In this document: positions 1 to 64,000 of the stretch, piece after piece
Numbering within the stretch: the stretch's first letter is position 1
Layout of the letters: every line of letters starts with the position of its first letter
Source: Candidatus Enterousia sp.
GTDB lineage: Bacteria; Pseudomonadota; Alphaproteobacteria; Rs-D84
Assembly: GCA_045613785.1 (NCBI GenBank)
Contig: JAZLBQ010000007.1
Span: 64,001-128,000, forward strand
Length of the DNA: 64,000 bases
Direction of reading: 5' to 3'
Translations under genes and position numbers: made by a program
The notes under the pieces: generated by a model
The model's database searches: none
Told to the model about the DNA's origin: nothing
What the model saw: the letters and a program-made list of their open reading frames with translations, nothing else

Positions 1-412
1 TTGAAATAGCGGCATTTAAAGCGTCCTGGCATACCTGAACCAGTTTTCGTGCCTGTGGCTTTACGTTGCCAATCATAAACATACGTGATGCGTCGCCGTG
101 AAATCCTTTGTATTCTGCGGTCAAATCGACATTTACAATATCGCCGTCTTTTAATATAACTTCATCACTAGGGATTCCATGAACAATAACATCGTTGACA
201 GATGTGCAAATGTGCTTTGGGTATCCGTGGTATCCTAAATCGGACGAGCGAGCCCCATTTTCCTTTAAGAACTGTGCGACCATACGGTCTATTTCACCGG
301 TTGAAATACCTGCCTTGATGTATGGTGAAATGAAATCAAAACAGCGTGCGACAACATCGCCTGCGGCACGCAGTCTTTTAAAATCTTTTGGTGCATAAAC
401 AGATGATAACAT
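1..412 (-). CDS. map: Methionine aminopeptidase type I (3' end outside window)
   Basis: Manual translation from ATG at 412: MLSSVYAPKDF...GYHGYPKHICTSVNDVIVHGIPSD...LKDGDIVNVD...GFHGDASR, the MetAP motifs. Confidence 0.93.
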   Translation of the reverse strand, partial: MLSSVYAPKDFKRLRAAGDVVARCFDFISPYIKAGISTGEIDRMVAQFLKENGARSSDLGYHGYPKHICTSVNDVIVHGIPSDEVILKDGDIVNVDLTAEYKGFHGDASRMFMIGNVKPQARKLVQVCQDALNAAIS

Positions 413-424
413 ATCTTATTTTCC

Positions 425-1414
425 TTAGTTTCTTCGTTTTATGGCGAATTTTGCTGCCCGCATAGACAGTTTTAATGCGAAATCACGCAACAGTATTTCT
501 CCGGGCATACCCTTGGTTCGTAATTGTCGTTCCAATTCGTTCAGCCTAATCAATACAGCAGATATTTCTTTATCAGGCCATATTCTGATAGCCTGTTTAA
601 ATTTTTCTTCGACCTTCCAAAACAGTCGTGGTAATTGTCCGTTGACAACAGCATTTTGTAGTTTTTTGAAGTGTGCCCCCAGCAAACGCACCAGCATATT
701 TGGGTCTTTATTATCATATAGCAACCTGTCTAGTGCCATCATTGTTTGTGGAATGTGTCCTGCAGACAAAGAATACAAGAAATCGTCCACATCAGCCGCC
801 CCTGTGTCTGGCAGACATTTTTCGACATCATCCAATTCGACAATTTTTTTATCGTTTACATACAACGCAATTTTTGCCAAGAATCCACGTGTAATTCCAC
901 GGTCGCCCCCCAAATGAGTGGTCATATATGTCATAGCATCTGGGGTAATTTGTTGAATCCCTGCGGCTGCTGACAGTTCACTGCGTATAATAGTTGCTAA
1001 CGTTTTTGCGTCATCAGTATAACAGGGCAGGGCAGCAATATCTTTTCCGCCTTCGAACATGCTGCGAAGACTTCCGCCAGAACGCAAATCGGTGCCAGTT
1101 ATAATAACGGTTGCACACAGTCCAGAATGTTCAACCAGTTCGATAATATGCTTTGTATCACTGTCGCCTGCGTTTGAAATAATTACCATCTTGCGACCGC
1201 CAAACATAGATGGGCTACACGCCTCTGCGAACAGGGCGTCTTGCTTTTCACGCAGTTCATCAGAATCCAGGGCGAATAAATTATCTTTTTCGATTTCCAG
1301 TTTTTTTATTGCTAAATCGCAATACTCATCAACCTGGCCTGCGTCAGGTCCGTATATCAGCACGGCACGAATTTTATCGATACCATTTTTAAAATCTGCG
1401 TCTTTCCACTTCAT
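425..1414 (-). CDS. holA: DNA polymerase III delta subunit
   Basis: AVLIYGPDAG, SPSMFGGRK, LPCYTDD motifs; follows lptE as in Alphaproteobacteria. Confidence 0.9.
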   Translation of the reverse strand: MKWKDADFKNGIDKIRAVLIYGPDAGQVDEYCDLAIKKLEIEKDNLFALDSDELREKQDALFAEACSPSMFGGRKMVIISNAGDSDTKHIIELVEHSGLCATVIITGTDLRSGGSLRSMFEGGKDIAALPCYTDDAKTLATIIRSELSAAAGIQQITPDAMTYMTTHLGGDRGITRGFLAKIALYVNDKKIVELDDVEKCLPDTGAADVDDFLYSLSAGHIPQTMMALDRLLYDNKDPNMLVRLLGAHFKKLQNAVVNGQLPRLFWKVEEKFKQAIRIWPDKEISAVLIRLNELERQLRTKGMPGEILLRDFALKLSMRAAKFAIKRRN

Positions 1415-1902
1415 TATTTTTTATCTATATTTTCAGAATCAGAATAATGTTTATATGTTTCTGCAATTGTTCGTGCACTAATTTTTTCAGCCAGCACATT
1501 GATAGTATTTTTTACAGCGTTGTTATACGAAGCGTTCGAAGCGACCAGATATCTCACAAAAGTATATGATTCTGCAGCCATTTCAGTTCCTGTTGCAATT
1601 TGCTTTCCATCACACATCAGTGTGTATTTTGCAGTCAAGGAAACTTCTTGCCAGGCAGCGTCCCCAGTTCGTTCAATTGCCTTGTATTGGGTGTTTGGTG
1701 TGCTTAAATCCACGTTCAAAGTGCATTTTGCACCTGGTTCACGTTGTCCGCCAAATTTTGCCCACAACGCATTTCGCAATTCGATTCCATCGATTCCGCT
1801 GATTGGTTCAACATAAATATCAGTGTCTTGACCAGAAAACATAGGTTTAAATCCACACCCCATCAGCCCAAGGAACACAAAAAACAATAAAATTTTTTTC
1901 AT
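1414..1902 (-). CDS. lptE: LPS assembly lipoprotein LptE-like
   Basis: Start MKKILLFFVFLGLMGCGFKPMF (lipobox plus CGF.P); 1-bp overlap with holA start. Confidence 0.75.
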   Translation of the reverse strand: MKKILLFFVFLGLMGCGFKPMFSGQDTDIYVEPISGIDGIELRNALWAKFGGQREPGAKCTLNVDLSTPNTQYKAIERTGDAAWQEVSLTAKYTLMCDGKQIATGTEMAAESYTFVRYLVASNASYNNAVKNTINVLAEKISARTIAETYKHYSDSENIDKK

Positions 1903-1971
1903 ACTAACGCCCGATTTCCTGTTGCAATTTATTTGTATATTACCTAGACTTTTTATAAATCGCAAGGGGGA

Positions 1972-3213
1972 ATGATGAATATTTTTATTATGATTCTTGT
2001 TTCTTTGTTTATGCTTGGTTATTACCTGATGGACAGTCCCAGTCAGCAGGTTGCACATCACAGCACGGAAATTGCGATTACACGTTCTGATTTGCGAACG
2101 GTGGCTCAGTGTGCGGCTGCCTTGCACAATGCCCAGATAAATGGCACAGAATTTGTTGATGTTTGTGTTGAGAATAATGAAATTGTCAGTGAATTTATCT
2201 GTCTGGACAAGAAGTTAAAGAAAACAGATTGTGAGATTGTCCGAAATAAGAAACCGGCGTTTAGTTATATTGTTACTGCAACTGCACCAATTAATCCGGA
2301 TAATTACAATGATATGATGGAGATATTAGAGCAGTATTATTCAGATGCAGGAACGTTTGGAATATTCCAAGACAAATCCATAATGTCTGGTGGCACATCT
2401 TCCAAGCGTGTAGTTCCTGGGGAAATAATATCACAAATGGAATTGGCTGATGGGCAACTGGTGTATTTTACCCAGTATGAAATACCAGATTCAGGCACGG
2501 CATCTGGCGGATTTGGAACGTCTGATATTGTATGTCCTGCTGGCACTGCCAAAACCTATCGTTTTGGTCGTTGGCAGTGCATAGGATATAATACAAAAAC
2601 GAATTGTGGCGGTGATATGATATGGGATTCTAATTTGTATGAGTGTGTTCCCGATGAAACACGTCGTCCTTTGTGTGCCAGTTCTCAGACTGCGGTAATG
2701 GTTGACAGTGTTTGGGAATGCATTGACCCATTTCCTGAAAAAAATTGTCCTAAAAATATGATTGCACGTTTGAATTATAACACACTGGAATGGGAATGTG
2801 TTGTTGATCCAGCGTCAAACACAACAGTGAAAAAATGCAGCAATATTGTCAGTGGGGGTAATTATGGGCAACTCGGGTCAACATTGCATGTTCCTCAGAC
2901 GTCTTGCACGGACTGCGAACGCCAGGTAATCGATACTGACAGTTGCACCAGTTATTGTGTTCCTGACCCGGCACGTATGTCTGATTCACGTTGTTATGCT
3001 GGTGTGGTGGACGAGTGTAGTGGGCCAAATCGTGCGTTTTATTTTGGTTTTCCAAATCGTGCCTATGCTGAAACGGTTGATGCTGTTTCAAACGTAAGTG
3101 TTCCGATTGGACGAACGCACTCGCAAAATCGTCGTTTTAATTGTTTAGATTGTGGAATGGGAACGATTGATACTGAACGTTCGCTGCCACCTTATGTTGC
3201 GATATGTAAATAG
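1972..3213 (+). CDS. Cysteine-rich membrane-anchored surface protein
   Basis: N-terminal TM helix, then many CP/WxC cysteine modules; GGGGAA RBS. Confidence 0.7.
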   Translation: MMNIFIMILVSLFMLGYYLMDSPSQQVAHHSTEIAITRSDLRTVAQCAAALHNAQINGTEFVDVCVENNEIVSEFICLDKKLKKTDCEIVRNKKPAFSYIVTATAPINPDNYNDMMEILEQYYSDAGTFGIFQDKSIMSGGTSSKRVVPGEIISQMELADGQLVYFTQYEIPDSGTASGGFGTSDIVCPAGTAKTYRFGRWQCIGYNTKTNCGGDMIWDSNLYECVPDETRRPLCASSQTAVMVDSVWECIDPFPEKNCPKNMIARLNYNTLEWECVVDPASNTTVKKCSNIVSGGNYGQLGSTLHVPQTSCTDCERQVIDTDSCTSYCVPDPARMSDSRCYAGVVDECSGPNRAFYFGFPNRAYAETVDAVSNVSVPIGRTHSQNRRFNCLDCGMGTIDTERSLPPYVAICK

Positions 3214-3217
3214 ATTG

Positions 3218-4147
3218 TTATTGTCTGTCAAATACGCAGAATAATTCCCAATGGTTGCTGCCAACAAATTGGTCAACAGGGATAAGCTTTTTAATTTCAT
3301 ATCCTGCATTTCTTAGGATTTTTGCGTCTGTCGAAAAAGTAATCGGATTGCAAGAAACGTAAATAATTCGTTTTACTTCGCTTTTTGCCAGTTCTTTGCA
3401 TTGTTTTTCTGCACCTGCACGTGGAGGGTCCATCACAACACAGTCGTATTTTTTTAGCATTCCAACTGTCAGTGGATTTTTGAATAAATCACGTTTTACG
3501 CCTGTGCCAACAATGTCAAAGCCGTCTGCGTTCAATGCAAATGTAAAGTTGCCCAGTCCACAAAACAAATCTGCCACAGATTTTGAATCCTTGGCATATT
3601 CCACCACCATGTTTCGCAGTGTGTTTGCACCTTCGATACTGGGCTGCAAGAATGCCCCAACAGGGTATTCAACCTGTGTGTCATCAAAAGATACAATGGG
3701 CTGCTTTTCTATTTTCAAAATTTTTTGATTCCAAGATACACGAATTGCAGGCAATTTAATTGCTGCATTGCGGAAATCTGCTGGCACATATGGAATATTT
3801 GAACTTATTGCAATGTCGATCCCGTTGTCGCATTTTGTTACCAAACATTGTGCACTGCCTGTCCATGGTAATTTTGCTAAATCGGGTATAATCTTGTTTA
3901 TTTCCGGGGCAACGTTTGGACAGTTGTCAACAGGGATAATATTTTTTGTTCCTTTTTCAAACAAACCAAATTCGCCAAATGAAACAGCGAATTCTGCACG
4001 TCTGCGAACACCTGGTAAGGTCCATATTGCATTATCCAGTGGTAATTTTTTTGGCAAACTGCCCATTTTTTGTTCACGATAATCAGGTGCAGTAAAATCA
4101 AATTTACAACCACCGCACCTACCAAAAAAAGGGCATTTTTTTATCAT
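3218..4147 (-). CDS. RNA (uracil-5)-methyltransferase, RlmD/TrmA family
   Basis: CPFFGRCGGC Fe-S motif, AFLQ, DLFCGLG, MDPPRAG, YVSCNP, VDQF...HWE. Confidence 0.9.
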   Translation of the reverse strand: MIKKCPFFGRCGGCKFDFTAPDYREQKMGSLPKKLPLDNAIWTLPGVRRRAEFAVSFGEFGLFEKGTKNIIPVDNCPNVAPEINKIIPDLAKLPWTGSAQCLVTKCDNGIDIAISSNIPYVPADFRNAAIKLPAIRVSWNQKILKIEKQPIVSFDDTQVEYPVGAFLQPSIEGANTLRNMVVEYAKDSKSVADLFCGLGNFTFALNADGFDIVGTGVKRDLFKNPLTVGMLKKYDCVVMDPPRAGAEKQCKELAKSEVKRIIYVSCNPITFSTDAKILRNAGYEIKKLIPVDQFVGSNHWELFCVFDRQ

Positions 4148-4800
4148 CAGAAACTAACCCTTGCACCAACCCTAAATTGCTGTGCTGTTGGGTTTAAGTC
4201 TGCAACAACATCTGTTCCTGGGTTAAACATATAGAAATATCTGTATCCAAAATCTAGTGCGAATATCGAACTAAATTCAACACTGATTCCTGCCATTGCA
4301 GCTGCTACTGGCGAAATCTTTTTATCCAGTTTTACGCCGTCGTCTGCTGAATTCCAGGACAGACCAGCACCAACGCCAACGTATGGCACAATCATCTGGC
4401 TGCGAAAGATACGATATATATTATCAATTCTTGCGTCCCAGATTGCATTTACCATGAACGTATCGCCTGTCAACGACAAGGTGTTCCATTTTGCGTCTGT
4501 GCGAACATAGTTCCCTTCGATTCTAAAAGTGTCGTAAATACGCAGTCCTAGCATTGCTTCGAATCCAGACGTATTTTTGCCTTTTACGGTCACATCGTTG
4601 TCATCGGTAAAGTTCTGCCACATTGAAAAATCATACATTCCCCCGACATAAAAACGGTGCTGGCGTGCATATGCTTCGCTGTCCAAGCCGCTTGGGGTTT
4701 CTGGAACAGGCATTTTTATTTGTTCGACACGATATGGAATTGCTGCATTTACAGTCATTGGCAAAGCACACAAAATTGGCAACCAAAATTTAATTTTCAT
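4147..4800 (-). CDS. Outer-membrane beta-barrel protein (opacity/OmpW-like)
   Basis: Signal peptide, PYVGVGAG, DFGYRY, C-terminal Phe. Confidence 0.8.
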   Translation of the reverse strand: MKIKFWLPILCALPMTVNAAIPYRVEQIKMPVPETPSGLDSEAYARQHRFYVGGMYDFSMWQNFTDDNDVTVKGKNTSGFEAMLGLRIYDTFRIEGNYVRTDAKWNTLSLTGDTFMVNAIWDARIDNIYRIFRSQMIVPYVGVGAGLSWNSADDGVKLDKKISPVAAAMAGISVEFSSIFALDFGYRYFYMFNPGTDVVADLNPTAQQFRVGARVSF

Positions 4801-4835
4801 AACTTTACACCCCTATACTTTATATCGTTTGTCTA

Positions 4836-5606
4836 TTAAAAATTCGCACGAACAGAAGCCATAATATTGCTGATGTTATCAACACCACCCCTGCGAACGT
4901 CCCAACCAAAGCCGTTTCCAATCATCATCTGATACTGATAAGCGATATCGATACCAACCAGTTCAGACAACATGATATTGAATCCCAGTGTAGCCCGTGG
5001 TGCTGCGATGACAAAGCCATCTGCACCATTTTTGCCTTCGAAATCATAGACGCCCAGTCCTGCACCGATTCCCATATAAGGAACAAATGTTCTGCGTCGT
5101 GTGATATCGCCTGATTGAACATACCGGCGTGCAAAATCAAAGTAAAGCATTCCGCCAACAGTCTGATATGTTGCCTGATGGTTTTCTAAATCAGAAAACT
5201 TGAACACGGATTCCTGAAAGTCAATTTCTGTCCGCACGTATGAAGACAGATTCCATCCCAGACCGATTTGTGTTGTATAACTGCCCGAACTTTCGTATTC
5301 GATTCCACCAAACTGTGCCTTGTCAGTTGCAAACCCCAGATTTAATCCGCCGCCCAAACGAACATACATTGATGTTGGGATAAACAGCTGGATATCGTCA
5401 GGCTGGACAGCACCTGCGATTTCATAAACTTCACGTCCCAGTTCACCAGGTGCATCAACGGGTGTTATGTCAATCGTATCACGTGCCCCAATCAAGTCCA
5501 AGCCTTCCAAGACTTCGGCCTGGAATTTTGCCGCATCATAATTTGCGTTTGCACCAAACATACTGGCGATTAGTGTTAAAACTGCAAAGCAAGAAATCTT
5601 TTTCAT
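4836..5606 (-). CDS. Outer-membrane beta-barrel protein
   Basis: Signal peptide, PYMGIGAG, DIAYQY, C-terminal RANF. Confidence 0.8.
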   Translation of the reverse strand: MKKISCFAVLTLIASMFGANANYDAAKFQAEVLEGLDLIGARDTIDITPVDAPGELGREVYEIAGAVQPDDIQLFIPTSMYVRLGGGLNLGFATDKAQFGGIEYESSGSYTTQIGLGWNLSSYVRTEIDFQESVFKFSDLENHQATYQTVGGMLYFDFARRYVQSGDITRRRTFVPYMGIGAGLGVYDFEGKNGADGFVIAAPRATLGFNIMLSELVGIDIAYQYQMMIGNGFGWDVRRGGVDNISNIMASVRANF

Positions 5607-5698
5607 AATACTAAACCTATATAAATTATACCTTCTTTTGCAATTTTAACATAAAATGAAACTTGATTCCAGTCTGTTTTATTCGTAAAGTAATAGGT

Positions 5699-6526
5699 AT
5701 GAATAACAAAAAATCAGATAAAAAAATCGCATTAGTCGCTGGGGCATTAGACTTGCCGTTTTTTACCCGTGATGCTTTGGTTCGTGCAGGTTGGGACGTA
5801 TTTATTGTTGGTCTTCAGGGGTTTGTAGATATGAATTTGAATCCCGATATGGTTGTGCGTTTGGGCGGTGGCGGTCGTGCAATACGTGAGTTTCGACGTC
5901 GTGGCATAACGAAACTAACTTTTGTGGGGTCGTTGGGGCATCCGAATTTATCTGACTTGCGACCTGATTTATGGACATTTATTACATTGTTAAAGATTAT
6001 GAAACATCAACGGGGGTATGATTCAATGGCTGTCGCATTAAACAAAGTTCTAGAATCTCAGGGATTCGAAATTGTAGCTGCCCAGGATATTGCACCAGAA
6101 TTGGCATTTGAAACACCAGGGGTTCAGACCAAGGTCAAACCCACACGCACAGATGAAAAAAACATTGCTCGTGCGATAGAGGTTTCGCACACCATTGGTG
6201 CGGCAGACATTGGTGCGTCTGTGGTTGTTGATACCCAGGTCATTGCGGTAGAGGCAGCCGAAGGCACCGCCCGTATGTTGGAACGTGTTGTTGATATGCG
6301 TTCAAACAAACGTAAATCCAGTGGCGTTTTTGCCAAGATGACTAAACCTGGTCAGGATTTACGCATTGATATCCCTGCGATTGGTGTTGATACTGTTCGT
6401 GCAGTTGCTGCGGCACACCTGCGTGGAATAGTTGTAAATACCAAGACATGTTTTGTTGTTGATAAAACTGCGGTTATAAAATTGGCAAATGAATTAGGCG
6501 TATTTATATTGGCTCTGGACGAATAG
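5699..6526 (+). CDS. lpxI: UDP-2,3-diacylglucosamine pyrophosphatase LpxI
   Basis: IALVAG, DIGASVVV, AVEAAEGT, KPGQDLRIDIPAIG motifs. Confidence 0.9.
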   Translation: MNNKKSDKKIALVAGALDLPFFTRDALVRAGWDVFIVGLQGFVDMNLNPDMVVRLGGGGRAIREFRRRGITKLTFVGSLGHPNLSDLRPDLWTFITLLKIMKHQRGYDSMAVALNKVLESQGFEIVAAQDIAPELAFETPGVQTKVKPTRTDEKNIARAIEVSHTIGAADIGASVVVDTQVIAVEAAEGTARMLERVVDMRSNKRKSSGVFAKMTKPGQDLRIDIPAIGVDTVRAVAAAHLRGIVVNTKTCFVVDKTAVIKLANELGVFILALDE

Positions 6527-6551
6527 TCGCATAATACAATCATAATAAAAA

Positions 6552-6738
6552 TAAAAAACACCGCCGTTTCCGGCGGTATTTCCGAGTGCCCCGAAAGGAA
6601 GGAAAGGAGAAAAAGAAATTGGACACTCTAAACTTATTCTTGGGGTCCAGAGTCCAGAGGAGAGAGAATGTAGGAGGGAGTCTGAACCTCTGGCCCCACA
6701 GATGTTTTCACACCTGGTCATTGGATTTCTTCCTTTGA
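6552..6738 (-). ncRNA. Putative sRNA with two CU-rich-loop hairpins and an intrinsic terminator
   Basis: Minus-strand TTGACA-N17-TATATT promoter upstream; two GC-rich stems enclosing pyrimidine loops; ACCGCCG-GAAA-CGGCGGT-GTTTTT terminator. Confidence 0.6.
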
Positions 6739-6745
6739 CGATTCG

Positions 6746-6774
6746 AATATAGTATACAAAAAACGATTTGTCAA
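6746..6774 (-). promoter_or_regulatory. Sigma70-type promoter of the putative sRNA
   Basis: TTGACA-aatcgttttttgtatac-TATATT. Confidence 0.6.
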
Positions 6775-6936
6775 GTGTTTTGTCAAAAAAAATTTTAGTA
6801 TTTGTTTTTGTGTTTGTTTTATGGATTGCTACCTAGGAAAAGCCGCTTATTGTTTTGGCGGTAAATCTGGAATAAAATCAACGTAAACTAGACGGGCGGG
6901 TTTTGTTCTAGTTAAATAAAACCAGGGAGAGAAAAA

Positions 6937-7179
6937 ATGACTCACGAAGATGTATGGCGTGCCATCGAAAGATTTGCAACAGAACATGGAATGTCTTGTT
7001 CTGGATTGGCAAAGTGTAGCGGTCTGGATCCGACTACATTTAACAAAAGTAAGCGTTGGTCCAAAGAAGGTCAACCACGCTGGCCATCGACGAACAGCAT
7101 ATCCAAGATATTATCGTCAACAGGGGCGAAGATTCAAGACTTTACCAAGTTTATTGATTCAACTGACCCTGCACGATAA
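6937..7179 (+). CDS. HTH transcriptional regulator (N-terminal domain of the alphaproteobacterial HTH-S24 repressor family, no peptidase domain)
   Basis: VWRAIERFA..SGLAK.SGLDPTTFNKSKR...RWPST.SISKIL signature; hairpin/T-tract at about 7200-7229. Confidence 0.8.
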   Translation: MTHEDVWRAIERFATEHGMSCSGLAKCSGLDPTTFNKSKRWSKEGQPRWPSTNSISKILSSTGAKIQDFTKFIDSTDPAR

Positions 7180-7266
7180 TGCTGTTTTATGACTTACCAA
7201 ACCACAGTGTTAAATCATTGTGGTTTTTTATTGGACAATCTGAAATCCATTCGCTAAACTTTGTAT

Positions 7267-7686
7267 ATGTTATCAGGCGTTCGTATTTATACATCTGACT
7301 CCGTATGGCACCAGATTTTTACCGACTTTGGTGCGACGGTTATGGACGCACCAATAACTGGCTGCATAAATTTTGATGAAATTACCCCAAATTCTGTCAT
7401 TTCAGTGCTGGAATTAAAGTCTTTATTGTTAAATGCAACGGACACAGGCAGTGTTTTGCGTCTTGTGTTTGGCGGTGATGTTTCTTTGCCAAAAATTCAG
7501 GCTCAGATAGTTGCTTTTTTGCATAAATCAGGCGGAATGACGATTGCGGAATTAAAAAATGCACTGGGGTATGCACCTGATGTTGCCACGCATTCAATAG
7601 ACAACGCAATTTATTTATTGCGAAAAACATACGGTCGTTCTTTTATAAAAAACACAAACGGGGTTTACAGACTTGGCGAACTATAA
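7267..7686 (+). CDS. OmpR-type winged-helix protein with degenerate receiver
   Basis: C-terminal LGYAPDVATHSIDNAIYLLRK...GVYRL. Confidence 0.65.
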   Translation: MLSGVRIYTSDSVWHQIFTDFGATVMDAPITGCINFDEITPNSVISVLELKSLLLNATDTGSVLRLVFGGDVSLPKIQAQIVAFLHKSGGMTIAELKNALGYAPDVATHSIDNAIYLLRKTYGRSFIKNTNGVYRLGEL

Positions 7687-8338
7687 ATTATTATCTTTTG
7701 ATAAAATCCCCAGCACCCAGGATTATGCACTGGATTTGATTGCGTCTGGTCGTGCAACTGACCATACGGCGGTGCTGGCGGCGGCTCAGTCTGCAGGGCG
7801 TGGTCGTTTTCGTCGTTCGTGGGTTTCGCATCATGGAAATTTATATGTCAGTTTTATATTTTCTTCGCCTGAACGTGATGCTCGCTTATCGTATTGTGTT
7901 GCTGTGGCGGTGGCCGAAACAATTGCATCATTTGGTGTTCATCCAACCATAAAGTGGCCAAACGATATATTGGTTGATAATAAAAAGATTTCTGGGACTT
8001 TGATTGAATATTCTGGTTCGTTTGTTGTTGTTGGTATTGGAATCAATGTAAATTCAAATCCGACTGTTGAACGCTACAAAACGACCAAGATGGATAATTA
8101 TTCAGAAATTCCAATGAACGAATTACTAAATCGCTTGATGCGTAATTTAGACAAATGGCGGCGTGCTGATTTTCGGTCTGTTCGTGCACGGTGGATGGAA
8201 ATGGCTGCATGTATAAATCGTCCTGTTAAATACCAGGGTGAACCTGCGTTATTAGTTGGAATCAACGAAAATGGTGCATTGGTTTTGCGTCGTGATACTC
8301 GTTATTTACTGGTCTGGGGGGACGAGATTGTCGTTTGA
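7673..8338 (+). CDS. birA: Biotin-[acetyl-CoA carboxylase] ligase
   Basis: STQD, QSAGRGRFRRSW, KWPND, KISGTL, GIGIN. Confidence 0.93.
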   Translation: MANYKLLSFDKIPSTQDYALDLIASGRATDHTAVLAAAQSAGRGRFRRSWVSHHGNLYVSFIFSSPERDARLSYCVAVAVAETIASFGVHPTIKWPNDILVDNKKISGTLIEYSGSFVVVGIGINVNSNPTVERYKTTKMDNYSEIPMNELLNRLMRNLDKWRRADFRSVRARWMEMAACINRPVKYQGEPALLVGINENGALVLRRDTRYLLVWGDEIVV

Positions 8339-8350
8339 AAAATTTTTTTC

Positions 8351-8461
8351 TTGACTTTTTGTCAAAAATATGATACCATACAACACATAAACAGCACAGA
8401 TTTTGCCCACAGCGTTAGTTGTGGCTTTTTTATTGCCCCACGTCCACGGACGTGGTTTTTT
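8351..8461 (+). promoter_or_regulatory. Promoter followed by two tandem terminator hairpins (leader of the phage-like unit)
   Basis: TTGACT-N17-TACCAT (8351-8379); CCACAGC-GTTA-GTTGTGG-C-TTTTTT; CCACGTC-CACG-GACGTGG-TTTTTT. Confidence 0.65.
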
Positions 8462-8486
8462 GTTTATAATCCCAAAAGGTAAAATA

Positions 8487-8903
8487 ATGCAAATGAGCAT
8501 AATAAATAATCCGGACACAACGGGCCGGTTGGCACTGCTATATAAAATTGCAAGAGTTGTCTATGCACAAACGGGAGCTGTCTCATTACCCTTGGTCGAA
8601 GCCTTTACATCAATGATAAAAAACATTGTTGATAAAACGGGAACGGACATTTCGATTGTGATTCAAGATTCGAATTTATTTCCCTCATTACGCAAATCAG
8701 ATATAAATCACAATCGGATATTTGTTTCGGCATCTAATCCAGGATTTCAAATGTGCTTGCGAACGGCAGGTCGAATTATGTCGGGCTGTTTAGGGGATTG
8801 TTGTTATGGTGCGACAAAATATCACTATGCGGATACAATACCTGATTGGGCATTATCACGTGGTTATATTGCAGACATTGATGGCATATTATTTTACACA
8901 TAA
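8487..8903 (+). CDS. SleB/Hydrolase_2-like cell-wall hydrolase, phage-derived, possibly inactive
   Basis: IARVVYAQ, FQMCLRTA, GATKYH, PDWA, ILFY pattern; AAAGG RBS before ATG 8487. Confidence 0.65.
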   Translation: MQMSIINNPDTTGRLALLYKIARVVYAQTGAVSLPLVEAFTSMIKNIVDKTGTDISIVIQDSNLFPSLRKSDINHNRIFVSASNPGFQMCLRTAGRIMSGCLGDCCYGATKYHYADTIPDWALSRGYIADIDGILFYT

Positions 8904-8919
8904 TTAAAAAAGAAAATAC

Positions 8920-9117
8920 ATGAGAAATTTTTTCAAGGGTGGATATTTATCTGGATATCGCACCTATATAATTTCTGCAAGTGGGATTATATCTGCGGTT
9001 GCGGCATATCTGGTTGGAGATGCAGATTTATTTACAATGTTGCAGACAATATTTACATTAGCGGGGATATATTTTTTACGACGCTCTAATGAAAACAAAG
9101 GACAAGACAATGGATAA
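8920..9117 (+). CDS. Small 2-TM holin-like protein
   Basis: GYRTYI N-terminus, two hydrophobic helices, basic tail; follows the hydrolase. Confidence 0.55.
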   Translation: MRNFFKGGYLSGYRTYIISASGIISAVAAYLVGDADLFTMLQTIFTLAGIYFLRRSNENKGQDNG

Positions 9118-9766
9118 AATACCAGAAAAATTTTTAAATTCTGATGGAACATTAAACAGTGAGATGTTGGTAAAATCATACACAGAATTGGAAAAGAAAT
9201 TAAACACAATGATATCGATTCCAACAGCAGATGATACGCCCGATATTCGTCAAAAATTTAATCGTGCAATTGGTGTTCCAGAAACGCCATCGCAATATCC
9301 AACAAATGAATTATACGACGACGAGAATTTGCGTCAGAAATTTTTTGATATTGGTTTAACATCAAAACAGGTAGAAAAGATTTATGACATTGCGAATGAA
9401 TTTTTAACACCGATTGTATCAGAAATTTTTTCTGTTCAAAATCAATCCAGTGCAATAAATGAATTAAGAAATTTTTTTGGCACAGAACAAAAAATGATAG
9501 ATGCCTTAACTGCGATTGAATCATTTGGAATACGTTTTTTGCCGCACGATGCATTTGTTGAATTATCGGCTACAGCCCAGGGAATTCAAAGCATTTATAA
9601 GATGATGCAAACAATGGAACCCAGTGTTCACACTGATAAAAATTCAAATGAAAATTTATCAGATTCTGATTTGCGACGCATGATGCAAGATCCAAAATAT
9701 TGGCGTGATAATGATACAGAATACATTCGCAAAATAGAAAACGGATTTAAAAAATTATATTCATAA
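9110..9766 (+). CDS. Podophage-type capsid scaffolding/assembly protein
   Basis: IPEKF...LVKSYTELEKKL, GVPETPSQY, C-terminal LRRMMQDPKYWRD...GFKKLY. Confidence 0.75.
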   Translation: MDKIPEKFLNSDGTLNSEMLVKSYTELEKKLNTMISIPTADDTPDIRQKFNRAIGVPETPSQYPTNELYDDENLRQKFFDIGLTSKQVEKIYDIANEFLTPIVSEIFSVQNQSSAINELRNFFGTEQKMIDALTAIESFGIRFLPHDAFVELSATAQGIQSIYKMMQTMEPSVHTDKNSNENLSDSDLRRMMQDPKYWRDNDTEYIRKIENGFKKLYS

Positions 9767-9872
9767 ATATAAAAAATAACTTTTCTTCTTTACTAATTTT
9801 TTGATTTCAGATAAAATATGAATCAAGAACAAAACGAATTTGTTCTAACCAAACGTTAGAAGGAGAGAAGGG

Positions 9873-10334
9873 ATGGGATTTTTCTTTAGAAAATCTAAAA
9901 AAGTAGAAGAAGTAAAACCAGTTGTAAAACCAGCAACAAAGAAAGCAACTGCAAAAAAACCAGCTGCCAAGAAAGTGGCTGCAAAACCAGCTGCAAAAAA
10001 AGTAGCGGCAAAACCAGTTGCAAAAAAAGTAGCTGCAAAACCAGTTGCAAAGAAAGTGGCTGCAAAACCAGTTGCAAAAAAAGTGGCTGCAAAACCAGTT
10101 GCAAAGAAAGTAGCTGCAAAACCAGTTGCAAAAAAAGTAGCTGCAAAACCAGTTGCAAAGAAAGTAGCTGCAAAACCAGTTGCAAAAAAAGTAGCTGCAA
10201 AACCAGTTGCAAAGAAAGTAGCTGCAAAACCAGTCGCAAAAAAAGTGGTTGCAAAACCAGTCGCAAAAAAAGTGGTTGCAAAACCAGTTGCAAAGAAAGC
10301 TTGTGCGAAAAAAGCATGTGCTAAAAAGAAATAA
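9873..10334 (+). CDS. Histone H1-like Lys/Ala/Pro-rich DNA-binding protein
   Basis: 12 tandem KP(V/A)AKKV(A/V)A units; TTTACT-N17-TAAAAT promoter, strong RBS, terminator at 10339-10364. Confidence 0.8.
   Translation: MGFFFRKSKKVEEVKPVVKPATKKATAKKPAAKKVAAKPAAKKVAAKPVAKKVAAKPVAKKVAAKPVAKKVAAKPVAKKVAAKPVAKKVAAKPVAKKVAAKPVAKKVAAKPVAKKVAAKPVAKKVVAKPVAKKVVAKPVAKKACAKKACAKKK
9957..10298 (+). repeat. 27-bp coding tandem repeat, 12 full copies plus a partial copy
   Basis: AAACCAGTTGCAAA(A/G)AAAGT(A/G)GCTGCA repeated. Confidence 0.95.
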
Positions 10335-10338
10335 TAAA

Positions 10339-10412
10339 TTCCCCACATCTGTGGGGATTTTTTTATAAAAGTATCAGTCAGATTATAAACATTGTCTGAC
10401 TGATATTTTTTT
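10339..10412 (+). terminator. Two tandem intrinsic terminators between the H1-like gene and the capsid gene
   Basis: CCCCAC-ATCT-GTGGGG-ATTTTTTT and TATCAGTCAGA...TCTGACTGATA-TTTTTTT. Confidence 0.7.
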
Positions 10413-10543
10413 CTTTGGATAATCCTTGTTTTGGGGACCCATTACTTTTTATTTTTTTGGCACACGATGTGTATAACCAAAATACAAAATTTACCAGTGA
10501 TGCATTGCATCACTTTTAATTTTTATAACCAAAGGATTTTTAT

Positions 10544-10753
10544 ATGTCTGTTTCCATAGATAACGTATTTGTGAAACAATTCGAAGCGGATGTTCATTTG
10601 GCATATCAACAAATGGGCACAAAACTGCGTTCTACTGTTCGCAGTAAATCGGGTGTTATTGGTGCATCAACAACATTTCAAAAGGTCGGTCGTGGCACAG
10701 CCAGCACAAAATCACGTCATGGTATTGTTCCTGTGATGAATTTGAATCACTAA
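10544..10753 (+). pseudogene. Major capsid protein, N-terminal 69 aa only
   Basis: MSVSIDNVFVKQFEADVHLAYQQMGTKLRSTVR...FQKVGRG.ASTKSRHG.VPVMN is the N-terminus of Rhodospirillales podophage-type capsids; AAAGGA RBS; abrupt stop. Confidence 0.75.
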
Positions 10754-10906
10754 TAGATTACACACACCAGGTTATCCAGGATAAATTGGGGGGTGGGGCA
10801 GTATTGGGACTTTACAGAAATCTGCTGTCAGTTTTGGAAAATGCGCTGCCAAAATTGATAAATGATTATGGGCTGATAACAGAAACAGTTCCAAACGATA
10901 ATTGCG

Positions 10907-11509
10907 ATGATTACGGAGTTTTATAAATTTCTGGACACCTGGAACGACCTGTTAGGATTCAAGACCCCAAAGCATCATCGTCAGATAATGAAGTTTCTAT
11001 ATGATGTTTTGTGTGAATCACCGCATCGTGGATTGCTGATGGCATTTCGTCATTCTGGTAAATCGACGGTTGTTGGTATATTTGCGGCATGTGTTTTATA
11101 TTTGCGTCCCCAGACCCGAATTTTGATTTTATCTGCGGAAACCGGGCTGTCATCACGAATGGTGTCGCATATCAGGCATATATTGGAAAATCATCCGTAT
11201 TGTCAATCAATGATTCCTGCGAATAAAAAAGAGTGGGCTAATGGTCGCATAACTATAAATCGTCCGATTGGCATTCGTGAACCGTCTGTAATTTGCCAAG
11301 GTATTCACGGCAATATAACCGGTATGCGTGCAGATTTAATAATTTGTGATGATATCGAAGTGCCAAACACATCAAACACCGCCCAAAAAAGGGAATTTTT
11401 GCGTGAACGCTTGCGTGAACTAGATTTTATACTATCGCCCAACGGTGCAATGATTTATATTGGCACACCGCATACACATGATACTATTTATCAAACGGGG
11501 CTTGACTAG
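10907..11509 (+). CDS. Phage terminase large subunit, ATPase half only
   Basis: MAFRHSGKST (Walker A), TGMRADLIICDDIE (Walker B), YIGTPH coupling motif, then stop. Confidence 0.85.
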   Translation: MITEFYKFLDTWNDLLGFKTPKHHRQIMKFLYDVLCESPHRGLLMAFRHSGKSTVVGIFAACVLYLRPQTRILILSAETGLSSRMVSHIRHILENHPYCQSMIPANKKEWANGRITINRPIGIREPSVICQGIHGNITGMRADLIICDDIEVPNTSNTAQKREFLRERLRELDFILSPNGAMIYIGTPHTHDTIYQTGLD

Positions 11510-12147
11510 TTCAGACTGCTGACAAACGTCCGCAATTTACCCAGCAGTTCACTGCCCGCATCGCCGAACATTGGCAGATAAGTTTCATATTCTGGCATAT
11601 CGGCTTGAACCTGTGCACGAACACGTTCAGATATTGGGTTAGTAATAATTTCATTTGCACTGTCCCATAATCTGTATGCGTTGTATGTTTGGATAACCAT
11701 ATTCCATTTAGGCATTAAATCAGGACGCTTGGCCAGGGCAGCACGAATACCTGGTTGCCATTCTTCGCCGAAATCTTGGACAATTGCCAGTCCCATAAAC
11801 ATATCCAATCCTGTTTGGTCTGGTGTAAAATTATTTAATCCTTCTTCCAGTTCGTTCCATTGATTTTTGGTCAGGCTAACCGAATGAATTTCTTCATTTG
11901 TCATCATGCCACCGTATGGCAATAACTCTGGTTCGATTGAATTGATATCTGTCTTACCGCTACGCAGATTTTCGATATGTTGCACCAACAATTTACCTGT
12001 TGGCATTTCTTTCAGCTCCTTGATAACATCATCAGAAGCCTCGTTCAAGAAAACAGGATTTACAGTTGCCCAGCCACCAATAATAACATGTTCTTGGCGA
12101 TACAGATTTAACAGTCTTAGTGCGGTTGTGCTGCTTTTTGTGTTCAT
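11506..12147 (-). CDS. Hypothetical protein
   Basis: 213-aa ORF with GGAGAG RBS, third gene of the dnaB-strand block. Confidence 0.7.
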   Translation of the reverse strand: MNTKSSTTALRLLNLYRQEHVIIGGWATVNPVFLNEASDDVIKELKEMPTGKLLVQHIENLRSGKTDINSIEPELLPYGGMMTNEEIHSVSLTKNQWNELEEGLNNFTPDQTGLDMFMGLAIVQDFGEEWQPGIRAALAKRPDLMPKWNMVIQTYNAYRLWDSANEIITNPISERVRAQVQADMPEYETYLPMFGDAGSELLGKLRTFVSSLN

Positions 12148-12170
12148 TTTCTCTCTCCATAAGATTGGGA

Positions 12171-13178
12171 TTATTCGATTACAATCATCACAACCTTGTG
12201 CATTGTTTGTGCAGTAATTTTTTCTTCTGGTGAAACGATTTGTCCGTAAACTTTACCTTTGGAATCGCTGCGAACACTAACGATTTGTGCAGATACAGAT
12301 GTTTCATCATCCAACGAATCAAAGTCTGCATCAAAAGCGACGGCTAAATCACCAGGCTGTGCCACAGCGGTTGAGTCTGCAAACACATATGATTTTTCAG
12401 GGATAAAACCGCCCAGGCGTTTAGTATTAGGCATAACTGCATAAACACCGGTTTTGCCTTCTAAAGTGCTTGGTGCGACAATCATTGTTTTATCAGATTT
12501 TTTGAAAGTGATTGCCTTGCCTGTAGGTGTTCCAAAGACTGGCACCAGTTTTTTACGTGCACTGTCATATAATTTTGCACCATACAAACTGCCGTGCATA
12601 TCAATGCCAGACATTGGATTTCCAGGTTCCAAGACAGATTTAACACGTTCTTTGACCTTGCTGATTTGTTTGTTTAATTCGCCAGATTTATACAAGTTTG
12701 CAATCTTGTCGAACAAATCTTCTGCCCCCAGTGCAAATGATTTTGCCAATGGTTCGATTTCGTTTTTATAGATTTCACGCTGACCGACTTCGATTTTATG
12801 GTAAACAGACAAAGTCATACCGGCGTCTTTTGCAGCCTGTGCAATAGTTTTACCTTTTTGCTGGCGGATTTTACGTAATCCGCTACCAAAGACCTTTAAA
12901 CCGCTGTCTTCGTTATCGTTCAATCGTCTTTTGATTTCGCTTTGCCATTGACCTGCGACATCATCAGATTCTTTGATGAAAATATCGGATAATTTGCAGC
13001 CCAAAATATTGCATATATTCAGCAGTTGTTTTTGGTTCAGACGTCTGACACCTTTTTCAATTTTTGAAACAGCAGACAAAGACAATCCGGCCTTGCGTGC
13101 CAATTCTGTCATCTTCATACCATTTGCCAATCGAATATTGCGAATATTATTTGGAAAGATAATTTCTTCTTGGGCCAT
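12171..13178 (-). CDS. XRE-family regulator with two HTH domains and an S24-like C-terminus
   Basis: Two HTH_3 motifs (LSAVSKIEKG; LSVYHKIEVG), VPVFG. Confidence 0.8.
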   Translation of the reverse strand: MAQEEIIFPNNIRNIRLANGMKMTELARKAGLSLSAVSKIEKGVRRLNQKQLLNICNILGCKLSDIFIKESDDVAGQWQSEIKRRLNDNEDSGLKVFGSGLRKIRQQKGKTIAQAAKDAGMTLSVYHKIEVGQREIYKNEIEPLAKSFALGAEDLFDKIANLYKSGELNKQISKVKERVKSVLEPGNPMSGIDMHGSLYGAKLYDSARKKLVPVFGTPTGKAITFKKSDKTMIVAPSTLEGKTGVYAVMPNTKRLGGFIPEKSYVFADSTAVAQPGDLAVAFDADFDSLDDETSVSAQIVSVRSDSKGKVYGQIVSPEEKITAQTMHKVVMIVIE

Positions 13179-13253
13179 TGCAAACTCCTAAATGACTATT
13201 ACTTGACAAAATAATAGTCAATTTTTAACAACGGTGCAAGGAAATAATTATAA

Positions 13254-14819
13254 TTACAATGGCATATCGTCTGGAATTGCATCAGGGTCGATTGCTGTTG
13301 GTTCGGCATAAGCGTCATCAACAAATCCTGAATTTGATTGAGTAGGTGCTGGCTGTGCAAAATCGTTTTCACCACGAGCTTCAAAATCGTTCAGGTTGTC
13401 GAACAAACTGTAATCTCCAAAGAACGCTGTTCGCACAGTTTCTGGTCGTCCATGACGGTTTTTACCGATGATGATATCAGCCTTACCACGTGCCCGTTCT
13501 AATCTGTTTTGCCAAGAATCATGTGCTGATGAATTTACATTATTTGACATACGTTCGTTTGGATCACGGTTTTGCAGATAGTATTCTTCACGATATGTAA
13601 ACATAACGATGTCAGCGTCCTGTTCAATAGATCCAGATTCACGCAAGTCTGACAACATTGGTCGTTTATCATCACGAGATTCCACACTACGTGACAGCTG
13701 AGACAATGCGATAACAGGCACATCTAATTCTTTGGCCAACATTTTTAGACCTCTGGTAATTTCAGAAATTTCCTGAACACGATTATCGCTGTGTTTTCCG
13801 CCTGGGGATGTCATCAACTGTAAATAGTCCAAAACAATCAGTGCGATTCCGCCGTGTTTGCGTGCCAACCGTCTGGCTCTAGTTCGCATCATAGGCACAG
13901 ACATACCTGGTGTATCATCGATGAACAGTGGCACTTTGCCGATTGCAGCAGAATATTGCGACATTTTCAAGAAATCTTCATCAGTCAATTTACCTTCACG
14001 CATTGCTGTTGCGGGAACTTTTGATTGCGAAGACAGCACACGTGCCGCCAGCTGTGAAGCCGACATTTCAAGGCTGAAAAACACAACAGCACCCTTGTAA
14101 TTTTTATTTGCTCGTCCGTATGCGATGGCATTTGCGGCATTAAACGCAATATTCATTGCCAATGTTGTTTTACCCATCGCAGGTCGTCCTGCAATAATAA
14201 TCAAGTCCGAATGATGCAACCCACTGATTGAACCGTCCAGTGCGTCCAAGCCAGTTGTCAGACCTGACAATTGACCGTCTGCCTTGTATGCGATTTCTGC
14301 TTCGTTCAATGCACTTGCCAATGCGGCAGAAATAGGTGTGACCTCACGCTCAGAAGCCCCTGTTGTTGCCATTTCGAACAGTTTTTGTTCTGCCATTTCG
14401 ATTTGGCGTGCCACAGGCGTGTCCAGATCCTCGACAAAAGCCTTGCCTACGATATCCTGACCCAAGGCGATTAAATCACGACGCATTGCGTGTTCATAAA
14501 CAATACGTCCATATTGCTCAACGTTGACAACGGTTGTTCCTGCACTGGCCAACTGGCTTAGATAATCAACACCACCAACAGATTCCAAAACGCCTTGTTG
14601 GTCCAGATAGTTTTTTGCAGTAATGATATCGAACGGGATACCGGCGGCAAACTGCCGATTTGCCAACTTAAAAATTTCTTGGTGTGCGGGGTGGGTAAAG
14701 TGTTCCGCCCGCAGGAATTCACCCACACGTTCCAACGCACGATTGTCCATCAGCACAGCGGCCAACACGGCCTGTTCTGCTTCCAAGTTTTCAGGCAATT
14801 TTTTGGGGGTAAAATCCAT
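13254..14819 (-). CDS. dnaB: Replicative DNA helicase
   Basis: EAEQAVL, GRPAMGKT, FSLEM, DYLQL, LSQLSR, DLRESGSIEQDAD, KNRHG. Confidence 0.97.
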   Translation of the reverse strand: MDFTPKKLPENLEAEQAVLAAVLMDNRALERVGEFLRAEHFTHPAHQEIFKLANRQFAAGIPFDIITAKNYLDQQGVLESVGGVDYLSQLASAGTTVVNVEQYGRIVYEHAMRRDLIALGQDIVGKAFVEDLDTPVARQIEMAEQKLFEMATTGASEREVTPISAALASALNEAEIAYKADGQLSGLTTGLDALDGSISGLHHSDLIIIAGRPAMGKTTLAMNIAFNAANAIAYGRANKNYKGAVVFFSLEMSASQLAARVLSSQSKVPATAMREGKLTDEDFLKMSQYSAAIGKVPLFIDDTPGMSVPMMRTRARRLARKHGGIALIVLDYLQLMTSPGGKHSDNRVQEISEITRGLKMLAKELDVPVIALSQLSRSVESRDDKRPMLSDLRESGSIEQDADIVMFTYREEYYLQNRDPNERMSNNVNSSAHDSWQNRLERARGKADIIIGKNRHGRPETVRTAFFGDYSLFDNLNDFEARGENDFAQPAPTQSNSGFVDDAYAEPTAIDPDAIPDDMPL

Positions 14820-14838
14820 GACACAATCCTTTTCTTCT

Positions 14839-15132
14839 ATGCCCATAGTATATGAAAAAAACGCTTTTTCAACGCCTTTTTTATCGGGATATAAAACCTT
14901 GAAAATTCCGATAGTTAGTCCTGAGGGCGAACCTGCATGGCCTGAATTGTTTCCACTTTCCAGGATTCATCAATTACAAGAAACAGTTGGACATCGCCAC
15001 TTTTCGTCTCAGATGATGCTGGAATTTGTTCCGCCAAATCGCATTCGCCTAGATCCTGGAAGTTTGCATTTTTACGACAGCGAATTTGACCGTCGGTCGG
15101 CAAATCAGTCTTGGAACATTTGCGTCAGATAA
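14839..15132 (+). pseudogene. Terminase large subunit C-terminal half, truncated
   Basis: PFLSGYKTLKIPIV...AWPELFP...FSSQMML...RLDP continues the terminase sequence past GTPH; similarity lost after about 15104. Confidence 0.7.
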
Positions 15133-15257
15133 CAATTGAACGTCCAATTGGTTCAAACGCCACTGATAATGAATTACGCTGGTTTGCTGCTCAGTCAGCA
15201 CTGGTCCGTCACATAGAATCTCTTGTTTCCCAGGGCAGGGGGTGTTCAAATGTTTAA
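15099..15257 (+). pseudogene. Bbp19-like phage protein, 3' remnant without start codon
   Basis: Manual frame: GKSVLEHLRQITIERPIGSNATDNELRWFAAQSALVRHIESLVSQGRG. Confidence 0.6.
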
Positions 15258-15486
15258 CCTGGAATTTTTACGCAACAGTTGGTTTTTGATTGCATTTATT
15301 GGTGGGCTGATTTATTGGGCAGCTCGCCAAGATTTATCTGTTGCGGAACACGAACACTTTGACAGTCGTATAACCTCGCTGGAAAATCGCACGACGATAC
15401 TGGAAACTGGTATTGGTCAGATTCAGATAAAAATAGACGACATCAAAGAAGATTTAAATTTAATAAAAAGTGCCGTTATAAAGTAA
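15250..15486 (+). CDS. Small TM plus coiled-coil phage-like protein
   Basis: MFNLEFLRNSWFLIAFIGGLIYW, then heptads RITSLE...IDDIKEDL. Confidence 0.6.
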   Translation: MFNLEFLRNSWFLIAFIGGLIYWAARQDLSVAEHEHFDSRITSLENRTTILETGIGQIQIKIDDIKEDLNLIKSAVIK

Positions 15487-15517
15487 AGCACGGCCAAAAC
15501 TATAAAGGAAAAGAATT

Positions 15518-16030
15518 ATGGCACGCAGCATCAGATTCCGCCGTGGAACGGCAGTTCAGCATGAAACATTTACCGGTGCCCAGGGGGAAATCACAGTTGA
15601 CACGACAAACAACACCCTACGGGTTCACGATGGTTTAACGCTTGGTGGCACCATCTTGGCGAAACGCAGTGAAATTCCAGATTTTTCTGGGGTTGACTAC
15701 GTTATTGCCTGGCAAAACCCCAGCCCAGAAAACAATTACACCTGGTATCGGAAATATAAATCTGGTTGGGTTGAACAGGGGGGCAGTGATTTTACCCCCA
15801 GAACCATAAATGCAGGCACGGGAACAGCCTGGTATGTCCCAATGCCGGTCCCGATGAGTGATACAAAATACAACATTCAAATATCATTTGACAACGGGAA
15901 CTTGGTCCCTGCTGTGAATAATAACAATCTGACAACCACAACCCAGGTTTATTTGGGCTGTAAAAACCAGGGCAGTGCAAATGTCACCAGCCAGGTTCAA
16001 TATTGGTATGTCTGCGGAATATCTGCATAA
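15518..16030 (+). CDS. Short tail-fibre-like protein (Mtd N-terminal domain plus gp53-like C-terminal domain)
   Basis: IRFRRGT...FTGAQGEITVDT...LRVHDG.T.GG; WYRKYKSGWVEQGG...WYVCG. Confidence 0.75.
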   Translation: MARSIRFRRGTAVQHETFTGAQGEITVDTTNNTLRVHDGLTLGGTILAKRSEIPDFSGVDYVIAWQNPSPENNYTWYRKYKSGWVEQGGSDFTPRTINAGTGTAWYVPMPVPMSDTKYNIQISFDNGNLVPAVNNNNLTTTTQVYLGCKNQGSANVTSQVQYWYVCGISA

Positions 16031-16035
16031 CAAAC

Positions 16036-16058
16036 AAAACCGGGGAAACCCGGTTTTA
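16036..16058. terminator. Bidirectional terminator
   Basis: AAAACCGGG-GAAA-CCCGGTTTT between convergent genes. Confidence 0.75.
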
Positions 16059-17642
16059 CTTTAATTTTATACCTGTCCATTCCGTAACATTTTTAATTTG
16101 TTCGTCATTTTTGCTTTCTGCGACGTTTGTTGCGGCTAATGTCATCTCGTTAGTCAAACGCAATTCACGTGCAGGATTTACATAAACACACTTGAAATCA
16201 GACGGCACAACATTTATCAACGTCTGGTTTTTAACAGCCATTGCCCAGAACCAAACATCGTCCGCCAACGGTGCCAACTTTTGAAACATTGGCTGATTTA
16301 AGACGTCTTTATCCAATACGTGTGGCGGATACAAAACACCGCCAACCCCGGTCAAGAAGTTCAGATAAGACGGTGTTTTATTTTTCGTCTGATGTTCCCA
16401 CTTGTTATACGGGCGCAAATTCCCACGTTTATCAAACAATATTTTATGCGCACGCAGGCAATGAATCTGATTTGGTGTTTTCAGGTATGCATTGTATAAT
16501 TTTTCAACCAACCAATCAGGATAATAAATATCGTCATCAACGGTTATTATTATATCATTTGGAAATTCCTTTAATGACGGCACCAGTTTTGTATAAGACC
16601 GAATATCATCACACCATTTGATTGTTAAACCCTTGTCCAGAAACTGCAATACAGATTCCGGTAAATCTGCTTCTTTGTTTGGGAATTTATCCGCACCCAA
16701 CCACAAAACAATCATATCGGGTTTTAATGTCTGGGTCAGCAAAGAATACAATGTAAAATGAATATCAGACATCCGTTGTGGAAATGACGTCAACGACATA
16801 ATAATCCGTGGATTGCGTCCTGAATTTTTATCAATGCCAACATCGTTAAAATTTTTAATCTGTTCGTCAATCGCATTGCGGTCAATGTGCGGAATTGAAT
16901 CAATCTGTGATTGCCGCCAATTTGCCAACGTCCATGGATTAGAACGGTCCCACGTAATTCCACGTTTTACAATTTGTCCCGGGTTGCCGGCAATAACAAC
17001 ATTTGTTTCCACATAGTTCCGATAGCAAACAGCCCCACCTGAAACGATTGAATTATCGTGAATGTTTGCACGCTTGGTTATTCTGACGCCTTCGCCCACC
17101 CAAACATGATTACCAATAACAACAGGACCAGTTGGTGTATTCAAAATTTCCAATGTTTTCACATCCAGCACCGAATGACCATCCGATGCCCATATGTTAA
17201 TCGAATTTGAAAACATACAATCGTTTCCAATTATGCAACCACTGCGTTCTGGCAGTTTTATTGTTGTTCCATAAAATGTTGAACCTCGTCCAATTTTACA
17301 AATCTGTCCATCACCACAACGAATGTCGATATTTACATTATAAAACTTTGGCGAAGAACCGATTTCAACCAACGCATTATCATTTTCAATCGTGATTGCT
17401 GAATTTGTTGCCACGATTGGCAATTCCAGTTTAACTGTATTGTTATTACCACGGATTTTGATTTTCAAACCGTTTATGGTTTCGTTTTTACGCATTGGCC
17501 GTTCAACACCATTTTCAACAATGATAATCCGGTTGTTTTGACCAACGTTTTTCTGTGTCTTGCGATAACTGATAATCTTAACCCCTAACAAATAAATATG
17601 TCGGCGGCCATTTGGGTATCTGACTTTTTTGAAAATCTTCAT
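16056..17642 (-). CDS. Left-handed beta-helix acyltransferase fused to a glycosyltransferase
   Basis: IGNDCMFS..I.ASDGH, VIGNHVWVG, AGNPG; SLTSFPQR, TVDDDIYYP, GVGGVLYPP, DDVWFW. Confidence 0.8.
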   Translation of the reverse strand: MKIFKKVRYPNGRRHIYLLGVKIISYRKTQKNVGQNNRIIIVENGVERPMRKNETINGLKIKIRGNNNTVKLELPIVATNSAITIENDNALVEIGSSPKFYNVNIDIRCGDGQICKIGRGSTFYGTTIKLPERSGCIIGNDCMFSNSINIWASDGHSVLDVKTLEILNTPTGPVVIGNHVWVGEGVRITKRANIHDNSIVSGGAVCYRNYVETNVVIAGNPGQIVKRGITWDRSNPWTLANWRQSQIDSIPHIDRNAIDEQIKNFNDVGIDKNSGRNPRIIMSLTSFPQRMSDIHFTLYSLLTQTLKPDMIVLWLGADKFPNKEADLPESVLQFLDKGLTIKWCDDIRSYTKLVPSLKEFPNDIIITVDDDIYYPDWLVEKLYNAYLKTPNQIHCLRAHKILFDKRGNLRPYNKWEHQTKNKTPSYLNFLTGVGGVLYPPHVLDKDVLNQPMFQKLAPLADDVWFWAMAVKNQTLINVVPSDFKCVYVNPARELRLTNEMTLAATNVAESKNDEQIKNVTEWTGIKLK

Positions 17643-17656
17643 TTTGTATCCTTTGT

Positions 17657-18439
17657 TTATGCAATATTGCTCGGTTCTCCATATTGTTTAATATATTGTT
17701 CATATTTTTCTTTATATGCAGCTTCTTCTGGTCTAAAACTGTGCCACGAACCAACCCAATACACATTTTTGCGTTTTACTTGTGCAGGATTGCCTGCAAT
17801 CATTACATTATTGCCCGGCATTTCCTTTGTAACGACGGCTTTTGTTGCAACTATACAGTCGTTACCAATTTTTGCTTTTTTAAGAATTGTTGCCCCTGCA
17901 CCAATCCATACGTGGTCGCCAATGATTAAATCGTGTGGGGTGTCAACATATTCGTGTGTTTCTGAATCAAAAACCAAATGTGGAATTTCGCCCAGTCTGA
18001 ACAAAATATCCTTGGACATCAGACAGCGTTTACCAACGTGCAGTTTGCAATGATGTTGTTCAACCAAGATTTCTATAGCTACTATACATGCCCCTTCATC
18101 AATAAATATTTCAGAATTACTTATTTCTATATGGTTTCCAATATTGATGTGAACTGACTGGATTTCGCTTGATGGCATAATATGGATTTTATTATTGTTT
18201 CCACGGATATGAATATTCAGTTTTCCTCCACGCACAGATTTTCCAACAGTTATTTTATTATTATTTCCATAAATTGCGACACGGGCACGAATGGTTTCGT
18301 TATCAATATCGATTTGATTGTTTACTCCGGCATTAAGGATAATATTTTTTTGCTTTTTGCGATAAGAAAAAACCTTTATTCCTAAAAAGTAGATATGTCT
18401 GCGACCATTTTTGAAACGCACTTTTTTGAAAATTTTCAT
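17657..18439 (-). CDS. LbH hexapeptide acyltransferase
   Basis: IGDHVWIGAGATILKKAKIGNDCIV...AGNPA. Confidence 0.85.
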   Translation of the reverse strand: MKIFKKVRFKNGRRHIYFLGIKVFSYRKKQKNIILNAGVNNQIDIDNETIRARVAIYGNNNKITVGKSVRGGKLNIHIRGNNNKIHIMPSSEIQSVHINIGNHIEISNSEIFIDEGACIVAIEILVEQHHCKLHVGKRCLMSKDILFRLGEIPHLVFDSETHEYVDTPHDLIIGDHVWIGAGATILKKAKIGNDCIVATKAVVTKEMPGNNVMIAGNPAQVKRKNVYWVGSWHSFRPEEAAYKEKYEQYIKQYGEPSNIA

Positions 18440-18478
18440 TTTTTCTTCCTTTGCTTTACATGCTTACGCATAAAGCGT

Positions 18479-19240
18479 TCATGATTTTTGTGTCGGGATA
18501 AAGTGTGAAAATATTCGTTCCAACCAAAATTGTAGTTTCTTTCCTGTGGACACTTTATCCTGGTTATGTGCAGTGATATATTTAAATTCCAGGTCACCAT
18601 TCGCCCTGTGTTCGCCAGGTGTTGGATACAGTGGCACAGTTTCAATTCCAAATTTCCACGCACAATAGTTGTATGATAATTGGTCTCTCTTTGAATGTTT
18701 TTCAACAAAATACCACCACAGTTCCAATAAATGCTTTATTTTGTTATGCTGTCTGAACATAACATTTGTTTCTGCCAGTCCCTTATTTGATGGATAACCA
18801 TCACGTTGTAGAATTCGCATTTGCGTGTCAACGACATTGTCGATATCAATTTTGAGCTTTTTTATTATTTCTGCTTCGTCAAAGATACAGTTGCGTTGTG
18901 GATGCAATGGGATACTTATTAAAACATCATCTGCAATCAGTTTATTGACCTTGCTGAAAATATTAGAATTATTCACAGAAATATTCCCGTCCAGCCACAA
19001 ACTATATTCATATTCAGGAAACAGTATGTGTGCATTTATTTTGTGCCAGCGTGCATTTTTGACATTTGTTGATTTGTTATATGCCAACGGTCTGACATCC
19101 CAGTGTTCGTATTTTCCACGTTCAATCAGATCTTGATTGTCTGTAAACAATACATAGTCCCAATTTGGATTTACATATTTATGTACCGGCACATTATCGT
19201 AACCGCCAGTAATACAAGTATAGCAAACTTTCTTGCCCAT
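18479..19240 (-). CDS. DUF616/TOD1-like glycosyltransferase
   Basis: VCYTCITGGYD, SLWLDGN, HPQRNCIFDE, RDQLSYNY. Confidence 0.8.
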   Translation of the reverse strand: MGKKVCYTCITGGYDNVPVHKYVNPNWDYVLFTDNQDLIERGKYEHWDVRPLAYNKSTNVKNARWHKINAHILFPEYEYSLWLDGNISVNNSNIFSKVNKLIADDVLISIPLHPQRNCIFDEAEIIKKLKIDIDNVVDTQMRILQRDGYPSNKGLAETNVMFRQHNKIKHLLELWWYFVEKHSKRDQLSYNYCAWKFGIETVPLYPTPGEHRANGDLEFKYITAHNQDKVSTGKKLQFWLERIFSHFIPTQKS

Positions 19241-19249
19241 CTCTCACAC

Positions 19250-20188
19250 CTATTTTGCGTGTTTTATGCGGTGAATAAATCCAACCGGCAGAAAACCAAA
19301 AAGTTCAACCCGATATTTTAATTCTGCTGCACCGCCAAATGTATCTGTCATACGGTATATTTTTATAATCTGTAATCCCAGGATACGCAATTGAAATATC
19401 GGCTTATATAATAATTTTTTTTCTGGTATCTTTGGCATACGTCCCAACCAATTTTGCAAGATTGGAAATAGTTTTTCGTCTTCGATATGTTGCAACAAGA
19501 ACGCTTTGTTCAACACTTTTTGTGCAATAGACTTCTTTACAAATGGACAACCTAAACGCAGTATCATCAACGGTTCGTGATACATTAAATGGTATGTTTC
19601 GTCCAAATATTTTTCTGTATCTAAGTATGCTGAAAATTTATAGCCACGTCGAACCGCCCGATTTGTTAATTGAAATTCATATTTTGCACAAATAACAGAT
19701 TTTCCTGCTTCTTTTTTTACACTGCAAATAAAATCGTTAAAAAATTCCGCTGTTGCAACGTGTTGACTTAACCCCACAAACCACGATTGCAGATGTTCAC
19801 AAATATTTTTTTCACGGTATGAAATCAACCCTGTTAAATCAACCCCACGTGATTCCAGGTCTTCTACAATGGGCTTCAAATCAAACAGTGGTCCCAACAC
19901 AGAATCATTGACCAGATAAACCCAATCATATTTTTCTAGTAATTTATTATCACGGGCCCAGATATACGCACGCTTATACGAACCAAAATCATATTCGCCG
20001 TGACGCACCGCATTTGCGTATAAAACATTTGGTATTTGCCTTACCTTTTCAATTTCGACATCGGTCGCATCATTGTCCATAACAAAGACAATATCCCCCA
20101 ATCCTGACAAATGATTTAAATAATACAACAAACTATCATCGATAATTGCATCTTTGTCATAACCTGCAAACAAAAATAAGCGTTTCAT
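19250..20188 (-). CDS. Rhamnan synthesis F-like polysaccharide protein
   Basis: LFAGYD, HGEYDFGSYKR, LVNDSVLGP, HLQSWF, PFVKK. Confidence 0.8.
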   Translation of the reverse strand: MKRLFLFAGYDKDAIIDDSLLYYLNHLSGLGDIVFVMDNDATDVEIEKVRQIPNVLYANAVRHGEYDFGSYKRAYIWARDNKLLEKYDWVYLVNDSVLGPLFDLKPIVEDLESRGVDLTGLISYREKNICEHLQSWFVGLSQHVATAEFFNDFICSVKKEAGKSVICAKYEFQLTNRAVRRGYKFSAYLDTEKYLDETYHLMYHEPLMILRLGCPFVKKSIAQKVLNKAFLLQHIEDEKLFPILQNWLGRMPKIPEKKLLYKPIFQLRILGLQIIKIYRMTDTFGGAAELKYRVELFGFLPVGFIHRIKHAK

Positions 20189-20301
20189 ACAATGCTCCTC
20201 ATAACTATAAAAACAAAAACATCATAAGAACAAAAGCCAATGATGTCAAGGTTGCTGTTTTTTGTTTTTATCCCTTCAGGTTTTGTGATATAATACTGGG
20301 T

Positions 20302-21264
20302 ATGAGAAAAAGAAACGGACTTATTTTTACACTATTATCAATGTTGGTGGCGACACCTGCATTTTCTGATTGGCAGTATCCTGGAACCTATGTCGGTGAT
20401 GGGTGGTATTCTGATGATGGAACACGGTTTGTTATATCTGCCCGTGGCGGTGCGTCATTTGGTATGGGTGGCGTGAAAAATGGGCTGGGGGCGGCATCAG
20501 TTGGTTACTATGTATTGCCTGATTCTGACCAGATTATTCCATGGGGGCAATGTGCCATAACAAACAGTTGTGATGACTTGACCTTTGCGGGTTATGCCGA
20601 AATGGGGCAGTTGCCAGCAGCCAAAGATTTTGATAGCTTTGCATTTGCGGCTGGTGCCAGTATTGGTTGGACAATTCCAAATCGTCCTCAGTGGCGTATT
20701 GAGGCGGGCTGGGATCATATTGCAGAAAGTGAATATAATTCATCGCCAATGTTTAAGGGTGAATTGGATTTAATTGGTGGCACACTGGGCAGGACATATA
20801 TCGAAAGTTTATCTGTAAATTCTGAGGTTTCAACCGATGTTATCAGCGTAATGGCTTTTTACGATTTTTTTGACGGTCTGCAAAAGCCCTCACGTCAGGT
20901 TATCCCATACATTGGTTTTGGTATTGGCTATGCCGACACGACGGCAATATTAAACCTGTATGACCCATATGGTGATATTTCTGCACAACAAGAATTTTCT
21001 CAATATGGCGAACCTGATGACTATGGTCTAACACAGTTTTATCGTTCTGAATATACAACTCCGAATGTTGCAGGTTTGTTATCATTGGGCTTGTCGTATG
21101 GAATAAATGAAACAATGTTCTTGGATTTTGGTGTTCGTGGGATATATTTGCCACGTGTAAAGTGGGAATTAGTCAACACAGAGCAAGACCGTCATCGTGA
21201 AGTATTCAGTGTTGATAACCTGATATATATAAATGCGATGATAGGATTGCGATTTGAATTTTAA
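20302..21264 (+). CDS. Outer-membrane beta-barrel protein
   Basis: Signal peptide, PYIGFGIG, C-terminal GLRFEF; terminator at about 21268-21289. Confidence 0.75.
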   Translation: MRKRNGLIFTLLSMLVATPAFSDWQYPGTYVGDGWYSDDGTRFVISARGGASFGMGGVKNGLGAASVGYYVLPDSDQIIPWGQCAITNSCDDLTFAGYAEMGQLPAAKDFDSFAFAAGASIGWTIPNRPQWRIEAGWDHIAESEYNSSPMFKGELDLIGGTLGRTYIESLSVNSEVSTDVISVMAFYDFFDGLQKPSRQVIPYIGFGIGYADTTAILNLYDPYGDISAQQEFSQYGEPDDYGLTQFYRSEYTTPNVAGLLSLGLSYGINETMFLDFGVRGIYLPRVKWELVNTEQDRHREVFSVDNLIYINAMIGLRFEF

Positions 21265-21369
21265 TCTCCGCCCCTTTGGGCGGATTTTTATTTAGTGAAT
21301 TTAATTTCATGGCAATTTTCCAAGATAAGATTAGGAAAAATAAAAACCTGCGATTGCAGGTTTAAATTA

Positions 21370-21447
21370 TGGGGCGGATAACCGGACTCGAACCGGCGAC
21401 ATTTGGTACCACAAACCAACGCTCTAACCAACTGAGCTATATCCGCC
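21370..21447 (-). tRNA. tRNA-His(GTG) with encoded G-1:C73 and CCA
   Basis: Cloverleaf GGCGGATATAGCTCAG...TTGGT-TTGTGGT-ACCAA...GTTCGAGTCC...TATCCGCCCCA. Confidence 0.95.
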
Positions 21448-21475
21448 ATACTTTGGGTCAAAAGACCTATTTTTT

Positions 21476-21550
21476 TGGTGGAGCTGATCGGACTCGAACC
21501 GACGAGATGCGTGTTGCATGCCATCAAGTGTCCAACCCGTTCGCAACCCT
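21476..21550 (-). pseudogene. Degenerate tRNA-Ala-like copy
   Basis: 3' 30 nt identical to the adjacent tRNA-Ala; ATGGCAT anticodon loop kept; D arm altered. Confidence 0.7.
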
Positions 21551-21557
21551 TTTGTTT

Positions 21558-21633
21558 TGGTGGAGCTGATCGGACTCGAACCGACGACCCCTTGCATGCC
21601 ATGCAAGTGCTCTACCAACTGAGCTACAACCCC
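21558..21633 (-). tRNA. tRNA-Ala(GGC)
   Basis: GGGGTTGTAGCTCAG...CTTGC-ATGGCAT-GCAAG...CAGCTCCACCA. Confidence 0.96.
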
Positions 21634-21983
21634 AATGCCGTCTTATTTTATATGTCTTGATGACAAAAGTCAAATCAAATTGCGACAAAATCGGAAAATA
21701 TTTTCGTGTCAGCAAAAATCCTTAAACTTTTGGGGCTTTTATTTGCTTGCAATAATGGTGCCTGTTTTTCCTGCCATTCGCACAGGCACCCCAGCGAACC
21801 AACAACCTGGACAATGAGGTCAAAAACCAGGCGGCAGAGGACTTTACACTATAAATAAGACTTTGTTCCGGCTTGTCAAGGGGTAGGCAGTGCTTTTTTT
21901 ACAAAGATTCTTAAATTCATATTTATTCTTGCCAAATGTCAAATCAATTTGCTAATCTCTGATATGTCTTTAAGGAGTATTAT

Positions 21984-22544
21984 ATGGATTATCAAATATT
22001 AAAGGCCGAAGTTGAACAAAAAACGGCACAAACAATCGAAGTATTAAAAAATGAATATGCGGGGTTACGCACGGGGCGTGCATCTGTTCATTTGTTGGAC
22101 GCTATTCGTGTTCCTGTTTATGGTTCTGAAATGCCAATCAACCAGGTTGCAACAGTTTCGACACCTGACAATCAGACATTGTCTGTAACTGTTTGGGACA
22201 TTACAAATGCACCTGCAGTTGAAAAGGCGATTCGTGATTCTGGCTTGGGTTTGAATCCGATGACTGCTGGCGGTGTTATTCGTCTGAACATGCCACCATT
22301 GACCGAAGAACGTCGTCGTGAATTGACCAAGGTTGCTGGCAAATATGCCGAAGAAGCCAAGATTTCGATGCGTAATATCCGTCAGGACGCAATGAGTAAA
22401 ATCAAACGTGCCGTCACAGACAAGGAAATATCCGAAGACGATCAGCGTAAATACGAAGATGATATTCAAAAGGTATTTGACAAGCGTGGCACCGAAGTTG
22501 ATGCATTGGCTCGTGAAAAAGAATCCGACATTATGTCTGTCTAA
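21984..22544 (+). CDS. frr: Ribosome recycling factor
   Basis: LRTGRAS, GLGLNP, PPLTEERRREL. Confidence 0.96.
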   Translation: MDYQILKAEVEQKTAQTIEVLKNEYAGLRTGRASVHLLDAIRVPVYGSEMPINQVATVSTPDNQTLSVTVWDITNAPAVEKAIRDSGLGLNPMTAGGVIRLNMPPLTEERRRELTKVAGKYAEEAKISMRNIRQDAMSKIKRAVTDKEISEDDQRKYEDDIQKVFDKRGTEVDALAREKESDIMSV

Positions 22545-22568
22545 TAATACAAAGAATCTGGAAAGAAT

Positions 22569-23348
22569 ATGTTTAGATTACTTAAAAAGAAAACTGCGAC
22601 TGTTGCACCTGTTTCTGCTGATGCACCCGTGCCACAGCATATCGCATTTATATGCGATGGCAATCGTCGCTGGGCGGAAATGCGTGGTTTGCCACCGCTA
22701 ATGGGGCACCAGGCAGGCATTGCAAATTTTGAAAACTTGGTTGATTGGTTTTTTGCGCGTGGTGTATCAACGATAACTTTTTTCTGTTTTTCAACGGAAA
22801 ATTGGAATCGTTCTCAGGACGAAGTTGATTTCTTGATGGATTTATTCCGCACAGAATTGAACAAGAATATGGAACACGCCCTGGAAAAGAATATTCGCTG
22901 TCGTGTTATTGGTTCTCGTGATCGCTTGCCTGCTGATTTGGCACGTCAGTGCGATGAACTAGAAGAACGCACAGCTGAAAACACAGGTGGCACGGTTGCT
23001 TTTGCGATAAACTATGGCGGTCAACAAGAAATAGTTGATGCAGTAAATGCTGCGATTGCATCTGGTCAGCCTGTAACAATGGAAACATTTGAAACCTATC
23101 TGGATACGGGGGATCTGTTGCCAATTGATTTGATGGTTCGCACCAGCAATGAAAACCGTATTTCTAACTTCTTGTTATGGAAATTGGCGTATGCAGAATT
23201 GTTGTTTGTTCCAGAACATTGGCCAGATATGGTCAAAGACGAAAACAAATGGCAATATGTTTTGAATGAATTTGCTAAACGTAATCGTCGCTTTGGTGGT
23301 GGTAAAAAGGCAGATTATTGTGGTAAAAATCAAGGTAAAGGGAAATAA
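22569..23348 (+). CDS. uppS: Undecaprenyl diphosphate synthase
   Basis: HIAFICDGNRRWA, FSTENWNRS, NYGG, RTSNENRISNFLLW. Confidence 0.96.
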   Translation: MFRLLKKKTATVAPVSADAPVPQHIAFICDGNRRWAEMRGLPPLMGHQAGIANFENLVDWFFARGVSTITFFCFSTENWNRSQDEVDFLMDLFRTELNKNMEHALEKNIRCRVIGSRDRLPADLARQCDELEERTAENTGGTVAFAINYGGQQEIVDAVNAAIASGQPVTMETFETYLDTGDLLPIDLMVRTSNENRISNFLLWKLAYAELLFVPEHWPDMVKDENKWQYVLNEFAKRNRRFGGGKKADYCGKNQGKGK

Positions 23349-23349
23349 T

Positions 23350-23994
23350 ATGTCAAATACAAAGCAAAGAATTGTTGTTGCTGCTGCAATGGTTGCTGTT
23401 GCGGGGCTTGCGGCATTGGGTGAATATTTTGGTATTCATTTGGTTCGATTTTTAGGGATTGCAATTGTTGTTGCAATGATTGCAGAATATATTGTCCAGC
23501 TACGTCGTGCACCAAAGGATTTGCTAATTCAGAATCAATTGGTGTTTGCTGGCTTTGCATTACTGTTGTTGTTTATGTTGTTATCAGCAAACGCAGTATT
23601 TGCCCGTCCGTGGATTGTCTTGCTGCTGTTTATGATAATCTGTGGTGCTGATGTTGGTGCCTGGTTTTTTGGTCGTCTGATTGGCGGGGACAAGATGTGG
23701 GAACGTCTGTCGTCTGGCAAAACATGGTCAGGTCAGATTGCAGGAATTTTGTGCGGCACATTTGCGGCTGTAATGTATGGCTTGCTGGGTGCGGATACAT
23801 TTATGCCACAGTTGTTGTGGATTGGAATCGGTGTGTCATTGTTGTCGCAATACGGCGATTTAACTGCCAGTTGGATTAAACGCAAACTGGGCATCAAAGA
23901 CTTTGGTACAATTTTACCGGGGCACGGTGGTATCATCGACAGATTTGATGGCTGGATTTATGTTTTGCCAATTATCTGGTTTATTATGTTGTAA
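23350..23994 (+). CDS. cdsA: Phosphatidate cytidylyltransferase
   Basis: SSGKTWSG, GDLTASWIKR..GIKDFG..LPGHGGIIDRFD. Confidence 0.93.
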   Translation: MSNTKQRIVVAAAMVAVAGLAALGEYFGIHLVRFLGIAIVVAMIAEYIVQLRRAPKDLLIQNQLVFAGFALLLLFMLLSANAVFARPWIVLLLFMIICGADVGAWFFGRLIGGDKMWERLSSGKTWSGQIAGILCGTFAAVMYGLLGADTFMPQLLWIGIGVSLLSQYGDLTASWIKRKLGIKDFGTILPGHGGIIDRFDGWIYVLPIIWFIML

Positions 23995-24024
23995 TGGTTA
24001 TCTTATAAGGAAAAGGGGATTAGT

Positions 24025-25092
24025 ATGCAGATTTTATTGACCGTTGTCGCATTATTGATTGTTCTGGGCGTGGTTGTTTTTGTGCACGAACTTGGGCATT
24101 TTCTAGCGGCACGTTGGGCTGGTGTGCGTGTTGATACCTTTTCCATTGGTTTTGGACCTGCAATTATAAAATGGCATGATAAACATGGCACGCTGTGGAA
24201 AATTGCATGTTTGCCATTGGGTGGGTATGTTTCCATCTATGGTCAAGAAGACATGTTCAACCGCAAAAAATATGCAGACTTGCCAGCAGATAAAAAGGTT
24301 GGTCATTACCTGTCTGTCCCTGCCTGGAAACAGTTTATTATAATTGCTGCCGGTGTCTGCATGAACTTTTTATTGGCTTGGGGGATTTATACGTCGTTAT
24401 TCATGTTCCAGCCACGTTTGGTTGCAAATTCTCAATTACCAGTTGTCGGCCAAGTTATCCAAGAATCTGTTGCATTTAATGCAGGTGTAAAACCGGGCGA
24501 CACGATTGTCCGCATAGATAACGCCAAGATAACTAATTGGGGGGATTTAATTCTGGCCAAAGAACTGGCGTCTAATCGTGATGCAGAAGTTTTAATTGTG
24601 CGTAATGATGCCTTGGTTCAGGTTAAATTAGCACCATCTGAACGCTGGGGGATTGTTGCAGACGGTGCACGTCGTGCCGACCCAGAACGTCAAGGTTTAT
24701 TCCGTGCAATGTATTCTGGTGCACGTAAAACTTACTATGAATCAAAAACATTATTGGTTGTTTTGAAACAAATAATCACGGGCGAGCGTTCATCAAAGCA
24801 GCTGGGGTCGTTTATCACTATTGCTCAATATTCTGGTTTGGCGATGGCGGCAGGTTTCTTTACATTATTGTCGTTGATTGCGTTATTGTCTGTAAACTTG
24901 GGCATTTTGAATTTATTACCATTACCGGTTTTGGACGGTGGATACCTGCTGATATTGATTATCGAAGGCATTACACGTCGTAAACTTCAAGGGCGTGGTA
25001 TGGAAATCGCAATTATGGTTGGTTGGGTATTGATTCTTGGTTTGTTTATCCTGACCATGTGGAATGATTTAGCACGTGTATTTGGGTTATAA
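24025..25092 (+). CDS. rseP: Intramembrane zinc metalloprotease RseP
   Basis: HELGH, PDZ domain, NLLPLPVLDGG. Confidence 0.95.
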   Translation: MQILLTVVALLIVLGVVVFVHELGHFLAARWAGVRVDTFSIGFGPAIIKWHDKHGTLWKIACLPLGGYVSIYGQEDMFNRKKYADLPADKKVGHYLSVPAWKQFIIIAAGVCMNFLLAWGIYTSLFMFQPRLVANSQLPVVGQVIQESVAFNAGVKPGDTIVRIDNAKITNWGDLILAKELASNRDAEVLIVRNDALVQVKLAPSERWGIVADGARRADPERQGLFRAMYSGARKTYYESKTLLVVLKQIITGERSSKQLGSFITIAQYSGLAMAAGFFTLLSLIALLSVNLGILNLLPLPVLDGGYLLILIIEGITRRKLQGRGMEIAIMVGWVLILGLFILTMWNDLARVFGL

Positions 25093-25094
25093 TT

Positions 25095-27368
25095 ATGCAA
25101 AAGATTTCTTTACTAACATTAGTTTCTTGTTTCGTTGCATCGAATTTATACGGTGCAACGGTTTCACGCATTAATGTATCAGGTAATCAGCGTATGGATT
25201 CTGAATCTATTCGTATTTTGTCTGATGTGAAAGTTGGTGATAACGTTGGTGAATCTAGGTCGAATCAAATTGCTAAGAAATTACAGGAAAGTGGTTATTT
25301 TTCCAAAATCAACGTCCAAATGTCTGGCAACACGTTGAATATATCTGTAACAGAATCACCGATTGTAAATATGGTTACTGTCGAAGGTAATGACGAAGTT
25401 TCGACAGATGATTTAAAGAAAGAAATCAAAACAGCCGAACGGACATCATACAATGCATCAACCATTGGTGCAGACGTTCAGCGTATGTTGACAGTCTATC
25501 AACGCCAGGGTTATTTTGGCACCAAGATAGAACCTCAGCGTATTGACTTGCCTGACAATCGTGTAAACATCGTCTATGAAATTACCGAAGGGCACCCAAC
25601 CTGGATTACAGACATTGATTTTGTTGGAAATGAAAAGTTTTCAGATCGCATGCTGCGTGGTGAAATTTTGTCTCGTGAACACGCCTGGTGGCGTTTTATG
25701 ACCCAGTTTGATACATATGATTCTGACCGTATTCAATATGATGGTCAAATGTTGCGTCAGTTTTATTTGCGTAATGGTTATGTCGATTTTTCGGTAAAAA
25801 ATACAGCCGGCACATTTACGCCTGACCGCCAGTATTATTCGGTTGTATTCACTGTTGACGAAGGCGATCAATATAAGTTTGGCAAAATAACCGTTGACAA
25901 TCCATTTTCTGATATTCCAACCGATATTTTGACAGACGTTATTGTTATGGATTCCAAAGACGTTTATAACGTTGACCAGGTTGATGAAACAATGTCGGCT
26001 CTGCGTAGTGCGGTTGCTGATTATGGGTATGCCTTTATCCAGGTTGAACCAATTCCAACCAAAAATGACGATGAAAAAACAATTGATTTGGTATTCAAAA
26101 TACAAAAGACCAATCGAATATATTTAAATTCAATCAATATTCTGGGCAACGTTCGCACATTTGATTCAGTGATAGAGCATATATTGCCTATGCGTTCAGG
26201 CGACCCTTTTTCATTACAGACAATCGAAGAAGGACGTCAAAAGCTGATGCGAACCCGTTATTTCAAAGATGTCCAAATGATTCCGACCCGTGTAGCGGAT
26301 TCCAATATGATGAATTTGGATGTCAAGGTCGAAGAACAACCGACAGGCGAATTGTCTGGTGGATTTGGCTGGTCTAATATCAACGGATTTATGGTTGATG
26401 CTGGCATCACAGAAAATAACTTTATGGGGCGTGGTCAGATTGTTCAATTGCGTGCCTCTATTGCCCAGTATCAGAAACAGGCATTATTTAGTTTTACTGA
26501 ACCTTACTTGTTTGGTCGTGCATTATCTGGTGGATTTGATGTTTCATATACAATGTATGATTATTCCTCATTGGGCAGTTTTGGTTATGATCGTGACAGT
26601 TTAACGATTGCGGGTCGCCTGGGGTGGCGTTTGACAGACCACTGGACACAAAATGTTCGTCTGTCTGCATCTTTTGACCAGAACTATGATATATATTCTG
26701 GCTGGCGTGATGCAAATCTTTACACATTGGGAACGAATTTTAGATATTATAATCTTGATACAAACTTTACCCAGAACACACACACAGGTGTTGTTGCAAA
26801 CCTAGGCATTGCATATACGGGATTTGGTGGCACAGAAAGTTATATGCGATACAGTGGTGATATTGTTGGTATGGTAAATTTCTGGGACGATCGCTGGCAG
26901 TTGCGTTCATCACTGGATTTTGGGTATATCCAACCGCTGGGGGACGATGATTATGTATCTCGTGTTTATCGCTATTTCTTAGGCGGTGAATCATTGCGTG
27001 GTTTTGATGTGGCGGGTGTTGGCTCTCGTTTGTGGTATAGCAATACGTATGCGCTGGGTGGATTGTGGAAAATCAACGGTTCAACGCAGTTAAATTTCCC
27101 AATATTTATTCCAGATGAATATCAGATAAAAGGCTTTGTGTTTGCAGATTATGGTATTCTGGGCAAGCCACCAAAAACAGACTATTATTATCCACGTGGT
27201 TCAACATTTGAAAACCATATTGATGACGATTTGCGGACATCGGTTGGTTTTGGAATCTATTGGAATACGCCGATGGGGCCAATGAATTTCAGTTGGGGCT
27301 GGCCGTTAAAGATGAACAAATACGACCGAGAACAACGTTTCTTACTATCGTTTGAAACCCAGTTTTAG
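25095..27368 (+). CDS. bamA: Outer-membrane protein assembly factor BamA
   Basis: POTRA repeats, LRGF, WNTPMGP, C-terminal F; synteny. Confidence 0.95.
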   Translation: MQKISLLTLVSCFVASNLYGATVSRINVSGNQRMDSESIRILSDVKVGDNVGESRSNQIAKKLQESGYFSKINVQMSGNTLNISVTESPIVNMVTVEGNDEVSTDDLKKEIKTAERTSYNASTIGADVQRMLTVYQRQGYFGTKIEPQRIDLPDNRVNIVYEITEGHPTWITDIDFVGNEKFSDRMLRGEILSREHAWWRFMTQFDTYDSDRIQYDGQMLRQFYLRNGYVDFSVKNTAGTFTPDRQYYSVVFTVDEGDQYKFGKITVDNPFSDIPTDILTDVIVMDSKDVYNVDQVDETMSALRSAVADYGYAFIQVEPIPTKNDDEKTIDLVFKIQKTNRIYLNSINILGNVRTFDSVIEHILPMRSGDPFSLQTIEEGRQKLMRTRYFKDVQMIPTRVADSNMMNLDVKVEEQPTGELSGGFGWSNINGFMVDAGITENNFMGRGQIVQLRASIAQYQKQALFSFTEPYLFGRALSGGFDVSYTMYDYSSLGSFGYDRDSLTIAGRLGWRLTDHWTQNVRLSASFDQNYDIYSGWRDANLYTLGTNFRYYNLDTNFTQNTHTGVVANLGIAYTGFGGTESYMRYSGDIVGMVNFWDDRWQLRSSLDFGYIQPLGDDDYVSRVYRYFLGGESLRGFDVAGVGSRLWYSNTYALGGLWKINGSTQLNFPIFIPDEYQIKGFVFADYGILGKPPKTDYYYPRGSTFENHIDDDLRTSVGFGIYWNTPMGPMNFSWGWPLKMNKYDREQRFLLSFETQF

Positions 27369-27429
27369 GTCTTGACGGATATTGGAAAAATTGCGTATAA
27401 TTTGAACATAAGGAAAAGGGGGAATACCA

Positions 27430-27576
27430 ATGAAAAAATTACTTTTAGGTCTGTTTGTTGCAGTATGCTTGGCTGGTTGTGGCCAGGTTTATGACCGTGA
27501 ACCTGTTGGTGTTGGCTTTGATAATAATGAATTAAAACTTAGTCCTTGTGCCTGCATAATGGTTTACCAGGCGTAA
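27430..27576 (+). CDS. Small lipoprotein, VirB7-like
   Basis: Manual ORF MKKLLLGLFVAVCLAGCGQVYDREPVGVGFDNNELKLSPCACIMVYQA; RBS and TTGACG-N17-TATAAT-like promoter. Confidence 0.65.
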   Translation: MKKLLLGLFVAVCLAGCGQVYDREPVGVGFDNNELKLSPCACIMVYQA

Positions 27577-27604
27577 AATCCTTTCGAACGGGCAGGGGGG
27601 ACAT

Positions 27605-28309
27605 TTGAATTATCCAGACGAATTTAACACACCGACATTTCCTGCGGGGCCTCGCATTGCATCGTCCCGTGCTGTTTCTATTGCGATAATGGCAGTGTTA
27701 TTTTTGATTATGTGTGCGTGTGGATTTTTATTATGGGCTCAACGCTCTGCCCAGGTTCACCCATTTTTAGTATCCATCAATAATATAACTGGACAGTGGG
27801 ATATCATAGGTCATCATCACAATCGAACACGTGAAATTACAACAACACAATCATTACAAGAATCGGTTATTGGAAAATTTTTAACCAGTTGGTTTTGGAT
27901 ATCGGGCAATGAACGCCTGAATGCGGCACTGTGGAAGCGGTGTGATTATGCCGCAGATTGTAATCCTGAATCTCAAACTTCAAATGAAACAGGGCCTGTG
28001 GCGTGTTCATTATATTGTTTAACAGGTGGTGGAATATTTTCCAGTTTTACTTCTGATGTTATGCCGGATTATGAACGGCGTGCAGCATCTGGTGAAACTT
28101 GGATGGTTGACATGTCAACTGTTCAGTTTGTTCCACTTGGGACAATTGGTGCAAATGGTGGTTCTTGGCAAATTCGTGCAACAATTATGTCGAACCTAAG
28201 CGAGCCGATAAATATATTGGCCTATGCCCAGGTATCACGCAACACAGAAACATATCCACAAACATTGGGTTATTACATTTCGGACTTTAATGCGTATAAG
28301 ATGAACTAA
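27605..28309 (+). CDS. Bitopic membrane protein, VirB8/TrbF-like
   Basis: One TM, PFLV, ES.I.KFL helix, C-terminal LGYYISDF. Confidence 0.5.
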   Translation: MNYPDEFNTPTFPAGPRIASSRAVSIAIMAVLFLIMCACGFLLWAQRSAQVHPFLVSINNITGQWDIIGHHHNRTREITTTQSLQESVIGKFLTSWFWISGNERLNAALWKRCDYAADCNPESQTSNETGPVACSLYCLTGGGIFSSFTSDVMPDYERRAASGETWMVDMSTVQFVPLGTIGANGGSWQIRATIMSNLSEPINILAYAQVSRNTETYPQTLGYYISDFNAYKMN

Positions 28310-28950
28310 TGAGGAAGTTGATATTATTTTTATCAGGCTTGATATTATTGGCAGTAATGTTTGGTGTCATTACTGTGTCTGGCTTGATATATGATACCAG
28401 TGCCAAGACCACTGTTGAAACGTATTTCTTTCAGCCTGCTGATAATAATTTGCGTCGTCCTGGTGTTCCTGTATCACCATCAGATTTGGGGGACGAAGCG
28501 ATGCGTCAACGCCTTATTTCAAAATATATCACAGAATATTTTTATGTGACCCCCGATACGACAGATTTAGAACGCAGAAAATCTGGACAGACTGCATTGG
28601 CACGCATGTCAACACGTGCAGCATTTGATACATGGTTGGCAACTGCTGTTCCTGAAATAGAAGAATTATCTACCCAGGGTGCATTACGCACGGTTTCTTT
28701 GATTTCTGCGACCCAGCGTCCAAATGAAAAGTATTGGGAAATAGTTTATGAATTAAAGACCTGGTCAAAATCGAATAATTTTTCGGTTTTGCCGACAACA
28801 GACCGCGGCATTTTGTATCTGGATATCTTTTATCAGCCTGGTATGCGTGCCATGGTTGGGAAAAAGACCATCGAACAATATCTTGAATCCGGGGGCGATC
28901 CTGCTGTTGTGTTCAGATTTGGTGTCTTAGATGTTGCATCACAGAACTAA
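28309..28950 (+). CDS. Bitopic membrane protein, VirB8-like
   Basis: One TM, LISKYITEYFYV helix, C-terminal FRFGV; translationally coupled to the previous gene. Confidence 0.5.
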   Translation: MRKLILFLSGLILLAVMFGVITVSGLIYDTSAKTTVETYFFQPADNNLRRPGVPVSPSDLGDEAMRQRLISKYITEYFYVTPDTTDLERRKSGQTALARMSTRAAFDTWLATAVPEIEELSTQGALRTVSLISATQRPNEKYWEIVYELKTWSKSNNFSVLPTTDRGILYLDIFYQPGMRAMVGKKTIEQYLESGGDPAVVFRFGVLDVASQN

Positions 28951-28969
28951 CGGGGTTAAAATAAGAATA

Positions 28970-29749
28970 ATGTTTATGCGTTTGTTTACAATTTTATTTC
29001 TGACTATAATTATACCCGTCTGTGGATACGCAGCGTCTGATGCGTTTGATTTTGAAAATTTTGCAATTATTGACAGCACGGACGCAGACCTAACGACAGA
29101 ACCTGTTGCACTAAATTCTGATGCTGATGTTGTGGGGGTTGGCGGATTTGATGTTGCGGGTATTATGTTGGGGATGTCATTTGACGATGTTTATTCTCTG
29201 TTTTTCAAGCAAAATGGTTTATATGCACCACGTCGTCAAAACGGTATAATTTATACAATACATCCTGATTGGAAATATAACTTGGATTATGAGTGTCGCA
29301 ATCAAGGAACGGTAATTCCATCAGAATTGGAAAAGTGCATAAACAGCCTGGCACGTGCCCGTGGATTATTGTATGTGTCCCAGGTTCATCTTGTTCGTGA
29401 AAACACTGGTGAAACATTGACTGTATATTTTACCAGCAACGCAACAGATAACGTTGTTTACCGTGTTGTTTATAATAACGACGTTAACGTGCAAGAAGGT
29501 GCGTCTGAAAAGTTTGCCAAACAACGTGAAAACAAAATATTATCTTTTTGGCAAAGTGTGTTGGATAAATATGGTGCACCAAATTCTGGCACTGACCGTT
29601 GGATATCCAGCACCAGTTCATATGATCCAATGCTGATTGCGTATTATGGTGCATTAGATTTAATTGACAATGGTCGTAATGCATCTGACCAGGTAAAAAA
29701 CAGTCAGTCGGCACGTGAAAATTTCCGGGCAAAACCTTATGCATTCTAG
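28970..29749 (+). CDS. Secreted hypothetical protein
   Basis: Signal peptide; FDVAGIMLGMS, LDKYGAP. Confidence 0.65.
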   Translation: MFMRLFTILFLTIIIPVCGYAASDAFDFENFAIIDSTDADLTTEPVALNSDADVVGVGGFDVAGIMLGMSFDDVYSLFFKQNGLYAPRRQNGIIYTIHPDWKYNLDYECRNQGTVIPSELEKCINSLARARGLLYVSQVHLVRENTGETLTVYFTSNATDNVVYRVVYNNDVNVQEGASEKFAKQRENKILSFWQSVLDKYGAPNSGTDRWISSTSSYDPMLIAYYGALDLIDNGRNASDQVKNSQSARENFRAKPYAF

Positions 29750-30089
29750 GTCGTCATATCAGCGTGGTTTATTTGCGGAATTTCTGGCACGCACATATTT
29801 GCGACTGCACGGTTTTAGGATAATCAAATCCAGATATATAACCGGTCGGCACACGAACCGTGCTGAAATTGATATTATTGCCCGTCGTGGGAAACTGTTG
29901 CTTTTCATAGAGGTAAAAAATCGCCCTAGTGTATTAAAATCATTCGAGGCAATCACTGCCGTCCAGGCTTCACGTTTGCGTCGTGCTGCCGAAACTTATA
30001 TTGTTCAAACAGGCTGGACAGGCGATGCACGCTTTGATGTTATTTCTGTATCTGGTTATAAAATAAAATGGATAAAAAATTGCATATAA
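29739..30089 (+). CDS. yraN: YraN family endonuclease-like protein
   Basis: G..AE..A..YL, EIDIIA, FIEVK, RFDVI. Confidence 0.9.
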   Translation: MHSRSSYQRGLFAEFLARTYLRLHGFRIIKSRYITGRHTNRAEIDIIARRGKLLLFIEVKNRPSVLKSFEAITAVQASRLRRAAETYIVQTGWTGDARFDVISVSGYKIKWIKNCI

Positions 30090-30154
30090 ATATTGCGATT
30101 TGGATATAAATCCTATATAATGACAAATGTTGATCATAACAAAAAGGAGAACAT

Positions 30155-30304
30155 ATGAAAAAAGTTATGTTAGCATTGTTTGCTGTTTTGACATTGGCAG
30201 CTTGCACTGGTTCATATAAATCAGGTAATTGTGAATATGATTTCTTGCTGCACAAAGATATTTCAGTTTCAAAAATCATCGGCAATATGACCGGCGGTTG
30301 TTAA
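30155..30304 (+). CDS. Small lipoprotein
   Basis: Manual ORF MKKVMLALFAVLTLAAC...GGC with AGGAG RBS and terminator at 30306-30333. Confidence 0.75.
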   Translation: MKKVMLALFAVLTLAACTGSYKSGNCEYDFLLHKDISVSKIIGNMTGGC

Positions 30305-30389
30305 TAAAAATCCCCCGATTGGGGGATTTTTTTGTGCTTTTATTTTTTTTGCGACAAAATAAATACCCCACCATTAGGTGGGGATATTA

Positions 30390-31637
30390 TTATTTTTGTC
30401 TTGAAAAACTGTAATCCATCAACAAGTGATTTGGATTATATTTTTTATTCATGATTGCCAACGTGTCTTCAACGATAACCAGTTCTTCGTTAGTTGGAAT
30501 CATAAATACCTTTACAGGGCTGTCAGGTGTGCTGATAACGCTTTCGCCAAATCCCTTGCGAGCCAATGTCTCAGCGTTCTTTTTGACATCTAACTTGATA
30601 CCGATGTTTTCCAGTCCTGTGCAGAAACGTTCACGCAGATATTCGTCATTTTCGCCAACACCTGCTGTAAATACAACTGCATCAACACGTCCCAGTTCTG
30701 CCATATAAGCACCGATGTATTTTTTTACATTTTGAACTTCGGTTTCGATGGCCAAGCGGCACAAATCATTTGTTCCCTTGTTTTCTTCTACATCACGACG
30801 GTCTGCATAGCATTCTGTGATACCTTTTAATCCAGAATCCTTGTTTAAATGAGTCTGCATTTGTGCAGGGCTCAGTTTTAGTTGTTCCATCACATACAAT
30901 ACAACACCTGGATCCAAATCGCCTGGGCGTGTTCCCATTGTCAAACCCGACAGTGGTGTCATACCCAACGAAGTATCTACGGAAATACCATTTCGAATAG
31001 CAGTTGCAGATGCCCCTGAACCGATGTGCATTGTAATCAAGTTGCAGTCTTTTGCTGGTTTTCCCAACATAGCTGCTGCACGTTTCGAAACATACAAGTG
31101 GCTTGTTCCGTGGAATCCATAGCGACGAACGCCTAATTCTTTATACCATGCGTTTGGCACGGCATAGCGGTATGAATAGTCTGGCATTGTCTGATGGAAT
31201 GCAGTATCAAACACTGCGACCTGCTTTGCATTTGGCAACAACTGTTTAGCAGTCATAATACCACGCAGTGCAGGTGGGTTATGCAATGGTGCCAAAGGCG
31301 ACAATTTATCAATAGTCTTGATAACTTCATCTGTAATTTCAACTGAAGAAGCGAATTTATCACCCCCCATAACAACACGATGACCGACACCGCCGATTTC
31401 GTTCAAATCAACAGAAGCTTCACGCAGCATAAACAGAACTACGTTCAAAGCCTCGTCGTGATTTTTCATAGAAGTTTCCTTCTTTTGCTTTGTTCCATCT
31501 GGATACTTTTGAGTAACAAAGGAATCAGGCAAGCCAATTTTTTCAACATTACCACCAACGATGGCTGATTTTGTATCTGCGTCAAAGACCTGATATTTCA
31601 GGGACGAAGACCCACAGTTCAGTGCAAGTATATACAT
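30390..31637 (-). CDS. ackA: Acetate kinase
   Basis: LNCGSSSLK, APLHNP, FDTAFH, YGFHGTSH, TAGVGEN, PTNEE. Confidence 0.97.
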   Translation of the reverse strand: MYILALNCGSSSLKYQVFDADTKSAIVGGNVEKIGLPDSFVTQKYPDGTKQKKETSMKNHDEALNVVLFMLREASVDLNEIGGVGHRVVMGGDKFASSVEITDEVIKTIDKLSPLAPLHNPPALRGIMTAKQLLPNAKQVAVFDTAFHQTMPDYSYRYAVPNAWYKELGVRRYGFHGTSHLYVSKRAAAMLGKPAKDCNLITMHIGSGASATAIRNGISVDTSLGMTPLSGLTMGTRPGDLDPGVVLYVMEQLKLSPAQMQTHLNKDSGLKGITECYADRRDVEENKGTNDLCRLAIETEVQNVKKYIGAYMAELGRVDAVVFTAGVGENDEYLRERFCTGLENIGIKLDVKKNAETLARKGFGESVISTPDSPVKVFMIPTNEELVIVEDTLAIMNKKYNPNHLLMDYSFSRQK

Positions 31638-31690
31638 ATTTCATCCTTTTTTCTTCTTCGCCCCCAGCATAGCAAACGATATTATTGTTT

Positions 31691-32263
31691 TCAACAGTAA
31701 ACTCGGAATTTTACGTCCCAATTTTCATCATTTACATATGTTGTTTCACCTGTTTCTTTGTGGCTAACCCAGTATTGTTCATATCCGACCATAAGGCAAA
31801 CATGAAGGCCATTTTCATCTGTGTGCGTATTAGGTATAGGGTTGGTTCGGTTGCCGATTCCAAAAGCGTTTACAACATCGCCAACTTGATAGCCTGCATC
31901 AGAGGCTTTACAAACCAGGGTAGTTTGAATAAATTCAGGTTGTTTATCAGTATTGATGATAAAGTCCAGAAACGCACACTTGCTGTTGATTGGCACAGTG
32001 CGTGTTTCGATTGTATCGAAAGTTTTTGGAGCAAATTTTTCAACGATCTGTGTCCAGAATTCATCTGGGACGGTTTCTATGTCGATATTTCCAGAATTTG
32101 AATTTATCTGGTCTGCACGTGCCAGTGGTATTCCACCGATTGTCTGACCGTCGTGGACACGCAGTGTTTTATTGTCGGTATCCATTGTGATTTCACCAAT
32201 CATACCTGTAAAATTATCGTGTTCGTTTGCCGAGCCACGCCTGATTTGTATTATTCGTGACAT
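31691..32263 (-). CDS. Mtd N-terminal domain (tail-fibre-like) protein
   Basis: IQIRRG...FTGMIGEITMDTDNKTLRVHDGQTIGG, paralogous to 15518-16030. Confidence 0.7.
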   Translation of the reverse strand: MSRIIQIRRGSANEHDNFTGMIGEITMDTDNKTLRVHDGQTIGGIPLARADQINSNSGNIDIETVPDEFWTQIVEKFAPKTFDTIETRTVPINSKCAFLDFIINTDKQPEFIQTTLVCKASDAGYQVGDVVNAFGIGNRTNPIPNTHTDENGLHVCLMVGYEQYWVSHKETGETTYVNDENWDVKFRVYC

Positions 32264-32295
32264 AATCTCATCCTTTTTATTTTAGATTTTTTAAT

Positions 32296-32398
32296 TAAAA
32301 AATCCCCACCCAAACGGGGCAGGGAATATAAAAAAGCAAACGCCACCAAAACCTGGTGACGATGTCGTTATTATATCACAAAAACACAAAAAAATCAA
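32296..32398 (-). promoter_or_regulatory. Promoter followed by two tandem terminator hairpins upstream of the Mtd-N gene
   Basis: TTGATT-N17-TATAAT (32398-32370); CGTCACCA..TGGTGGCG-TTTGCTTTTTT; TCCCTGCCC..GGGTGGGGA-TTTTTT. Confidence 0.65.
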
Positions 32399-32420
32399 GC
32401 CGTTTGATACAGGGTATATT

Positions 32421-34223
32421 TTATCGTCCTATGTTATTTGAATTATAAAAATCTTCGAACTGGTTTTCCATATTCGTATTTGTTGACCCTGTTGGCTTTG
32501 TGTCTGCTTGTTTCTGACGTTTTTTATGAGAAACAAATATATTATAATCTTTAGTGTTCGCAGACGAATTTACAAAATCCCAGAATGCAAACAGTTCTTC
32601 CATCATTGCCCTTTTTGCTGGGTCGCTATATTCAATACTGTCTGTGATACGCTTTCCCAGTCTGCTTGTTCCTTGTTTAAATTTTACGCCATTTTCTTTG
32701 ATTAGATTCTTTGCCATATTGCCCAGTTCAAATGCACCCATCAATGCGGTATTGACAACTTTATCAAATGCGTTTGTGACAATTTGCATTCCTTGGTTTT
32801 TATTCCATGAATATTTTGAATCTGATACCAAATTAAGTGGTGATTTTTTTAACTGGTCACGAATTGACGATGTTGTGGTAGTGTATCGCATTACTGCCAG
32901 CATTTCCAAAGCAACTTTTGCTTCTGCCTTTTTATCATCGTGTGCAGCCGCTTTGATTATCTCCGATATCAATGCACGCATCTGGTCACCGTCCTTCAGT
33001 GCCTCTTTAAAGAAATCCAAGCCAGATAATTTTGTCATGGTTTCCTTTACCCACTTCAATTTTTTTTGCACTGGATTTGGCAACTTGCCGTTTATATCGC
33101 CAAAAGTGTCCAAAATTTTCTTGGTCCCATCGGTTGGTTTTACGCCTTTTTTTATCAATTCAGGAACGATATACCGTGCATCTGTTGAATATATGTGTCT
33201 TGTGTGTTTGGTATTTAGTTTGCTAACAGTATCGACTTTCCAGTCGTTTATTTTGTCTTGGGCACGCTTCCAAAATGTTTTTCTGTCTGAATACTTTGGG
33301 GTTAACGCATTATCCCCATCTTTATAGTTTGTTTCATACAGACCCTTGTTTATCCATTTTGTGATATCACCTTCTGTATCTTTTTCTGCAAATTTGCCAC
33401 GCAATTTTTCATCAGACACCAGTTTGCCCAACATTTTCGGCATTTCTGACTCAAATGTAGCCAATGAAGCGGGAACGATTGGTGAGTTTAATTGTTTACG
33501 AATTGCATCAATTGATGTTATATCCAATTGAGCAGCCGGTCCTACCCCTGGAATCGTTACAGCTGTCCCCAGACATGCAGGAATGTTATTCGCAGGCAAT
33601 GGTTTGTCGCCACCCCACTGATAATAATGGCTGATGCTGCCCAAAAACTTGTGTAAATTTTTCTGGGTTTTTGTATCTGATACATATGCACCACTGCTCA
33701 GATTATCGACCAGGCCCTTCAGGTCTTTTTCTTTCAATTCCCCGTTAAAGAAATTTGTAAAATCATTCAGGTTTGTGTTAATGTAATTTGCAATGCCTAC
33801 CGGGTCTGCTAGTGCAGGAATAGTATATTGTTCAATTGCCTTGCCAGAACCATAGAACGCATTCAGAAATTTTTTCGTGGGGTCATTTTCACGCAGTTCC
33901 TTGTCTGCTTGAATATCACGCATCACAGGTGCAAGTTTTAGATATAAATCCTTCAAATCCGCAATAACTGGACTTACACCTGTTGCGACATCTTCGCCAT
34001 TGTATGTGTATGTTGCGGCTCTTGGTGGGGTTGCTGTTGGGTCGGCTGGGGTTATATCACCAATTGTTGGTAAATTAGCCGCAGGATTCCACTCCTGTTG
34101 CTTTTTTGTTAACAGACCTTTTTTTCTTAAATCTTCCAATTTTGCACGTGTGGCATCATCCATATTTCGCAGATTTAACTGCTTTGCCAAATCAATAATA
34201 AACTTTTCGTTATCAAACGCCAT
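32421..34223 (-). CDS. Hypothetical protein, 600 aa
   Basis: Long ORF with AAGG RBS; no motif recognised. Confidence 0.7.
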   Translation of the reverse strand: MAFDNEKFIIDLAKQLNLRNMDDATRAKLEDLRKKGLLTKKQQEWNPAANLPTIGDITPADPTATPPRAATYTYNGEDVATGVSPVIADLKDLYLKLAPVMRDIQADKELRENDPTKKFLNAFYGSGKAIEQYTIPALADPVGIANYINTNLNDFTNFFNGELKEKDLKGLVDNLSSGAYVSDTKTQKNLHKFLGSISHYYQWGGDKPLPANNIPACLGTAVTIPGVGPAAQLDITSIDAIRKQLNSPIVPASLATFESEMPKMLGKLVSDEKLRGKFAEKDTEGDITKWINKGLYETNYKDGDNALTPKYSDRKTFWKRAQDKINDWKVDTVSKLNTKHTRHIYSTDARYIVPELIKKGVKPTDGTKKILDTFGDINGKLPNPVQKKLKWVKETMTKLSGLDFFKEALKDGDQMRALISEIIKAAAHDDKKAEAKVALEMLAVMRYTTTTSSIRDQLKKSPLNLVSDSKYSWNKNQGMQIVTNAFDKVVNTALMGAFELGNMAKNLIKENGVKFKQGTSRLGKRITDSIEYSDPAKRAMMEELFAFWDFVNSSANTKDYNIFVSHKKRQKQADTKPTGSTNTNMENQFEDFYNSNNIGR

Positions 34224-34335
34224 ATCTGTGCACCTTTTCTTATCCCATTTATTATAGTTCTTTTTATGCAGATTTTCAATATTTACTATACTTTTGTGGC
34301 AAAAAAATTATATACTCGTCCCAAAGGGGAAAAGC

Positions 34336-35511
34336 GTGAAAAGATTATTTATTTCATTATACGGATTTGCATTTTTTAACAAGTTTTTACTGCTTACCCC
34401 TGTTTATGCTATTTTTATGCAGGAAAACGGTCTGTCTGACCTGCAATTGTCCACAATGTTTATTGTTTCTGCACTGGGGACAATATTAGGACAAATTCCC
34501 ATTGCGTTTCTGACAAATCGTTTGGGACAGCGTTGGTCAATGATTGTTGGGCAATTTGCTAAACTGTTCGCTATATTGCTTTGGCTGTTTATGCCGAATT
34601 ATATTGGGTTTTTTGTTGGTATGTTCTTGTGGGGTGTTCAGGCTGGTTTTCGCAGTGTTGCATTCGAAGGCCTGGTCTATGATTCAATATCCGCCTATGG
34701 GTTGCGGGCTGATTATTCACGTATCTTAGGGCGAAAATCAACGTATGAGTCTGTTGGGGTTGCATTATCTGCATTTGGTTCATTGCTGATGTTTCTAGGC
34801 TATGATTGGGTGACTTGGGCGTCTGCATTTGCGATATTGTCGTCAATGTTATGTTTGCTGGCTATTCCATACCGTCCAGAAATGCAAAGTGTTCCTGTTT
34901 CAACATTAAAGTTCCGTAAATTATTGCGTTCAGGCATTCGTGTAATATTAAAGACGCCGTGTTTAATGTCTGTTATGCTGGTGACGTTATTAGCGATAAA
35001 CCTGCCATATCTGGACGATTTTTTAAGTCCGATTGGATTACAAATTGGTATCCCAACAGAGTTTGTAGGGCTTGTTCCGTTGTTCTTGTTAGGGTGTGCT
35101 ACATTAGGGCAACGCTTTGCCTATAGGTTCAGTCATATCACAGATTGGTTTTTATATTGTCTGATTGGTGTTGTTGGTATATGTTTTATCTTGTTCGGTG
35201 GCACATACAACACAGGAACACTGTGGTTGCTGGGGGTTGCGTATATGTTGTTCTATGGAATATATACTCTGCTTTACGCACGATTTCAGCACATGTTGCC
35301 GGTGGCATATCGGTCAATAGTTTTATCTGTTTACACAACAATCAATTACTTGATTTATATTGGCGTATGTGGGGTTGTTGGGCTGGGCTCAACACTTGGC
35401 AGCTGGCGTTTCAGCATAATAATTCTTGGGGTCTTGATGTTGATATTGATGGCTGGGGCGTTTTTGTTTGTTCGACCACGCTGTAAAATACGGGCAGGGG
35501 ACTTGTCCTAG
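34336..35511 (+). CDS. MFS transporter
   Basis: About 12 TM helices, LTNRLGQR loop motif. Confidence 0.85.
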   Translation: MKRLFISLYGFAFFNKFLLLTPVYAIFMQENGLSDLQLSTMFIVSALGTILGQIPIAFLTNRLGQRWSMIVGQFAKLFAILLWLFMPNYIGFFVGMFLWGVQAGFRSVAFEGLVYDSISAYGLRADYSRILGRKSTYESVGVALSAFGSLLMFLGYDWVTWASAFAILSSMLCLLAIPYRPEMQSVPVSTLKFRKLLRSGIRVILKTPCLMSVMLVTLLAINLPYLDDFLSPIGLQIGIPTEFVGLVPLFLLGCATLGQRFAYRFSHITDWFLYCLIGVVGICFILFGGTYNTGTLWLLGVAYMLFYGIYTLLYARFQHMLPVAYRSIVLSVYTTINYLIYIGVCGVVGLGSTLGSWRFSIIILGVLMLILMAGAFLFVRPRCKIRAGDLS

Positions 35512-35559
35512 GTGTTTGTTCTTATACAAATTGCCGTAAAAGTGATTTAAAATACGCTT

Positions 35560-36243
35560 ATGAAGCTAAGCGTCAGAACATTTATGTTAAAAAGTCTGCC
35601 ATACCTGATGTCCATTGCAGGTGGTGTAATTTTATATACCGGTGCGATTGACAATGCCCCCAATGCAAATATCCGAGATTTAGTAATAAATGTATCTGCG
35701 TCATTGCTGTCAATTCCATTGGTGTTTTTGTTATATGATTACACTAATTCCCGAATAAACAGTCAAATGAAAAAGACCCTTGCGAATAGCTTATCTGACA
35801 AATTAAATACGCTGATATTGAACATAATAATGACATTACGAGAATCGATGTCTATTCGGACGAAACTAACTCCAGAAAATTTGAACAGGATGCTGATATT
35901 GCGAGCACCAGAAATATCACGTCGTCAAAAAATGACACTACGCATATTACAAGACCTCCATACATACCACGACAGTTTGGATACGTTATTATATCGGAAC
36001 TCACAAAGTGATGTATTGACCCCGACCCAAGTCCAGATTTTATCAGGTTTAACACGTGATATAACACACTTGATAAACGAGAACAAATTTCGTCGGAACA
36101 AACATATTGCATCGAAATACACAGAAAACATAATGAATCACATCTTAGACTGGCTAGATTCTGATGCACTAGCAAGCATAACAATTCAGGCACATTTATC
36201 GCCAAACATAGTGAAAAAACCAGGAAAAACGAATAAAAAATAA
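35560..36243 (+). CDS. Two-TM hypothetical membrane protein
   Basis: Two N-terminal hydrophobic helices, soluble C-terminus. Confidence 0.6.
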   Translation: MKLSVRTFMLKSLPYLMSIAGGVILYTGAIDNAPNANIRDLVINVSASLLSIPLVFLLYDYTNSRINSQMKKTLANSLSDKLNTLILNIIMTLRESMSIRTKLTPENLNRMLILRAPEISRRQKMTLRILQDLHTYHDSLDTLLYRNSQSDVLTPTQVQILSGLTRDITHLINENKFRRNKHIASKYTENIMNHILDWLDSDALASITIQAHLSPNIVKKPGKTNKK

Positions 36244-36345
36244 AAAAGTATTATTTTTTCTTGCAATTTAAATTTTTTTATGTCAAAATATCGCCCGACC
36301 CTTGGGAAAAAGATAGAAATATTTTTGATTCCCAGGTCCGGTTTT

Positions 36346-36421
36346 GGGGACATAGCTCAGTTGGTAGAGCAAATGACTTTTAATCATTGGGTCCAGGGTT
36401 CGAGTCCCTGTGTCCCCACCA
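36346..36421 (+). tRNA. tRNA-Lys(TTT)
   Basis: GGGGACATAGCTCAG...AATGA-CTTTTAA-TCATT...TGTCCCCACCA, followed by a terminator hairpin. Confidence 0.96.
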
Positions 36422-36555
36422 GGAAATCCGCAGAAATCTGCGGTTTTTTATTTTGTCCTAGTTGTCGAAAATACCAATTTGTGCTGTAAAAAAGCACGAA
36501 AAAGCGTGTTTTTGCACAAAGTTTGCACAAAATCTGCACAAATGCCCCTTTCAGA

Positions 36556-38714
36556 CTGTGCATAATATTTACTTGGTCTTTGATTGCTTTGCTGATTGTT
36601 TTCTCACGTTCCTGCATAGTTTCCGTTGTAGATGGTATGATTTCGCCGTTTTCGTCACGTGGGTTCGTCATACTATCTCTTGCAGGACTGGATGGGATTG
36701 GTGGCAAAGTCATATTCCCATACCATACATTGAAGAAATCAACCGCTGACTGGTCTAATACTGGATGGACAATCATACCGTTTTCGTTTCTAAATCCAAT
36801 CTGTGCGATAGATTTATACTTTTCAGGTATCCAGTTCAAGTATTCTGTCATTGGCAGTGTAGCACCATCAGGAACGGGTGCAAGACCAGTAATAACTGCT
36901 TCGGTCATCGTTGCGAATGTTTCCTGCTGACTGCGTGTCAATGTTTCCTGCTGTGGGTCTATGCCTAGAATACCGAATAAAGTGTTGGTTTCGTCAATCC
37001 ACTGCTGACCGATAGTCAATTCCCCTTTGGATGCTTTCTTGAACATAGAAAACGTATTGTCCAGCCAGAAATGTGCCATTTCGTGTGGCAGGGTCATTGT
37101 ATTCATATTTCTACCCAGAACAATAACCTTTAACTCTGCATCATAGTATCCGTTCGCTTGTGTGCGTTGGAATAACTGGTTGCCCAATTGGTCAAATTTC
37201 TTACGTAATACTTTTACATCTTTATCGTTGAATATTACGAAGCAGCGACCATCCTGTTGACCGTCATAAGTAATCCCTTTAATGCCATGCTTTTCCAACA
37301 ACTGTGATGCTTCTTTATCATTACCAACCAAGTTAGAAATACGGTCGTATATGTTGCCACCACTAAAGCCAAGTTCCCAATCTGTTATTTCTTGCTGAAC
37401 AAAATCAACGCCGTCTTCGTGGTATTTATCAAACACAGGGTCTGCTAAAACTTCTTTCAGTTTTTCTTTTACAAATGCTGGCTGGTCTTTTAATAATTTC
37501 TGTTCATCTAGCAATACGTCCATTTCTGGTATATCTACTTCGTGAACTTGCCCCTTTGGTTCTATGTATTTTAACAAATCAACATTCATATCTTCTAACA
37601 ATGACAGTGTTTTTTTGTATGCTTGTATGTCTGCGTTGCCTTCAAGAAACCACTCTTCGCTATGTTCAGAACGTTTGGCAGTAGATAATAAATCTTCAAT
37701 ATCTTTTATGCGCGCGGTTATCCATCGTTCTGTTGCGTTTTTACCTGTGTCAGTTAAATGTTTTAATGTAAGTCCGTCAATATCTTTATACTTTGTTTCT
37801 GGCATTGGCTTACCATTATAAAAATAATTGTTTGAACCGCGTTTTTCGTCTGCAATAAATGTTTCACGATATTTTTCTGCAATCTGTGGGTCAAGTGCAT
37901 AATACAATCCCCAGCCGTGTGCCTGTGCGCCTTCGCCTGTTCCTATTGCTTCTAGCGAAGGTCTATCATAGTCAACACGAGAACCAGCATAGGCAGATTG
38001 GTATAAGACCCCTTCATTATATCTTGCAGGCTTGACTTTTTGTCTTAAAACACCTAAACTAATAGTAGTGATAGAACCAGTATCCAACCGCTTAAACGGT
38101 CTCGCTGCTGGTTCTATTTCTATTTCAGTGATTTTTTGCCCTGCAAACACATTAGGATTATCCGCTCTGGTGGACACATCCACATATATTGCCACACTGT
38201 ATGGAATGTTATCTATTACTAATGCAGAATGATATATATCTTGTCCTTTGACATTTGGGTGTCTTATATCCGATTTTCTAAAACCTGAATAATGTGCTTT
38301 TTGTAATATTTGTTTTATTTCTTGCAAAACAGCAAAGTATTCTTTTTTATGTCCCTTGGAAACAGCACGTTTTATTCCGGCGTTTGATAACAACACAATT
38401 TCTCCGTTGGATTTGATGCTTACATTCCTTTCATCGCCTAGAACCGATTGTATATATTCTATCAGTTTCTTTTTAGTTCCAAATGCCTTTATTGTTTTTT
38501 CTGAAACCTTGACCGGTTCAATAGTTTCGCTATCATCAGCAATTTGTGGTCCTTCTTCTCTTTGAACAAGGTCTGTCTGTTCTAGAACCTGTATATCAAC
38601 TGTATTATCAAACTGGTTCATTCTAGACATCAGGACTGCTGTTAAACTTTTACTGGTGCAGTGGTCGCCGTCAAATGATTCAAGATTTTGTTCTTTTAAC
38701 GCCTGATAATACAA
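36556..38714 (-). pseudogene. Internal fragment of a giant phage polyvalent (LPD-type) protein
   Basis: IGTGEGAQAHGWGLYY, GIKGITYDG...FVIFND, HEMAHFW metallopeptidase-like motif; no good start, and the 3' end runs into tRNA-flanking DNA. Confidence 0.7.
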
Positions 38715-38831
38715 ATCGTCATCGTTGAATATACCTTTCTTGCCTAGACGATTATTGCCGTTTTTTTATTATTGCTTTTTTGCCCGTTTTTGTTAAATTC
38801 AAGCCAGGATAAAATAATACAGGTGGGAAAA

Positions 38832-39275
38832 ATGAAATATAATCTTGGTTTATTTGCGTGCGTGCTTATTCTGACGGGCTGTGCAGAATACAGTGTGATA
38901 AATAATTATTCGCTAGAAAAGTTTAATAATTCAGAAGTGCCAGTTTGCGTAAACTATCCCCAACGCGTCAAAAAGGTCGGTTATGCCTATCAGACAAAGG
39001 GGGTATGTGGCCCCATTCAAATTCCTGCTGAATACGAAGTCTTAGATGGTGAATGTGATGTCCTTGCACCAGAGGTAGTATCCTATTCATACTGTCTGGC
39101 TCAAATGCCAAAGCCTGTTCATCTGGTTGAAAAACAAGAAAAGGATATGACAATTTGTTATGATCGAAACAATCATGTTGAATTGCCCATATCGTATTGT
39201 CAAAAGGATATAAACGTAATACAAAACACAAATGTTACTACTCGTGTTTCCCAGGTGTCGGCATTTGTTTGGTAG
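38832..39275 (+). CDS. Lipoprotein
   Basis: MKYNLGLFACVLILTGC lipobox. Confidence 0.7.
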   Translation: MKYNLGLFACVLILTGCAEYSVINNYSLEKFNNSEVPVCVNYPQRVKKVGYAYQTKGVCGPIQIPAEYEVLDGECDVLAPEVVSYSYCLAQMPKPVHLVEKQEKDMTICYDRNNHVELPISYCQKDINVIQNTNVTTRVSQVSAFVW

Positions 39276-39325
39276 TTCAGAATAAAAGCAATAAAACAAG
39301 GGCAGCGTTTGCTGCCCTGATTTTT

Positions 39326-41392
39326 TTACTTATCATATTCACCTTCGAATATAAACGGTGATGCGGTTGCAGATTTTCCACAACAGGTATTTGCACGGTA
39401 TAAACTAAGTGTTTGTTTGGAACGAGTTGCCGCAACATAAAACAGTCGTCTTTCAGCCTCGTATGCTTCTGGACTGGTTTGAGATTGTGATTTAGGCCAG
39501 ATTCCGTCGTCAACGTTCAAGATAAATACTTGGTCATATTGGCGACCCTTTACACGCAGGGCAGTTGACAGTATAACACGGACATCATCTGAATTTTGCA
39601 GTGTTTCATTTTCTTCGGTCGCAAACTTTGCTTTTTCAATCGCTGCATTAAAGTCGTCCAAGAATCCGTCATAGTCATCACCATATTTTGACGCAAAGTC
39701 CAACAAACTGCGTAATGGTGGCTCACGGAAATACAGGTCTTCCATTGAACGGCTGTAATTTTGTTTCAAGCCATCAAAATTATTCAACAGGCAATCCAAT
39801 GTTTCATATACATTTTCTGCCGCCAAGAAATCCTGCAACAGACTTTCAAAGTTTTCGATAAAGGTGTCATCAAATATCCGAAATTCCTTTGGGTGTTCAG
39901 TTGCCAATGTTGCCAGTGCTGCCCGAATTGTTTCTGGTTTGGTGTTCATCTTCAAGAACGTCCGCCCGATTGTATTTCTGGCCTTTGGATATACCTGATT
40001 ACGACAGGCTAAACAAACCAGTTCGATTAAATCCTCCCGGTTTATGCGATTGCCTTTTTGTTTTATTGCCATCACACGGTTCAGGCTGGCTGCGGCATCA
40101 GTCAGAAAGAATGCCAAGTCAGCACTGACTTTATAGTCAACTTGTTCTTTGGTCAACAGCACCTGATAAGGCAACAAACTGGCCTTTAATCTAGACAACA
40201 CAGCGACAGTCTGATTGGTTTCTCTTGCAATTCGTTTAATTTCTGCCACAACGTCATCAATCATTTGTTCTTGGGTATCAAATACTTTCAGATTGATATT
40301 TGCCAAATCCATCGCAGTGCTTGATTTTACTGTTTTGGGTTCTCGATTTTTATTGTATGAAATCAATTTCATTGACTTTTCAACAATATTTTTAGGCGAA
40401 CGGAAATTTTCATCCAGTAAAAACGTAGTAAACATATTCCCAAATATTTCATCAGGGTGCAGAATAAAATATGGTGCAGCCCCACGGAATTCATAAATAG
40501 ACTGGTCGTCGTCGCCCACGATAATCAGCCCAGCATCATTTAATTTTTGCAGGTTTGAAATCAGCATTAAATCCAACGGGCTGGTATCTTGAAATTCATC
40601 GACAAAGATATAGTCTATTTTTGTTGCTCCGTTCCAACGTTCGCCACGTTGAACTTTTTTGTTCAGTTCAATATTTGCAAAATATTTTTGGTCATCAAAC
40701 GTATAGACGCCCATTGCTCTCATTTGTTCGCAGCAATCCCCCCAGAATGGAATCCAATATTTTACGATGAATTCGTCTTTATCTTTGATTGTTTTTATAA
40801 CACTGCTGCATTCCTGAATAAGCGTATCGACCAACGTGTTATAGTATCTTTCCAAGTCAACTTTTTTTATAAATTTCAGGTGTTCATCATAAATTTTCTT
40901 GTCTTGTTCATAATTGCCGGAAAAAGCGGTGTGCAAAAAGCCAATATTTTTGAATTGGTCAACGATATCCAGCATAGTCAGACATCTATTTTTATTAAAT
41001 TTACCTGAAAACATTTTACCAAAAGTATCCTTGTATTCAGGTTTGTCGCCCCAAATTGGTTGCAAGAAGTTTGAAAAACAAAATTGTCTGTCTTTTAGTG
41101 TGTTTAGTATTTTTGGGTTTTTTAGCGTGTTTGTTTTTATATAGTTGTTTCCCCAACTGTTCAGTGTATTTGCCGAAACGCAGTCTTCGTCATTGCAACG
41201 TTGTCTAATTTCATCAGCTGCCCCACGTGTAAAGGTAAACATATGAATACGGGCGCGATTTTTCTTTGCGATGATATTGCGTGCTTTTTCGATAATAGAA
41301 AAAGTTTTTCCGCACCCCGCTGGTGCCAGCAATCTGATAAACTTTGCATCACTGTTGATGAAATCTGATTGTGATTTAGTGTAATTCGACAT
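39326..41392 (-). CDS. UvrD/REP SF1 helicase
   Basis: APAGCGKT, VDEFQD, VGDDDQSIYEFRGA, ENFRS, KGRQY, ERRLFYVAATR. Confidence 0.92.
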   Translation of the reverse strand: MSNYTKSQSDFINSDAKFIRLLAPAGCGKTFSIIEKARNIIAKKNRARIHMFTFTRGAADEIRQRCNDEDCVSANTLNSWGNNYIKTNTLKNPKILNTLKDRQFCFSNFLQPIWGDKPEYKDTFGKMFSGKFNKNRCLTMLDIVDQFKNIGFLHTAFSGNYEQDKKIYDEHLKFIKKVDLERYYNTLVDTLIQECSSVIKTIKDKDEFIVKYWIPFWGDCCEQMRAMGVYTFDDQKYFANIELNKKVQRGERWNGATKIDYIFVDEFQDTSPLDLMLISNLQKLNDAGLIIVGDDDQSIYEFRGAAPYFILHPDEIFGNMFTTFLLDENFRSPKNIVEKSMKLISYNKNREPKTVKSSTAMDLANINLKVFDTQEQMIDDVVAEIKRIARETNQTVAVLSRLKASLLPYQVLLTKEQVDYKVSADLAFFLTDAAASLNRVMAIKQKGNRINREDLIELVCLACRNQVYPKARNTIGRTFLKMNTKPETIRAALATLATEHPKEFRIFDDTFIENFESLLQDFLAAENVYETLDCLLNNFDGLKQNYSRSMEDLYFREPPLRSLLDFASKYGDDYDGFLDDFNAAIEKAKFATEENETLQNSDDVRVILSTALRVKGRQYDQVFILNVDDGIWPKSQSQTSPEAYEAERRLFYVAATRSKQTLSLYRANTCCGKSATASPFIFEGEYDK

Positions 41393-41545
41393 TTTGCAAC
41401 CCTTGTTTTGTCCAGAAGTAATGTTATCCTAAATATTTTATATTTCTACAAATTTTTACGATTTTTGTCCTAGACAATGACATCAAATATTTTGTAGTCT
41501 ATAAGCGTTATACAAAGAATCTTTTAAAATTCCCAGGGGGCAAAA

Positions 41546-42976
41546 ATGGCAAAGAAACAGACGAAAAATCAAGAAAAACCAAACAAGAAAAAATATTATG
41601 TCCGTGCTGCATTTTTTAGTGCGATTTTTGGCATTTTGTCATTGCTTGGAATGCTGTATCTAGGTGGGGCAGGTTGGTTGGACAGCTTTATTACTGCGGT
41701 ATTTTGTGCTGGAATGATGTGGCTGTTGGTTCATGATCTGATTTTTCACAAGTATTGTGCATCTTGGTATCCGACAATTGGTATGTTGGGAACATTTGTT
41801 GGAATTTTTGTCGGATTACAAGGCCTAGATATTTCTGATTTTGCAACAATTGTTGATAACTTGTCTAATTTGCTAGACGGCTTGAAACTGGCATTTATTA
41901 CCAGTATTGTTGGTGTGGGGTTATCTGGCCTTCGAAAAATCTTGGATTACATTGGTGTGAACAAGATTGATACCGATGTTCAGGAAACTTCTTTGTTTGA
42001 AATCTTGTCAAACGGTTCGAACGCATCGCTTGCCATCAGTGAAAATACCGCACAATTCAAAGGTGGCGATATTGCAGGGCAAATTGCTGCATTGCAGGCC
42101 GAATTTAAGCAGTTTTCCGAACGTGCTGCTGAAAATATGGGAAATCAGTTTGCAAATGCCCTGGGGAATATTGCAACGGATTTGAATACAAAAATATCGG
42201 AACAGTTTGGTGGGAATCTTGCCAAATTTGCAGATTCTGTTGATGTCCTGGTCGAATGGCAAAAACAGAACAAGGCCGATATGGATTCTTACATTGCCCA
42301 GTTAAAAGCCTATGCGGATACCTATAATGAAAAACTGGATAAACTAACTGGTGCGGCTGACAGTCTGGAACAGATTATTACCCGTGCGAATGCCCAGATT
42401 GAAATTCTGGCCGGTGGCTTGACCGCAATGCAACAACTGGGCAAGGATGCCGCTGATGCAATCCCTCAGGTTCAATCCCTGGTGGCTGAGGCAAAAAATA
42501 CCTATGAACAGGTATCCACAATCCCTGCGGTTATCGAAAGTGGCCTTGAAACCGCCAACACCGATATTCAGACCAAGATGCAAGAAACGGCAAAACGTAT
42601 TGTTTATGACGTGACCAAGGCTGCATCCGATGAAATGGGAAAAATCAGCGATGTTGCCACCAAAAATATCACAGGAATCGAAACGGCACTAGAAAAATTG
42701 GATAACGCTGTTCGCAACTTCTATGGCGGTGCCGGTGCGTTAAGCACGCTAAAAGGGGAAATGGAACGCCTAAAAGCCAATCTAAGAGATGGTGGGAATT
42801 TCCTGTGTGGTGCAATGGAAAAAAGTGCAATAACTGTTTACGAAGAATTGAATAAGTATTCGGAAACACAGGCAAATATTGAACGTTTGTTGACCAAGCT
42901 AACCGAACAAGAAACTGCAAAAGCCGCCCAGACTACCAAAAAAACAAAAACATCAAAACAAAAGCAAGAGGCCTAA
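41546..42976 (+). CDS. zorA: ZorA-like MotA-family membrane protein with long helical tail
   Basis: PTIGMLGTFVGIFVGL...LLDGLKLAFITSIVG, then about 340 aa predicted coiled coil. Confidence 0.85.
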   Translation: MAKKQTKNQEKPNKKKYYVRAAFFSAIFGILSLLGMLYLGGAGWLDSFITAVFCAGMMWLLVHDLIFHKYCASWYPTIGMLGTFVGIFVGLQGLDISDFATIVDNLSNLLDGLKLAFITSIVGVGLSGLRKILDYIGVNKIDTDVQETSLFEILSNGSNASLAISENTAQFKGGDIAGQIAALQAEFKQFSERAAENMGNQFANALGNIATDLNTKISEQFGGNLAKFADSVDVLVEWQKQNKADMDSYIAQLKAYADTYNEKLDKLTGAADSLEQIITRANAQIEILAGGLTAMQQLGKDAADAIPQVQSLVAEAKNTYEQVSTIPAVIESGLETANTDIQTKMQETAKRIVYDVTKAASDEMGKISDVATKNITGIETALEKLDNAVRNFYGGAGALSTLKGEMERLKANLRDGGNFLCGAMEKSAITVYEELNKYSETQANIERLLTKLTEQETAKAAQTTKKTKTSKQKQEA

Positions 42977-42979
42977 TAA

Positions 42980-43711
42980 ATGCTGTTAAAAAATCATGAT
43001 GATTCATCGCATTTCATATCGCTGTCAGACATTATGACAGCCTTGATGATGGTCTTTATGTTTATTTCTGTGGCAATTATTACCCAGATTCAAAAGGAAA
43101 ACGTATCAGGCCTGCGTGAATCCCAGCAAAAACGTCAACAACACCTTGCAGCAACGATGATTGATGCTGTTGACAGCAAACTGGATCGTTGGGGGGCCAG
43201 TATTGATGCCGATAATCTGACTATAACTTTTGTGGATTCTGCTGGCACAGGTGCGGTATCTAGCGGTGGCAGTATTGCGGATTTTCGTTCCCGGACATTG
43301 TTTGATGTCGGCAGTTCTGAACTTAGTCCTGAATTTAAGCAGACGCTTTCTGAATTTTTCCCTGTTTATATCAAATGGGTTCAAAAGAACAAAGACCTGA
43401 TTCAGGAAATTCGTATCGAAGGTCATGCGGATTCCACGGGCAAGGCTGGTCAAACCGAACGTGAAAGTTATTTCTTTAATATGGCGCTGTCCCAGGCACG
43501 CACAATCAGTGTGTTGGAATATTGTATGACCCTGCCGAACTTTACAAATACTGATTTTGAAAATATGAAGGAATTTATAACCGCCAACGGTTTCAGTTTT
43601 TCCCACGTGATAAAGGATGCCAGTGGTCGTGAAAATCGTGCTGCATCACGTCGTGTTGAATTTCGTGCGTTGCCAAAAAGTGTATTCCAAACCAAGTCAG
43701 GGGATTTGTAA
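42980..43711 (+). CDS. zorB: ZorB-like MotB/OmpA protein
   Basis: ISLSDIMTALMMVF TM with conserved Asp; IEGHAD, NMALSQAR, SRRVEF. Confidence 0.88.
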   Translation: MLLKNHDDSSHFISLSDIMTALMMVFMFISVAIITQIQKENVSGLRESQQKRQQHLAATMIDAVDSKLDRWGASIDADNLTITFVDSAGTGAVSSGGSIADFRSRTLFDVGSSELSPEFKQTLSEFFPVYIKWVQKNKDLIQEIRIEGHADSTGKAGQTERESYFFNMALSQARTISVLEYCMTLPNFTNTDFENMKEFITANGFSFSHVIKDASGRENRAASRRVEFRALPKSVFQTKSGDL

Positions 43712-44901
43712 TGTCAGGTATAAAAATGACCGATGTCGGTGAATTTGATGCTTTAAAGCCTGTTGTTGACCGTTTGCACGAATTGGCCAGGCGGGTTGGT
43801 GCCCCTGATGTCTATGCCGAAATCCCGGAAACTTTTTATGGCAGCCTGGACGAATTGGTTAACGATGGATATCTGGTCGCCCCACGGCAGGACGACAAGG
43901 GAAATTTTGTCCCGACAACGACAGGTCAGGTCTTGCGTAATCGTGATGGTGACGTTGTGTTTTTGTATATCCCAGATTCATCAAATGTTCCCCGTGATGA
44001 AAAAAAACGTAATCGTATTCATATGTATTGGTGCGGTCATTTGACCCGGGGCCTGAATGAAAAACGTCAGGATCGTTATTGTGGCACGGTTGATGTTTCC
44101 GACAGTGGATATTTCTGCATGGAAAACGATGCAGTTGTTCGCATGTTGCCGTGTAAAAATTGCTATGATTATGCACATCGCTATCGTGATTGCGACTATG
44201 GCACGATTGACAAGTTCAAATACAAAAAATTTGCCACCGAAAACAGTTTAGATGCAAAACGCAAGGCCATTAAATCAACTGTTGGCAATGGTGTTGACGC
44301 AACACCAATTTATGGGTGTGCAAATTGTGATTTTACAACCACTGACCCTGATGAACTGGACCCAAAATATCTGTTATGCCCGACCTGTTTTGCGATGGAG
44401 CAAATATTTTTACCGCTTCGCAGTGCCAGAACACTGGACGACTTGCGTGATTGGTTTACAAACACAGGAACCAAGGATTTACGTTATGGCAATGGTCAGA
44501 CCCCACTAATGTATCTGGTTCGTCATAATTCACGCCCAAAACTTATCAAGGCAATGGTTGAAACATATGGCTGTGATGTAAACGCCACTGACAACGATAA
44601 CAAAAGTGTTCTGATGCACTTTGTAGAAAGCAATAACCTTCGTCCATATTCTGACTTGTCTGATGAACTTGATACTTTGCGTTCATTAGGGGCAAATGTA
44701 AAGCATGAACACCGTGTTCCTGACAAGATGCTGGGGCATGCAAACAAAATGGCTGTTGGATATGCCGGGGAAAATACAGAATTACGTCGTGCACTGCTGG
44801 CATGGGCTGGACGCTATGGTATGTCCAAGGCTGATAACAGAAGAAGGGTTTCTTACAGTGTTGACCGTTCTGGATTTCGCTCACGTGATGACGATGATTG
44901 A
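43711..44901 (+). CDS. Zorya third component: Zn-binding domain, HNH-less CxxC pair, ankyrin repeats
   Basis: RIHMYWC..L...RY...CKNC; CANC...LCPTC; GQTPLMYL, DVNATDNDNKSVLMH; coupled to zorB. Confidence 0.7.
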   Translation: MSGIKMTDVGEFDALKPVVDRLHELARRVGAPDVYAEIPETFYGSLDELVNDGYLVAPRQDDKGNFVPTTTGQVLRNRDGDVVFLYIPDSSNVPRDEKKRNRIHMYWCGHLTRGLNEKRQDRYCGTVDVSDSGYFCMENDAVVRMLPCKNCYDYAHRYRDCDYGTIDKFKYKKFATENSLDAKRKAIKSTVGNGVDATPIYGCANCDFTTTDPDELDPKYLLCPTCFAMEQIFLPLRSARTLDDLRDWFTNTGTKDLRYGNGQTPLMYLVRHNSRPKLIKAMVETYGCDVNATDNDNKSVLMHFVESNNLRPYSDLSDELDTLRSLGANVKHEHRVPDKMLGHANKMAVGYAGENTELRRALLAWAGRYGMSKADNRRRVSYSVDRSGFRSRDDDD

Positions 44902-44970
44902 CAATAACGCTATACATTAGTCGGCAGTCTATGCTATGATTTTTTTGTCGGATTTCAATAGGGGATTTCA

Positions 44971-45999
44971 ATGGCACAACGCAAGGCAAAGAAAATTCGT
45001 GATGACAACAAAAAATTCGGTAAATTACTGGATTTGATTCAGGCACTCAGCAGTTATTCCAACGGCATGACCTATGACCAGATTATGGAATTGATGGAAT
45101 ACAGTGATGTTCGCCAGGCAAATCGTGATATCGGATTTATCAAGACTCGTTTTGCCGACACCTTTGCCGAAGAACGTGATCGTGAAAACTATCGGTTAAA
45201 GCGTTTCCGGTTGTATAATCCTGACGGCCTGCCACTGGAAAATTTAACGGACGAAGAACTGGTGGCTCTGGCGGCGGCAATACAATCGATAAACAATCAG
45301 GATATCAGGATTCCACTGGAAAAATTACAGTATAAAATAAATCAGTTCTTGGTTGCGAACAAGCGTCGCAAAATAGCCCGCTATATGGATTTGGACAGCA
45401 TTGTTTTATCACGTGCTGCATCGCATATTCCTCATCCGCATATAAAAACAGATGAAAATATAATTCATCAAATCGACAATGCAGTTTTGTCATTTACCAA
45501 GGTTTTGATAACATATACCTATGATGACGGCGGCACTCGGCAATACAAGGTTCGCCCACTAGGATTCTTATACGGAAAAAATAATAATTACCTGGTTGCA
45601 TACCGTGATGATGACCCAAAACTTGTCCGATCGTATGTTCTGGGGAATATCAGCCAGGTTATCCCCACTGACGAGTCTTTTGATGCAGGCGATTTTGATA
45701 TTGAATCTTATGCAAAAAAGTCTTTTGGGATATATCACTCGCCAAATGGACCATTTGATATAGAATGGCGTGCATCGCCAGATGTTGCCAACGCAGTTAT
45801 GCGATATACATTTCATCCTGAACAAACTTTGACCAAGAATCCAGACGGCTCGGTCAGTATTCGTTTTCGTGCAGATGGTTTTATGGAAATGGCACTGTAT
45901 CTGTTCCAGTGGCGTGGCAAAATCGTCCCGGTTGCCCCAACTGAATTGGTCGAAGAGTATCGTAAACTATTGACCACCGCTTTGGAATCAATATCATAA
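44971..45999 (+). CDS. HTH-WYL-WCX transcriptional regulator
   Basis: N-terminal wHTH (QANRDI), VRPLGFL...YLVA...RSYVLGNI, FHPEQ, PTELV. Confidence 0.9.
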   Translation: MAQRKAKKIRDDNKKFGKLLDLIQALSSYSNGMTYDQIMELMEYSDVRQANRDIGFIKTRFADTFAEERDRENYRLKRFRLYNPDGLPLENLTDEELVALAAAIQSINNQDIRIPLEKLQYKINQFLVANKRRKIARYMDLDSIVLSRAASHIPHPHIKTDENIIHQIDNAVLSFTKVLITYTYDDGGTRQYKVRPLGFLYGKNNNYLVAYRDDDPKLVRSYVLGNISQVIPTDESFDAGDFDIESYAKKSFGIYHSPNGPFDIEWRASPDVANAVMRYTFHPEQTLTKNPDGSVSIRFRADGFMEMALYLFQWRGKIVPVAPTELVEEYRKLLTTALESIS

Positions 46000-46069
46000 T
46001 ATTATTCTCAAACGTCCAATTTTGTCCGACGATATTGTTATATTAGTCTTGTAAACAACGGGAACAGAT

Positions 46070-46627
46070 ATGAACAAATCGAAATTATTTACATTGTTTG
46101 TCATTTTTATCGGTGTGATGTTGGGGTATTTTATGACCGCACGTCCTACATGTCCAGATGTTCAGGAATGTGACGATTTCGCCTATGATGGTGATTTTGT
46201 TGCTCAGTATTATCTGGAAAACAAGGATAAATATTGTTATTCGTATTGGGTCCCACACGGTGGTTTATGGCAAGAAATATGTTTTGACACCGCTGCCCAG
46301 TGTCAGGCAGAACTGGCTGCCGATTGGCACAAGACGAACACAGAAACATGCTATATCCCGTCCATTGTGCCAGCCTGGTGTGTTGGTGATATCCAAACAG
46401 GCGAATATCGCACAGACGACGTTGTCGGCGAAGAATATCAGCTTTTGGCGACAATTTGTGTTCAGGATAAAAACACCTGTGAACAAATGCGTCGCTATCA
46501 ATTGCCATACAGCAAATTTGAGTGTGTTGGCAGAATGGTATTCCAGCATGAAAGCGAAACATCATATCTGACCCCTGATTACGAACTGGAATCAATAATA
46601 AAAAATAACGAAAACAGCCCAAGGTAA
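46070..46627 (+). CDS. Cysteine-rich exported/membrane hypothetical protein
   Basis: N-terminal TM, repeated C...C motifs. Confidence 0.6.
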   Translation: MNKSKLFTLFVIFIGVMLGYFMTARPTCPDVQECDDFAYDGDFVAQYYLENKDKYCYSYWVPHGGLWQEICFDTAAQCQAELAADWHKTNTETCYIPSIVPAWCVGDIQTGEYRTDDVVGEEYQLLATICVQDKNTCEQMRRYQLPYSKFECVGRMVFQHESETSYLTPDYELESIIKNNENSPR

Positions 46628-46632
46628 AAAAT

Positions 46633-47844
46633 ATGCACGAAATCAAATGTCCAAATTGTGGAAAAACATTCAGCACAGACGAAGCCGCCTATGCTGCGAT
46701 TTTGAAACAAGTTCACAACAGTGAATTTGACAAAGCACTGGCCGAACGCATTGACCAGTTTAACCGTGAAAAGCAGGACGCACTGACTCTGGCTGCTGCC
46801 CAGGCAGAACAGGCCAAAACCACAGCCCTGGCACAACAACAAAAACAGATTTCTGAATTGAACATCAAGGTTCTAGAATTGGAAAAAGGCAAAGATCTGG
46901 CGGTTGCTCAGGCGATTGCAAAAATACAGTCAGACCTAGCTGACAAGGATAAAAAGATTGTCGAATTAAATGGTCTGATTGAAAGCACAAAACACAAAGG
47001 TGCTCTGGACGTTCAGTCGCTTAAAAATGAATACGAGGCAAAACTGCGTATCAAGGACGAAGAAATTGCTCTTCACAAAGATATGAAGACCAGAATGTCA
47101 ACCAAGATGGTTGGCGAAACCTTGGAACAGCATTGCAGTATTGAATTTGAACGCCTGCGTGCCACTGCGTTCCAGCACGCAGAATTTGGCAAAGATAACG
47201 ATGCAGCATCTGGCAGCAAGGGCGACTTTATCTTCCGTGATTTTGATGCCGATGGTAATGAATACATTTCAATTATGTTCGAAATGAAAAATGAATCTGA
47301 TGCGACCACATCAAAACATAAAAACGAACACTTTTTCAAGGAATTAGACAAAGACCGCAACGAAAAGAAGTGTGAATATGCTGTTCTGGTATCACTTTTG
47401 GAACAAGACAACGAACTTTATAACAGTGGTATCGTCGATGTTTCGCATAAATACGACAAAATGTATGTAATTCGCCCACAGTGCTTTATTCCAATGATAA
47501 CACTGTTACGTAATGCCGCACAGAAATCAATCGATTACAAGCGTGAAATAACACGTCTAGAACGTGCCAGCATTGATGTGTCGAATTTTGAAAATGCAAT
47601 GAACGCCTTCAAAGACGGTTTTTCAAGAAATTGCAAAGATGCTGGCGACCGCTATGAAGAAGCGATAAAAAACATAGACGACATCATCAAAAAATTGGAA
47701 AAGACCAAAGATGCCTTGCGTTTATGGAACAAACATCTGGGAACAGCCGCAAATAAATTGGAAGATTTAACGATAAAAAAACTAACACGTGACAATCCGA
47801 CAATGGCTGCTAAATTTGCTGCTGCCGCCACATCAGACGACTAA
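46633..47844 (+). CDS. DUF2130-like protein (Zn ribbon, coiled coil, PD-(D/E)xK-like domain)
   Basis: IKCPNCG, STKMVGETLEQHC, KGDFIFR...FEMKNE, YVIRPQ. Confidence 0.85.
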   Translation: MHEIKCPNCGKTFSTDEAAYAAILKQVHNSEFDKALAERIDQFNREKQDALTLAAAQAEQAKTTALAQQQKQISELNIKVLELEKGKDLAVAQAIAKIQSDLADKDKKIVELNGLIESTKHKGALDVQSLKNEYEAKLRIKDEEIALHKDMKTRMSTKMVGETLEQHCSIEFERLRATAFQHAEFGKDNDAASGSKGDFIFRDFDADGNEYISIMFEMKNESDATTSKHKNEHFFKELDKDRNEKKCEYAVLVSLLEQDNELYNSGIVDVSHKYDKMYVIRPQCFIPMITLLRNAAQKSIDYKREITRLERASIDVSNFENAMNAFKDGFSRNCKDAGDRYEEAIKNIDDIIKKLEKTKDALRLWNKHLGTAANKLEDLTIKKLTRDNPTMAAKFAAAATSDD

Positions 47845-47941
47845 AGGCAGGGGGCAGGCATAAAAACATAACAACACGATTGACATTTTGTCTTTTGGTT
47901 GCATAATATTCCTTGTATCTAGAATATCAGGGGAATATCTA

Positions 47942-48739
47942 ATGAACGAAACGCCACGTGTATCTGTTTTAATGCCTGCATACAATGCACAGAATTTTAT
48001 TGGCCAGGCAATTGAATCTATATTGACCCAAACGTTTCGTAATTTTGAATTTATTATCATCAATGATGGGTCAACCGATAAAACCCCTGAAATAATTCAG
48101 TTTTATGCCGACAGGGATAAACGAATTAGGTTTATAAATAATCCGGAAAATCAGGGGCTAATTGCGGTCTTGAATCAGGGACTTGATATTTGCCGTGGGG
48201 AATATATTGCCCGTATGGACAGTGATGATATTTCTTTGCCTGGTCGTCTAGAAGCCCAGGTGAAATACATGGACTTTCATCCTGCGTGCGGTGTTCTTGG
48301 AACTTCCCAGGTTTTGTTTGGTGATATAAATCAACCTGTGTTTTATCAACCTGTTGTTCACATCCTGGACATAATGACTTATAACCCTGTTTCTCATCCA
48401 ACAGTGATGTTTCGTAAATCTGTTATCGACGAACACAACATCCGTTATAACCCAGATTACAAACATTGCGAAGACCTAGAGCTCTGGACCCGAATGATTC
48501 ATATAACCCAGATTCATAATTTGCAAACTATCTTTTTATATAATCGCATAACCGCAGGCAATGTTACTACTACACACTGGGAGCATCAGCAGAAATTGAC
48601 CCAGAAAATACGTCAACAGGTCAAAGATTACATTTTGGGAAATCCAGAAGTTATAAGCCAGATTTTATCATCTTTACAAACTGAAAAACCACGTATTATG
48701 GTCGTAAGTTTAGATGTTGTCGCTTTGAATAAAAAATAG
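47942..48739 (+). CDS. GT2 glycosyltransferase
   Basis: VSVLMPAYN, NDGSTD, ARMDSDD, EDLELW. Confidence 0.9.
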   Translation: MNETPRVSVLMPAYNAQNFIGQAIESILTQTFRNFEFIIINDGSTDKTPEIIQFYADRDKRIRFINNPENQGLIAVLNQGLDICRGEYIARMDSDDISLPGRLEAQVKYMDFHPACGVLGTSQVLFGDINQPVFYQPVVHILDIMTYNPVSHPTVMFRKSVIDEHNIRYNPDYKHCEDLELWTRMIHITQIHNLQTIFLYNRITAGNVTTTHWEHQQKLTQKIRQQVKDYILGNPEVISQILSSLQTEKPRIMVVSLDVVALNKK

Positions 48740-50005
48740 TTCACGCAAATCCGATATAATATTATTTTGATTTTCCTGTTTGGTTAAATCTTTGTTCAAA
48801 TCAAATGTTGCTGTTCTGATAAGTGGGGACTCTGCATCGTTATCCATATTCAGATAATATTTATTTGCAATAGTGTTTTCTTCATCTGCTCGTGGATATA
48901 GTAATATTGCATTTTCAGACTGATGAATTTTGCAGTATGTTACAACCTGAAAAACGTCGGCTGTATCAAATCTAGATTTTGTTTTATACTTTGTATCCAA
49001 CACTATTCCTGATGGAATCTCTTTGGTTTTTACAAACATATCAACGTATGTATTTCCATATTTGCGATCGTTTTCGATACAGCGTAATAAACGTCGTCCT
49101 CGTTGATACTCAATGGAATCGATTCCAATTTTATCCTTGTTTCTTTTTATAAATTCGAACACAAATTCTTCGAACAATATGTTCATATCCCACAACAGTG
49201 CGATATTTTCAATATTATTCTTGGACATATCCACAGACATTTGTCCGATAAACATTTTTGCCAACATCAATGGCACTTCAAAGCACTTTTGACTTCTGTT
49301 CAGCTGTATTTTTTCAACGTCAGAATATTTCAAATGTTTAAAAGAAATATCGGCATAGTTATTTACAATAAATCCTAAAATTTTCTTTGTTTTTGGATTT
49401 TTTGTAATGCTGCCCAGACATCTTGAAACGAATAAAAAAGTCTGATTTAATAAATTATCTTCGCTAAATTCGTCGAAGTTGCAGTAGAATTTGGCCTGGT
49501 TTGCACAGTTTTGTTTAATATGCTCCGTTAAATTTAATTTGCCACGCACGCACGCAATGTTTTCGGCTTGTCTAACATAGTTCTTTGGAACTGAATATTT
49601 CAACGAATTAAACAATGATTGTGCATAAAACAGCATCAGTGTTTCAATAAAATCAGCCTGCATTTGCCCCATCAGTGCAGAATCCATGCTGTTGACATTT
49701 AACTGCCGTGTCCAGCCCAACATAAAGATAAGATTTTTCAGTATTTGATCTCGATTGCTAGTGTCCTTGGCCAGCAGTTTAGGCAAGATTTCAATTTGTA
49801 TATTTTTATACTTCAAAACCCCAACAAAATTTGTTGCCCTTATGCCATTTTGTTCAAGTTTGATAGCATCCTGTAATTTTTGCTTTGCCAAGAAACGTTC
49901 CAGACCGTCAGCGAATGCCGGTTTTTGCAAAGATTCTGCAATAATGTCCGGCATATCATCAAACTTGACATAGTCATATTCAAAGACGTTCAGACTTTGT
50001 CCCAT
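48710..50005 (-). CDS. mcrC: McrC-family restriction subunit
   Basis: IEILPK, LWDMNILFEEF, VDM...DTKYK, DVFQVVTY...LLYP. Confidence 0.9.
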   Translation of the reverse strand: MGQSLNVFEYDYVKFDDMPDIIAESLQKPAFADGLERFLAKQKLQDAIKLEQNGIRATNFVGVLKYKNIQIEILPKLLAKDTSNRDQILKNLIFMLGWTRQLNVNSMDSALMGQMQADFIETLMLFYAQSLFNSLKYSVPKNYVRQAENIACVRGKLNLTEHIKQNCANQAKFYCNFDEFSEDNLLNQTFLFVSRCLGSITKNPKTKKILGFIVNNYADISFKHLKYSDVEKIQLNRSQKCFEVPLMLAKMFIGQMSVDMSKNNIENIALLWDMNILFEEFVFEFIKRNKDKIGIDSIEYQRGRRLLRCIENDRKYGNTYVDMFVKTKEIPSGIVLDTKYKTKSRFDTADVFQVVTYCKIHQSENAILLYPRADEENTIANKYYLNMDNDAESPLIRTATFDLNKDLTKQENQNNIISDLRELFFIQSDNI

Positions 50006-50008
50006 AAG

Positions 50009-52312
50009 TTATTCCGCCTGTTCAGTTTGTTCTGCCAACTTGTTGATTGCTTCAACAAAACGATTGTTGTCAAAATTTTCAATTTTTTCGAACTGCCAAA
50101 ATTCATCTTCTGAAATCAGATTTTTAACAGACTTGTCAGCGATATTGCGTTTGATCACAAAATCATTTCCCAACACAATTTTCAACTTGTCCCAATCGCC
50201 CCAGAAATATTCCTTCATCAGTGGCATAATTTCATTGAACCAAACATCTTTTAGCATTTGGACAGATTTACATTTTTTAAAGAAACTATGTCCAATCAAG
50301 TGGTCTTCGTCCAACAGAGCGTTTATTTTGTTGTTTAGTTCTTCAAAGACCGCCCGAACTTTGATTCCATCAATTTCTTGGTCAATCAGATTTGCATCTG
50401 GCAACACAGGTATAAACTTAAAGCGTCTTCGCAGTGCAATATCAATTGCCGCAATAGAACGGTCAGCGGTATTCATTGTTCCGATAATATACAGGTTTTG
50501 TGGCACACCAAAAGACTCCTGACTGTATGGCAACGTAATAGTTAGCTCTTCTTCTGCCCCGATGCGTTTGGTGCTTTCTATCAGTGTAATCAATTCTCCG
50601 AAAATCTTGGAAATATTTCCACGATTGATTTCATCAATCACCAAAACGTAATTTTTGTTCTGTGGTGCATCACCCGTGATTAAACTGTTCAAGACCTTTA
50701 TATCGATGTCCTTTTTGTCTAATTCGTAAACAGACTGCATACTGAACTTTTTACCCTTAACAATAGCACTAACGGGTATGGTTTCATGTGAAATCCAGTT
50801 TACATTTCTAAAATGTTTATATTCGATATCCGCTTCTGGATTGAAAACATAGTCGCCCGTTATTTCTGCGATTGCAGCAATTTCACTTTTCCCGTTTGCG
50901 ATTAAAACAATGTCGCCTGGTTTCATTTCACAACGCAGGAAATTCATCGCTGTTCTTGCAAAATTATCCAGTTTATTATCCTTGACCAGTTTTTCCACAT
51001 CACGACGATTTTTCGCATTTGAAAAATCAATATCTCCGCCATAGTTGTTCGCAATCACACTATTTTCCATACAGAATTCAAATACGTCATTCTCTATTCC
51101 TGACCCCAAAGACATTTTGAATATGCGTGCATTTGCAGGGATTTCTTTTTTGCTGTATTTCTGATGGTCTGCCTTTGCATTTGCACGTTCTGCAATTTTT
51201 TTGAATATTCCGTCAACACGTCTGTATCCAAGGCTGGTTTCGTTGTCCAGAACAGGGCGAATTCCTTCCACAAAGTCTTCGTATGACATAGATTGGTGGA
51301 ACGTTACAAATTCAACACGACCTTGCTTTTTCAAATCATTGAATTTTCCGTGCAGTTCATTATATCTTTCTTTTGAGATATTAAAGCCATAATCCCCACC
51401 ATCATTTTCCAGGATTTCCATCGCCTTGATAATGGTAGAATATGTTTTTCCTGTTCCTGGTGCTCCATATAAAATTTGATTTAATGGTATTTGTGATGAA
51501 TTTGTTTCTGGCATTTTGTTCCCCCGTGTTTTTTTATTGCCAATCGTGGTCATGGAATTCTCTTTGTCTGGTAATCCAATATCATCTCCAACAATCGTTT
51601 CAAATATGCCCAACGGCACCTTACATTCCCGTGCAAATACGGCGACCTCGCCAACTGTTGCATAGATGTCATCGTGCCAGGTCAGCCCCAGCATATCGCA
51701 TGCACGTTTGAAATAATCCTTCGCATACCATGACGACATTTTTTTGATGTGAACAATACGTAAATATTTTCTAATCCATATTTGTTCATAAAATTTTTCG
51801 GGCAATCCCAGTTTGTTACACTTATTCTGAAAAGTCGTCCCCAGTTTTTTGTATTCTTCAACCGTTTTTAGTTCGTTGCGTTCGATTTCATCTGATGCAA
51901 AAACCAGAAAATCACGAATTTTTTCAGCGATTTTTCTTGCCTTGTTTATATCTATTGTGTCGCTTGCAAGTTTTTTTGCATCGGTTGGATTTTTTTTCCA
52001 ATAATACCATTGGTTATTGTCTTTTGATATCAGGTATCCCAATTTTGCTTTTGGATAGCCCTGTATGTTGCCAAAAAAACGTGTCAAATTATCATCATAT
52101 TCCAAGCGATGCATCATATCGTCCATGTTTCCATTTTGAAAACAAAGTCTGTTCAGCAAATCGGCTGGTTTCATATTTTTTAATTTGTCTGGGCCAAAAT
52201 CTTTCAAGAATTCTGCACGATATTTTTTTATGCTCTTACTAGCGTCGTCATATTTTGCACGATTTGTTTTATACAGCTGAATTATTTGATTTTTGACTTC
52301 CAGATTGGCCAT
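50009..52312 (-). CDS. mcrB: McrB-family AAA+ GTPase
   Basis: YGAPGTGKT, FHQSMSYEDFVEG, IDEINRGN, MNTADRS, ALRRRF. Confidence 0.92.
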   Translation of the reverse strand: MANLEVKNQIIQLYKTNRAKYDDASKSIKKYRAEFLKDFGPDKLKNMKPADLLNRLCFQNGNMDDMMHRLEYDDNLTRFFGNIQGYPKAKLGYLISKDNNQWYYWKKNPTDAKKLASDTIDINKARKIAEKIRDFLVFASDEIERNELKTVEEYKKLGTTFQNKCNKLGLPEKFYEQIWIRKYLRIVHIKKMSSWYAKDYFKRACDMLGLTWHDDIYATVGEVAVFARECKVPLGIFETIVGDDIGLPDKENSMTTIGNKKTRGNKMPETNSSQIPLNQILYGAPGTGKTYSTIIKAMEILENDGGDYGFNISKERYNELHGKFNDLKKQGRVEFVTFHQSMSYEDFVEGIRPVLDNETSLGYRRVDGIFKKIAERANAKADHQKYSKKEIPANARIFKMSLGSGIENDVFEFCMENSVIANNYGGDIDFSNAKNRRDVEKLVKDNKLDNFARTAMNFLRCEMKPGDIVLIANGKSEIAAIAEITGDYVFNPEADIEYKHFRNVNWISHETIPVSAIVKGKKFSMQSVYELDKKDIDIKVLNSLITGDAPQNKNYVLVIDEINRGNISKIFGELITLIESTKRIGAEEELTITLPYSQESFGVPQNLYIIGTMNTADRSIAAIDIALRRRFKFIPVLPDANLIDQEIDGIKVRAVFEELNNKINALLDEDHLIGHSFFKKCKSVQMLKDVWFNEIMPLMKEYFWGDWDKLKIVLGNDFVIKRNIADKSVKNLISEDEFWQFEKIENFDNNRFVEAINKLAEQTEQAE

Positions 52313-52405
52313 ATTCCCACCTTTGTAAACGCATTTCAGTCTGGATTATAGTCATATTAAAATATTATCACAAGTAAATAAAAACACCTGTCGCCCATGG
52401 GGTTG

Positions 52406-53410
52406 CTATCGCACTTGTTGATATTGCATTGCAATCAGGTCTTTTACCTTTTTGATAACATCCTTCATACCGTCTGTGTTTTCGATGTATGGTATAACCA
52501 GGGCGTCCTTGATTAACGGACTTGGTGGCAACCAGGACGGAACACAATTTCCATATCCATGGTGATCGTCCGAATAACTATAAAAAAGAAATTTTTCACG
52601 AATATTCCATTTATTTCGTTCCCACTCTGAAAAAACCAATCGTCGCAACATTGACGGATGTGCCAAACAGAACAACAATTTTTCTGGATAAATTATATCG
52701 GTTGTATCCTTGATTTTTATATATGTTTCATAGAAATCATAATCATCTTCTGCCTGCATGCTGAACTTGTTCGTAGCAAATGCGATTGTAATTTCTGTTT
52801 GGATATTTGCCATTTCCAACGCATCAATAATTTGATATACGGTGTATCCTCGTTTCAATACATCTGCCACAGGCACCTCGCGATGAAATGTTCCGACAAT
52901 TATGACTTTTTGAATCCGTGCGGGCAGGGCGTGTGCCACCGAGGTGTTGATACGTCGCATACAGTCAGGCACCCCCGATAAATATCGACCAATGTTCACA
53001 GAACTGCCTGCAATATCATACTTTGATTGCATTTCATAGTGCTGTTGTAATTCTTCTTTCGATGGTAAATCAAGGATATGCATTTCTTTTAATTGTTTTA
53101 GACCCTCAAACCACCCAGATTTCGCCAGATTTAGTGCCTCGTCAAACGACCAGGTTAGCGTCATGTTGTGCCGTCTTGTTGATTGTGCCTGTGAAGACCT
53201 TCGGTTTTCATGTCCTTTCCAATCTATGTATTCCAAGAACTGTTCCCAGTCAAAAAATTTCTGTAATCGTGGATAATCATATTTTTCAGTTTTTACAACA
53301 CGTGGTTCTTTTTTCGCAACTTTGTCGCCAGTGTTGCCTGAACCAGACCGTGGGATATAAAAGTCCCCCGCCGCCTCCATTGAACCAATATGTTCGGTAA
53401 TCCACGCCAT
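52406..53410 (-). CDS. vWA-like partner of the AAA ATPase
   Basis: AGSSVNIGRYLSGVPDCM, IDALE, LAHPSMLRRLVF, GYG; directly downstream of the AAA gene. Confidence 0.6.
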   Translation of the reverse strand: MAWITEHIGSMEAAGDFYIPRSGSGNTGDKVAKKEPRVVKTEKYDYPRLQKFFDWEQFLEYIDWKGHENRRSSQAQSTRRHNMTLTWSFDEALNLAKSGWFEGLKQLKEMHILDLPSKEELQQHYEMQSKYDIAGSSVNIGRYLSGVPDCMRRINTSVAHALPARIQKVIIVGTFHREVPVADVLKRGYTVYQIIDALEMANIQTEITIAFATNKFSMQAEDDYDFYETYIKIKDTTDIIYPEKLLFCLAHPSMLRRLVFSEWERNKWNIREKFLFYSYSDDHHGYGNCVPSWLPPSPLIKDALVIPYIENTDGMKDVIKKVKDLIAMQYQQVR

Positions 53411-53415
53411 AATTA

Positions 53416-54351
53416 TTATCTGGTATTTCTGCGAATTTTTTCTATATCGGCTGCGTTCATTCCCTTGAATACAACCATTTTTTCAACTACATCACGTGGC
53501 ACGCCAGCATTTAATAGCCTTTCGCCATGCAGCACAGCACGAGTTCCCACAACCGCCTTCATATCCAATAGGTTTACAGCATTACGAACGCTGTGAACCC
53601 AATCCAGCCATTCTTTATTTGCACACAATCTATTTTCCAGATTGATATCATAGTCAGTCCAAATCATCACAAATCTGTCCAGCGTTGCAGCGTCCAGCGG
53701 ATTGCGACCAATGTATTTGATATTTGCACCTGTTCCGTATGTATTGCCACTGGCTGCCATTATAAAGCGTGGATGCTTATCAACAATTTTGTCTGGGAAA
53801 GCATATTTATCTTGGCTCATTGCGTTGTTGATTACTGTCAAGACATTTGGATTACCCGCATCAATTTCTTCGAAACTGAAAATGCCACCGTTTTCATATG
53901 CCTTACGAAAGATTGTAGGAACATATTTTCCATTTGCATCATTGTATCCGATGATATTATAGTCGCTGGTCAGCGAATTTACAGACAACGGATAAAAAGG
54001 CAACTCCATTGCGGTTGCAATTTGCTGTAATATTGTGCTTTTTCCACTGCCAGCTGGACCAACCAAAAACGGCGAACAGCCTGCTAAAATCGCACGGTAT
54101 GTCGTTTCAAAAGATGCGTGTTGTGCATTAAAATCGACATCAGGATTTAATCCTAAACTTTTTCGCACTTGTGCATCGTTCACCTGACCCAGCATTTGTC
54201 TAGCCACGCCCACGCCGTCCATCAGCTGTTGAATTTCAGTGTTTATCTGTTTTTTCTTTTGTTTTGAACGGATTACAAAGTCTAATAAATTGTCCAGTTC
54301 CCCACTTTTATACAGCTTGTAAACTTGGGAAAATTCACTAAAGAAACCCAT
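53416..54351 (-). CDS. MoxR/CbbQ-like AAA+ ATPase
   Basis: VGPAGSGKS, FEEIDAG, GNTYGTG, LDAATLDRF. Confidence 0.85.
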   Translation of the reverse strand: MGFFSEFSQVYKLYKSGELDNLLDFVIRSKQKKKQINTEIQQLMDGVGVARQMLGQVNDAQVRKSLGLNPDVDFNAQHASFETTYRAILAGCSPFLVGPAGSGKSTILQQIATAMELPFYPLSVNSLTSDYNIIGYNDANGKYVPTIFRKAYENGGIFSFEEIDAGNPNVLTVINNAMSQDKYAFPDKIVDKHPRFIMAASGNTYGTGANIKYIGRNPLDAATLDRFVMIWTDYDINLENRLCANKEWLDWVHSVRNAVNLLDMKAVVGTRAVLHGERLLNAGVPRDVVEKMVVFKGMNAADIEKIRRNTR

Positions 54352-54574
54352 ATTATAACCTTATTTGTATGTATTTTTTTGCTGATGATAGCACTGTAAA
54401 ACAAATTGTCAATGTTTGCTGTTTTTGCTTTACATTGTATCAATTTTTGTTAGGATTATAAATGTGGTATCCATTCCACGATAAAAACTCTCAAAACTTC
54501 AACAAAAATTTCACGTGCACAGCACTGTTGCACGACAGGTTGTGTTCTGAAATACATAACTAAAAAGGCTAAAG

Positions 54575-55123
54575 ATGTCAGAAAATATTTTTTCAGCATT
54601 ATGCTTTGCAGCAAATGCACACAGTGGTCAATATCGCAAATCTACTAATATTCCATACCTGGTTCACCCGATTACGGCGATGCGTCATTTGATACGATAT
54701 GGTGCCAGTTCTGATGCTGTTGCGGCGGCAATTTTGCACGATACTTTGGAAGATACACCTACTACAGCATCTGATTTACGTTCTGCATTTGGCGACCGCA
54801 TAACAGAACTGATAATTGGTGCATCTGAACCAGACAAAACCTTGTCATGGCAAGAACGCAAAGAGCACACTATCAAACAGTTGTCTCAGGTTAGTGATAT
54901 TGATCAACTGATGGTGATTTGTGCAGATAAGTTGAGTAATATATCGGACATTGCTGCTGATTATCAATCCTTGGGAGATGTGGTCTGGGAACGATTTGGT
55001 CGTGGTTATGAACATCAAAAATGGTATTATCGCAGTTTGGCGGAAGTGTTTGCTCGTCACATATCTAAATCCGGCATTTTTAGTGAATTTATCGACATCG
55101 TCAACCAGGTATTTGTGGATTAG
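54575..55123 (+). CDS. HD-domain hydrolase, small alarmone hydrolase/Mesh1-like
   Basis: HSGQYRK..PYLVHP, AAILHDTLEDT, ADKLSN. Confidence 0.85.
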   Translation: MSENIFSALCFAANAHSGQYRKSTNIPYLVHPITAMRHLIRYGASSDAVAAAILHDTLEDTPTTASDLRSAFGDRITELIIGASEPDKTLSWQERKEHTIKQLSQVSDIDQLMVICADKLSNISDIAADYQSLGDVVWERFGRGYEHQKWYYRSLAEVFARHISKSGIFSEFIDIVNQVFVD

Positions 55124-55588
55124 TCTGTTCAGCTCTCTTGAACAAAGGGTGGGCAAGAGAGAAACAAGGCAATATGATTTAAACGAAGACATGTTTGAAG
55201 ACATACGGATTAACAGGTTAAATGGCAAATAAACTGCGCAGAAAAAGTGGCGGATTTCTGCAGGTTGTAGCGAGTCGTTTTTGTGTAAAAATCACATTGT
55301 GATGACAGCGTGTGCTTTTCGGGATAGAACTGATGTCTTGTGTGATTTGATTTTCTGAAAGCCAAGCACAGCAAGGCTTACAGCCTAGGTACCCCTACCT
55401 GTGAAATCAACGATGATATCTATCAGATTTCTATAGCTGAACCAGTTGCATAACACAATGAATTTACATAGAAATTTTTATTTCAAAAACGCAATGTATT
55501 ATTTTTGTCCAAAAATGGATAAAACATGGATTGTAGCCGAAATGTCAGTATGCTTAACTTGCTTTTATATGAATAATTTAGTAGCCTT

Positions 55589-55993
55589 TTGTGTAAAGGA
55601 ACCGGTGTGAAAGTAACTGCTGCAATTTTTAGAAATGGCGATAATGTTCTGCTGATGCGACGGGCGGCTGACCAACCTTTGGCGGGCGAATGGGAATATC
55701 CTGGTGGCAAGTTTGAAGATGGCGAAGACGGACCAACATGCCTGCACAGGGAACTCTACGAAGAATTGGGAATAGACGCAGAAATTGGCGACCTGATTAC
55801 CATTGCAAAACATACAACGGATTCGGGTAAGATTATTGAACTTCATACATACGAAATCACATCCTACACAGGCGAAATCCAACTGCGCGTCCACGACGAT
55901 ATGCATTGGGTGCCAGTCCAGGACTTACCCTCCCACCCACAACTCCTCGCCGACCAAATCGTATCTAAAACACTACAAGCCATGGGGAAGTAA
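55589..55993 (+). CDS. NUDIX hydrolase, MutT-like (start uncertain)
   Basis: WEYPGGKFEDGEDGPTCLHRELYEELG. Confidence 0.85.
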   Translation: MCKGTGVKVTAAIFRNGDNVLLMRRAADQPLAGEWEYPGGKFEDGEDGPTCLHRELYEELGIDAEIGDLITIAKHTTDSGKIIELHTYEITSYTGEIQLRVHDDMHWVPVQDLPSHPQLLADQIVSKTLQAMGK

Positions 55994-56060
55994 AACGCGT
56001 TTTTTCTGTGGAAAAAATCATACAAACTTTGCTATGATCATCAAAACAAGGAAGGTAAAT

Positions 56061-57773
56061 ATGAGTTTAGCATCAAACATAAATGAAAAAGCGAATTTAA
56101 TTTGGGCAATCGCAGACAAATTAACAGGGCCATTCAAACCTCATGAATATGGCGAGGTTATATTACCTTTGATGGTAATCCGTCGCTTTGACTGTATCTT
56201 ACAAGATACAAAACAGGCGGTTTTGAATGCAAATAAATCAATCCCAGATGGCCCGATGAAACATGCGCTGCTGTGCGATGCGTCCAAGCATTCGTTTTAT
56301 AATGTCAGTGATTTTACCTTCCCGCGTTTGATGGATGCCCCGGAACATATCGCAGAAAATTTTGCCGCATATATCGCAGGTTTTTCTGAAAACATTCGTG
56401 ACATTATTGATAATTTTAAGTTTCAAAATATAATTGAGCGTTTGGTTGAAAACGACCTGTTGTATATCATCATAGAAGAGTTTTGCTCGCCCAAGGCCGA
56501 TTTGCACCCATCAAAAATCAGTAATTTGGAAATGGGATACATTTTTGAAGAGGTTATACGTCGTTTTTCGGAATCACATAACGAAGACGCTGGGCAACAT
56601 TATACCCCACGTGAAGTTATTGAATTGATGGTAAATATTTTGTTTGAAAACGATGATGAGTTTTTAACGGGTAATGTTGCAAAAACCTTGTATGACCCGA
56701 CGGTGGGAACAGGCGGTATGTTATCCGAGGCGCAAGAATATCTGCAATCAATGAATCCTGATGCAAAATTGGTATGTTATGGCCAGGAAATAAACCCACA
56801 AACATATGCGATTTGCAAGGGGGATATGCTGATCAAGGGCAATGATGCAGACAATATCAGACGCGGAAATACATTGTCCGATGATAAGTTTGAAGGCGAC
56901 AAATTTGATTATATTTTATCAAATCCGCCGTTCGGTCGTGAATGGAAAAAAGAAAAAGATGATGTTGAAAAAGAAGCAAAATTGGGGCATGCCGGTCGTT
57001 TTGGGGCCGGATTACCACCGATCAGCGACAGTCAAATGTTGTTCCTGCAAGTATGTGCCGCAAAATTACGTGACCAAGGTGGACGTGCGTGCGTTGTTCA
57101 AAACGGCTCGCCGTTGTTCAGTGGTGATGCCGGCAGCGGTTCATCAGAAATCCGTCGCTATTTGCTGGAACATGATTGGGTAGAAGCGATTATCGCATTA
57201 CCAAATGATTTGTTTTATAACACGCCAATTGCGACATATATCTGGGTTTTATCAAACCGCAAGGCATCATACCGACAGCACAAGGTGCAGCTAATTGATG
57301 CCAGCCAAATGTATGAAAAACGTCGCAAAGCATTGGGAAATAAACGCAACGATATCCCACAATCTGCCATTGATGAAATAACGCGTATTTACGGTGAATT
57401 CAAAGAAACAGAAATCAGCAAGATATTCAATACAGATGAATTCGGATATCGCAAGATTGTTGTTGAACGTCCATTGCGTGATGAAAACGGTGATGTTGTT
57501 TTGAAGAAAGGTAAACCGGTTGCCGACCCAAAGTTACGCGACACAGAAAACATCCCATTGACCGAAGATATTCAGACGTATTTTGAGCGCGAGGTTTTGC
57601 CATTTGCACCCGATGCATGGATTGATGAATCCAAGACAAAAATCGGATACGAAATACCATTTACGCGCTATTTCTATAAATACACCCCGCCACGCAAATC
57701 AGAAGACATCATGGCGGAAATAATGACATTGGAATCTGAATTGGATGCACTGTTGAAAGGGGTGTCCAAATGA
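56061..57773 (+). CDS. hsdM: Type I R-M methyltransferase
   Basis: GQHYTPREV, YDPTVGTGGML, NPPF. Confidence 0.95.
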   Translation: MSLASNINEKANLIWAIADKLTGPFKPHEYGEVILPLMVIRRFDCILQDTKQAVLNANKSIPDGPMKHALLCDASKHSFYNVSDFTFPRLMDAPEHIAENFAAYIAGFSENIRDIIDNFKFQNIIERLVENDLLYIIIEEFCSPKADLHPSKISNLEMGYIFEEVIRRFSESHNEDAGQHYTPREVIELMVNILFENDDEFLTGNVAKTLYDPTVGTGGMLSEAQEYLQSMNPDAKLVCYGQEINPQTYAICKGDMLIKGNDADNIRRGNTLSDDKFEGDKFDYILSNPPFGREWKKEKDDVEKEAKLGHAGRFGAGLPPISDSQMLFLQVCAAKLRDQGGRACVVQNGSPLFSGDAGSGSSEIRRYLLEHDWVEAIIALPNDLFYNTPIATYIWVLSNRKASYRQHKVQLIDASQMYEKRRKALGNKRNDIPQSAIDEITRIYGEFKETEISKIFNTDEFGYRKIVVERPLRDENGDVVLKKGKPVADPKLRDTENIPLTEDIQTYFEREVLPFAPDAWIDESKTKIGYEIPFTRYFYKYTPPRKSEDIMAEIMTLESELDALLKGVSK

Positions 57774-59032
57774 GAGAAATGAAAGACAGCGGTATTGAAT
57801 GGATTGGGGATATTCCTGCGAATAAGAATATAGTTAGGAACAAGTATTATGTATCTTATACAAAGGGGAAAAATCCGATATCTCTTAATTCAGAAGGATT
57901 CGGCAAACCATATATCGGGGCATCTGATTTAGATACGTTAAATAACACTTATGAAAATTATACTACCGACGAGTATATTCCAGAATGCACGAAAGATGAC
58001 ATTCTTGTTTTGTGGGATGGTGCTAGAGCGGGATTGTTAGGAACTAATAAAATAGGTTGTATTTCATCAACCATTGTAAAGCTTGAAGTTATTCCTGAAG
58101 TAATCTATACACATTTCTTTTTCTGGTACTTGAAGGGATTTGAGAAATTTTTATCCGATATGGTTACAGGAACAACGATTCCTCATATGAATAGAAGATA
58201 TATAGAGGATATACAATTTATAGACTTTTCATTACACCAACAACAAGCCATTGCGGATTATTTGGATGGGGAATGTGCACGAATTGATGGCATTGTTACA
58301 ACCCAGCGCCAGATAATTGAACGCCTGAAGGAATACAAAAAGTCAGTTATTACCGAGACGGTTACACGTGGTCTGAACCCCGATGCGCCAATGAAAGACA
58401 GCGGCATTGAATGGATAGGCAAAATACCGGAACATTGGGAAGTAAAAAAAATAAAGTATTTATTTCAACTTAGGGATGAACGAAATTATCTTCCATTAGA
58501 ACAAGTCAATTTGATTTCTTTATACACAGACAAAGGTGTTTTACAACATGCTGACATAGAAGAAACCACAGGGAATAAGGCACAAAATGCAGATGGATAC
58601 AAACTCGTTTATGAAGGAGATATTATCGTAAATATTATTTTATGTTGGATGGGTGCTATAGGGTTTTCTGCTTACAATGGCGTTACTAGTCCTGCTTATG
58701 ATATTTATAAACCTTTACCAAAAACTAATAGTAAATATTATCACTATTTGTTTAGAACATCGTTGTTTTCCGGAGAGTGTTACAAAGTTGGTAGAGGAAT
58801 AATGTTGATGAGATGGAGAACATATTCAGACCAATTCAAATCAATTTATGTTTCTGTTCCGCCAATAGAAGAACAACAAGAGATAGCAGATTATCTTGAC
58901 CGTAAATGTAGTGAAATCGATAGCATTATTGAAAAGCGTGAGCGGATGATAGAACTGATGACGGAATATAAAAAATCACTGATATACGAATGTGTTACCG
59001 GCAAAAAGGAAATAGTTGATGTCGTGGAATGA
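57770..59032 (+). CDS. hsdS: Type I R-M specificity subunit
   Basis: Two MKDSGIEWIG repeats, two TRDs, EQQEIADYLD. Confidence 0.95.
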   Translation: MREMKDSGIEWIGDIPANKNIVRNKYYVSYTKGKNPISLNSEGFGKPYIGASDLDTLNNTYENYTTDEYIPECTKDDILVLWDGARAGLLGTNKIGCISSTIVKLEVIPEVIYTHFFFWYLKGFEKFLSDMVTGTTIPHMNRRYIEDIQFIDFSLHQQQAIADYLDGECARIDGIVTTQRQIIERLKEYKKSVITETVTRGLNPDAPMKDSGIEWIGKIPEHWEVKKIKYLFQLRDERNYLPLEQVNLISLYTDKGVLQHADIEETTGNKAQNADGYKLVYEGDIIVNIILCWMGAIGFSAYNGVTSPAYDIYKPLPKTNSKYYHYLFRTSLFSGECYKVGRGIMLMRWRTYSDQFKSIYVSVPPIEEQQEIADYLDRKCSEIDSIIEKRERMIELMTEYKKSLIYECVTGKKEIVDVVE

Positions 59033-59450
59033 TTTCTTTTCTTCACAGTTGTTTGGGGTTATTATTGGGGCGCTGATGACCGGTGGTTTTACGTGGCTAT
59101 TGGATTGCCTGCGATACAAACGCGAACGCAAGGCACATATTCAACAAAAACGCGAAGAATTATATATTCAAGTATGTCATGTGTTGATGGAACATGATAA
59201 ATACTGTCGCGACCACGAATGGCCTAAACAGTGCAAAGAAATGTTCAATGAATTACAGGGCAAAATGCTGATATATGCATCCAAAAAGATTTACAAACAA
59301 TATTATACATTAGATACTGAAATTTGTTCTGTTTATGCTAAAATGAAATCCAAGAAACAACGTGAAGAAATGTCAAACCAAATCGCAGACAAGGTAGAGG
59401 CATTTGCATCAGAAATGCGTAAAGAACTTGGTATAAAAGGAGTGTTATAA
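59019..59450 (+). CDS. One-TM hypothetical protein inside the hsd operon
   Basis: Overlaps the hsdS stop and hsdR start; N-terminal TM. Confidence 0.7.
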   Translation: MSWNDFFSSQLFGVIIGALMTGGFTWLLDCLRYKRERKAHIQQKREELYIQVCHVLMEHDKYCRDHEWPKQCKEMFNELQGKMLIYASKKIYKQYYTLDTEICSVYAKMKSKKQREEMSNQIADKVEAFASEMRKELGIKGVL

Positions 59451-62400
59451 TGGCCGGCGATAACCTGAGAGAAATCAATTTAGAAGCAGCAATAGAAGAA
59501 TCTTTGCTTACAGAGGGCGGTTATGAACGTGGTGACGCCAAGGTGTTTAATGCTGTAAATGCGCTGGATGAGCAAACTTTGCTAAAATTTATACAGACCA
59601 GCCAACCAAAAGCCTGGAAAAAATATACTTTGATATATCCTGCTAACCCAGATCAATGTTTTATTGATCGTGTATGCAAGGTTATTCGTGAACGTGGCCT
59701 TCTGGACGTGTTGCGCAAGGGGTTCAAGGATCGCGGTATTGAGTTTAAATTGATGTTTAAGCGCCCAACCAATACATTAAATCCGGATTTGATAACACAA
59801 TATAACCAAAATATCTTACAGTGTATGCGCCAGGTTCATCATTCTGTTTCGCGACCAAATGACAGTGTGGATATTATGTTGTTGCTGAACGGGATACCGG
59901 TTGTTTCAATGGAACTGAAAAACCAATTTACAGGCCAAGATGTAACCAATGCGATTGATCAATACAAGTTTGATAGATCTGGTGCAGACGCCGCATTTGA
60001 ATTCAAGCGTCGTGTTTTGGTGCATTTTGCGGTTGATTTATACAATGTGTTTATGACAACAAAATTAAATGGTGCAAAAACATTCTTTTTGCCGTTTAAT
60101 CAGGGATCAAATGGCGCAGGCAATGTTGGTGGACGGGGAAATCCAGCCAATCTGAATGGATTTACAACAGATTATTTATGGAAAAACATTCTGCAGCGCG
60201 ATCGATTGTTGGAAATTATTGAAAAATACATTCATCTGGAAGTAATACGTGATAAGAAAACAAAGAAAGTTACCAAGGAAACAATGATATTTCCACGTTA
60301 TCACCAATTGGATGTTGTGACAAAACTGATAGAAGATGTCCAAAAGAACGGTTCAGGTCACAGTTATTTGATTCAGCACTCTGCAGGTTCTGGAAAATCT
60401 AACTCTATTGCATGGTTAACGCATCGGTTATCCAGTTTGGCGGATGCAGAATCCAATCGTATATTTAATTCTGTAATTGTTTTGACGGATAGACGTGTCT
60501 TGGATGGCCAATTACGCGATACAATCAGTCAGTTTGACCATGTTGAAGGTACTTTGGAAGCTATTACAGAAGGTTCTGCACAGTTAAAAGAAGCGATTAA
60601 CGACGGAAAACACATAATTATATCTACGTTGCAAAAGTTTCCGTACATTTACAATGAATTACAAAAGACAGATAAAAAGTTTGCTGTCATAATTGACGAA
60701 GCACACTCGTCCCAATCAGGCAAGGCCGCATCAACTGTTATTGCAGGTTTGGGGGATACAGAAGCGGCACTGGCAGAACAGGCGGCTATTGAAGCACAAG
60801 CAGAAGGTGATGTTACTGACGGGTACGATGAACTGGATAAAGTATTAGCAGGCCAAGGTCAGCACGATAACTTGTCTTTCTTTGCTTTTACCGCTACGCC
60901 AAAGGCAAAAACACTGAATAGATTTGGAACCAAACAGGCGGATGGCAAATATGTGCCTTTCCATGTTTATTCAATGCGTCAGGCGATTGAAGAAGGCTTT
61001 ATTTTGGATGTTTTGCGCAATTATACGACATATAGCACATATTATAAGCTAATGAAAAATATACCTGACGATCCACAGCTTGAAACGTCTAAAGGGGCAA
61101 AGGCGGTACGTAGATTCCAAACCTTACATCCTCATAATATAGCCCAGAAAACCCAGATAATGATCGAGCATTTTCGCGATGTGACAAAGAATAAGATCGA
61201 TGGACGCGCAAAAGCTATGGTTGTTTCTTCGTCTCGGCTGCAGGCATTAAAATACTATCAAGCATTTAAAAAGTATATTGCCGAACATGGATACACGGAT
61301 GTAGATGTCTTGATTGCTTTTTCTGGTGAATTAACAGTAGATGGGCAAAAATATACAGAAGAAGGTTTGAATATTGCAAAAGATGGCAAAACGCGTATCA
61401 AAGAAAAACAGCTTCCTGAATATTTTAAGCAAGACTTTAATGTATTGATTGTTGCAGACAAATATCAAACAGGATTTGATGAACCGTTATTGCATACAAT
61501 GTTTGTTGATAAAAAACTGAACGACGTAAAGGCAGTGCAAACATTATCTCGTTTAAATCGTACAACCGCAGGCAAAACAGATACTTTTGTGCTAGACTTT
61601 GTTAATACGGCGGAAGACATTCAAAAATCATTCCAGCAATATTATCAGGCAACATTTCTCACTGAAGAAGTTGATCCAAATGAATTGTATAAATTACAGG
61701 CTGTGTTGGATGGAAAAGCGGTTTATACGCCACAAGAAGTCGAAAATTTTGCTTCTATATTCTTTGCGGACAAGCAAAGCAAAACAGACCTTGGTAAATT
61801 ATCAAGCATTCTAAAGCCGGCACAAGACAGGTTCATTGCGCTGGATCAACAGCAAAAGGATGAGTTCAGAAGTGTTTTGAATAATTTTATCCGCATGTAC
61901 AGCTTTGTCGCCCAAATTGTACGTTTGTTTGATCGTGATTTGCAGAAGTTCTATGTGTTTGCGTCGTTCTTGATAAAAGTACTAAGAAATGAAAAAACGG
62001 AAAATCCAAAATTGGACGACAAACTAGTGCTAGAATATTATAAACTGGTAAAAACACACGAAGGGGATATTGCCTTAAAACAGGAAGATGGCGGAACCGT
62101 ACCGCCAAAGGGTGGAACGGCAACTACCAAGAAAGAGAAGGCGCCATTATCAGCGATTATTGATAAGTTTAATGAACGTTTTGGAACTGATTTTTCTGGT
62201 GTTGATAAGGTGCTGGAACAAGTTATGGACGTTCTTAGCAAGGACGCAATGCTATCAGAAGCAGCAAAAACAGATAACAGAACATTGTTTGACGGTTTGA
62301 TGCCAGAACGCTTTAATAAAGCAATGATTGACAGATATAATCAAAACGACCGTTTCTTCAAGGAAATCTTCTCGGATGAAGAGAAATTAGAGTTCCTGAA

Positions 62401-62455
62401 GCATTTATTGTTTGAAGAAGCCTATCGTTCTATGTCCGCCAAAAAGAAAAAATAG
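59450..62455 (+). CDS. hsdR: Type I R-M restriction subunit
   Basis: D..LLLNGIP...ELKN, HSAGSGKS, DEAH, FTATP, QTLSRLNR. Confidence 0.95.
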   Translation: MAGDNLREINLEAAIEESLLTEGGYERGDAKVFNAVNALDEQTLLKFIQTSQPKAWKKYTLIYPANPDQCFIDRVCKVIRERGLLDVLRKGFKDRGIEFKLMFKRPTNTLNPDLITQYNQNILQCMRQVHHSVSRPNDSVDIMLLLNGIPVVSMELKNQFTGQDVTNAIDQYKFDRSGADAAFEFKRRVLVHFAVDLYNVFMTTKLNGAKTFFLPFNQGSNGAGNVGGRGNPANLNGFTTDYLWKNILQRDRLLEIIEKYIHLEVIRDKKTKKVTKETMIFPRYHQLDVVTKLIEDVQKNGSGHSYLIQHSAGSGKSNSIAWLTHRLSSLADAESNRIFNSVIVLTDRRVLDGQLRDTISQFDHVEGTLEAITEGSAQLKEAINDGKHIIISTLQKFPYIYNELQKTDKKFAVIIDEAHSSQSGKAASTVIAGLGDTEAALAEQAAIEAQAEGDVTDGYDELDKVLAGQGQHDNLSFFAFTATPKAKTLNRFGTKQADGKYVPFHVYSMRQAIEEGFILDVLRNYTTYSTYYKLMKNIPDDPQLETSKGAKAVRRFQTLHPHNIAQKTQIMIEHFRDVTKNKIDGRAKAMVVSSSRLQALKYYQAFKKYIAEHGYTDVDVLIAFSGELTVDGQKYTEEGLNIAKDGKTRIKEKQLPEYFKQDFNVLIVADKYQTGFDEPLLHTMFVDKKLNDVKAVQTLSRLNRTTAGKTDTFVLDFVNTAEDIQKSFQQYYQATFLTEEVDPNELYKLQAVLDGKAVYTPQEVENFASIFFADKQSKTDLGKLSSILKPAQDRFIALDQQQKDEFRSVLNNFIRMYSFVAQIVRLFDRDLQKFYVFASFLIKVLRNEKTENPKLDDKLVLEYYKLVKTHEGDIALKQEDGGTVPPKGGTATTKKEKAPLSAIIDKFNERFGTDFSGVDKVLEQVMDVLSKDAMLSEAAKTDNRTLFDGLMPERFNKAMIDRYNQNDRFFKEIFSDEEKLEFLKHLLFEEAYRSMSAKKKK

Positions 62456-62472
62456 AATAAAAGGATGTTCTT

Positions 62473-63674
62473 ATGCCTGAAATAAGTGTCCAAATTGTGG
62501 GAAAACATTTACGGTTGATGAATCTGGCTATGCTGCCATTGTAGCCCAGGTTAGAGATGGAGAATTTCATAAGTCTATTGACGAGCGCCTAAAACAGTTC
62601 GAAAAAGAAAAAGCAAACGAGTTAAAACTTGCTGAAACCACCGCGAAAATGGAAAAAGAACAATCCGAGGCACAATTAAAGCAACAGATTGAACAGCTGA
62701 AGGCCAAGCTGGATTCTAATGAAAAGGATATTGCTATTGCGGTAAATAAAGCGATGCAGCAGTCAAGTGAAGTGTTGGCTGAAAAAGATAAAAAAATAAT
62801 GGAGTTGCAAAACAGTCTATATAATTCTGAAAAAGATAAACTGTTAACAGAAGAATCCTTGAAGAATCAATTCGCTGCTACAATTAAGGAAAAAGATGCG
62901 GAAATCGCATTCTATAAAGACATGAAAACAAAAATGTCTACCAAAATGGTCGGTGAAAGCTTAGAACAGCATTGCGATGTTGAATTCAACAGATTGCGCC
63001 AAACTGCATTCCCAAATGCATATTTTGAAAAAGATAATGATGCGAAAACTGGCAGCAAGGGTGACTTTATTTTTAGAGACTATGTTGATGGGACTGAATA
63101 TATATTCATTATGTTTGAAATGAAAAACGAAATGGATACGACAGCCACAAAACATAAAAACGAAGACTTTTTCAAAGAATTGGATAAAGATCGTCGGGAA
63201 AAAGGCTGTGAATACGCAGTATTGGTATCCTTGCTAGAAGCGGATAACGAATTGTATAATGGTGGTATTGTCGATGTGTCGCACAAATACGACAAAATGT
63301 ATGTTGTGCGTCCACAATGCTTTATACCAATTATAACACTGTTACGTAATGCCGCATTAAATTCTGTTCAATATAAACGTCAGATTGCAGAGTATAAACA
63401 GACGAACATCGATGTATCAAACTTCGAAAAAGAAATGAACGAATTTAAAGAAAAATTCGGAAGGAATTATGCGCTGGCGAGTGATAAGTTCAAAAAGGCG
63501 ATTGATGAAATTGATAAAACAATCGACCATCTGCAAAAAACAAAAGAGGCACTGCTAGGGTCTGAAAACAATCTGCGTTTGGCAAATGATAAAGCCCAGG
63601 ACTTATCAATCAAACGCCTGACAAAAAACAACCCGACAATGACCAAAGCGTTTGAAGATTTGAAAGAGGAGTAA
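62473..63674 (+). pseudogene. Second DUF2130-like gene with a 1-nt frameshift near codon 5
   Basis: AAGGA RBS, ATG CCT GAA ATA AG TGT CCA AAT TGT: one base short of MPEIKCPNCG; the remainder is open. Confidence 0.75.
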
Positions 63675-63678
63675 AATT

Positions 63679-64000
63679 GTGTATTTACATTCTTTAAAAA
63701 TAAAAGGGTTCAGAAAAATATCTAATGCTGAAATAATATTTTCACCAAATACTACATTTTTAATTGGTGCCAATAATGCTGGAAAAAGCAGTGTGTTCGC
63801 AGCATTAAAGTTGTTTTTGTCTGCTAATAAAACTACGGCAGAAGATGATTTTTGTAGAGAAAACAGCGAATGTTTGCCTAGTGATATAATTGAGTTGGAA
63901 GGAGAATTTAGAGGAGTGAATCCCGAAGTTATTTCTAATCCAAGTTGGAAAGGTTTTAATGCTAGACGAGTGTTGAAATATGCCAAAGATGACGGAACAT
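63679..64000 (+). CDS. OLD/GajA-like ABC ATPase of an ATP-dependent nuclease (partial)
   Basis: Manual translation from GTG: MYLHSLKIKGFRKI...FLIGANNAGKSSVF. Confidence 0.8.
   Translation, partial: MYLHSLKIKGFRKISNAEIIFSPNTTFLIGANNAGKSSVFAALKLFLSANKTTAEDDFCRENSECLPSDIIELEGEFRGVNPEVISNPSWKGFNARRVLKYAKDDGT

Follow-up and report, generated by a model that had tools for sequence, protein, structure and literature searches.

The region from 8.4 to 16.0 kb of the 64,000-nucleotide stretch of Candidatus Enterousia DNA analysed here (the window) is, with a probability that we put at roughly 0.8, a recently inactivated T7-like podophage morphogenesis cluster, which the family of Candidatus Enterousia inherited vertically and kept under selection. 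The phage-like genes in the window are leftovers of a single T7-like cluster, once contiguous, for head, tail and packaging. From the capsid, residues 70-275 are gone; gone too are genes for a 77-aa and a 115-aa protein, tail tubes A and B and the portal, along with the nuclease half of the terminase and most of the fibre adaptor. None of this was found anywhere else in the assembly (26 contigs, 96.5% complete). The capsid is cut at codon 69, and a complete head, portal and terminase set is absent from this genome (G000). Since the capsid body, tail tube, large terminase (TerL) nuclease and portal are missing from the whole assembly, no particle can be built here. A first-pass annotation of the same DNA had proposed a vertically inherited system resembling a gene transfer agent (GTA); judged by the genes, this reading appears to hold for the lineage and to fail for this genome.

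Gene content of the region

The reference for the deletions was L019, the locus of the closest relative, G101, which has about 93.5% DNA identity to the window. The features are as follows.

8487..8903, + strand: SleB-type cell-wall hydrolase homologue (lysis); tblastn homologues in relatives and class-level loci
8920..9117, + strand: holin-like membrane protein, 65 aa; two hydrophobic segments
9089..9766, + strand: T7-type capsid assembly (scaffold) protein, intact; PF05396, E 2.7e-10
9873..10334, + strand: Lys/Ala tandem-repeat histone H1-like gene between scaffold and capsid; HC2 (PF07382), 27.2 bits, under the cut-off
10544..10753, + strand: major capsid stump, codons 1-69, then TAA TAG; PF19821 positions 1-66 of 293, E 7.6e-17
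10742..10753, no strand: deletion junction 1, minus 3.96 kb (L019 641-4602), flanked by near-identical 9-bp direct repeats
10751..10929, + strand: 3' remnant of the T7-tail-fibre-N adaptor, last 59 codons and stop; frame-0 translation is the C-terminus of the L019 183-aa protein
10907..11509, + strand: TerL N-piece (terN), ATPase with Walker A, Walker B and C-motif, 200 aa, intact; phrog_38 positions 272-459 of 760, E 4e-42
11506..12147, - strand: 213-aa protein (o213), accompanies the HTH gene; positioned next to terN
12171..13178, - strand: 335-aa regulator with two XRE-type HTH domains; HTH_3, E 2.2e-21, two stretches
13254..14846, - strand: dnaB, between the TerL halves; DnaB_C, sole match in the genome
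14839..15132, + strand: TerL C-piece stump; phrog_38 positions 468-539, E 1.7e-5, at about 14890-15084
15099..15104, no strand: deletion junction 2, minus 1.88 kb (L019 8965-10847); blastn against L019 and junction alignment
15223..15486, + strand: 87-aa conserved membrane/coiled-coil ORF downstream of the portal site; conserved in relatives
15518..16030, + strand: Mtd_N-type tail-fibre tip gene, variable cargo; PF18454, E 4.3e-15
31691..32263, - strand: second, solitary Mtd_N gene, 190 aa

Of the T7-like module, the window retains only the scaffold and the TerL fragments. The scaffold was correctly named in the first pass; 18 relatives have a locus that extends over it, and the match is near full length in 17 and cut by a contig end in the other. 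Upstream of it, the hydrolase ORF is listed from 8403, with a probable start at 8487; its earlier assignment is justified for its class- or order-level homologues, 8/8 of which match Hydrolase_2 (PF07486, SleB-type), but Pfam and PDB gave nothing for the window protein itself. Likewise, the holin-like protein shows two hydrophobic stretches by eye in its translation, but no family match (Pfam, PHROGs); its gene adjoins the hydrolase in 18/19 family loci, the 19th (L019) beginning downstream of it, and has a median dN/dS of 0.17. The gene described as H1-like does contain Lys/Ala repeats, but its HC2 score lies under the 40-bit cut-off; in L019, the same slot between scaffold and capsid is also occupied. 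The dnaB block with which the phage genes are interleaved is present on the minus strand (11506-14846), and its dnaB, as the only one of the genome, encodes the host replicative helicase. All genes that survive in this copy are intact, which may mean that they serve some purpose of their own.

Both Mtd_N genes, the fibre gene at the end of the region and the one reported 16 kb away, were recovered. Such genes are patchy in the genus (19/30 relatives), and the 3' part of the L019 orthologue has 88% DNA identity to C21, a circular phage contig of 40.6 kb with a TerL of its own, unrelated to the cluster. The two window genes have the N-terminal Mtd_N domain in common with BPP-1 Mtd, the match being to the 36-residue N-domain only. 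In BPP-1, Mtd comes with a Bbp19 neighbour set, whereas no Bbp19 relative was found in the window and its Mtd genes are patchy cargo: the 87-aa ORF, previously taken for a Bbp19-like remnant, is intact and conserved, and we rejected this likeness because none of 50,697 phage records matched it at E<=1. This ORF, which follows the portal in relatives, matches phrog_736, a family of unknown function, weakly (E 0.0013), and has a median dN/dS of 0.084 over 23 sequences.

The intact cluster in relatives

We searched 120 species-level genomes of the family of Candidatus Enterousia (order Rs-D84), representing 18 genera. The capsid was found in 107 of these, in 104 at full length and without stops, the portal in 106/120, and terN in 109/120, in most as an open frame of 200-255 aa; capsid and terN each occur in 18/18 genera sampled. 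The intact order, as in G101, is SleB-type hydrolase, holin-like gene, scaffold, H1-like gene, capsid, 77-aa gene, tail tube A, tail tube B, 115-aa gene, fibre adaptor and TerL ATPase piece, followed by o213, the regulator and dnaB on the opposite strand, and then by the TerL nuclease piece, the portal, the 87-aa ORF and an optional Mtd fibre. Together with a T7 portal (PF12236), a scaffold (PF05396), tail tubular proteins A and B and a T7-type TerL nuclease (PF22530), G101 has a capsid of the PF19821/phrog_3437 type; its tail genes are the podoviral tubes A and B, not an HK97-type set with a long tail. No small terminase gene and no ejection genes of the T7 gp15/gp16 type were recognised among the cluster genes. 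The 115-aa ORF, the sole one between tube B and the fibre adaptor, has no family match.

The surroundings are conserved as well: the cluster occupies the same site in relatives, with birA upstream in 12/18 loci reaching that side and dnaB between the TerL halves in 13/19 family loci. o213, which has no family match (Pfam, PHROGs), adjoins the terN 3' end in 15/19 family loci and lies 2.5 kb off in a 16th. The regulator has a median dN/dS of 0.044; an S24/LexA-like C-terminal domain, suspected from a motif seen by eye, was rejected, as its Pfam and PDB matches are to HTH only. Across the class, the cluster was found in 87/401 sampled genomes and 71/307 genera, the chromosomal copies having 57-69% identity to Enterousia. 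It is nevertheless dispensable, as six genomes that are at least 90% complete have no capsid; four others (G007, G022, G033 and G047) have lost the portal and kept the capsid, and G047 has a deletion spanning capsid to terN.

Median dN/dS values of 0.062 for the capsid, 0.048 for the portal, 0.042 for terN, 0.088 for terC and 0.087 for tube B, compared to 0.033 for dnaB and 0.126 for birA, indicate purifying selection, with medians of 0.04-0.09 for capsid, portal and TerL. Going by its genes, the intact cluster would make a GTA-like, short-tailed particle in relatives, and the present lineage would then be a recent non-producer. It is also conceivable, if unlikely, that the cluster is kept by the host for something other than gene transfer, such as killing, defence or release linked to lysis by a particle free of DNA or filled with self-DNA. 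Ejection proteins and a small terminase were, after all, not recognised, the fibres are variable and shared with phages, and PBSX-type elements are described as packaging DNA and yet killing (excerpted text of PMC12946183). What weighs against such a particle is strong selection on the capsid, the portal and both the ATPase and the nuclease of the terminase, which argues that DNA packaging matters; the DNA-uptake genes ComEC and DprA are present too, though both are common.

The split terminase

In all 19 family loci examined, TerL is split after the ATPase C-motif into two ORFs, usually by the sole dnaB. The halves are still two ORFs in G012, where they lie only 427 bp apart, and they are intact in 4/4 genomes that have them about 16 kb from each other (G016, G039) or on separate contigs (G021, G008). 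Of 17 class-level loci outside the order, 16 encode TerL in one open frame, 494-658 aa long; in the 17th (L138), two matches share a frame start and the computed frame ends differ by 45 nt. In G490, which belongs to the same order but to another family, terN is a separate 211-aa frame, and no TerL-C was found at E<=0.001. The split is old and ancestral in the family. The C-piece of L019 has the full 282-294-aa form with the T7 RNaseH-like terminase domain PF22530.

Complex prediction for the two halves, fed with alignments built for this analysis, gave a score of 0.83, a mark reached by 58/80 solved complexes and 2/110 mismatched pairs; the best of three controls scored 0.00. At least 95% of the contacts were common to the runs, the partner pLDDT was at least 78, and in the predicted interface TerC residues 14-25 pair with terN residues 41-48. 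As single-chain TerL structures have already been solved, this result may mean likeness rather than binding. In relatives, the two polypeptides would reassemble by strand complementation. We found no literature precedent for a split terminase; one match, for "two separate genes", was rejected, being about lysis genes.

Two recent deletions

Comparison with L019 by blastn places 641-4602 and 8965-10847 among the sequence missing from the window and on none of the 26 contigs. Named by Pfam and PHROGs, the missing genes are the full capsid (275 aa in L019), tube A, tube B, fibre-N (a 183-aa protein in L019 that matches phrog_1640 and PF03906), the TerL nuclease and the portal. Junction alignment revealed 5-9 bp of microhomology at both junctions; two microhomology-mediated deletions have stripped the cluster, one running from capsid codon 70 almost to the end of the fibre adaptor, the other taking TerL-C from codon ~89 onwards and the portal. 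The interval from capsid start to terN measures 3.6-6 kb in 19/19 relatives' loci, compared to about 150 bp here. At junction 2, the rest of TerL-C and the entire portal are lost; in the stump, about 88 genuine residues are followed by 9 foreign codons and a stop, the domain for the nuclease is gone, and no portal match was found in the genome. With both deletions, the cell is unable to make procapsids, tails or a DNA-cutting terminase. They are recent: between the window and G101, terN has a dN/dS of 0.016 at a dS of 0.41.

The capsid start named in the first pass is real, its 69 aa matching PF19821, but it is what a deletion left; both phrog_38 pieces of the terminase are present, but the C-half is truncated. 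Contrary to the first pass, the set is not dispersed: its fragments are deletion stumps inside one cluster and not a multi-locus layout.

Junction 1 is bridged in an independent sequencing run (X6) by a 386-bp contig covering 10534-10919 with 2 mismatches, so the deletion-1 allele is present in at least one further sample. Junction 2 is supported by this assembly only: no bridging contig was found in runs X3, X5, X6 and X7, and the contigs of all four part from the window exactly there, running on as the undeleted form. Since the genome is a 26-contig MAG, and since undeleted sequence is seen at junction 2 in these four runs and at junction 1 in two (X5, X7), one or both deletions might be an artefact of metagenome assembly or a minority variant, the dominant strain being intact. 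We regard this as quite improbable. The runs with the undeleted form carry at most 71% of the sampled words of the window and therefore hold related strains, not the source; junction 1 has its independent contig, no other contig carries the missing DNA, and de Bruijn assemblers make no joins over 5-9 bp of microhomology without supporting reads.

Descent and mobility

At the lineage level, the phage-derived structural genes are under purifying selection and appear to be vertically inherited. The cluster tree requires 3 changes to fit the genus labels, the minimum possible, and the capsid tree 16 to fit the family labels across the class (minimum 15), with 0/200 shuffles as low in either case, so that both trees follow taxonomy as given by labels. 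The absence of an integrase was confirmed for the contig, as the genome's two tyrosine recombinases are on other contigs; in 5/5 complete class-level genomes there is none within 20 kb of the cluster, the nearest being 30 kb off. No tRNA lies within window positions 1-21,369. The CGCG/GCGC depletion noted earlier is real (genome-wide observed/expected 0.12 for CGCG and 0.17 for GCGC; 0 CGCG and 1 GCGC in 3.5 kb of cluster genes), but it cannot separate host-kept from phage genes because the phage contig of the same assembly is likewise depleted.

Patchy presence, trees at odds with taxonomy or near identity to an intact prophage, which the first-pass annotation had named as evidence against its proposal, are not what we see, given the synteny, the occurrence in 18/18 genera, the label-following trees, the selection, the lack of a near integrase and a capsid with only 44% identity to that of the nearest isolated phage. 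A GTA-like reading would hold for the lineage on account of purifying selection, agreement with genus and family labels and the lack of a nearby integrase.

It is very unlikely that the cluster is an ordinary decaying prophage remnant without host function both here and in the lineage. This copy is indeed decaying, partial losses have occurred independently in G047 (capsid to terN) and in G036 and G022 (portal), and IMG/VR catalogues the cluster as proviral contigs of ~10 kb; yet the genes are intact in about 90% of the 120 relatives and across their 18 genera, dN/dS is as low as for dnaB, the trees follow taxonomy, and local GC varies from 0.38 to 0.70 across class-level loci (values of the loci themselves). 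Least probable of all, and contradicted by the data, is the first-pass proposal taken at its word, a working multi-locus GTA in this genome whose head, tail and portal genes would reside at other loci, for which one could cite the second Mtd_N gene 16 kb off and the multi-locus build of known GTAs, as in the FpGTA I and II operons, about 125 kb apart according to the excerpted text of PMC12946183: the 96.5%-complete assembly has no second PF19821 capsid of the cluster type, no portal and no further phrog_38 piece, its only other capsid and TerL belong to the unrelated C21 (whose match to PF19821 positions 76-293 we rejected as the missing capsid half, as it is a complete, different 312-aa capsid), and relatives carry the missing genes exactly at the window's junctions.

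Discussion

GTAs of the RcGTA/CcGTA type, known from Alphaproteobacteria, are long-tailed (siphovirus) particles with an HK97 capsid. The cluster resembles them in its occurrence in Alphaproteobacteria, vertical inheritance, purifying selection, lack of an integrase, recurrent loss and the availability of competence genes for uptake, whereas its PF19821 capsid, T7 portal (PF12236) and tail tubes A and B point to a different phage ancestor. Among T7-like Pelagibacter podophages, EXVC031P Hodr (OQ414635.1) arranges portal, scaffold, capsid and tubes A and B as the cluster does, and its capsid is the nearest among isolated phages, at 44% identity; Hodr, however, is a 34-kb autonomous phage, while the chromosomal copies are closer to each other and have no adjacent integrase. 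In the Firmicutes, experimental particles with ~9-kb packaged DNA and proteomics have been described for FpGTA of Faecalibacterium prausnitzii (PMC12946183, Nat Commun 2026; excerpted text). As far as this text goes, both systems have chromosomal podovirus-like particle genes with associated lysis genes in a gut bacterium, near-ubiquitous in the lineage and partly missing in some strains. The present cluster differs in its T7-type module, its two-piece TerL and its broken copy here; it is known from genes alone and is set beside FpGTA by description. A literature search outside supplementary files found no paper describing the cluster; particles of ~10 kb from Azospirillum, followed up as a lead, are attributed by the paper on them to RcGTA-like genes and could not be linked to it.

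Returning to the vertically inherited, recently inactivated cluster, one can ask how far this reading may be extended. We tentatively consider it possible, though well short of an even chance, that the cluster is an undescribed class-wide T7-type GTA of Alphaproteobacteria, its terminase consisting of two polypeptides split inside the ATPase fold in the sampled family, and that the window represents a stepwise non-producer or cheater lineage. The region from capsid to fibre would have been lost first and portal and nuclease second, shedding the genes of a costly, lysis-linked particle; having kept ComEC and DprA for DNA uptake, such a lineage would cheat on a public good that GTA producers supply.

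Should the intact cluster prove to make particles, it would constitute a second, podovirus-derived GTA family in Alphaproteobacteria, retained even in genomes of ~0.7-1.1 Mb, and a large terminase could work as two separately encoded pieces. The window itself is a dated, stepwise natural knock-out, and comparison of the deletion with intact sister strains from the same gut samples may offer a route to the purpose of the particle and to the spread of non-producers as cheaters.

Two deletions in the Enterousia cluster

The genes discussed here lie between 8.4 and 16.0 kb of the window, in an assembly of 1.04 Mb (26 contigs, 40% GC) whose near relatives are Candidatus Enterousia MAGs from the ruminant gut.

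Genes of the region (window coordinates, strand, description)
8403/8487-8903, +, 138-166-aa protein
8920-9117, +, 65-aa membrane protein with two helices
9089-9766, +, T7-type scaffold (PF05396)
9873-10334, +, H1-like gene with Lys/Ala repeats
10544-10753, +, 69-aa ORF, the initial quarter of a PF19821 capsid
10907-11509, +, terminase ATPase piece, 200 aa
between the terminase pieces, -, 213-aa protein (o213), function unassigned
between the terminase pieces, -, regulator with two XRE HTH domains
between the terminase pieces, -, dnaB, the genome's sole DnaB
about 14839-15132, +, second terminase piece
15223-15486, +, 87-aa ORF
15518-16030, +, Mtd_N fibre gene

Compared by blastn with locus L019 of the closest relative, G101, whose cluster is intact, the window (about 93.5% DNA identity) is missing exactly L019 positions 641-4602 and 8965-10847, and this DNA is absent from the rest of the 26 contigs. 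Capsid start and ATPase piece are about 150 bp apart in the window versus 3.6-6 kb in 19/19 relatives' loci; in G101 the interval encodes the full 275-aa capsid, a 77-aa protein, tail tubular proteins A and B, a 115-aa protein and a 183-aa T7-fibre-N adaptor, and past dnaB follow a 282-294-aa terminase nuclease piece, with a T7 RNaseH-like domain, and a 411-aa T7-type portal. Searches of the Enterousia genome returned neither a portal match nor a second capsid of the PF19821 cluster kind. Junction 1, from capsid to fibre adaptor, is flanked by near-identical 9-bp direct repeats and reads directly into TAA TAG, while junction 2, from the terminase C-half to the portal, has microhomology over about 5 bp, and some 88 genuine residues of the C-piece remain there. 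The gene inventory of the first-pass annotation largely holds; its capsid start and second terminase piece are, by this alignment, deletion stumps.

Logan contigs of four runs from four studies were mapped on the region; of the words sampled from the window no run contains more than 71%, so these runs carry related strains. Junction 1 is bridged by one 386-bp contig of run X6 with two mismatches, placing deletion 1 in at least one other sample, while X5 and X7 contigs continue into the full capsid. At junction 2 the contigs of every run depart from the window into an apparently undeleted form, and deletion 2 is thus seen in this assembly alone. X6 has junction 1 in the deleted and junction 2 in the undeleted form, which fits a stepwise loss; mixed strains in the sample are another possible source. 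The leftover genes of the window are intact. As the ATPase piece shows a dN/dS of 0.016 at dS 0.41 against G101, the deletions are recent relative to the divergence from that genome.

A run of glycosyltransferase-like genes lies immediately downstream on the minus strand (16056-20188), two of which (16056-17642 and 17657-18439) are nearly identical over their initial ~30 residues. Across the whole genome CGCG and GCGC fall far below expectation (observed/expected 0.12 and 0.17, with CG itself at 0.98), in a manner that resembles restriction-site avoidance.

Conservation and selection in the family

Among 120 species-level relatives, the ATPase piece was found in 109, the portal in 106 and the capsid in 107, full length and stop-free in 104 of the latter; all 18 genera have the capsid, and all 18 have the ATPase piece. 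Hydrolase, holin-like gene, scaffold, capsid, 77-aa gene, tubes A and B, 115-aa gene and ATPase piece have full-length matches in all 19 fetched loci where covered, and 14 of these loci also have a match to the fibre adaptor. Median dN/dS values of the cluster genes are listed beside those of two host genes.

Pairwise dN/dS by the Nei-Gojobori method (medians over pairs with dS 0.1-1.0)
capsid, 0.062
77-aa gene, 0.056
tube B, 0.087
ATPase piece, 0.042
nuclease piece, 0.088
portal, 0.048
dnaB (host comparison), 0.033
birA (host comparison), 0.126

Concatenation of five cluster proteins gives a tree in which every multi-member genus falls on one side of a branch; the genus labels require 3 changes, the minimum possible (0/200 shuffles as low). 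By these comparisons, the intact cluster is conserved and vertically inherited in the family. It is dispensable, as the capsid is missing from six genomes that are at least 90% complete, G047 bears a separate capsid-to-ATPase deletion (capsid residue 84 abutting ATPase-piece residue 169; C16:12194-12525), and G007, G022 and G033 keep the capsid without the portal; in G022 the 87-aa gene directly follows the nuclease piece (L032, 5081-6325).

A terminase in two pieces

The ATPase ORF stops about 10 residues past the GTPH C-motif in every family locus, and the DNA that follows differs among loci, being the o213-HTH-dnaB block, dnaB alone, the portal or a 427-bp spacer. Four genomes with the nuclease piece outside the fetched locus have an intact copy about 16 kb off or on another contig. 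Outside the order, TerL is one open frame of 494-658 aa in 16 of 17 loci, and the 17th has the same frame start. A complex prediction for the two halves, run on self-made alignments, scored 0.83, with the best of 3 controls at 0.00, and passed the tool's mark, which 58/80 solved complexes and 2/110 mismatched pairs reach. Three runs shared at least 95% of contacts, with partner pLDDT of at least 78, and placed the N-terminal strand of the C-piece against the strand before Walker A. The pass may reflect likeness to solved single-chain terminases. We infer that the family uses a TerL made of two polypeptides. The window retains the ATPase piece and the predicted strand-donating stump, with the nuclease gone.

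The starts of the C-piece and of the annotated dnaB overlap head to head (14819-14846), so that the two units, dnaB-HTH-o213 and TerL-C/portal, must have their divergent promoters inside each other's coding regions.

The cluster across Alphaproteobacteria and in viral records

A capsid profile matched 87 of 401 sampled Alphaproteobacteria (71/307 genera) over its full length and mostly as a single copy, in genomes of 0.9 to 6.6 Mb. The 20 class-level loci fetched, of local GC 0.38 to 0.70, hold portal, scaffold, capsid, 77-aa gene, tubes A and B, fibre adaptor, TerL and a SleB-type hydrolase. The class capsid tree needs 16 family-label changes against a minimum of 15 (shuffled mean 33.2; 0/200 as low), and in five complete genomes the closest tyrosine recombinase lies 30 kb or more from the cluster. 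Chromosomal copies of the capsid are 57-69% identical to that of Enterousia, and the nearest isolated-phage capsid, from Pelagibacter phage EXVC031P, 44%. At the level of the lineage, none of the patterns that would have contradicted the vertical inheritance proposed in the first-pass annotation was observed: patchiness among relatives, incongruence with the species tree, or near-identity to an intact prophage with an integrase.

IMG/VR files the cluster as ~10-kb 'viral' contigs with host flanks such as birA and dnaB. Rumen viral contigs there (L241-L243, with one contig of 37.5 kb) combine an Mtd_N gene with a capsid at 65% identity to that of the cluster and have none of its other genes; they resemble a true phage of mosaic composition that has parts in common with the domesticated set. 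An unverified 5-kb 'Bacteriophage sp.' record from human faeces (MT838907.1) has a capsid 64% identical to that of Enterousia; as this capsid nests within a bacterial family (f59) of the capsid tree, the record is probably a chromosomal cluster fragment.

Fibre exchange

Mtd_N fibres are patchy (19/30 genus relatives), and in the G101 cluster the Mtd gene has a fibre tip that shares 88% DNA identity with a fibre-like gene on contig C21 of the Enterousia assembly (C21:2161-2457); such matches indicate that fibres are exchanged with phages. C21 (40.6 kb) has a 141-bp terminal direct repeat, and so is probably the entire genome of a circular phage that was binned with the MAG; it encodes a 453-aa TerL and a 312-aa capsid of its own and is CGCG-depleted like the host. 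Between the window and G101 the 87-aa gene has a dS of 0.056, against 0.28-0.41 for adjoining genes, and the Mtd protein is 99% identical (window 15223-16030 versus L019 10971-11778), which suggests recent exchange of the fibre end.

Discussion

Alphaproteobacterial GTAs described so far are, to our knowledge, siphovirus-derived. Podovirus-like GTA-like elements have a precedent in FpGTA (PMC12946183). A literature search of main texts found no paper on the cluster or on phage genes in Enterousia or Rs-D84, and the main text of an mSphere 2025 paper about these bacteria contains 'phage', 'capsid', 'terminase' and 'gene transfer agent' zero times. ComEC and DprA, both common genes, are present in this genome. 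Neither a small terminase nor gp15/16-type ejection proteins were recognised, the fibres are patchy and exchanged with phages, and the cluster is dispensable, points that temper the reading of the product as a GTA-like particle. Selection maintains in the tiny genomes of the lineage a full complement of head, short-tail, packaging and lysis genes, with no genes for integration, and we put the probability that the intact cluster makes a putative GTA-like particle at about one in two.

Follow-up and report, generated by a model that had tools for sequence, protein, structure and literature searches.

Large terminases of the T7 type (gp19 family; NF033889; solved structures 4bij and 8dgc) are encoded by one gene (586 aa), which joins the ATPase motifs to an RNase H-like nuclease. 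In herpesvirus UL15, opposite-strand genes are nested between two terminase exons, and the exons are spliced into one protein. Among gene transfer agents (GTAs), the RcGTA-type clusters are siphovirus-like and of the HK97 type. These viriforms of Alphaproteobacteria are phage-derived head, tail and packaging clusters at a constant chromosomal site, passed on vertically and kept under purifying selection, with no integrase or replication genes nearby and with host genes interleaved. FpGTA of Faecalibacterium prausnitzii, a compact GTA-like operon in a gut bacterium, is thought to build podovirus-like particles and has packaged-DNA evidence (PMC12946183); the passages on FpGTA in that report contain no mention of Rs-D84 or of T7-like elements.

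The stretch analysed here (the window; 64,000 nucleotides of contig JAZLBQ010000007.1) comes from a 1.04-Mb genome of Candidatus Enterousia (G000). Enterousia and its relatives, which live in animal guts and have genomes of about 1 Mb, make up the alphaproteobacterial order Rs-D84. With a probability of about three in four, the region holds a recently damaged copy of a T7-like (podovirus-type) cluster that has been domesticated and vertically inherited, has a two-polypeptide terminase and, when intact, is likely to build particles. The gene set of the cluster (scaffold, tubes A and B, portal) and its terminase motifs are T7-like, whereas the terminase is encoded by two genes with separate starts and is shorter overall (about 480 against 586 aa). 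All the RcGTA-type features of position, inheritance, selection and host-gene interleaving named above are shared by the Rs-D84 cluster, which differs in being podovirus/T7-like and in its split terminase. FpGTA belongs to a different phylum and consists of different genes; in both comparisons the Rs-D84 element is known from its genes alone. The likeness to UL15 is an analogy only, as both have opposite-strand genes between terminase parts, but the Rs-D84 parts are separate proteins, each with its own start codon.

The comparisons covered 16 same-genus regions, a species collection of 80 Enterousia loci (69 with both halves complete), 151 Rs-D84 genomes (in families with labels such as f1 and f6), and 298 alphaproteobacterial genomes outside the order. 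Individual genomes included a relative with the full cluster (G006), a one-contig genome (G069) and an intact-form relative (G015), which was the reference for the lengths of deleted stretches.

Terminase halves and the two-chain model

The N-terminal chain, terN (10907-11509, plus strand), is an intact frame of 200 aa with Walker A (RHSGKST), Walker B (IICDDIE) and motif III (IGTPH). As the preliminary description had stated, it ends just past YIGTPH (...YIGTPHTHDTIYQTGLD*), and its 3' end shares four bases, CTAG, with the convergent ORF at 11506-12147. TerN matched positions 272-459 of 760 in the phrog_38 terminase large subunit profile (E 4e-42) and positions 1-190 of 500 in NCBIfam termin_lrg_T7 (NF033889; 229 bits, cut-off 150), and a profile built from terN matched the solved T7-type terminases 8dgc and 4bij over residues 19-211 (E 1e-35). 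The three ATPase motifs were invariant in 12 and in 20 sequences, and the terN of the window retained all 46 invariant columns of alignment A1.

The C-terminal chain, terC (14839-15132, plus strand), restarts the frame from ATG 14839 (MPIVYEKNAFSTPFLSGYKTLKIPIV...AWPELF). It matched phrog_38 at positions 468-539 of 760 (E 1.7e-5), directly continuing the stretch matched by terN, which bears out the claims that the second piece is a terminase with its own ATG and that the halves align consecutively to a full-length enzyme. The claim that this piece is the nuclease half did not hold. TerC is here a stub of 97 of about 282 aa, with about 90 genuine residues (positions 3-90 of 282 in the terC profile) followed by 7 unrelated residues and a stop at 15132, and it ends before the WDPS, ETNG and HDDGLD nuclease motifs carried by relatives. 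The RNase H-like nuclease with its acidic catalytic residues is absent from the window's terC and present in relatives, where D103, E168, D247 and D248 are invariant.

The break had been placed at the ATPase/nuclease boundary. It lies instead about 10 residues past motif III, within the ATPase fold, and the nuclease fold begins only near terC residue 77-97. Fused homologues read ...IGTPHTxxTIY, then about 8-15 residues, then PFLxGF..L.IP, and fused proteins of 457-505 aa carry a short linker at the break point.

The co-fold of TerN and TerC from G006, which the preliminary description had called for, passed with ipSAE values of 0.88, 0.90 and 0.88 (best of three controls, 0.00); among solved complexes, 116 of 157 attain that mark, against 2 of 215 mismatched pairs. 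Between runs, at least 93% of the contacts recurred, and the partner pLDDT was 79-80. The interface joined TerN 45-54 and 188-203 to TerC 13-25, 33-37 and 57-66, the first strand of terC adjoined the Walker A strand, and the segment of about 90 residues present in the stub was the part completing the ATPase. When TerC was folded alone, residues 1-24 were disordered and the best structural match was 8dgc, followed by terminase nuclease domains. The co-fold pass may reflect likeness to the solved 8dgc and 4bij, and so shows likeness, not binding.

In the proposed mechanism, TerN (about 200 aa) would bring Walker A, Walker B and motif III, and TerC (about 280 aa) would complete the ATPase, beginning with the next beta-strand, and carry the RNase H-like nuclease after it. 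Through strand complementation the chains are predicted to re-form one enzyme, and the heterodimer would presumably be active. The order-wide two-gene TerL is a natural experiment, in which a packaging ATPase has been cut after motif III yet kept by selection, and it bears on communication between terminase domains.

A terminase gene split by a self-splicing intron or intein was considered and not supported. No intein-like insertion was found in the terN or terC alignments, each half has its own ATG, genomes with adjacent halves have a promoter-like motif in the spacer between terN and terC, and an Rfam scan of one such spacer (G022) gave no intron-like RNA family.

Conservation of the split and the dnaB operon

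The order terN, orf213-xre-dnaB, terC was kept in 16/16 genus regions and 80/80 Enterousia loci wherever the contig allows, and the cluster occupied a constant position between lipB and host genes in all 80. In the 69 loci with both halves complete, terC was full length (279-295 aa) and the inter-half gap was 3264-3377 bp; relatives share the split with an intact nuclease half, a check that the preliminary description had set. Within the genus, dN/dS was 0.088 for terN, 0.19 for terC and 0.07 for both capsid and portal, compared with 0.084 for dnaB and 0.15 for lipB; these values are rough, as dS (about 1.4-2.1) is saturated. The earlier suggestion of a tolerated two-chain terminase was strengthened by the dN/dS of its two genes, by synteny and by the co-fold, which point to maintenance by selection.

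Across the order, terN was found in 140 of the 151 genomes, every strong match lying within an open frame of 197-251 aa, and terC in 137. Both halves were present in 135 and both missing from 9, while 5 had terN alone and 2 had terC alone, and every strong match showed two ORFs rather than one polypeptide with both activities. The terN of G023 (family f6, 99% complete) had no accompanying terC at E <= 1e-15. Among 25 non-Enterousia genomes with both halves on one contig, the gap was below 600 bp in 6 and 1.8-15.6 kb in 19. The halves thus lie 0.2-15.6 kb apart across Rs-D84, with varied contents between them: dnaB with or without xre and orf213, the portal gene, or ftsZ plus others. As a side observation, the gap between the halves contains dnaB in one family and ftsZ in another, which can be read as gene capture.

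Outside the order, 42 of 298 alphaproteobacterial genomes had a strong terN match, nearly all in frames of about 480-670 aa (exceptions 937, 436, 399 and 230 aa) and in clusters of the canonical order portal-scaffold-capsid-tubes-terminase. In phage relatives from the phage collection the terminase is likewise a single gene. A terN tree of 208 columns required 2 changes for the Rs-D84 rows, which formed one group in only 21% of bootstrap trees, and no well-supported branch forbids Rs-D84 as one group; a single origin of the split was not demonstrated by these sequences.

The operon between the halves is inverted, with all three genes on the minus strand. The replicative helicase gene dnaB (13254-14846) matched NF006606 with 615 bits (cut-off 540) and TIGR00665 with 507 bits, and was the only DnaB_C match in the 1.04-Mb genome. 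The next gene, xre (12171-13178), encodes a double-HTH (XRE/CI-like) regulator of 335 aa with Pfam HTH_3 in two stretches (E 2.2e-21), matches to phrog repressor families and a dN/dS of 0.084. The last gene, orf213 (11506-12147), had no known family in four libraries or the Atlas; together with xre it adjoins terN in six further genera of the family. In Enterousia, the start codons of terC and dnaB abut or overlap. The true dnaB start is likely the second ATG, at 14819, as most relatives align from residue 10, and it is this ATG that fits the distance of 20 bp reported earlier between the two starts.

The dnaB promoter candidate of the preliminary description, a sigma-70-like TTGAAA-N16-TACTAT, was located at 14872..14845 on the minus strand, inside the first terC codons. 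The 23 relatives shown carry the motif or a near variant at this position, and a similar motif is kept upstream of dnaB in G072, which is without terC. Conservation of third codon positions at the promoter was 0.89-1.00 (71 loci), against 0.28-0.72 for most positions downstream. This synonymous-site conservation supports a candidate dnaB promoter within terC, and the part of the window's terC stub that holds it is still constrained. As an example of a host promoter lodged within a domesticated phage gene, it is a clear one.

A rival account, in the spirit of the preliminary description, takes dnaB as the cause of the split. Here an intact terminase was interrupted at a domain boundary by the arrival of dnaB, the two-chain enzyme was tolerated, and the remnant was locked in by an essential gene; in line with it, the genome has a single dnaB, which separates terN from terC in every Enterousia examined as well as in six other genera of the same family, and whose promoter overlaps terC. 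The account is very unlikely, as families f2, f3, f4 and f5 and genus g17 of f1 show the split with no dnaB inside it, the same two ORFs being adjacent or separated by other genes. The terminase split predates the dnaB insertion. Under the preferred reading of a domesticated cluster, fission would have come first, and the dnaB-xre-orf213 operon would later have landed between terN and terC in Enterousia's family, where the dnaB promoter now sits within the first terC codons.

Deletions and the nature of the element

Comparison of the window with L039 by blastn showed two deletions relative to the intact form. The first (junction 10745-10753; about 3,964 bp of G015 absent) removed the rest of the capsid gene, orf77, tail tube A and B, orf115 and most of tail183, while the second (junction 15090-15120; about 1,924 bp of G015 absent) removed the terC nuclease domain and the portal gene. 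Both junctions were bridged in run X1, by a 54-nt unitig (10721-10774) and by a unitig at 15075-15128. At the first junction, contigs of X5 and X7 continue into the intact form, and at the second, loose ends at 15099 and 15104 (X5) and at 15099 (X20) lead into it. Near-identical strains in other samples retain the intact form, and the deletions are therefore recent.

The major capsid gene is left as a stub (10544-10753, plus strand; Pfam Phage_capsid_2 1-66 of 293), relatives having frames of 271-291+ aa, and tail183, a tail-fibre-anchor gene, as a 46-aa C-terminal remnant (10786-10926, plus strand) recognised by tblastn and the ORF table. The signs of decay (capsid 69 of about 275 aa, terC 97 of about 282 aa, tail tube A/B and portal genes absent) apply to this window only. 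They would fit the view that both terminase pieces are inert prophage debris, here and in relatives, and that the split has no functional meaning. This is extremely unlikely, since relatives keep full-length frames across species with saturated synonymous sites, dN/dS is 0.07-0.19, the opposite of neutral evolution with scattered frameshifts is seen in relatives, catalytic motifs are invariant and both halves occur in 135/151 order genomes. In the window itself the element cannot be functional, and terN and the 97-aa terC stub are leftovers that should be annotated as such; the practical message for the window alone is modest.

The remnant had also been described as one that cannot be excised. 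This was contradicted by G072, another Enterousia species, which lost terN, terC, capsid and portal and kept dnaB-xre-orf213, by the lack of a capsid match in 5/5 family-f1 genomes without terN, and by the two flanking deletions of the window, which is part-way through such loss. Three stages of element loss are thus represented: intact, half-deleted (this genome) and gone (G072).

Survival of terN in the window raises the question of a host task unrelated to particles, for which TerN, with the N-terminal module of TerC, would have been recruited, for example as a replication-linked DNA translocase. Such recruitment would explain the dnaB linkage and the survival of TerN after the deletions; what survives is exactly TerN with the TerC segment of about 90 residues by which the co-fold completes the ATPase, no invariant residue of terN is lost, and metatranscriptome contigs cover 11095-12064. 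It is nonetheless very unlikely: the deletions are recent, so survival may be mere lag, terN was lost together with capsid in all five genomes lacking it, capsid and portal accompany terN and terC elsewhere, and the RNA contigs, which span two convergent genes, may stem from carried-over DNA. No lineage keeping terN long-term without capsid and portal was found among the 151 genomes sampled.

No integrase was found on the window's contig in G000 or within 70 kb of terN in G069; all integrases were either on other contigs or over 70 kb away from the cluster, and the cluster is flanked by host genes. A search for a T7-type RNA polymerase was empty, as were its positive controls. A live temperate T7-like prophage, with its missing early genes elsewhere or supplied by a helper, could be considered because some of the fused-terminase relatives in the 42 of 298 outside genomes could be true prophages and a CI/LexA-type repressor adjoins one fused-terminase cluster. 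The constant position between lipB and host genes in 80/80 species loci, the essential host genes interleaved in the cluster, the lack of a nearby integrase, the small size of the genomes (only 0.7-1.1 Mb) and a divergence that tracks neighbouring host genes make this very unlikely.

As no integrase or replication genes were found beside it, the cluster is a candidate GTA-like element, the intact form being a phage-derived structural cluster that is vertically inherited and kept by selection, which does not extend to the deleted copy of this genome. Most probably the intact cluster assembles DNA-packaging particles on behalf of the host, in the fashion of a GTA; in this genome the two deletions took the capsid-to-tail and the nuclease-plus-portal parts. 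More tentatively, Rs-D84 could harbour an undescribed podovirus-type GTA with an obligate two-chain TerL, repeated capture of essential host genes (dnaB, ftsZ) between the two terminase genes and entangled transcription of helicase and particle genes. Should the intact cluster produce particles, Alphaproteobacteria would have a T7-like gene transfer agent, and its hosts would be gut bacteria that are uncultured, genome-reduced and believed to rely on other cells; exchange of DNA could there counteract the decay of their genomes.

Remaining genes of the cluster

The full cluster of G006 contained scaffold, capsid (PF19821, E 7e-72), tube A/B, terN, orf213, xre, dnaB, terC, portal (PF12236, E 5e-82) and an Mtd_N fibre, and no small terminase was recognised in it. 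In the window, the first gene of the phage-derived cluster is orf166 (8403-8903, plus strand), a probable endolysin (cell-wall hydrolase). The window copy had no family match in profile searches; homologues (query 'orf138') from other families and orders lie beside the terminase or the scaffold, and two of them matched Pfam Hydrolase_2 (L034 11821-12225, E 3.9e-7; L134 13782-14297, E 3.2e-20). The scaffold gene (9089-9766, plus strand) encodes an intact T7-type capsid assembly protein (Pfam Phage_T7_Capsid, E 2.7e-10) and was found in relatives wherever the contig extends that far. It is followed by a Lys/Ala/Pro-rich repeat protein (9873-10334, plus strand), histone H1-like, with weak HC2 and H1-like matches below cut-off, which occurs at the same position in G006. 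Beyond terC, orf87 (15223-15486, plus strand) is small, with one hydrophobic stretch and a weak phrog_736 match, and may be a lysis or membrane protein; it is conserved 3' of portal in all relatives. The tail fibre gene (15518-16030, plus strand) carries an Mtd_N domain (Pfam E 4.3e-15) and matched the tail protein family phrog_9648.

The terminase pieces and the dnaB operon

Profile matches confirmed the layout of the preliminary description, with two terminase pieces in the window and minus-strand dnaB genes between them. The N-terminal half (terN, 10907-11509, plus strand) was an ORF of 200 aa with the C-terminus ...YIGTPHTHDTIYQTGLD, and its stop codon shared CTAG with that of the convergent ORF 11506-12147. 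It matched phrog_38 (terminase large subunit) at positions 272-459 of 760 (E 4e-42), NCBIfam termin_lrg_T7 at positions 1-190 of 500 (229 bits, cut-off 150), and Pfam Terminase_6N (E 4.8e-6). The C-terminal half (terC, plus strand, ATG at 14839, end at 15132) matched phrog_38 at positions 468-539 (E 1.7e-5), the stretch that follows that of terN in the same profile; the second piece was thus correctly recognised as terminase, except that in the window it is only a stub of 97 residues. Between the halves, on the minus strand, were orf213, which belonged to no known family and gave no usable match in an ESM Atlas look-up, a double-HTH regulator (xre, 335 aa), and dnaB (NF006606, 615 bits, cut-off 540), the single DnaB_C match in the whole genome (1.04 Mb, 96.5% complete).

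The candidate dnaB promoter proposed within the second half (TTGAAA-N16-TACTAT, 14872..14845, minus strand) was supported by conservation and not by the promoter scan, which carried little weight by itself (20 sites, compared with 13.1 +/- 3.5 after shuffling). At the equivalent position, the 23 relatives displayed had this motif or one close to it, and third positions of terC codons over the promoter stretch were 0.89-1.00 conserved among 71 Enterousia loci, compared with 0.28-0.72 for most third positions downstream. A similar motif was kept upstream of dnaB in G072, a genome of the same genus that has lost terC. The start codons of dnaB and terC overlapped within CCATGG in many relatives, which leaves no intergenic DNA, so that each promoter must sit within the coding sequence of the other gene. 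This palindromic overlap of the divergent starts was found in many Enterousia species (e.g. loci L100, L108, and L092).

The surrounding cluster, its deletions, and selection

The neighbourhood in the window is phage-like but broken. It contained a T7-type scaffold gene (9089-9766), a Lys-rich repeat protein (9873-10334; 153 aa, almost all AKKPVAKKV-type repeats), the first 69 residues of a capsid gene (10544-10753; Phage_capsid_2 positions 1-66 of 293) and, downstream of the terC stub, a small membrane-type ORF followed by an Mtd_N tail fibre. The Lys-rich protein was histone H1-like with scores under family cut-offs, lay between scaffold and capsid genes likewise in the relatives G006 and G029, and may be a DNA-condensing internal protein. 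The outer flanks were host genes, with LpxI and LipB on one side and glycosyltransferases, Frr, UppS, CdsA, RseP, and BamA on the other. Immediately following the tail-fibre gene was a row of glycosyltransferase and hexapeptide-transferase genes (16056-20188, minus strand), in which a partial internal duplicate of a 528-aa gene was observed at about 17756-18439 (37% identity over 242 aa).

The gene order was common, at the DNA and protein levels, to all same-genus genomes compared (16 regions from 15 genomes, and 80 species loci). Among the relatives with the full set, G006 carried an endolysin-like orf138, scaffold, Lys-rich protein, capsid (291-aa frame), and orf77; then tail tubes A and B, orf115, a fibre-anchor gene, terN, and the opposite-strand orf213-xre-dnaB; and then terC (282 aa), portal (411 aa), small ORFs, and the Mtd_N fibre. 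No small terminase was recognised. Where both halves were complete (69 loci), terN and terC stood 3264-3377 bp apart, and the terC of relatives contained the nuclease motifs WDPS, ETNG, and HDDGLD; the same split is shared by relatives with an intact nuclease half.

Compared with its closest relative, G015, the window was missing two stretches: 3,964 bp that begin at about residue 70 of capsid and reach nearly to the end of the fibre-anchor gene, and 1,924 bp that begin at about residue 90 of terC and take in the portal gene. Both deletion junctions were spanned by short unitigs in sequencing run X1, the run that best matched the window sequence and possibly the source sample; the depths were 38 and 41, compared with 41-56 alongside. 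Contigs of ~99% identity in three runs from other studies (X5, X7, and X20) continued beyond the junctions into sequence absent from the window. It follows that the deletions are real, though recent and polymorphic. Contigs from the X20 metatranscriptome covered 11095-12064 and 15099-15648 only, and were not counted as expression since DNA carry-over is possible. Genome G072 (97% complete) retained dnaB-xre-orf213, with terN, terC, capsid, and portal all absent, and no capsid match was found in any of the five genomes without terN in f1, the family of Enterousia. The nested essential gene therefore does not lock the element in, and the earlier statement that it cannot be excised is contradicted by G072, where the cluster was lost and the operon kept.

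Pairwise dN/dS within the genus (Nei-Gojobori) was 0.088 for terN, 0.19 for terC, 0.072 for capsid, 0.073 for portal, 0.084 for dnaB, and 0.15 for lipB, ratios that are rough because synonymous sites were saturated (median dS 1.4-2.1). The frames were intact despite this saturation, which rules out neutral decay.

Age and position of the split

The terminase split is order-wide in Rs-D84 and predates the dnaB insertion. Three genomes from families f4 and f5 had the halves side by side, yet as separate ORFs 174-236 bp apart. Among 151 Rs-D84 genomes sampled, terN was found in 140 and terC in 137; both halves were present in 135, neither in 9, terN only in 5 (in one of which, G028, the match was merely of the weak other-terminase type), and terC only in 2. 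All strong terN matches lay in open frames of 197-251 aa, and the longer frames (477-603 aa) were only weak matches to other terminases (E about 1e-9 to 1e-13). Enterousia is assigned to this uncultured order, all members of which have reduced genomes according to the accessible text of PMC12306168.

Of 25 non-Enterousia genomes with both halves on one contig, 6 had them <600 bp apart and 19 had them 1.8-15.6 kb apart; the order was reversed in G058, with terC upstream of terN. The intervening genes were dnaB with xre and orf213 in genera g13 and g18, these three plus further genes in g11 and g12, dnaB inverted relative to xre in g14, dnaB alone and co-directional in g15, nothing in g17, and the portal gene in family f3. 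In G029 of f3, an essential gene other than dnaB was nested in the gap, namely ftsZ (583 aa), with three unknown ORFs between terN and portal-terC (L032, G029:C1:116000-135900, 2598-8559). In G023 (family f6, 99% complete), the portal gene directly followed terN (L034, 9240-11316) and terC was not found at E <= 1e-15; this may be a lineage with the nuclease chain lost or replaced. The adjacent-halves spacers (L033 9694-9929, L037 3274-3487, and L038 4233-4406, minus strand) had a common motif, CTTGACAA-N17-TAtAAn, and in two of them a long leader rich in pyrimidines (CCTTCCTCCTCTCCT-like) came after it. An Rfam scan of one such spacer, that of G022, returned no family and only a chance-level match (E 0.43).

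Outside the order, a strong single match (E 1e-40 to 1e-92) was obtained in 42 of 298 other alphaproteobacterial genomes sampled, with nearly all of the open frames some 480-670 aa long (outliers 937, 436, 399, and 230 aa), and podovirus-type domesticated clusters may therefore extend well beyond Rs-D84. The terN and terC matches were contiguous in the six non-Rs-D84 regions inspected, three of which had the full canonical order of portal, scaffold, capsid, tubes, terminase, and endolysin. Fused close relatives from a profile search of 1.84 billion representatives were 457-505 aa long and read ...IGTPHTxxTIY, then a variable linker of ~8-15 residues, then PFLxGF..L.IP, which places the fission site at that linker. 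Relatives in the phage collection were <60% identical, the best near 36% (T7-like vibriophages), and the terminase was annotated as one gene in both phage records inspected. Some actinobacteriophage annotations have separate terminase genes for the ATPase and nuclease domains. On the terN tree (208 columns), the split needed two changes, with one change in 21% of bootstrap trees, so that a single origin was neither supported nor rejected.

The terN profile aligned with solved T7-type terminases (8dgc, 4bij) over residues 19-211, and terC aligned weakly (residues 30-64 with 258-292, and 165-234 with 411-479). When TerC was folded alone, an RNase H-like domain was predicted with confidence from residue ~77 on and residues 1-24 came out disordered; the closest structures were 8dgc and terminase nuclease domains. 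Co-folding of the G006 chains gave high ipSAE values (0.88, 0.90, and 0.88; the best of three controls scored 0.00), with >=93% of contacts common between runs and a partner pLDDT of 79-80; among solved complexes, 116 of 157 attained the mark applied, as did 2 of 215 mismatched pairs. This pass may reflect likeness to known terminases, because T7-type terminases are already solved, and is no proof of TerN-TerC binding. The predicted interface joined TerC 13-25, 33-37, and 57-66 to TerN 188-203 and 45-54, the latter being the strand leading into Walker A. The break accordingly lies inside the ATPase fold, just past motif III, and not at the ATPase/nuclease boundary as previously described.

Nature of the cluster

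In its pattern the cluster looks closer to a gene transfer agent than to a prophage or to debris, on account of its fixed chromosomal position, purifying selection, interleaved host genes, and lack of a nearby integrase (the window's contig has none, and in a one-contig genome none lay within 70 kb of terN); its function is inferred. A T7-type RNA polymerase family search of five genomes gave no match and was uninformative, as the controls were silent too. An element of Faecalibacterium is described, in the accessible part of PMC12946183, as the first element that is GTA-like and has podovirus-like morphology. The accessible text of the Rs-D84 genome paper (PMC12306168) did not mention phage, capsid, terminase, or gene transfer. 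In the literature searched, the phrase "split terminase" was absent, "T7-like prophage" with Alphaproteobacteria returned only unrelated work, and searches on this Rs-D84 cluster found none.

A compact, structural-only cluster of ~12 kb was observed in G266, a 1.1-Mb alphaproteobacterial genome outside Rs-D84 (L134, G266:C4:68000-87900, about 2.5-14.6 kb). The S24 repressor by this cluster had no significant similarity to the xre regulator (E 0.17), and the two are not claimed to be one regulator. The cluster contained this repressor, small ORFs, portal, scaffold, capsid, tubes, a fused 487-aa terminase, and a cell-wall hydrolase, and was bordered by host lnt and macB.

Follow-up and report, generated by a model that had tools for sequence, protein, structure and literature searches.

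The three-gene operon described here, from a gut bacterium, is read as a derivative of type II Zorya, and as a variant not previously described, in which the third protein, ZorE, has lost the active site of its HNH nuclease domain, has ankyrin repeats in addition, and would act as an adaptor, probably for a UvrD-like helicase encoded beside the operon. We give this whole reading, adaptor and helicase included, a probability of about 0.45. The window, meaning the whole stretch of 64,000 nucleotides that was analysed, contains the following features of the locus (+ and - denote the strand).

39299-39318: terminator-like hairpin after the helicase gene
39326-41392, -: UvrD/Rep/PcrA-like SF1 helicase, 688 aa, divergent from zorA; candidate fourth component
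41393-41545: intergenic stretch of 153 nt that separates the divergent genes for the helicase and ZorA
41546-42976, +: zorA, 476 aa; MotA/ExbB-like membrane subunit with a long cytoplasmic tail
42980-43711, +: zorB, 243 aa; MotB-like, with an OmpA peptidoglycan-binding domain
43711-44901, +: zorE-ank (orf3), 396 aa; third gene of the operon
43828-44265, +: ZorE N-terminal domain, residues ~40-185, with a zinc site at H104, C108, C148 and C151
44293-44406, +: Cys4 zinc ribbon, C203, C206, C223 and C226
44407-44745, +: ankyrin repeat domain, residues ~233-345, about four repeats
44971-45999, +: WYL/WCX-domain protein, 342 aa

The zorA-zorB-zorE operon and its identity

The three genes are all on the plus strand, with a 3-nt gap between zorA and zorB and a 1-nt overlap (ATGA) between zorB and zorE-ank, and the ORF coordinates thus bear out the tight coupling noticed in a preliminary description of this DNA. 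That description had taken the operon for Zorya, in agreement with PADLOC: the product of zorA is matched by ZorA2 (PDLC00637, 1.6e-34), that of zorB by ZorB2 (PDLC00641, 7.3e-62) and that of orf3, over residues 77-175 only, by ZorE2 (PDLC00642, 1.3e-6). Aligned with hhalign, the ankyrin-type family and 17 canonical ZorE proteins match at 99.8 % (E 1.2e-27, 199 columns), and it is on this alignment and the three PADLOC matches that the Zorya identity rests. Pfam finds MotA_ExbB in the zorA product (6.1e-6) and OmpA in the zorB product (4.1e-11). ZorB also contains the plug/transmembrane segment S-L-S-D-I-M-T-A-L-M, including its Asp, in common with the canonical ZorB of locus L001. Around the locus lies a defence island with McrBC, a type I restriction-modification system and a WYL regulator. 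Scores against the NCBIfam models are far under the curated cut-offs for all three proteins (66 bits against 700 for the zorA product and equivalog ZorA2, and 127 against 400 and 15 against 600 for the other two), so that current annotation would miss or mis-call the variant.

Zinc sites, HNH remnant and ankyrin repeats of ZorE-ank

The N-terminal domain of ZorE-ank is the domain named DUF8245 in a 2026 preprint (10.64898/2026.05.12.724681). It corresponds to PF26739, which a precomputed Pfam column lists both for the 97 % twin of the protein (P0001) and for canonical ZorE. The H..WC..L...RY...CKNC region that had been picked out by eye is found at H104, C108, L111, R122-Y123 and C148-K-N-C151, and the two CxxC motifs with a His-free spacer are likewise present, C203-A-N-C206 and C223-P-T-C226 being separated by 16 residues (DFTTTDPDELDPKYLL) without His. 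Across 31 canonical and ankyrin-type sequences, H104, C108, C148 and C151 are invariant and are the only columns to be so; the Y-I-P-D and R-Y motifs of the domain are also conserved with canonical ZorE. The 11 ankyrin-type members share 19 invariant columns, which include all eight zinc ligands, and the ligands of N-domain and ribbon are therefore not a matter of chance.

The AF2 model gives the N-domain a pLDDT of 85.8, and residues 40-235 have no match in the PDB at E<=0.001 (Foldseek). VIA-align of the same residues against 48,161 chains reached a best Z of 2.6, with weak matches of the ribbon to zinc-ribbon ribosomal proteins (Z 2.1-2.6), matches of the N-domain to ATP-grasp fragments, and no HNH nuclease among them. 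Sequence searches of the PDB with orf3 and with the family profile brought up a single zinc-finger protein besides ankyrin proteins and nothing else, and no structure of ZorE was among the matches.

The fate of the HNH domain can be followed in the hhalign alignment. The first CxxC, with the W/Y that precedes it, is placed on W-x-C-E-x-C-G of the canonical HNH domain and the second on L-C-x-x-C-H, such that C203, C206, C223 and C226 fall on canonical ZorE columns C200, C203, C235 and C238. A gap of 12 columns covers the HH-x-N-G-x-K-S-D...N catalytic core, and another of 14 columns the Y-P-x-N-W (Y-x-x-x-W) segment preceding it. The position of the terminal HNH His is occupied by F in orf3 and by F/H/I/S/Y/D across the family, and no His occurs in residues 185-235 of orf3. 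In terms of the HNH endonuclease family PF01844, the catalytic His and metal-binding Asn/His are not present in the orf3 sequence and the structural Cys4 zinc site that flanks the core is retained. Pfam HNH matches 17/17 canonical ZorE proteins at E<=1 and has no match in orf3; nor do the 25 Pfam families recorded for the 11 ankyrin-type members include HNH. Judged from this alignment, the ribbon is the remnant of an HNH zinc scaffold without the His-His pair, the Asn and the terminal His, much as the preliminary description had supposed when it took the CxxC pair for a scaffold whose catalytic segment had been deleted. An intact nuclease site was looked for in orf3 and not found, and searches with PADLOC, Pfam and PDB sequences detected no nuclease domain in any component (zorA, zorB, zorE-ank or helicase).

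The consequences of such a loss can be gauged from E. coli ZorE, in which, according to the preprint, H226A (HNH), Y189F, K231A and H90A each abolish defence (10.64898/2026.05.12.724681); the counterpart of the N-site His, H90, is kept here as H104. ZorE-ank could in principle still be a nuclease, with another active site, located either within the N-domain (DUF8245) or around the ribbon, and with ankyrins that only modulate targeting. The conservation of the N-domain with canonical ZorE, Y-I-P-D and R-Y included, would suit this, as would the absence of a PDB fold match for the domain and its position near a predicted DNA-facing surface (E99, Y109) in an AF3 model given in the same preprint (10.64898/2026.05.12.724681). 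We nevertheless hold it to be very improbable: the loss of all defence in H226A implies that in E. coli the N-domain alone is insufficient, the invariants shared by canonical and ankyrin-type proteins are the four zinc ligands only, and Pfam finds no nuclease match.

The ankyrin repeats reported to follow the CxxC pairs are real by several measures. Pfam places Ank_3 (24.7 bits, cut-off 22.3) and Ank (21.2, cut-off 21.1) at residues 257-309, with further matches to Ank_2 and Ank_5 in the domain, and Ank_2 is matched in 9/11 family members. Designed ankyrins are matched by orf3 in the PDB sequence search at 7e-7; the AF2 model has paired helices across residues 224-325, and Foldseek matches that model to DARPin-type structures (E 1e-5, ~140 columns). 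As far as titles and the openings of abstracts show, a fusion of Zorya with ankyrins has not been described, and no type IV Zorya was found named in the literature.

Recurrence of the fusion and its linked helicase

The preliminary description had allowed for a fusion unique to one genome. This is not so: the same architecture was found elsewhere, in other genomes and in metagenomes, and ankyrin-type ZorE falls into at least eight sequence clusters. A pattern scan of genome contigs found only the 97 % twin, as its pattern needed G/S after Cys and so passed over loci L020 and L021. One locus came from 81 pattern matches in the metagenome scan and none from 18 in viral contigs, and a tblastn search of plasmids found no match. 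A full-length member outside the genus was found neither in a class sample of 401 genomes nor in an order sample of 328. Searching proteins by word index yielded 1 and 3 of them, and the protein atlas gave generic ankyrin clusters only.

Selection on zorE-ank is strongly purifying. Among L006, L020 and L021 its dN/dS is 0.05-0.06 and exceeds 0.18 in no domain; between the window and its twin L019 it is 0.19. The low dN/dS and the 19 invariant columns in 11 members together mean that the gene is functional and not decaying. These results bear on whether the locus might be what remains of a disabled Zorya, or a ZorAB motor that serves some purpose other than defence, as the loss of the catalytic effector and the low NCBIfam scores of all three proteins could suggest. 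Intact ORFs in all five loci, the low dN/dS of L006, L020 and L021, the conserved plug and Asp of ZorB and the surrounding defence island argue against it, and of the explanations considered here it is the one to which we give least credence.

The best candidate for a partner of the putative adaptor, absent from the preliminary description, is the helicase encoded on the minus strand at 39326-41392. Pfam identifies UvrD-helicase (1.3e-28) and UvrD_C (7.2e-26), the best PADLOC models are GajB (3.5e-40), and sequence matches in the PDB are to PcrA (8e-25), UvrD, Rep and GajB chains (1e-8). G26-K29-T30 (Walker A), D265-E266 (DEFQD) and T656-R657 (motif VI) are invariant in 10 helicase sequences. 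The scan for sigma-70 consensus placed no site within 41393-41545; over the scanned region it found 20 sites, against 19.9 expected from shuffling.

The same helicase adjoins the operon in 5/5 ankyrin-type loci with readable context, a count that excludes clusters P0002, P0005, P0006, P0008, P0025 and P0172, whose contexts were not read. In L006, L020 and L021 the helicase gene follows zorE-ank directly on the same strand, 3-16 nt away, while the window and L019 have it in divergent orientation, 153 nt upstream of zorA. Between the two lineages the identity of the helicase is 62 %, that of ZorE 34 %, that of ZorA 37-38 % and that of ZorB 55 %. The four helicases linked to Zorya fall into one clade (support 1.00); the linkage therefore goes back to one evolutionary event and not to many, though observed in two lineages, which counts against the reading favoured here. 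Of the loci with other ZorE types, 0/4 have this helicase within the 15.7-20 kb fetched. The helicase family occurs in 11/257 genomes of the genus (E<=1e-30), too few for a core housekeeping gene, and that possibility was rejected. Ankyrin-type ZorE is absent from 7 of these 11 genomes, and in the 6 of these 7 that were fetched no ZorA, ZorB, ZorE, Ank or Snf2 match lies within 12.9-19 kb of the helicase; since it is found without Zorya, the helicase can presumably work alone. Complex prediction for the helicase with residues 45-350 of ZorE-ank, run without controls, gave no verdict (score 0.00 against a mark of 0.32).

Downstream of the operon, the WYL/WCX protein (WYL 9e-7 and WCX 4.3e-7 by Pfam, WYL 8.5e-20 by PADLOC) occurs in the twin L019 as well. 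In L020 a relative of 482 aa (48 % identity) is encoded 2 kb upstream of zorA, and none was found in L006 or L021. The WYL/WCX protein is possibly a transcriptional regulator of the locus, to which its linkage is weak.

Proposed mechanism and comparison with known systems

On the reading that we favour, ZorA and ZorB would be the usual motor in the membrane, powered by ions and sensing attack by phage, and the ZorE N-domain would presumably couple the protein to the activated motor, by docking on ZorAB, and/or to DNA. The zinc ribbon would link this domain to the four or so ankyrin repeats. With the HNH active site lost, ZorE-ank would no longer nick DNA itself and would serve as an adaptor instead. 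On activation, the ankyrin surface may bring in or switch on another protein, most likely by binding the co-inherited UvrD-like SF1 helicase, which as the putative effector would act on phage DNA as it enters or replicates. It speaks against the helicase as effector that no nuclease domain turned up in any component that would explain how a bare SF1 helicase stops a phage.

A sister architecture occurs in three other genomes of the genus (L022, L023 and L024), where the order is Snf2 helicase, free ankyrin protein, ZorA, ZorB and a ZorE consisting of the N-domain only, on one strand and with gaps of -29 to 47 nt. The helicase is matched by PADLOC DrmD (PDLC02619, 1e-177; SF2), the free ankyrin protein has 190-205 aa, and the ZorE, of 169-216 aa, is without the zinc ribbon. 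The two architectures have in common a ZorAB core, an HNH-less ZorE, an ankyrin module, a helicase and an operon-like block; they differ in that the sister ankyrin is a separate gene, its helicase is SF2 and its ZorE is shorter. The sister operon is an independent parallel to the pairing of ZorE-ank with a helicase. Orthology of the fused ankyrin domain with the free ankyrin proteins was considered and rejected, as a similarity of 26 % over 69 residues is generic likeness only.

The direct ligand of the ankyrins might instead be a protein of the phage or a factor of the host, with ZorE-ank as an adaptor or trap and the helicase as a separate co-travelling module; a phage replication or anti-defence protein could, for example, be sequestered at the activated motor, with the helicase perhaps synergising. 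Ankyrins are generic protein-binding modules whose surface residues differ between the lineages (34 % identity overall), and the helicase does without ankyrin-type ZorE in most of the genus genomes that carry it (7/11). In E. coli, moreover, Zorya II adjoins independent helicase systems, Druantia III and ARMADA II (with GajB-like ArmD), and synergises with them with no constitutive complex formed; from this, the adjacency of the helicase could here too mean synergy and not one machine. Against such a trap stand the adjacency of the helicase in all five loci despite rearrangement of its orientation, at 3-16 nt on the same strand in three, and the sister architecture, in which a ZorE without HNH, an ankyrin protein and a helicase are again found together. 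We consider the trap unlikely, and return to the adaptor for the helicase.

A bolder and more tentative extension is that the two architectures represent a fourth kind of Zorya, one that has no nuclease among its parts and would have arisen twice in the genus. In it the ZorAB ion motor would signal by way of the ZorE N-domain to an ankyrin adaptor, and the adaptor would load or switch on a helicase at phage DNA. If true, the ZorE N-domain would be a universal plug into the motor and the effectors swappable modules. The one solution would have taken two forms: in the first, ZorE is fused to the ankyrins and paired with an SF1 UvrD-like helicase; in the second, a shortened ZorE stands beside a separate ankyrin protein and an SF2 Snf2 helicase. 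Were the helicase the effector, Zorya would extend beyond nuclease-based killing, which would fit the reported synergy of Zorya II with Druantia III and ARMADA II. For the question of how the Zorya motor signals to a cytoplasmic effector, ZorE-ank is of use because in it the part of ZorE that couples stands apart from the part that kills, which makes it a clean natural construct for asking what DUF8245 binds.

Type II Zorya of E. coli and Sulfuricurvum has the same zorA-zorB-zorE order and the same tight coupling as the operon described here, and ZorAB directs ZorE to the membrane upon infection (PMC11890865). ZorE-ank has in common with type II ZorE the His-Cys3 zinc site of the N-domain and the Cys4 site of the HNH domain; unlike it, ZorE-ank is without the His-His pair, the Asn, the terminal His and the YPxNW segment, and gains an ankyrin domain of ~110 residues and a tail. 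A further difference from type II is the constant linkage of a UvrD-like helicase in the ankyrin-type loci. GajB of Gabija and ArmD of ARMADA II are UvrD-like defence helicases, as is the neighbour here, which by sequence is nearer to PcrA, UvrD and Rep than to GajB. The flanking ORFs that were scanned (at least 167 aa near the helicase) include no GajA or OLD/TOPRIM protein, so that the Gabija pairing is not seen, and no other ARMADA components. In type I Zorya (ZorABCD), ZorC and ZorD are recruited by ZorAB (PMC11946911). ZorC and ZorD are unrelated to ZorE-ank, and ZorD is an SF2 Snf2-type enzyme that carries a nuclease itself; the helicase described here belongs to SF1, is UvrD-like and has no nuclease domain detected. 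On the proposed reading, the logic of the two systems would still be the same: the motor recruits a non-catalytic partner that binds DNA/protein, and a helicase-type ATPase.

The Zorya operon and its defence island

The Zorya genes of the window lie in a defence island at 36384-63674 (about 36 to 63 kb), which comprises an LPD3-domain protein, a helicase, the Zorya variant, a WYL/WCX regulator, DUF2130, McrBC, a DUF7192/AAA_5 pair and a type I R-M system. The genome carrying it amounts to 1.04 Mb in 26 contigs and is 96.5 % complete; NCBI places Candidatus Enterousia in Alphaproteobacteria incertae sedis.

Principal features of the defence island
36384-38714, minus strand: LPD3-domain protein, 776 aa
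41546-42976, plus strand: zorA, 476 aa; PADLOC ZorA2 (PDLC00637, 1.6e-34); Pfam MotA_ExbB
42980-43711, plus strand: zorB, 243 aa; PADLOC ZorB2 (PDLC00641, 7.3e-62); Pfam OmpA
43711-44901, plus strand: zorE-ank (orf3), 396 aa; PADLOC ZorE2 (PDLC00642, 1.3e-6), weak, residues 77-175 only
46633-47844: DUF2130
48710-52312, minus strand: McrC and McrB-like AAA_5 protein
52406-54351, minus strand: DUF7192 and AAA_5 pair
55803-62455, plus strand: hsdM, hsdS and hsdR (type I R-M)

The tight coupling of zorA, zorB and orf3 noted in the preliminary description is borne out by a 3-nt gap between zorA and zorB and a 1-nt overlap (ATGA) between zorB and zorE-ank, and the PADLOC matches confirm the assignment to Zorya. 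All three genes would be left unnamed by standard annotation because their NCBIfam equivalog scores fall under the cut-offs (ZorA2, 66 versus 700 bits; ZorB2, 127 versus 400; ZorE, 15 versus 600). A second copy of the locus, 97 % identical, is found in a MAG (L019).

Two small Cys-rich ORFs flank the locus, at 38772-39275 (plus strand, 167 aa) and 46070-46627 (plus strand, 185 aa). Both have signal- or lipoprotein-like N-termini, neither has a Pfam match, and their L019 copies are 98 % and 86 % identical, respectively. The presence of WYL regulators at three of five loci hints that they recur near the ankyrin-type Zorya variant; the WYL relative of locus L020 (genome G094; 3127-4575, plus strand, 482 aa) is 48 % identical to that of the window and lies ~2 kb upstream of zorA.

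Loss of the HNH core in ZorE-ank

The orf3 product contains the motifs originally described, namely H104, C108, C148-C151, C203-C206 and C223-C226, and Pfam places ankyrin repeats at residues 257-309. The repeats are corroborated by an AlphaFold2 model (mean pLDDT 80.5, pTM 0.67; 31-row alignment), for which Foldseek returns designed and natural ankyrin proteins only (E about 1e-5, ~140 columns). When folded alone, residues 40-235 reach a pLDDT of 85.8; Foldseek with this part gives no match at E<=0.001, and the best VIA-align Z against 48,161 chains is 2.6, the ribbon part weakly resembling ribosomal zinc-ribbon proteins. On these grounds the fold of the N-terminal domain, named DUF8245 in the 2026 preprint 10.64898/2026.05.12.724681, has no solved relative within reach of these searches; a missing or weak match does not by itself establish a new fold.

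A canonical zorA-zorB-zorE locus in the same genus (L001, genome G024) encodes a ZorE of 252 aa with the C-terminal end W-K-C-E-K-C-G ... D-L-H-H-I-N-G-V-K-S-D ... N-L-K-A-L-C-R-R-C-H. Both the N-terminal zinc site (H89, C93, C135, C138) and the HNH residues (C200, C203, H217, H218, N230, C235, C238, H239) are invariant in 17 canonical ZorE. When the ankyrin-type family is compared with these 17 proteins profile to profile, the probability is 99.8 % (E 1.2e-27, 199 columns), and the N-domains can be aligned along their entire length. The two ribbon CxxC pairs of orf3 align, in order, with the leading Cys pair of HNH and with L-C-x-x-C-H. Exactly at the HH...N core the ankyrin-type profile is gapped over 12 columns, and it is gapped over 14 columns at the Y-P-x-N-W segment preceding the first Cys pair. 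The pairs are 31 residues apart in canonical ZorE versus 16, free of His, in orf3. This alignment supports the earlier proposal that the CxxC pairs are the zinc scaffold of an HNH domain from which the catalytic segment has been deleted.

All eight zinc ligands are invariant in 11 ankyrin-type sequences. In this set no His is conserved between the ribbon Cys pairs or downstream of them; the last ribbon Cys is followed by F, H, I, S, Y or D. Pfam HNH (PF01844) served as a control and recognises 17/17 canonical ZorE at E<=1 (lowest E 5.4e-6). It gives no match to orf3, nor does it appear in the list of 25 families matched by the 11 ankyrin-type members (seven others, each with at most one member, fall beyond that list). 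With the catalytic residues also gapped out, no intact nuclease site is found in orf3. The preprint 10.64898/2026.05.12.724681 reports that defence by E. coli ZorE is abolished singly by H226A (HNH), Y189F, K231A and H90A (N-terminal zinc site); when these mutants are set against the alignment, the equivalent of H90 is therefore kept in orf3 and those of Y189 and H226 are absent.

Recurrence of the fusion and its helicase neighbour

When 1.84 billion cluster representatives were searched exhaustively with phmmer, 1005 proteins passed E<=0.001. Among the best 150 of these 1005, the majority cover the ankyrin region only; the 150 also include five near-full-length relatives of 25-37 % identity (P0002, P0005, P0006, P0008, P0025), two fragments (P0003, P0004) and, at 169-173 aa, two proteins that consist of the N-domain only (P0036, P0109). 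A further ankyrin-type relative, P0172, came from a profile search. Full-length ZorE-ank is encoded in four of the 257 species genomes of the genus, the window's own included, and another on one metagenome contig (L006); outside the genus, none was found in samples of the order (328 genomes) or class (401). The fusion is thus not unique to one genome but recurs within the genus, in L006 and in further clusters.

The ZorE-ank proteins of L006, L020 and L021 are mutually 82-88 % identical; their identity to other clusters does not exceed 48 %. Codon comparison of their genes gives dN/dS of 0.05-0.06 (N-domain, 0.03-0.04; ribbon, 0.01-0.04; ankyrin, 0.05-0.07), values that are rough because dS exceeds 1; the window and L019 give 0.19. 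As judged from these ratios, selection maintains the ribbon and ankyrin parts of ZorE-ank.

A helicase gene, absent from the preliminary description, adjoins all five ankyrin-type loci with readable context, in two gene orders. It lies directly 3' of zorE-ank on the same strand in L006, L020 and L021, after 4, 3 and 16 nt, respectively (689-692 aa). In the window and L019 the helicase has 688 aa, and its gene, on the other strand, is separated from zorA by 153 nt on the upstream side; a terminator-like hairpin (39299-39318) follows the window gene. Between the two lineages the helicase is 62 % identical over its full length, ZorE-ank 34 %, ZorA 37-38 % and ZorB ~55 %. Pfam recognises both UvrD domains, N- and C-terminal, in the protein, and Walker A, DEFQD and motif VI show no variation across 10 relatives. 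PcrA, UvrD and Rep are its nearest PDB neighbours, followed by GajB, and domain and PDB searches detected no nuclease domain.

Near other ZorE types (L022-L025, 15.7-20 kb each), no UvrD-like helicase was matched at E<=1e-5. The family is present in 11/257 genus genomes at E<=1e-30, seven of them without ankyrin-type ZorE; the 12.9-19 kb around six of these seven stand-alone helicases contain no match to ZorA, ZorB, ZorE, Ank or Snf2, and the surroundings vary from copy to copy. This distribution speaks against strict dependence on Zorya. The four Zorya-linked helicases form one clade (FastTree, 10 helicases, support 1.00); their linkage therefore has a single origin. Stand-alone copies at L049-L054 (G170, G213, G196, G278, G101, G217) are 47-55 % identical to that of the window; going by N-terminal sequences, one adjoins recombinase-like genes and type I R-M, and two are near uvrA- and ssb-like genes.

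Sister architecture, mechanism and relation to known Zorya

Three genus genomes (L022-L024) carry a Snf2 helicase, an ankyrin protein, ZorA, ZorB and a short ZorE, all encoded by the same strand and spaced by -29 to 47 nt.

Components of the sister architecture in L022-L024
Snf2 helicase: 917-953 aa; Pfam SNF2-rel_dom; PADLOC DrmD (PDLC02619, about 1e-177)
Free ankyrin protein: 190-205 aa; Ank_2 (1e-23 to 1e-30); PADLOC PDC-M72A (1e-23)
ZorA and ZorB: ZorA 364-404 aa
ZorE, N-domain only: 169-216 aa

Common to both architectures is a ZorE lacking HNH that is accompanied by a helicase and an ankyrin module. The fused ankyrin module and the free one share 26 % identity over 69 residues, a generic likeness only. 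We regard zorA, zorB, zorE-ank and the helicase as a candidate four-gene system with this sister architecture in the genus.

Directly upstream of the Snf2 gene of L022, and overlapping it, is an orphan canonical ZorE with intact HNH (14571-15335, minus strand, 254 aa; PADLOC ZorE2 2e-49). As it adjoins the short-ZorE operon, L022 holds both a nuclease-type and an N-domain-only ZorE; L023 and L024 gave no match to an equivalent. Immediately downstream of short zorE in L023 is a type III R-M pair (4057-8681, minus strand), with Mod comprising N6_N4_Mtase and an EcoP15I C-terminal domain, and Res comprising ResIII and an endonuclease domain. At the canonical locus L001, a 111-aa ORF with two CxxC pairs (1181-1516, minus strand) overlaps the zorE stop by 4 nt and may be an unannotated fourth gene.

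According to published work, ZorAB forms an ion-driven motor of 5:2 stoichiometry, the tail of which is required for defence, and ZorE is a nickase sent to the membrane by ZorAB upon infection (PMC11890865); in type I Zorya ZorAB recruits ZorC and ZorD (PMC11946911). Infection would be sensed by ZorAB as in known Zorya, and the conserved DUF8245 domain would couple ZorE-ank to it. Without an active site, ZorE-ank could then use its ankyrin repeats to deliver a partner to the site; the co-inherited UvrD-like helicase is the prime candidate, and would serve as effector. In the main rival reading, the ligand of the repeats is a phage or host protein, and the helicase is an independent neighbour. 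It is plausible because canonical Zorya II in E. coli adjoins and synergises with separate helicase systems, Druantia III and ARMADA II, the latter including DrmD-like ArmA and GajB-like ArmD.

A search of the literature library (co-mentions judged from titles and abstract starts) found no link between Zorya and an ankyrin fusion and no use of the name type IV Zorya; DUF8245 appeared only in 10.64898/2026.05.12.724681, and the ARMADA paper was the only one to mention Zorya, UvrD and ZorAB jointly. Compared with type II Zorya, the window locus is Zorya-like and type II-derived but lacks the defining effector feature of that type, the HNH site, and for this reason it is set apart as a variant rather than counted as a type II member.
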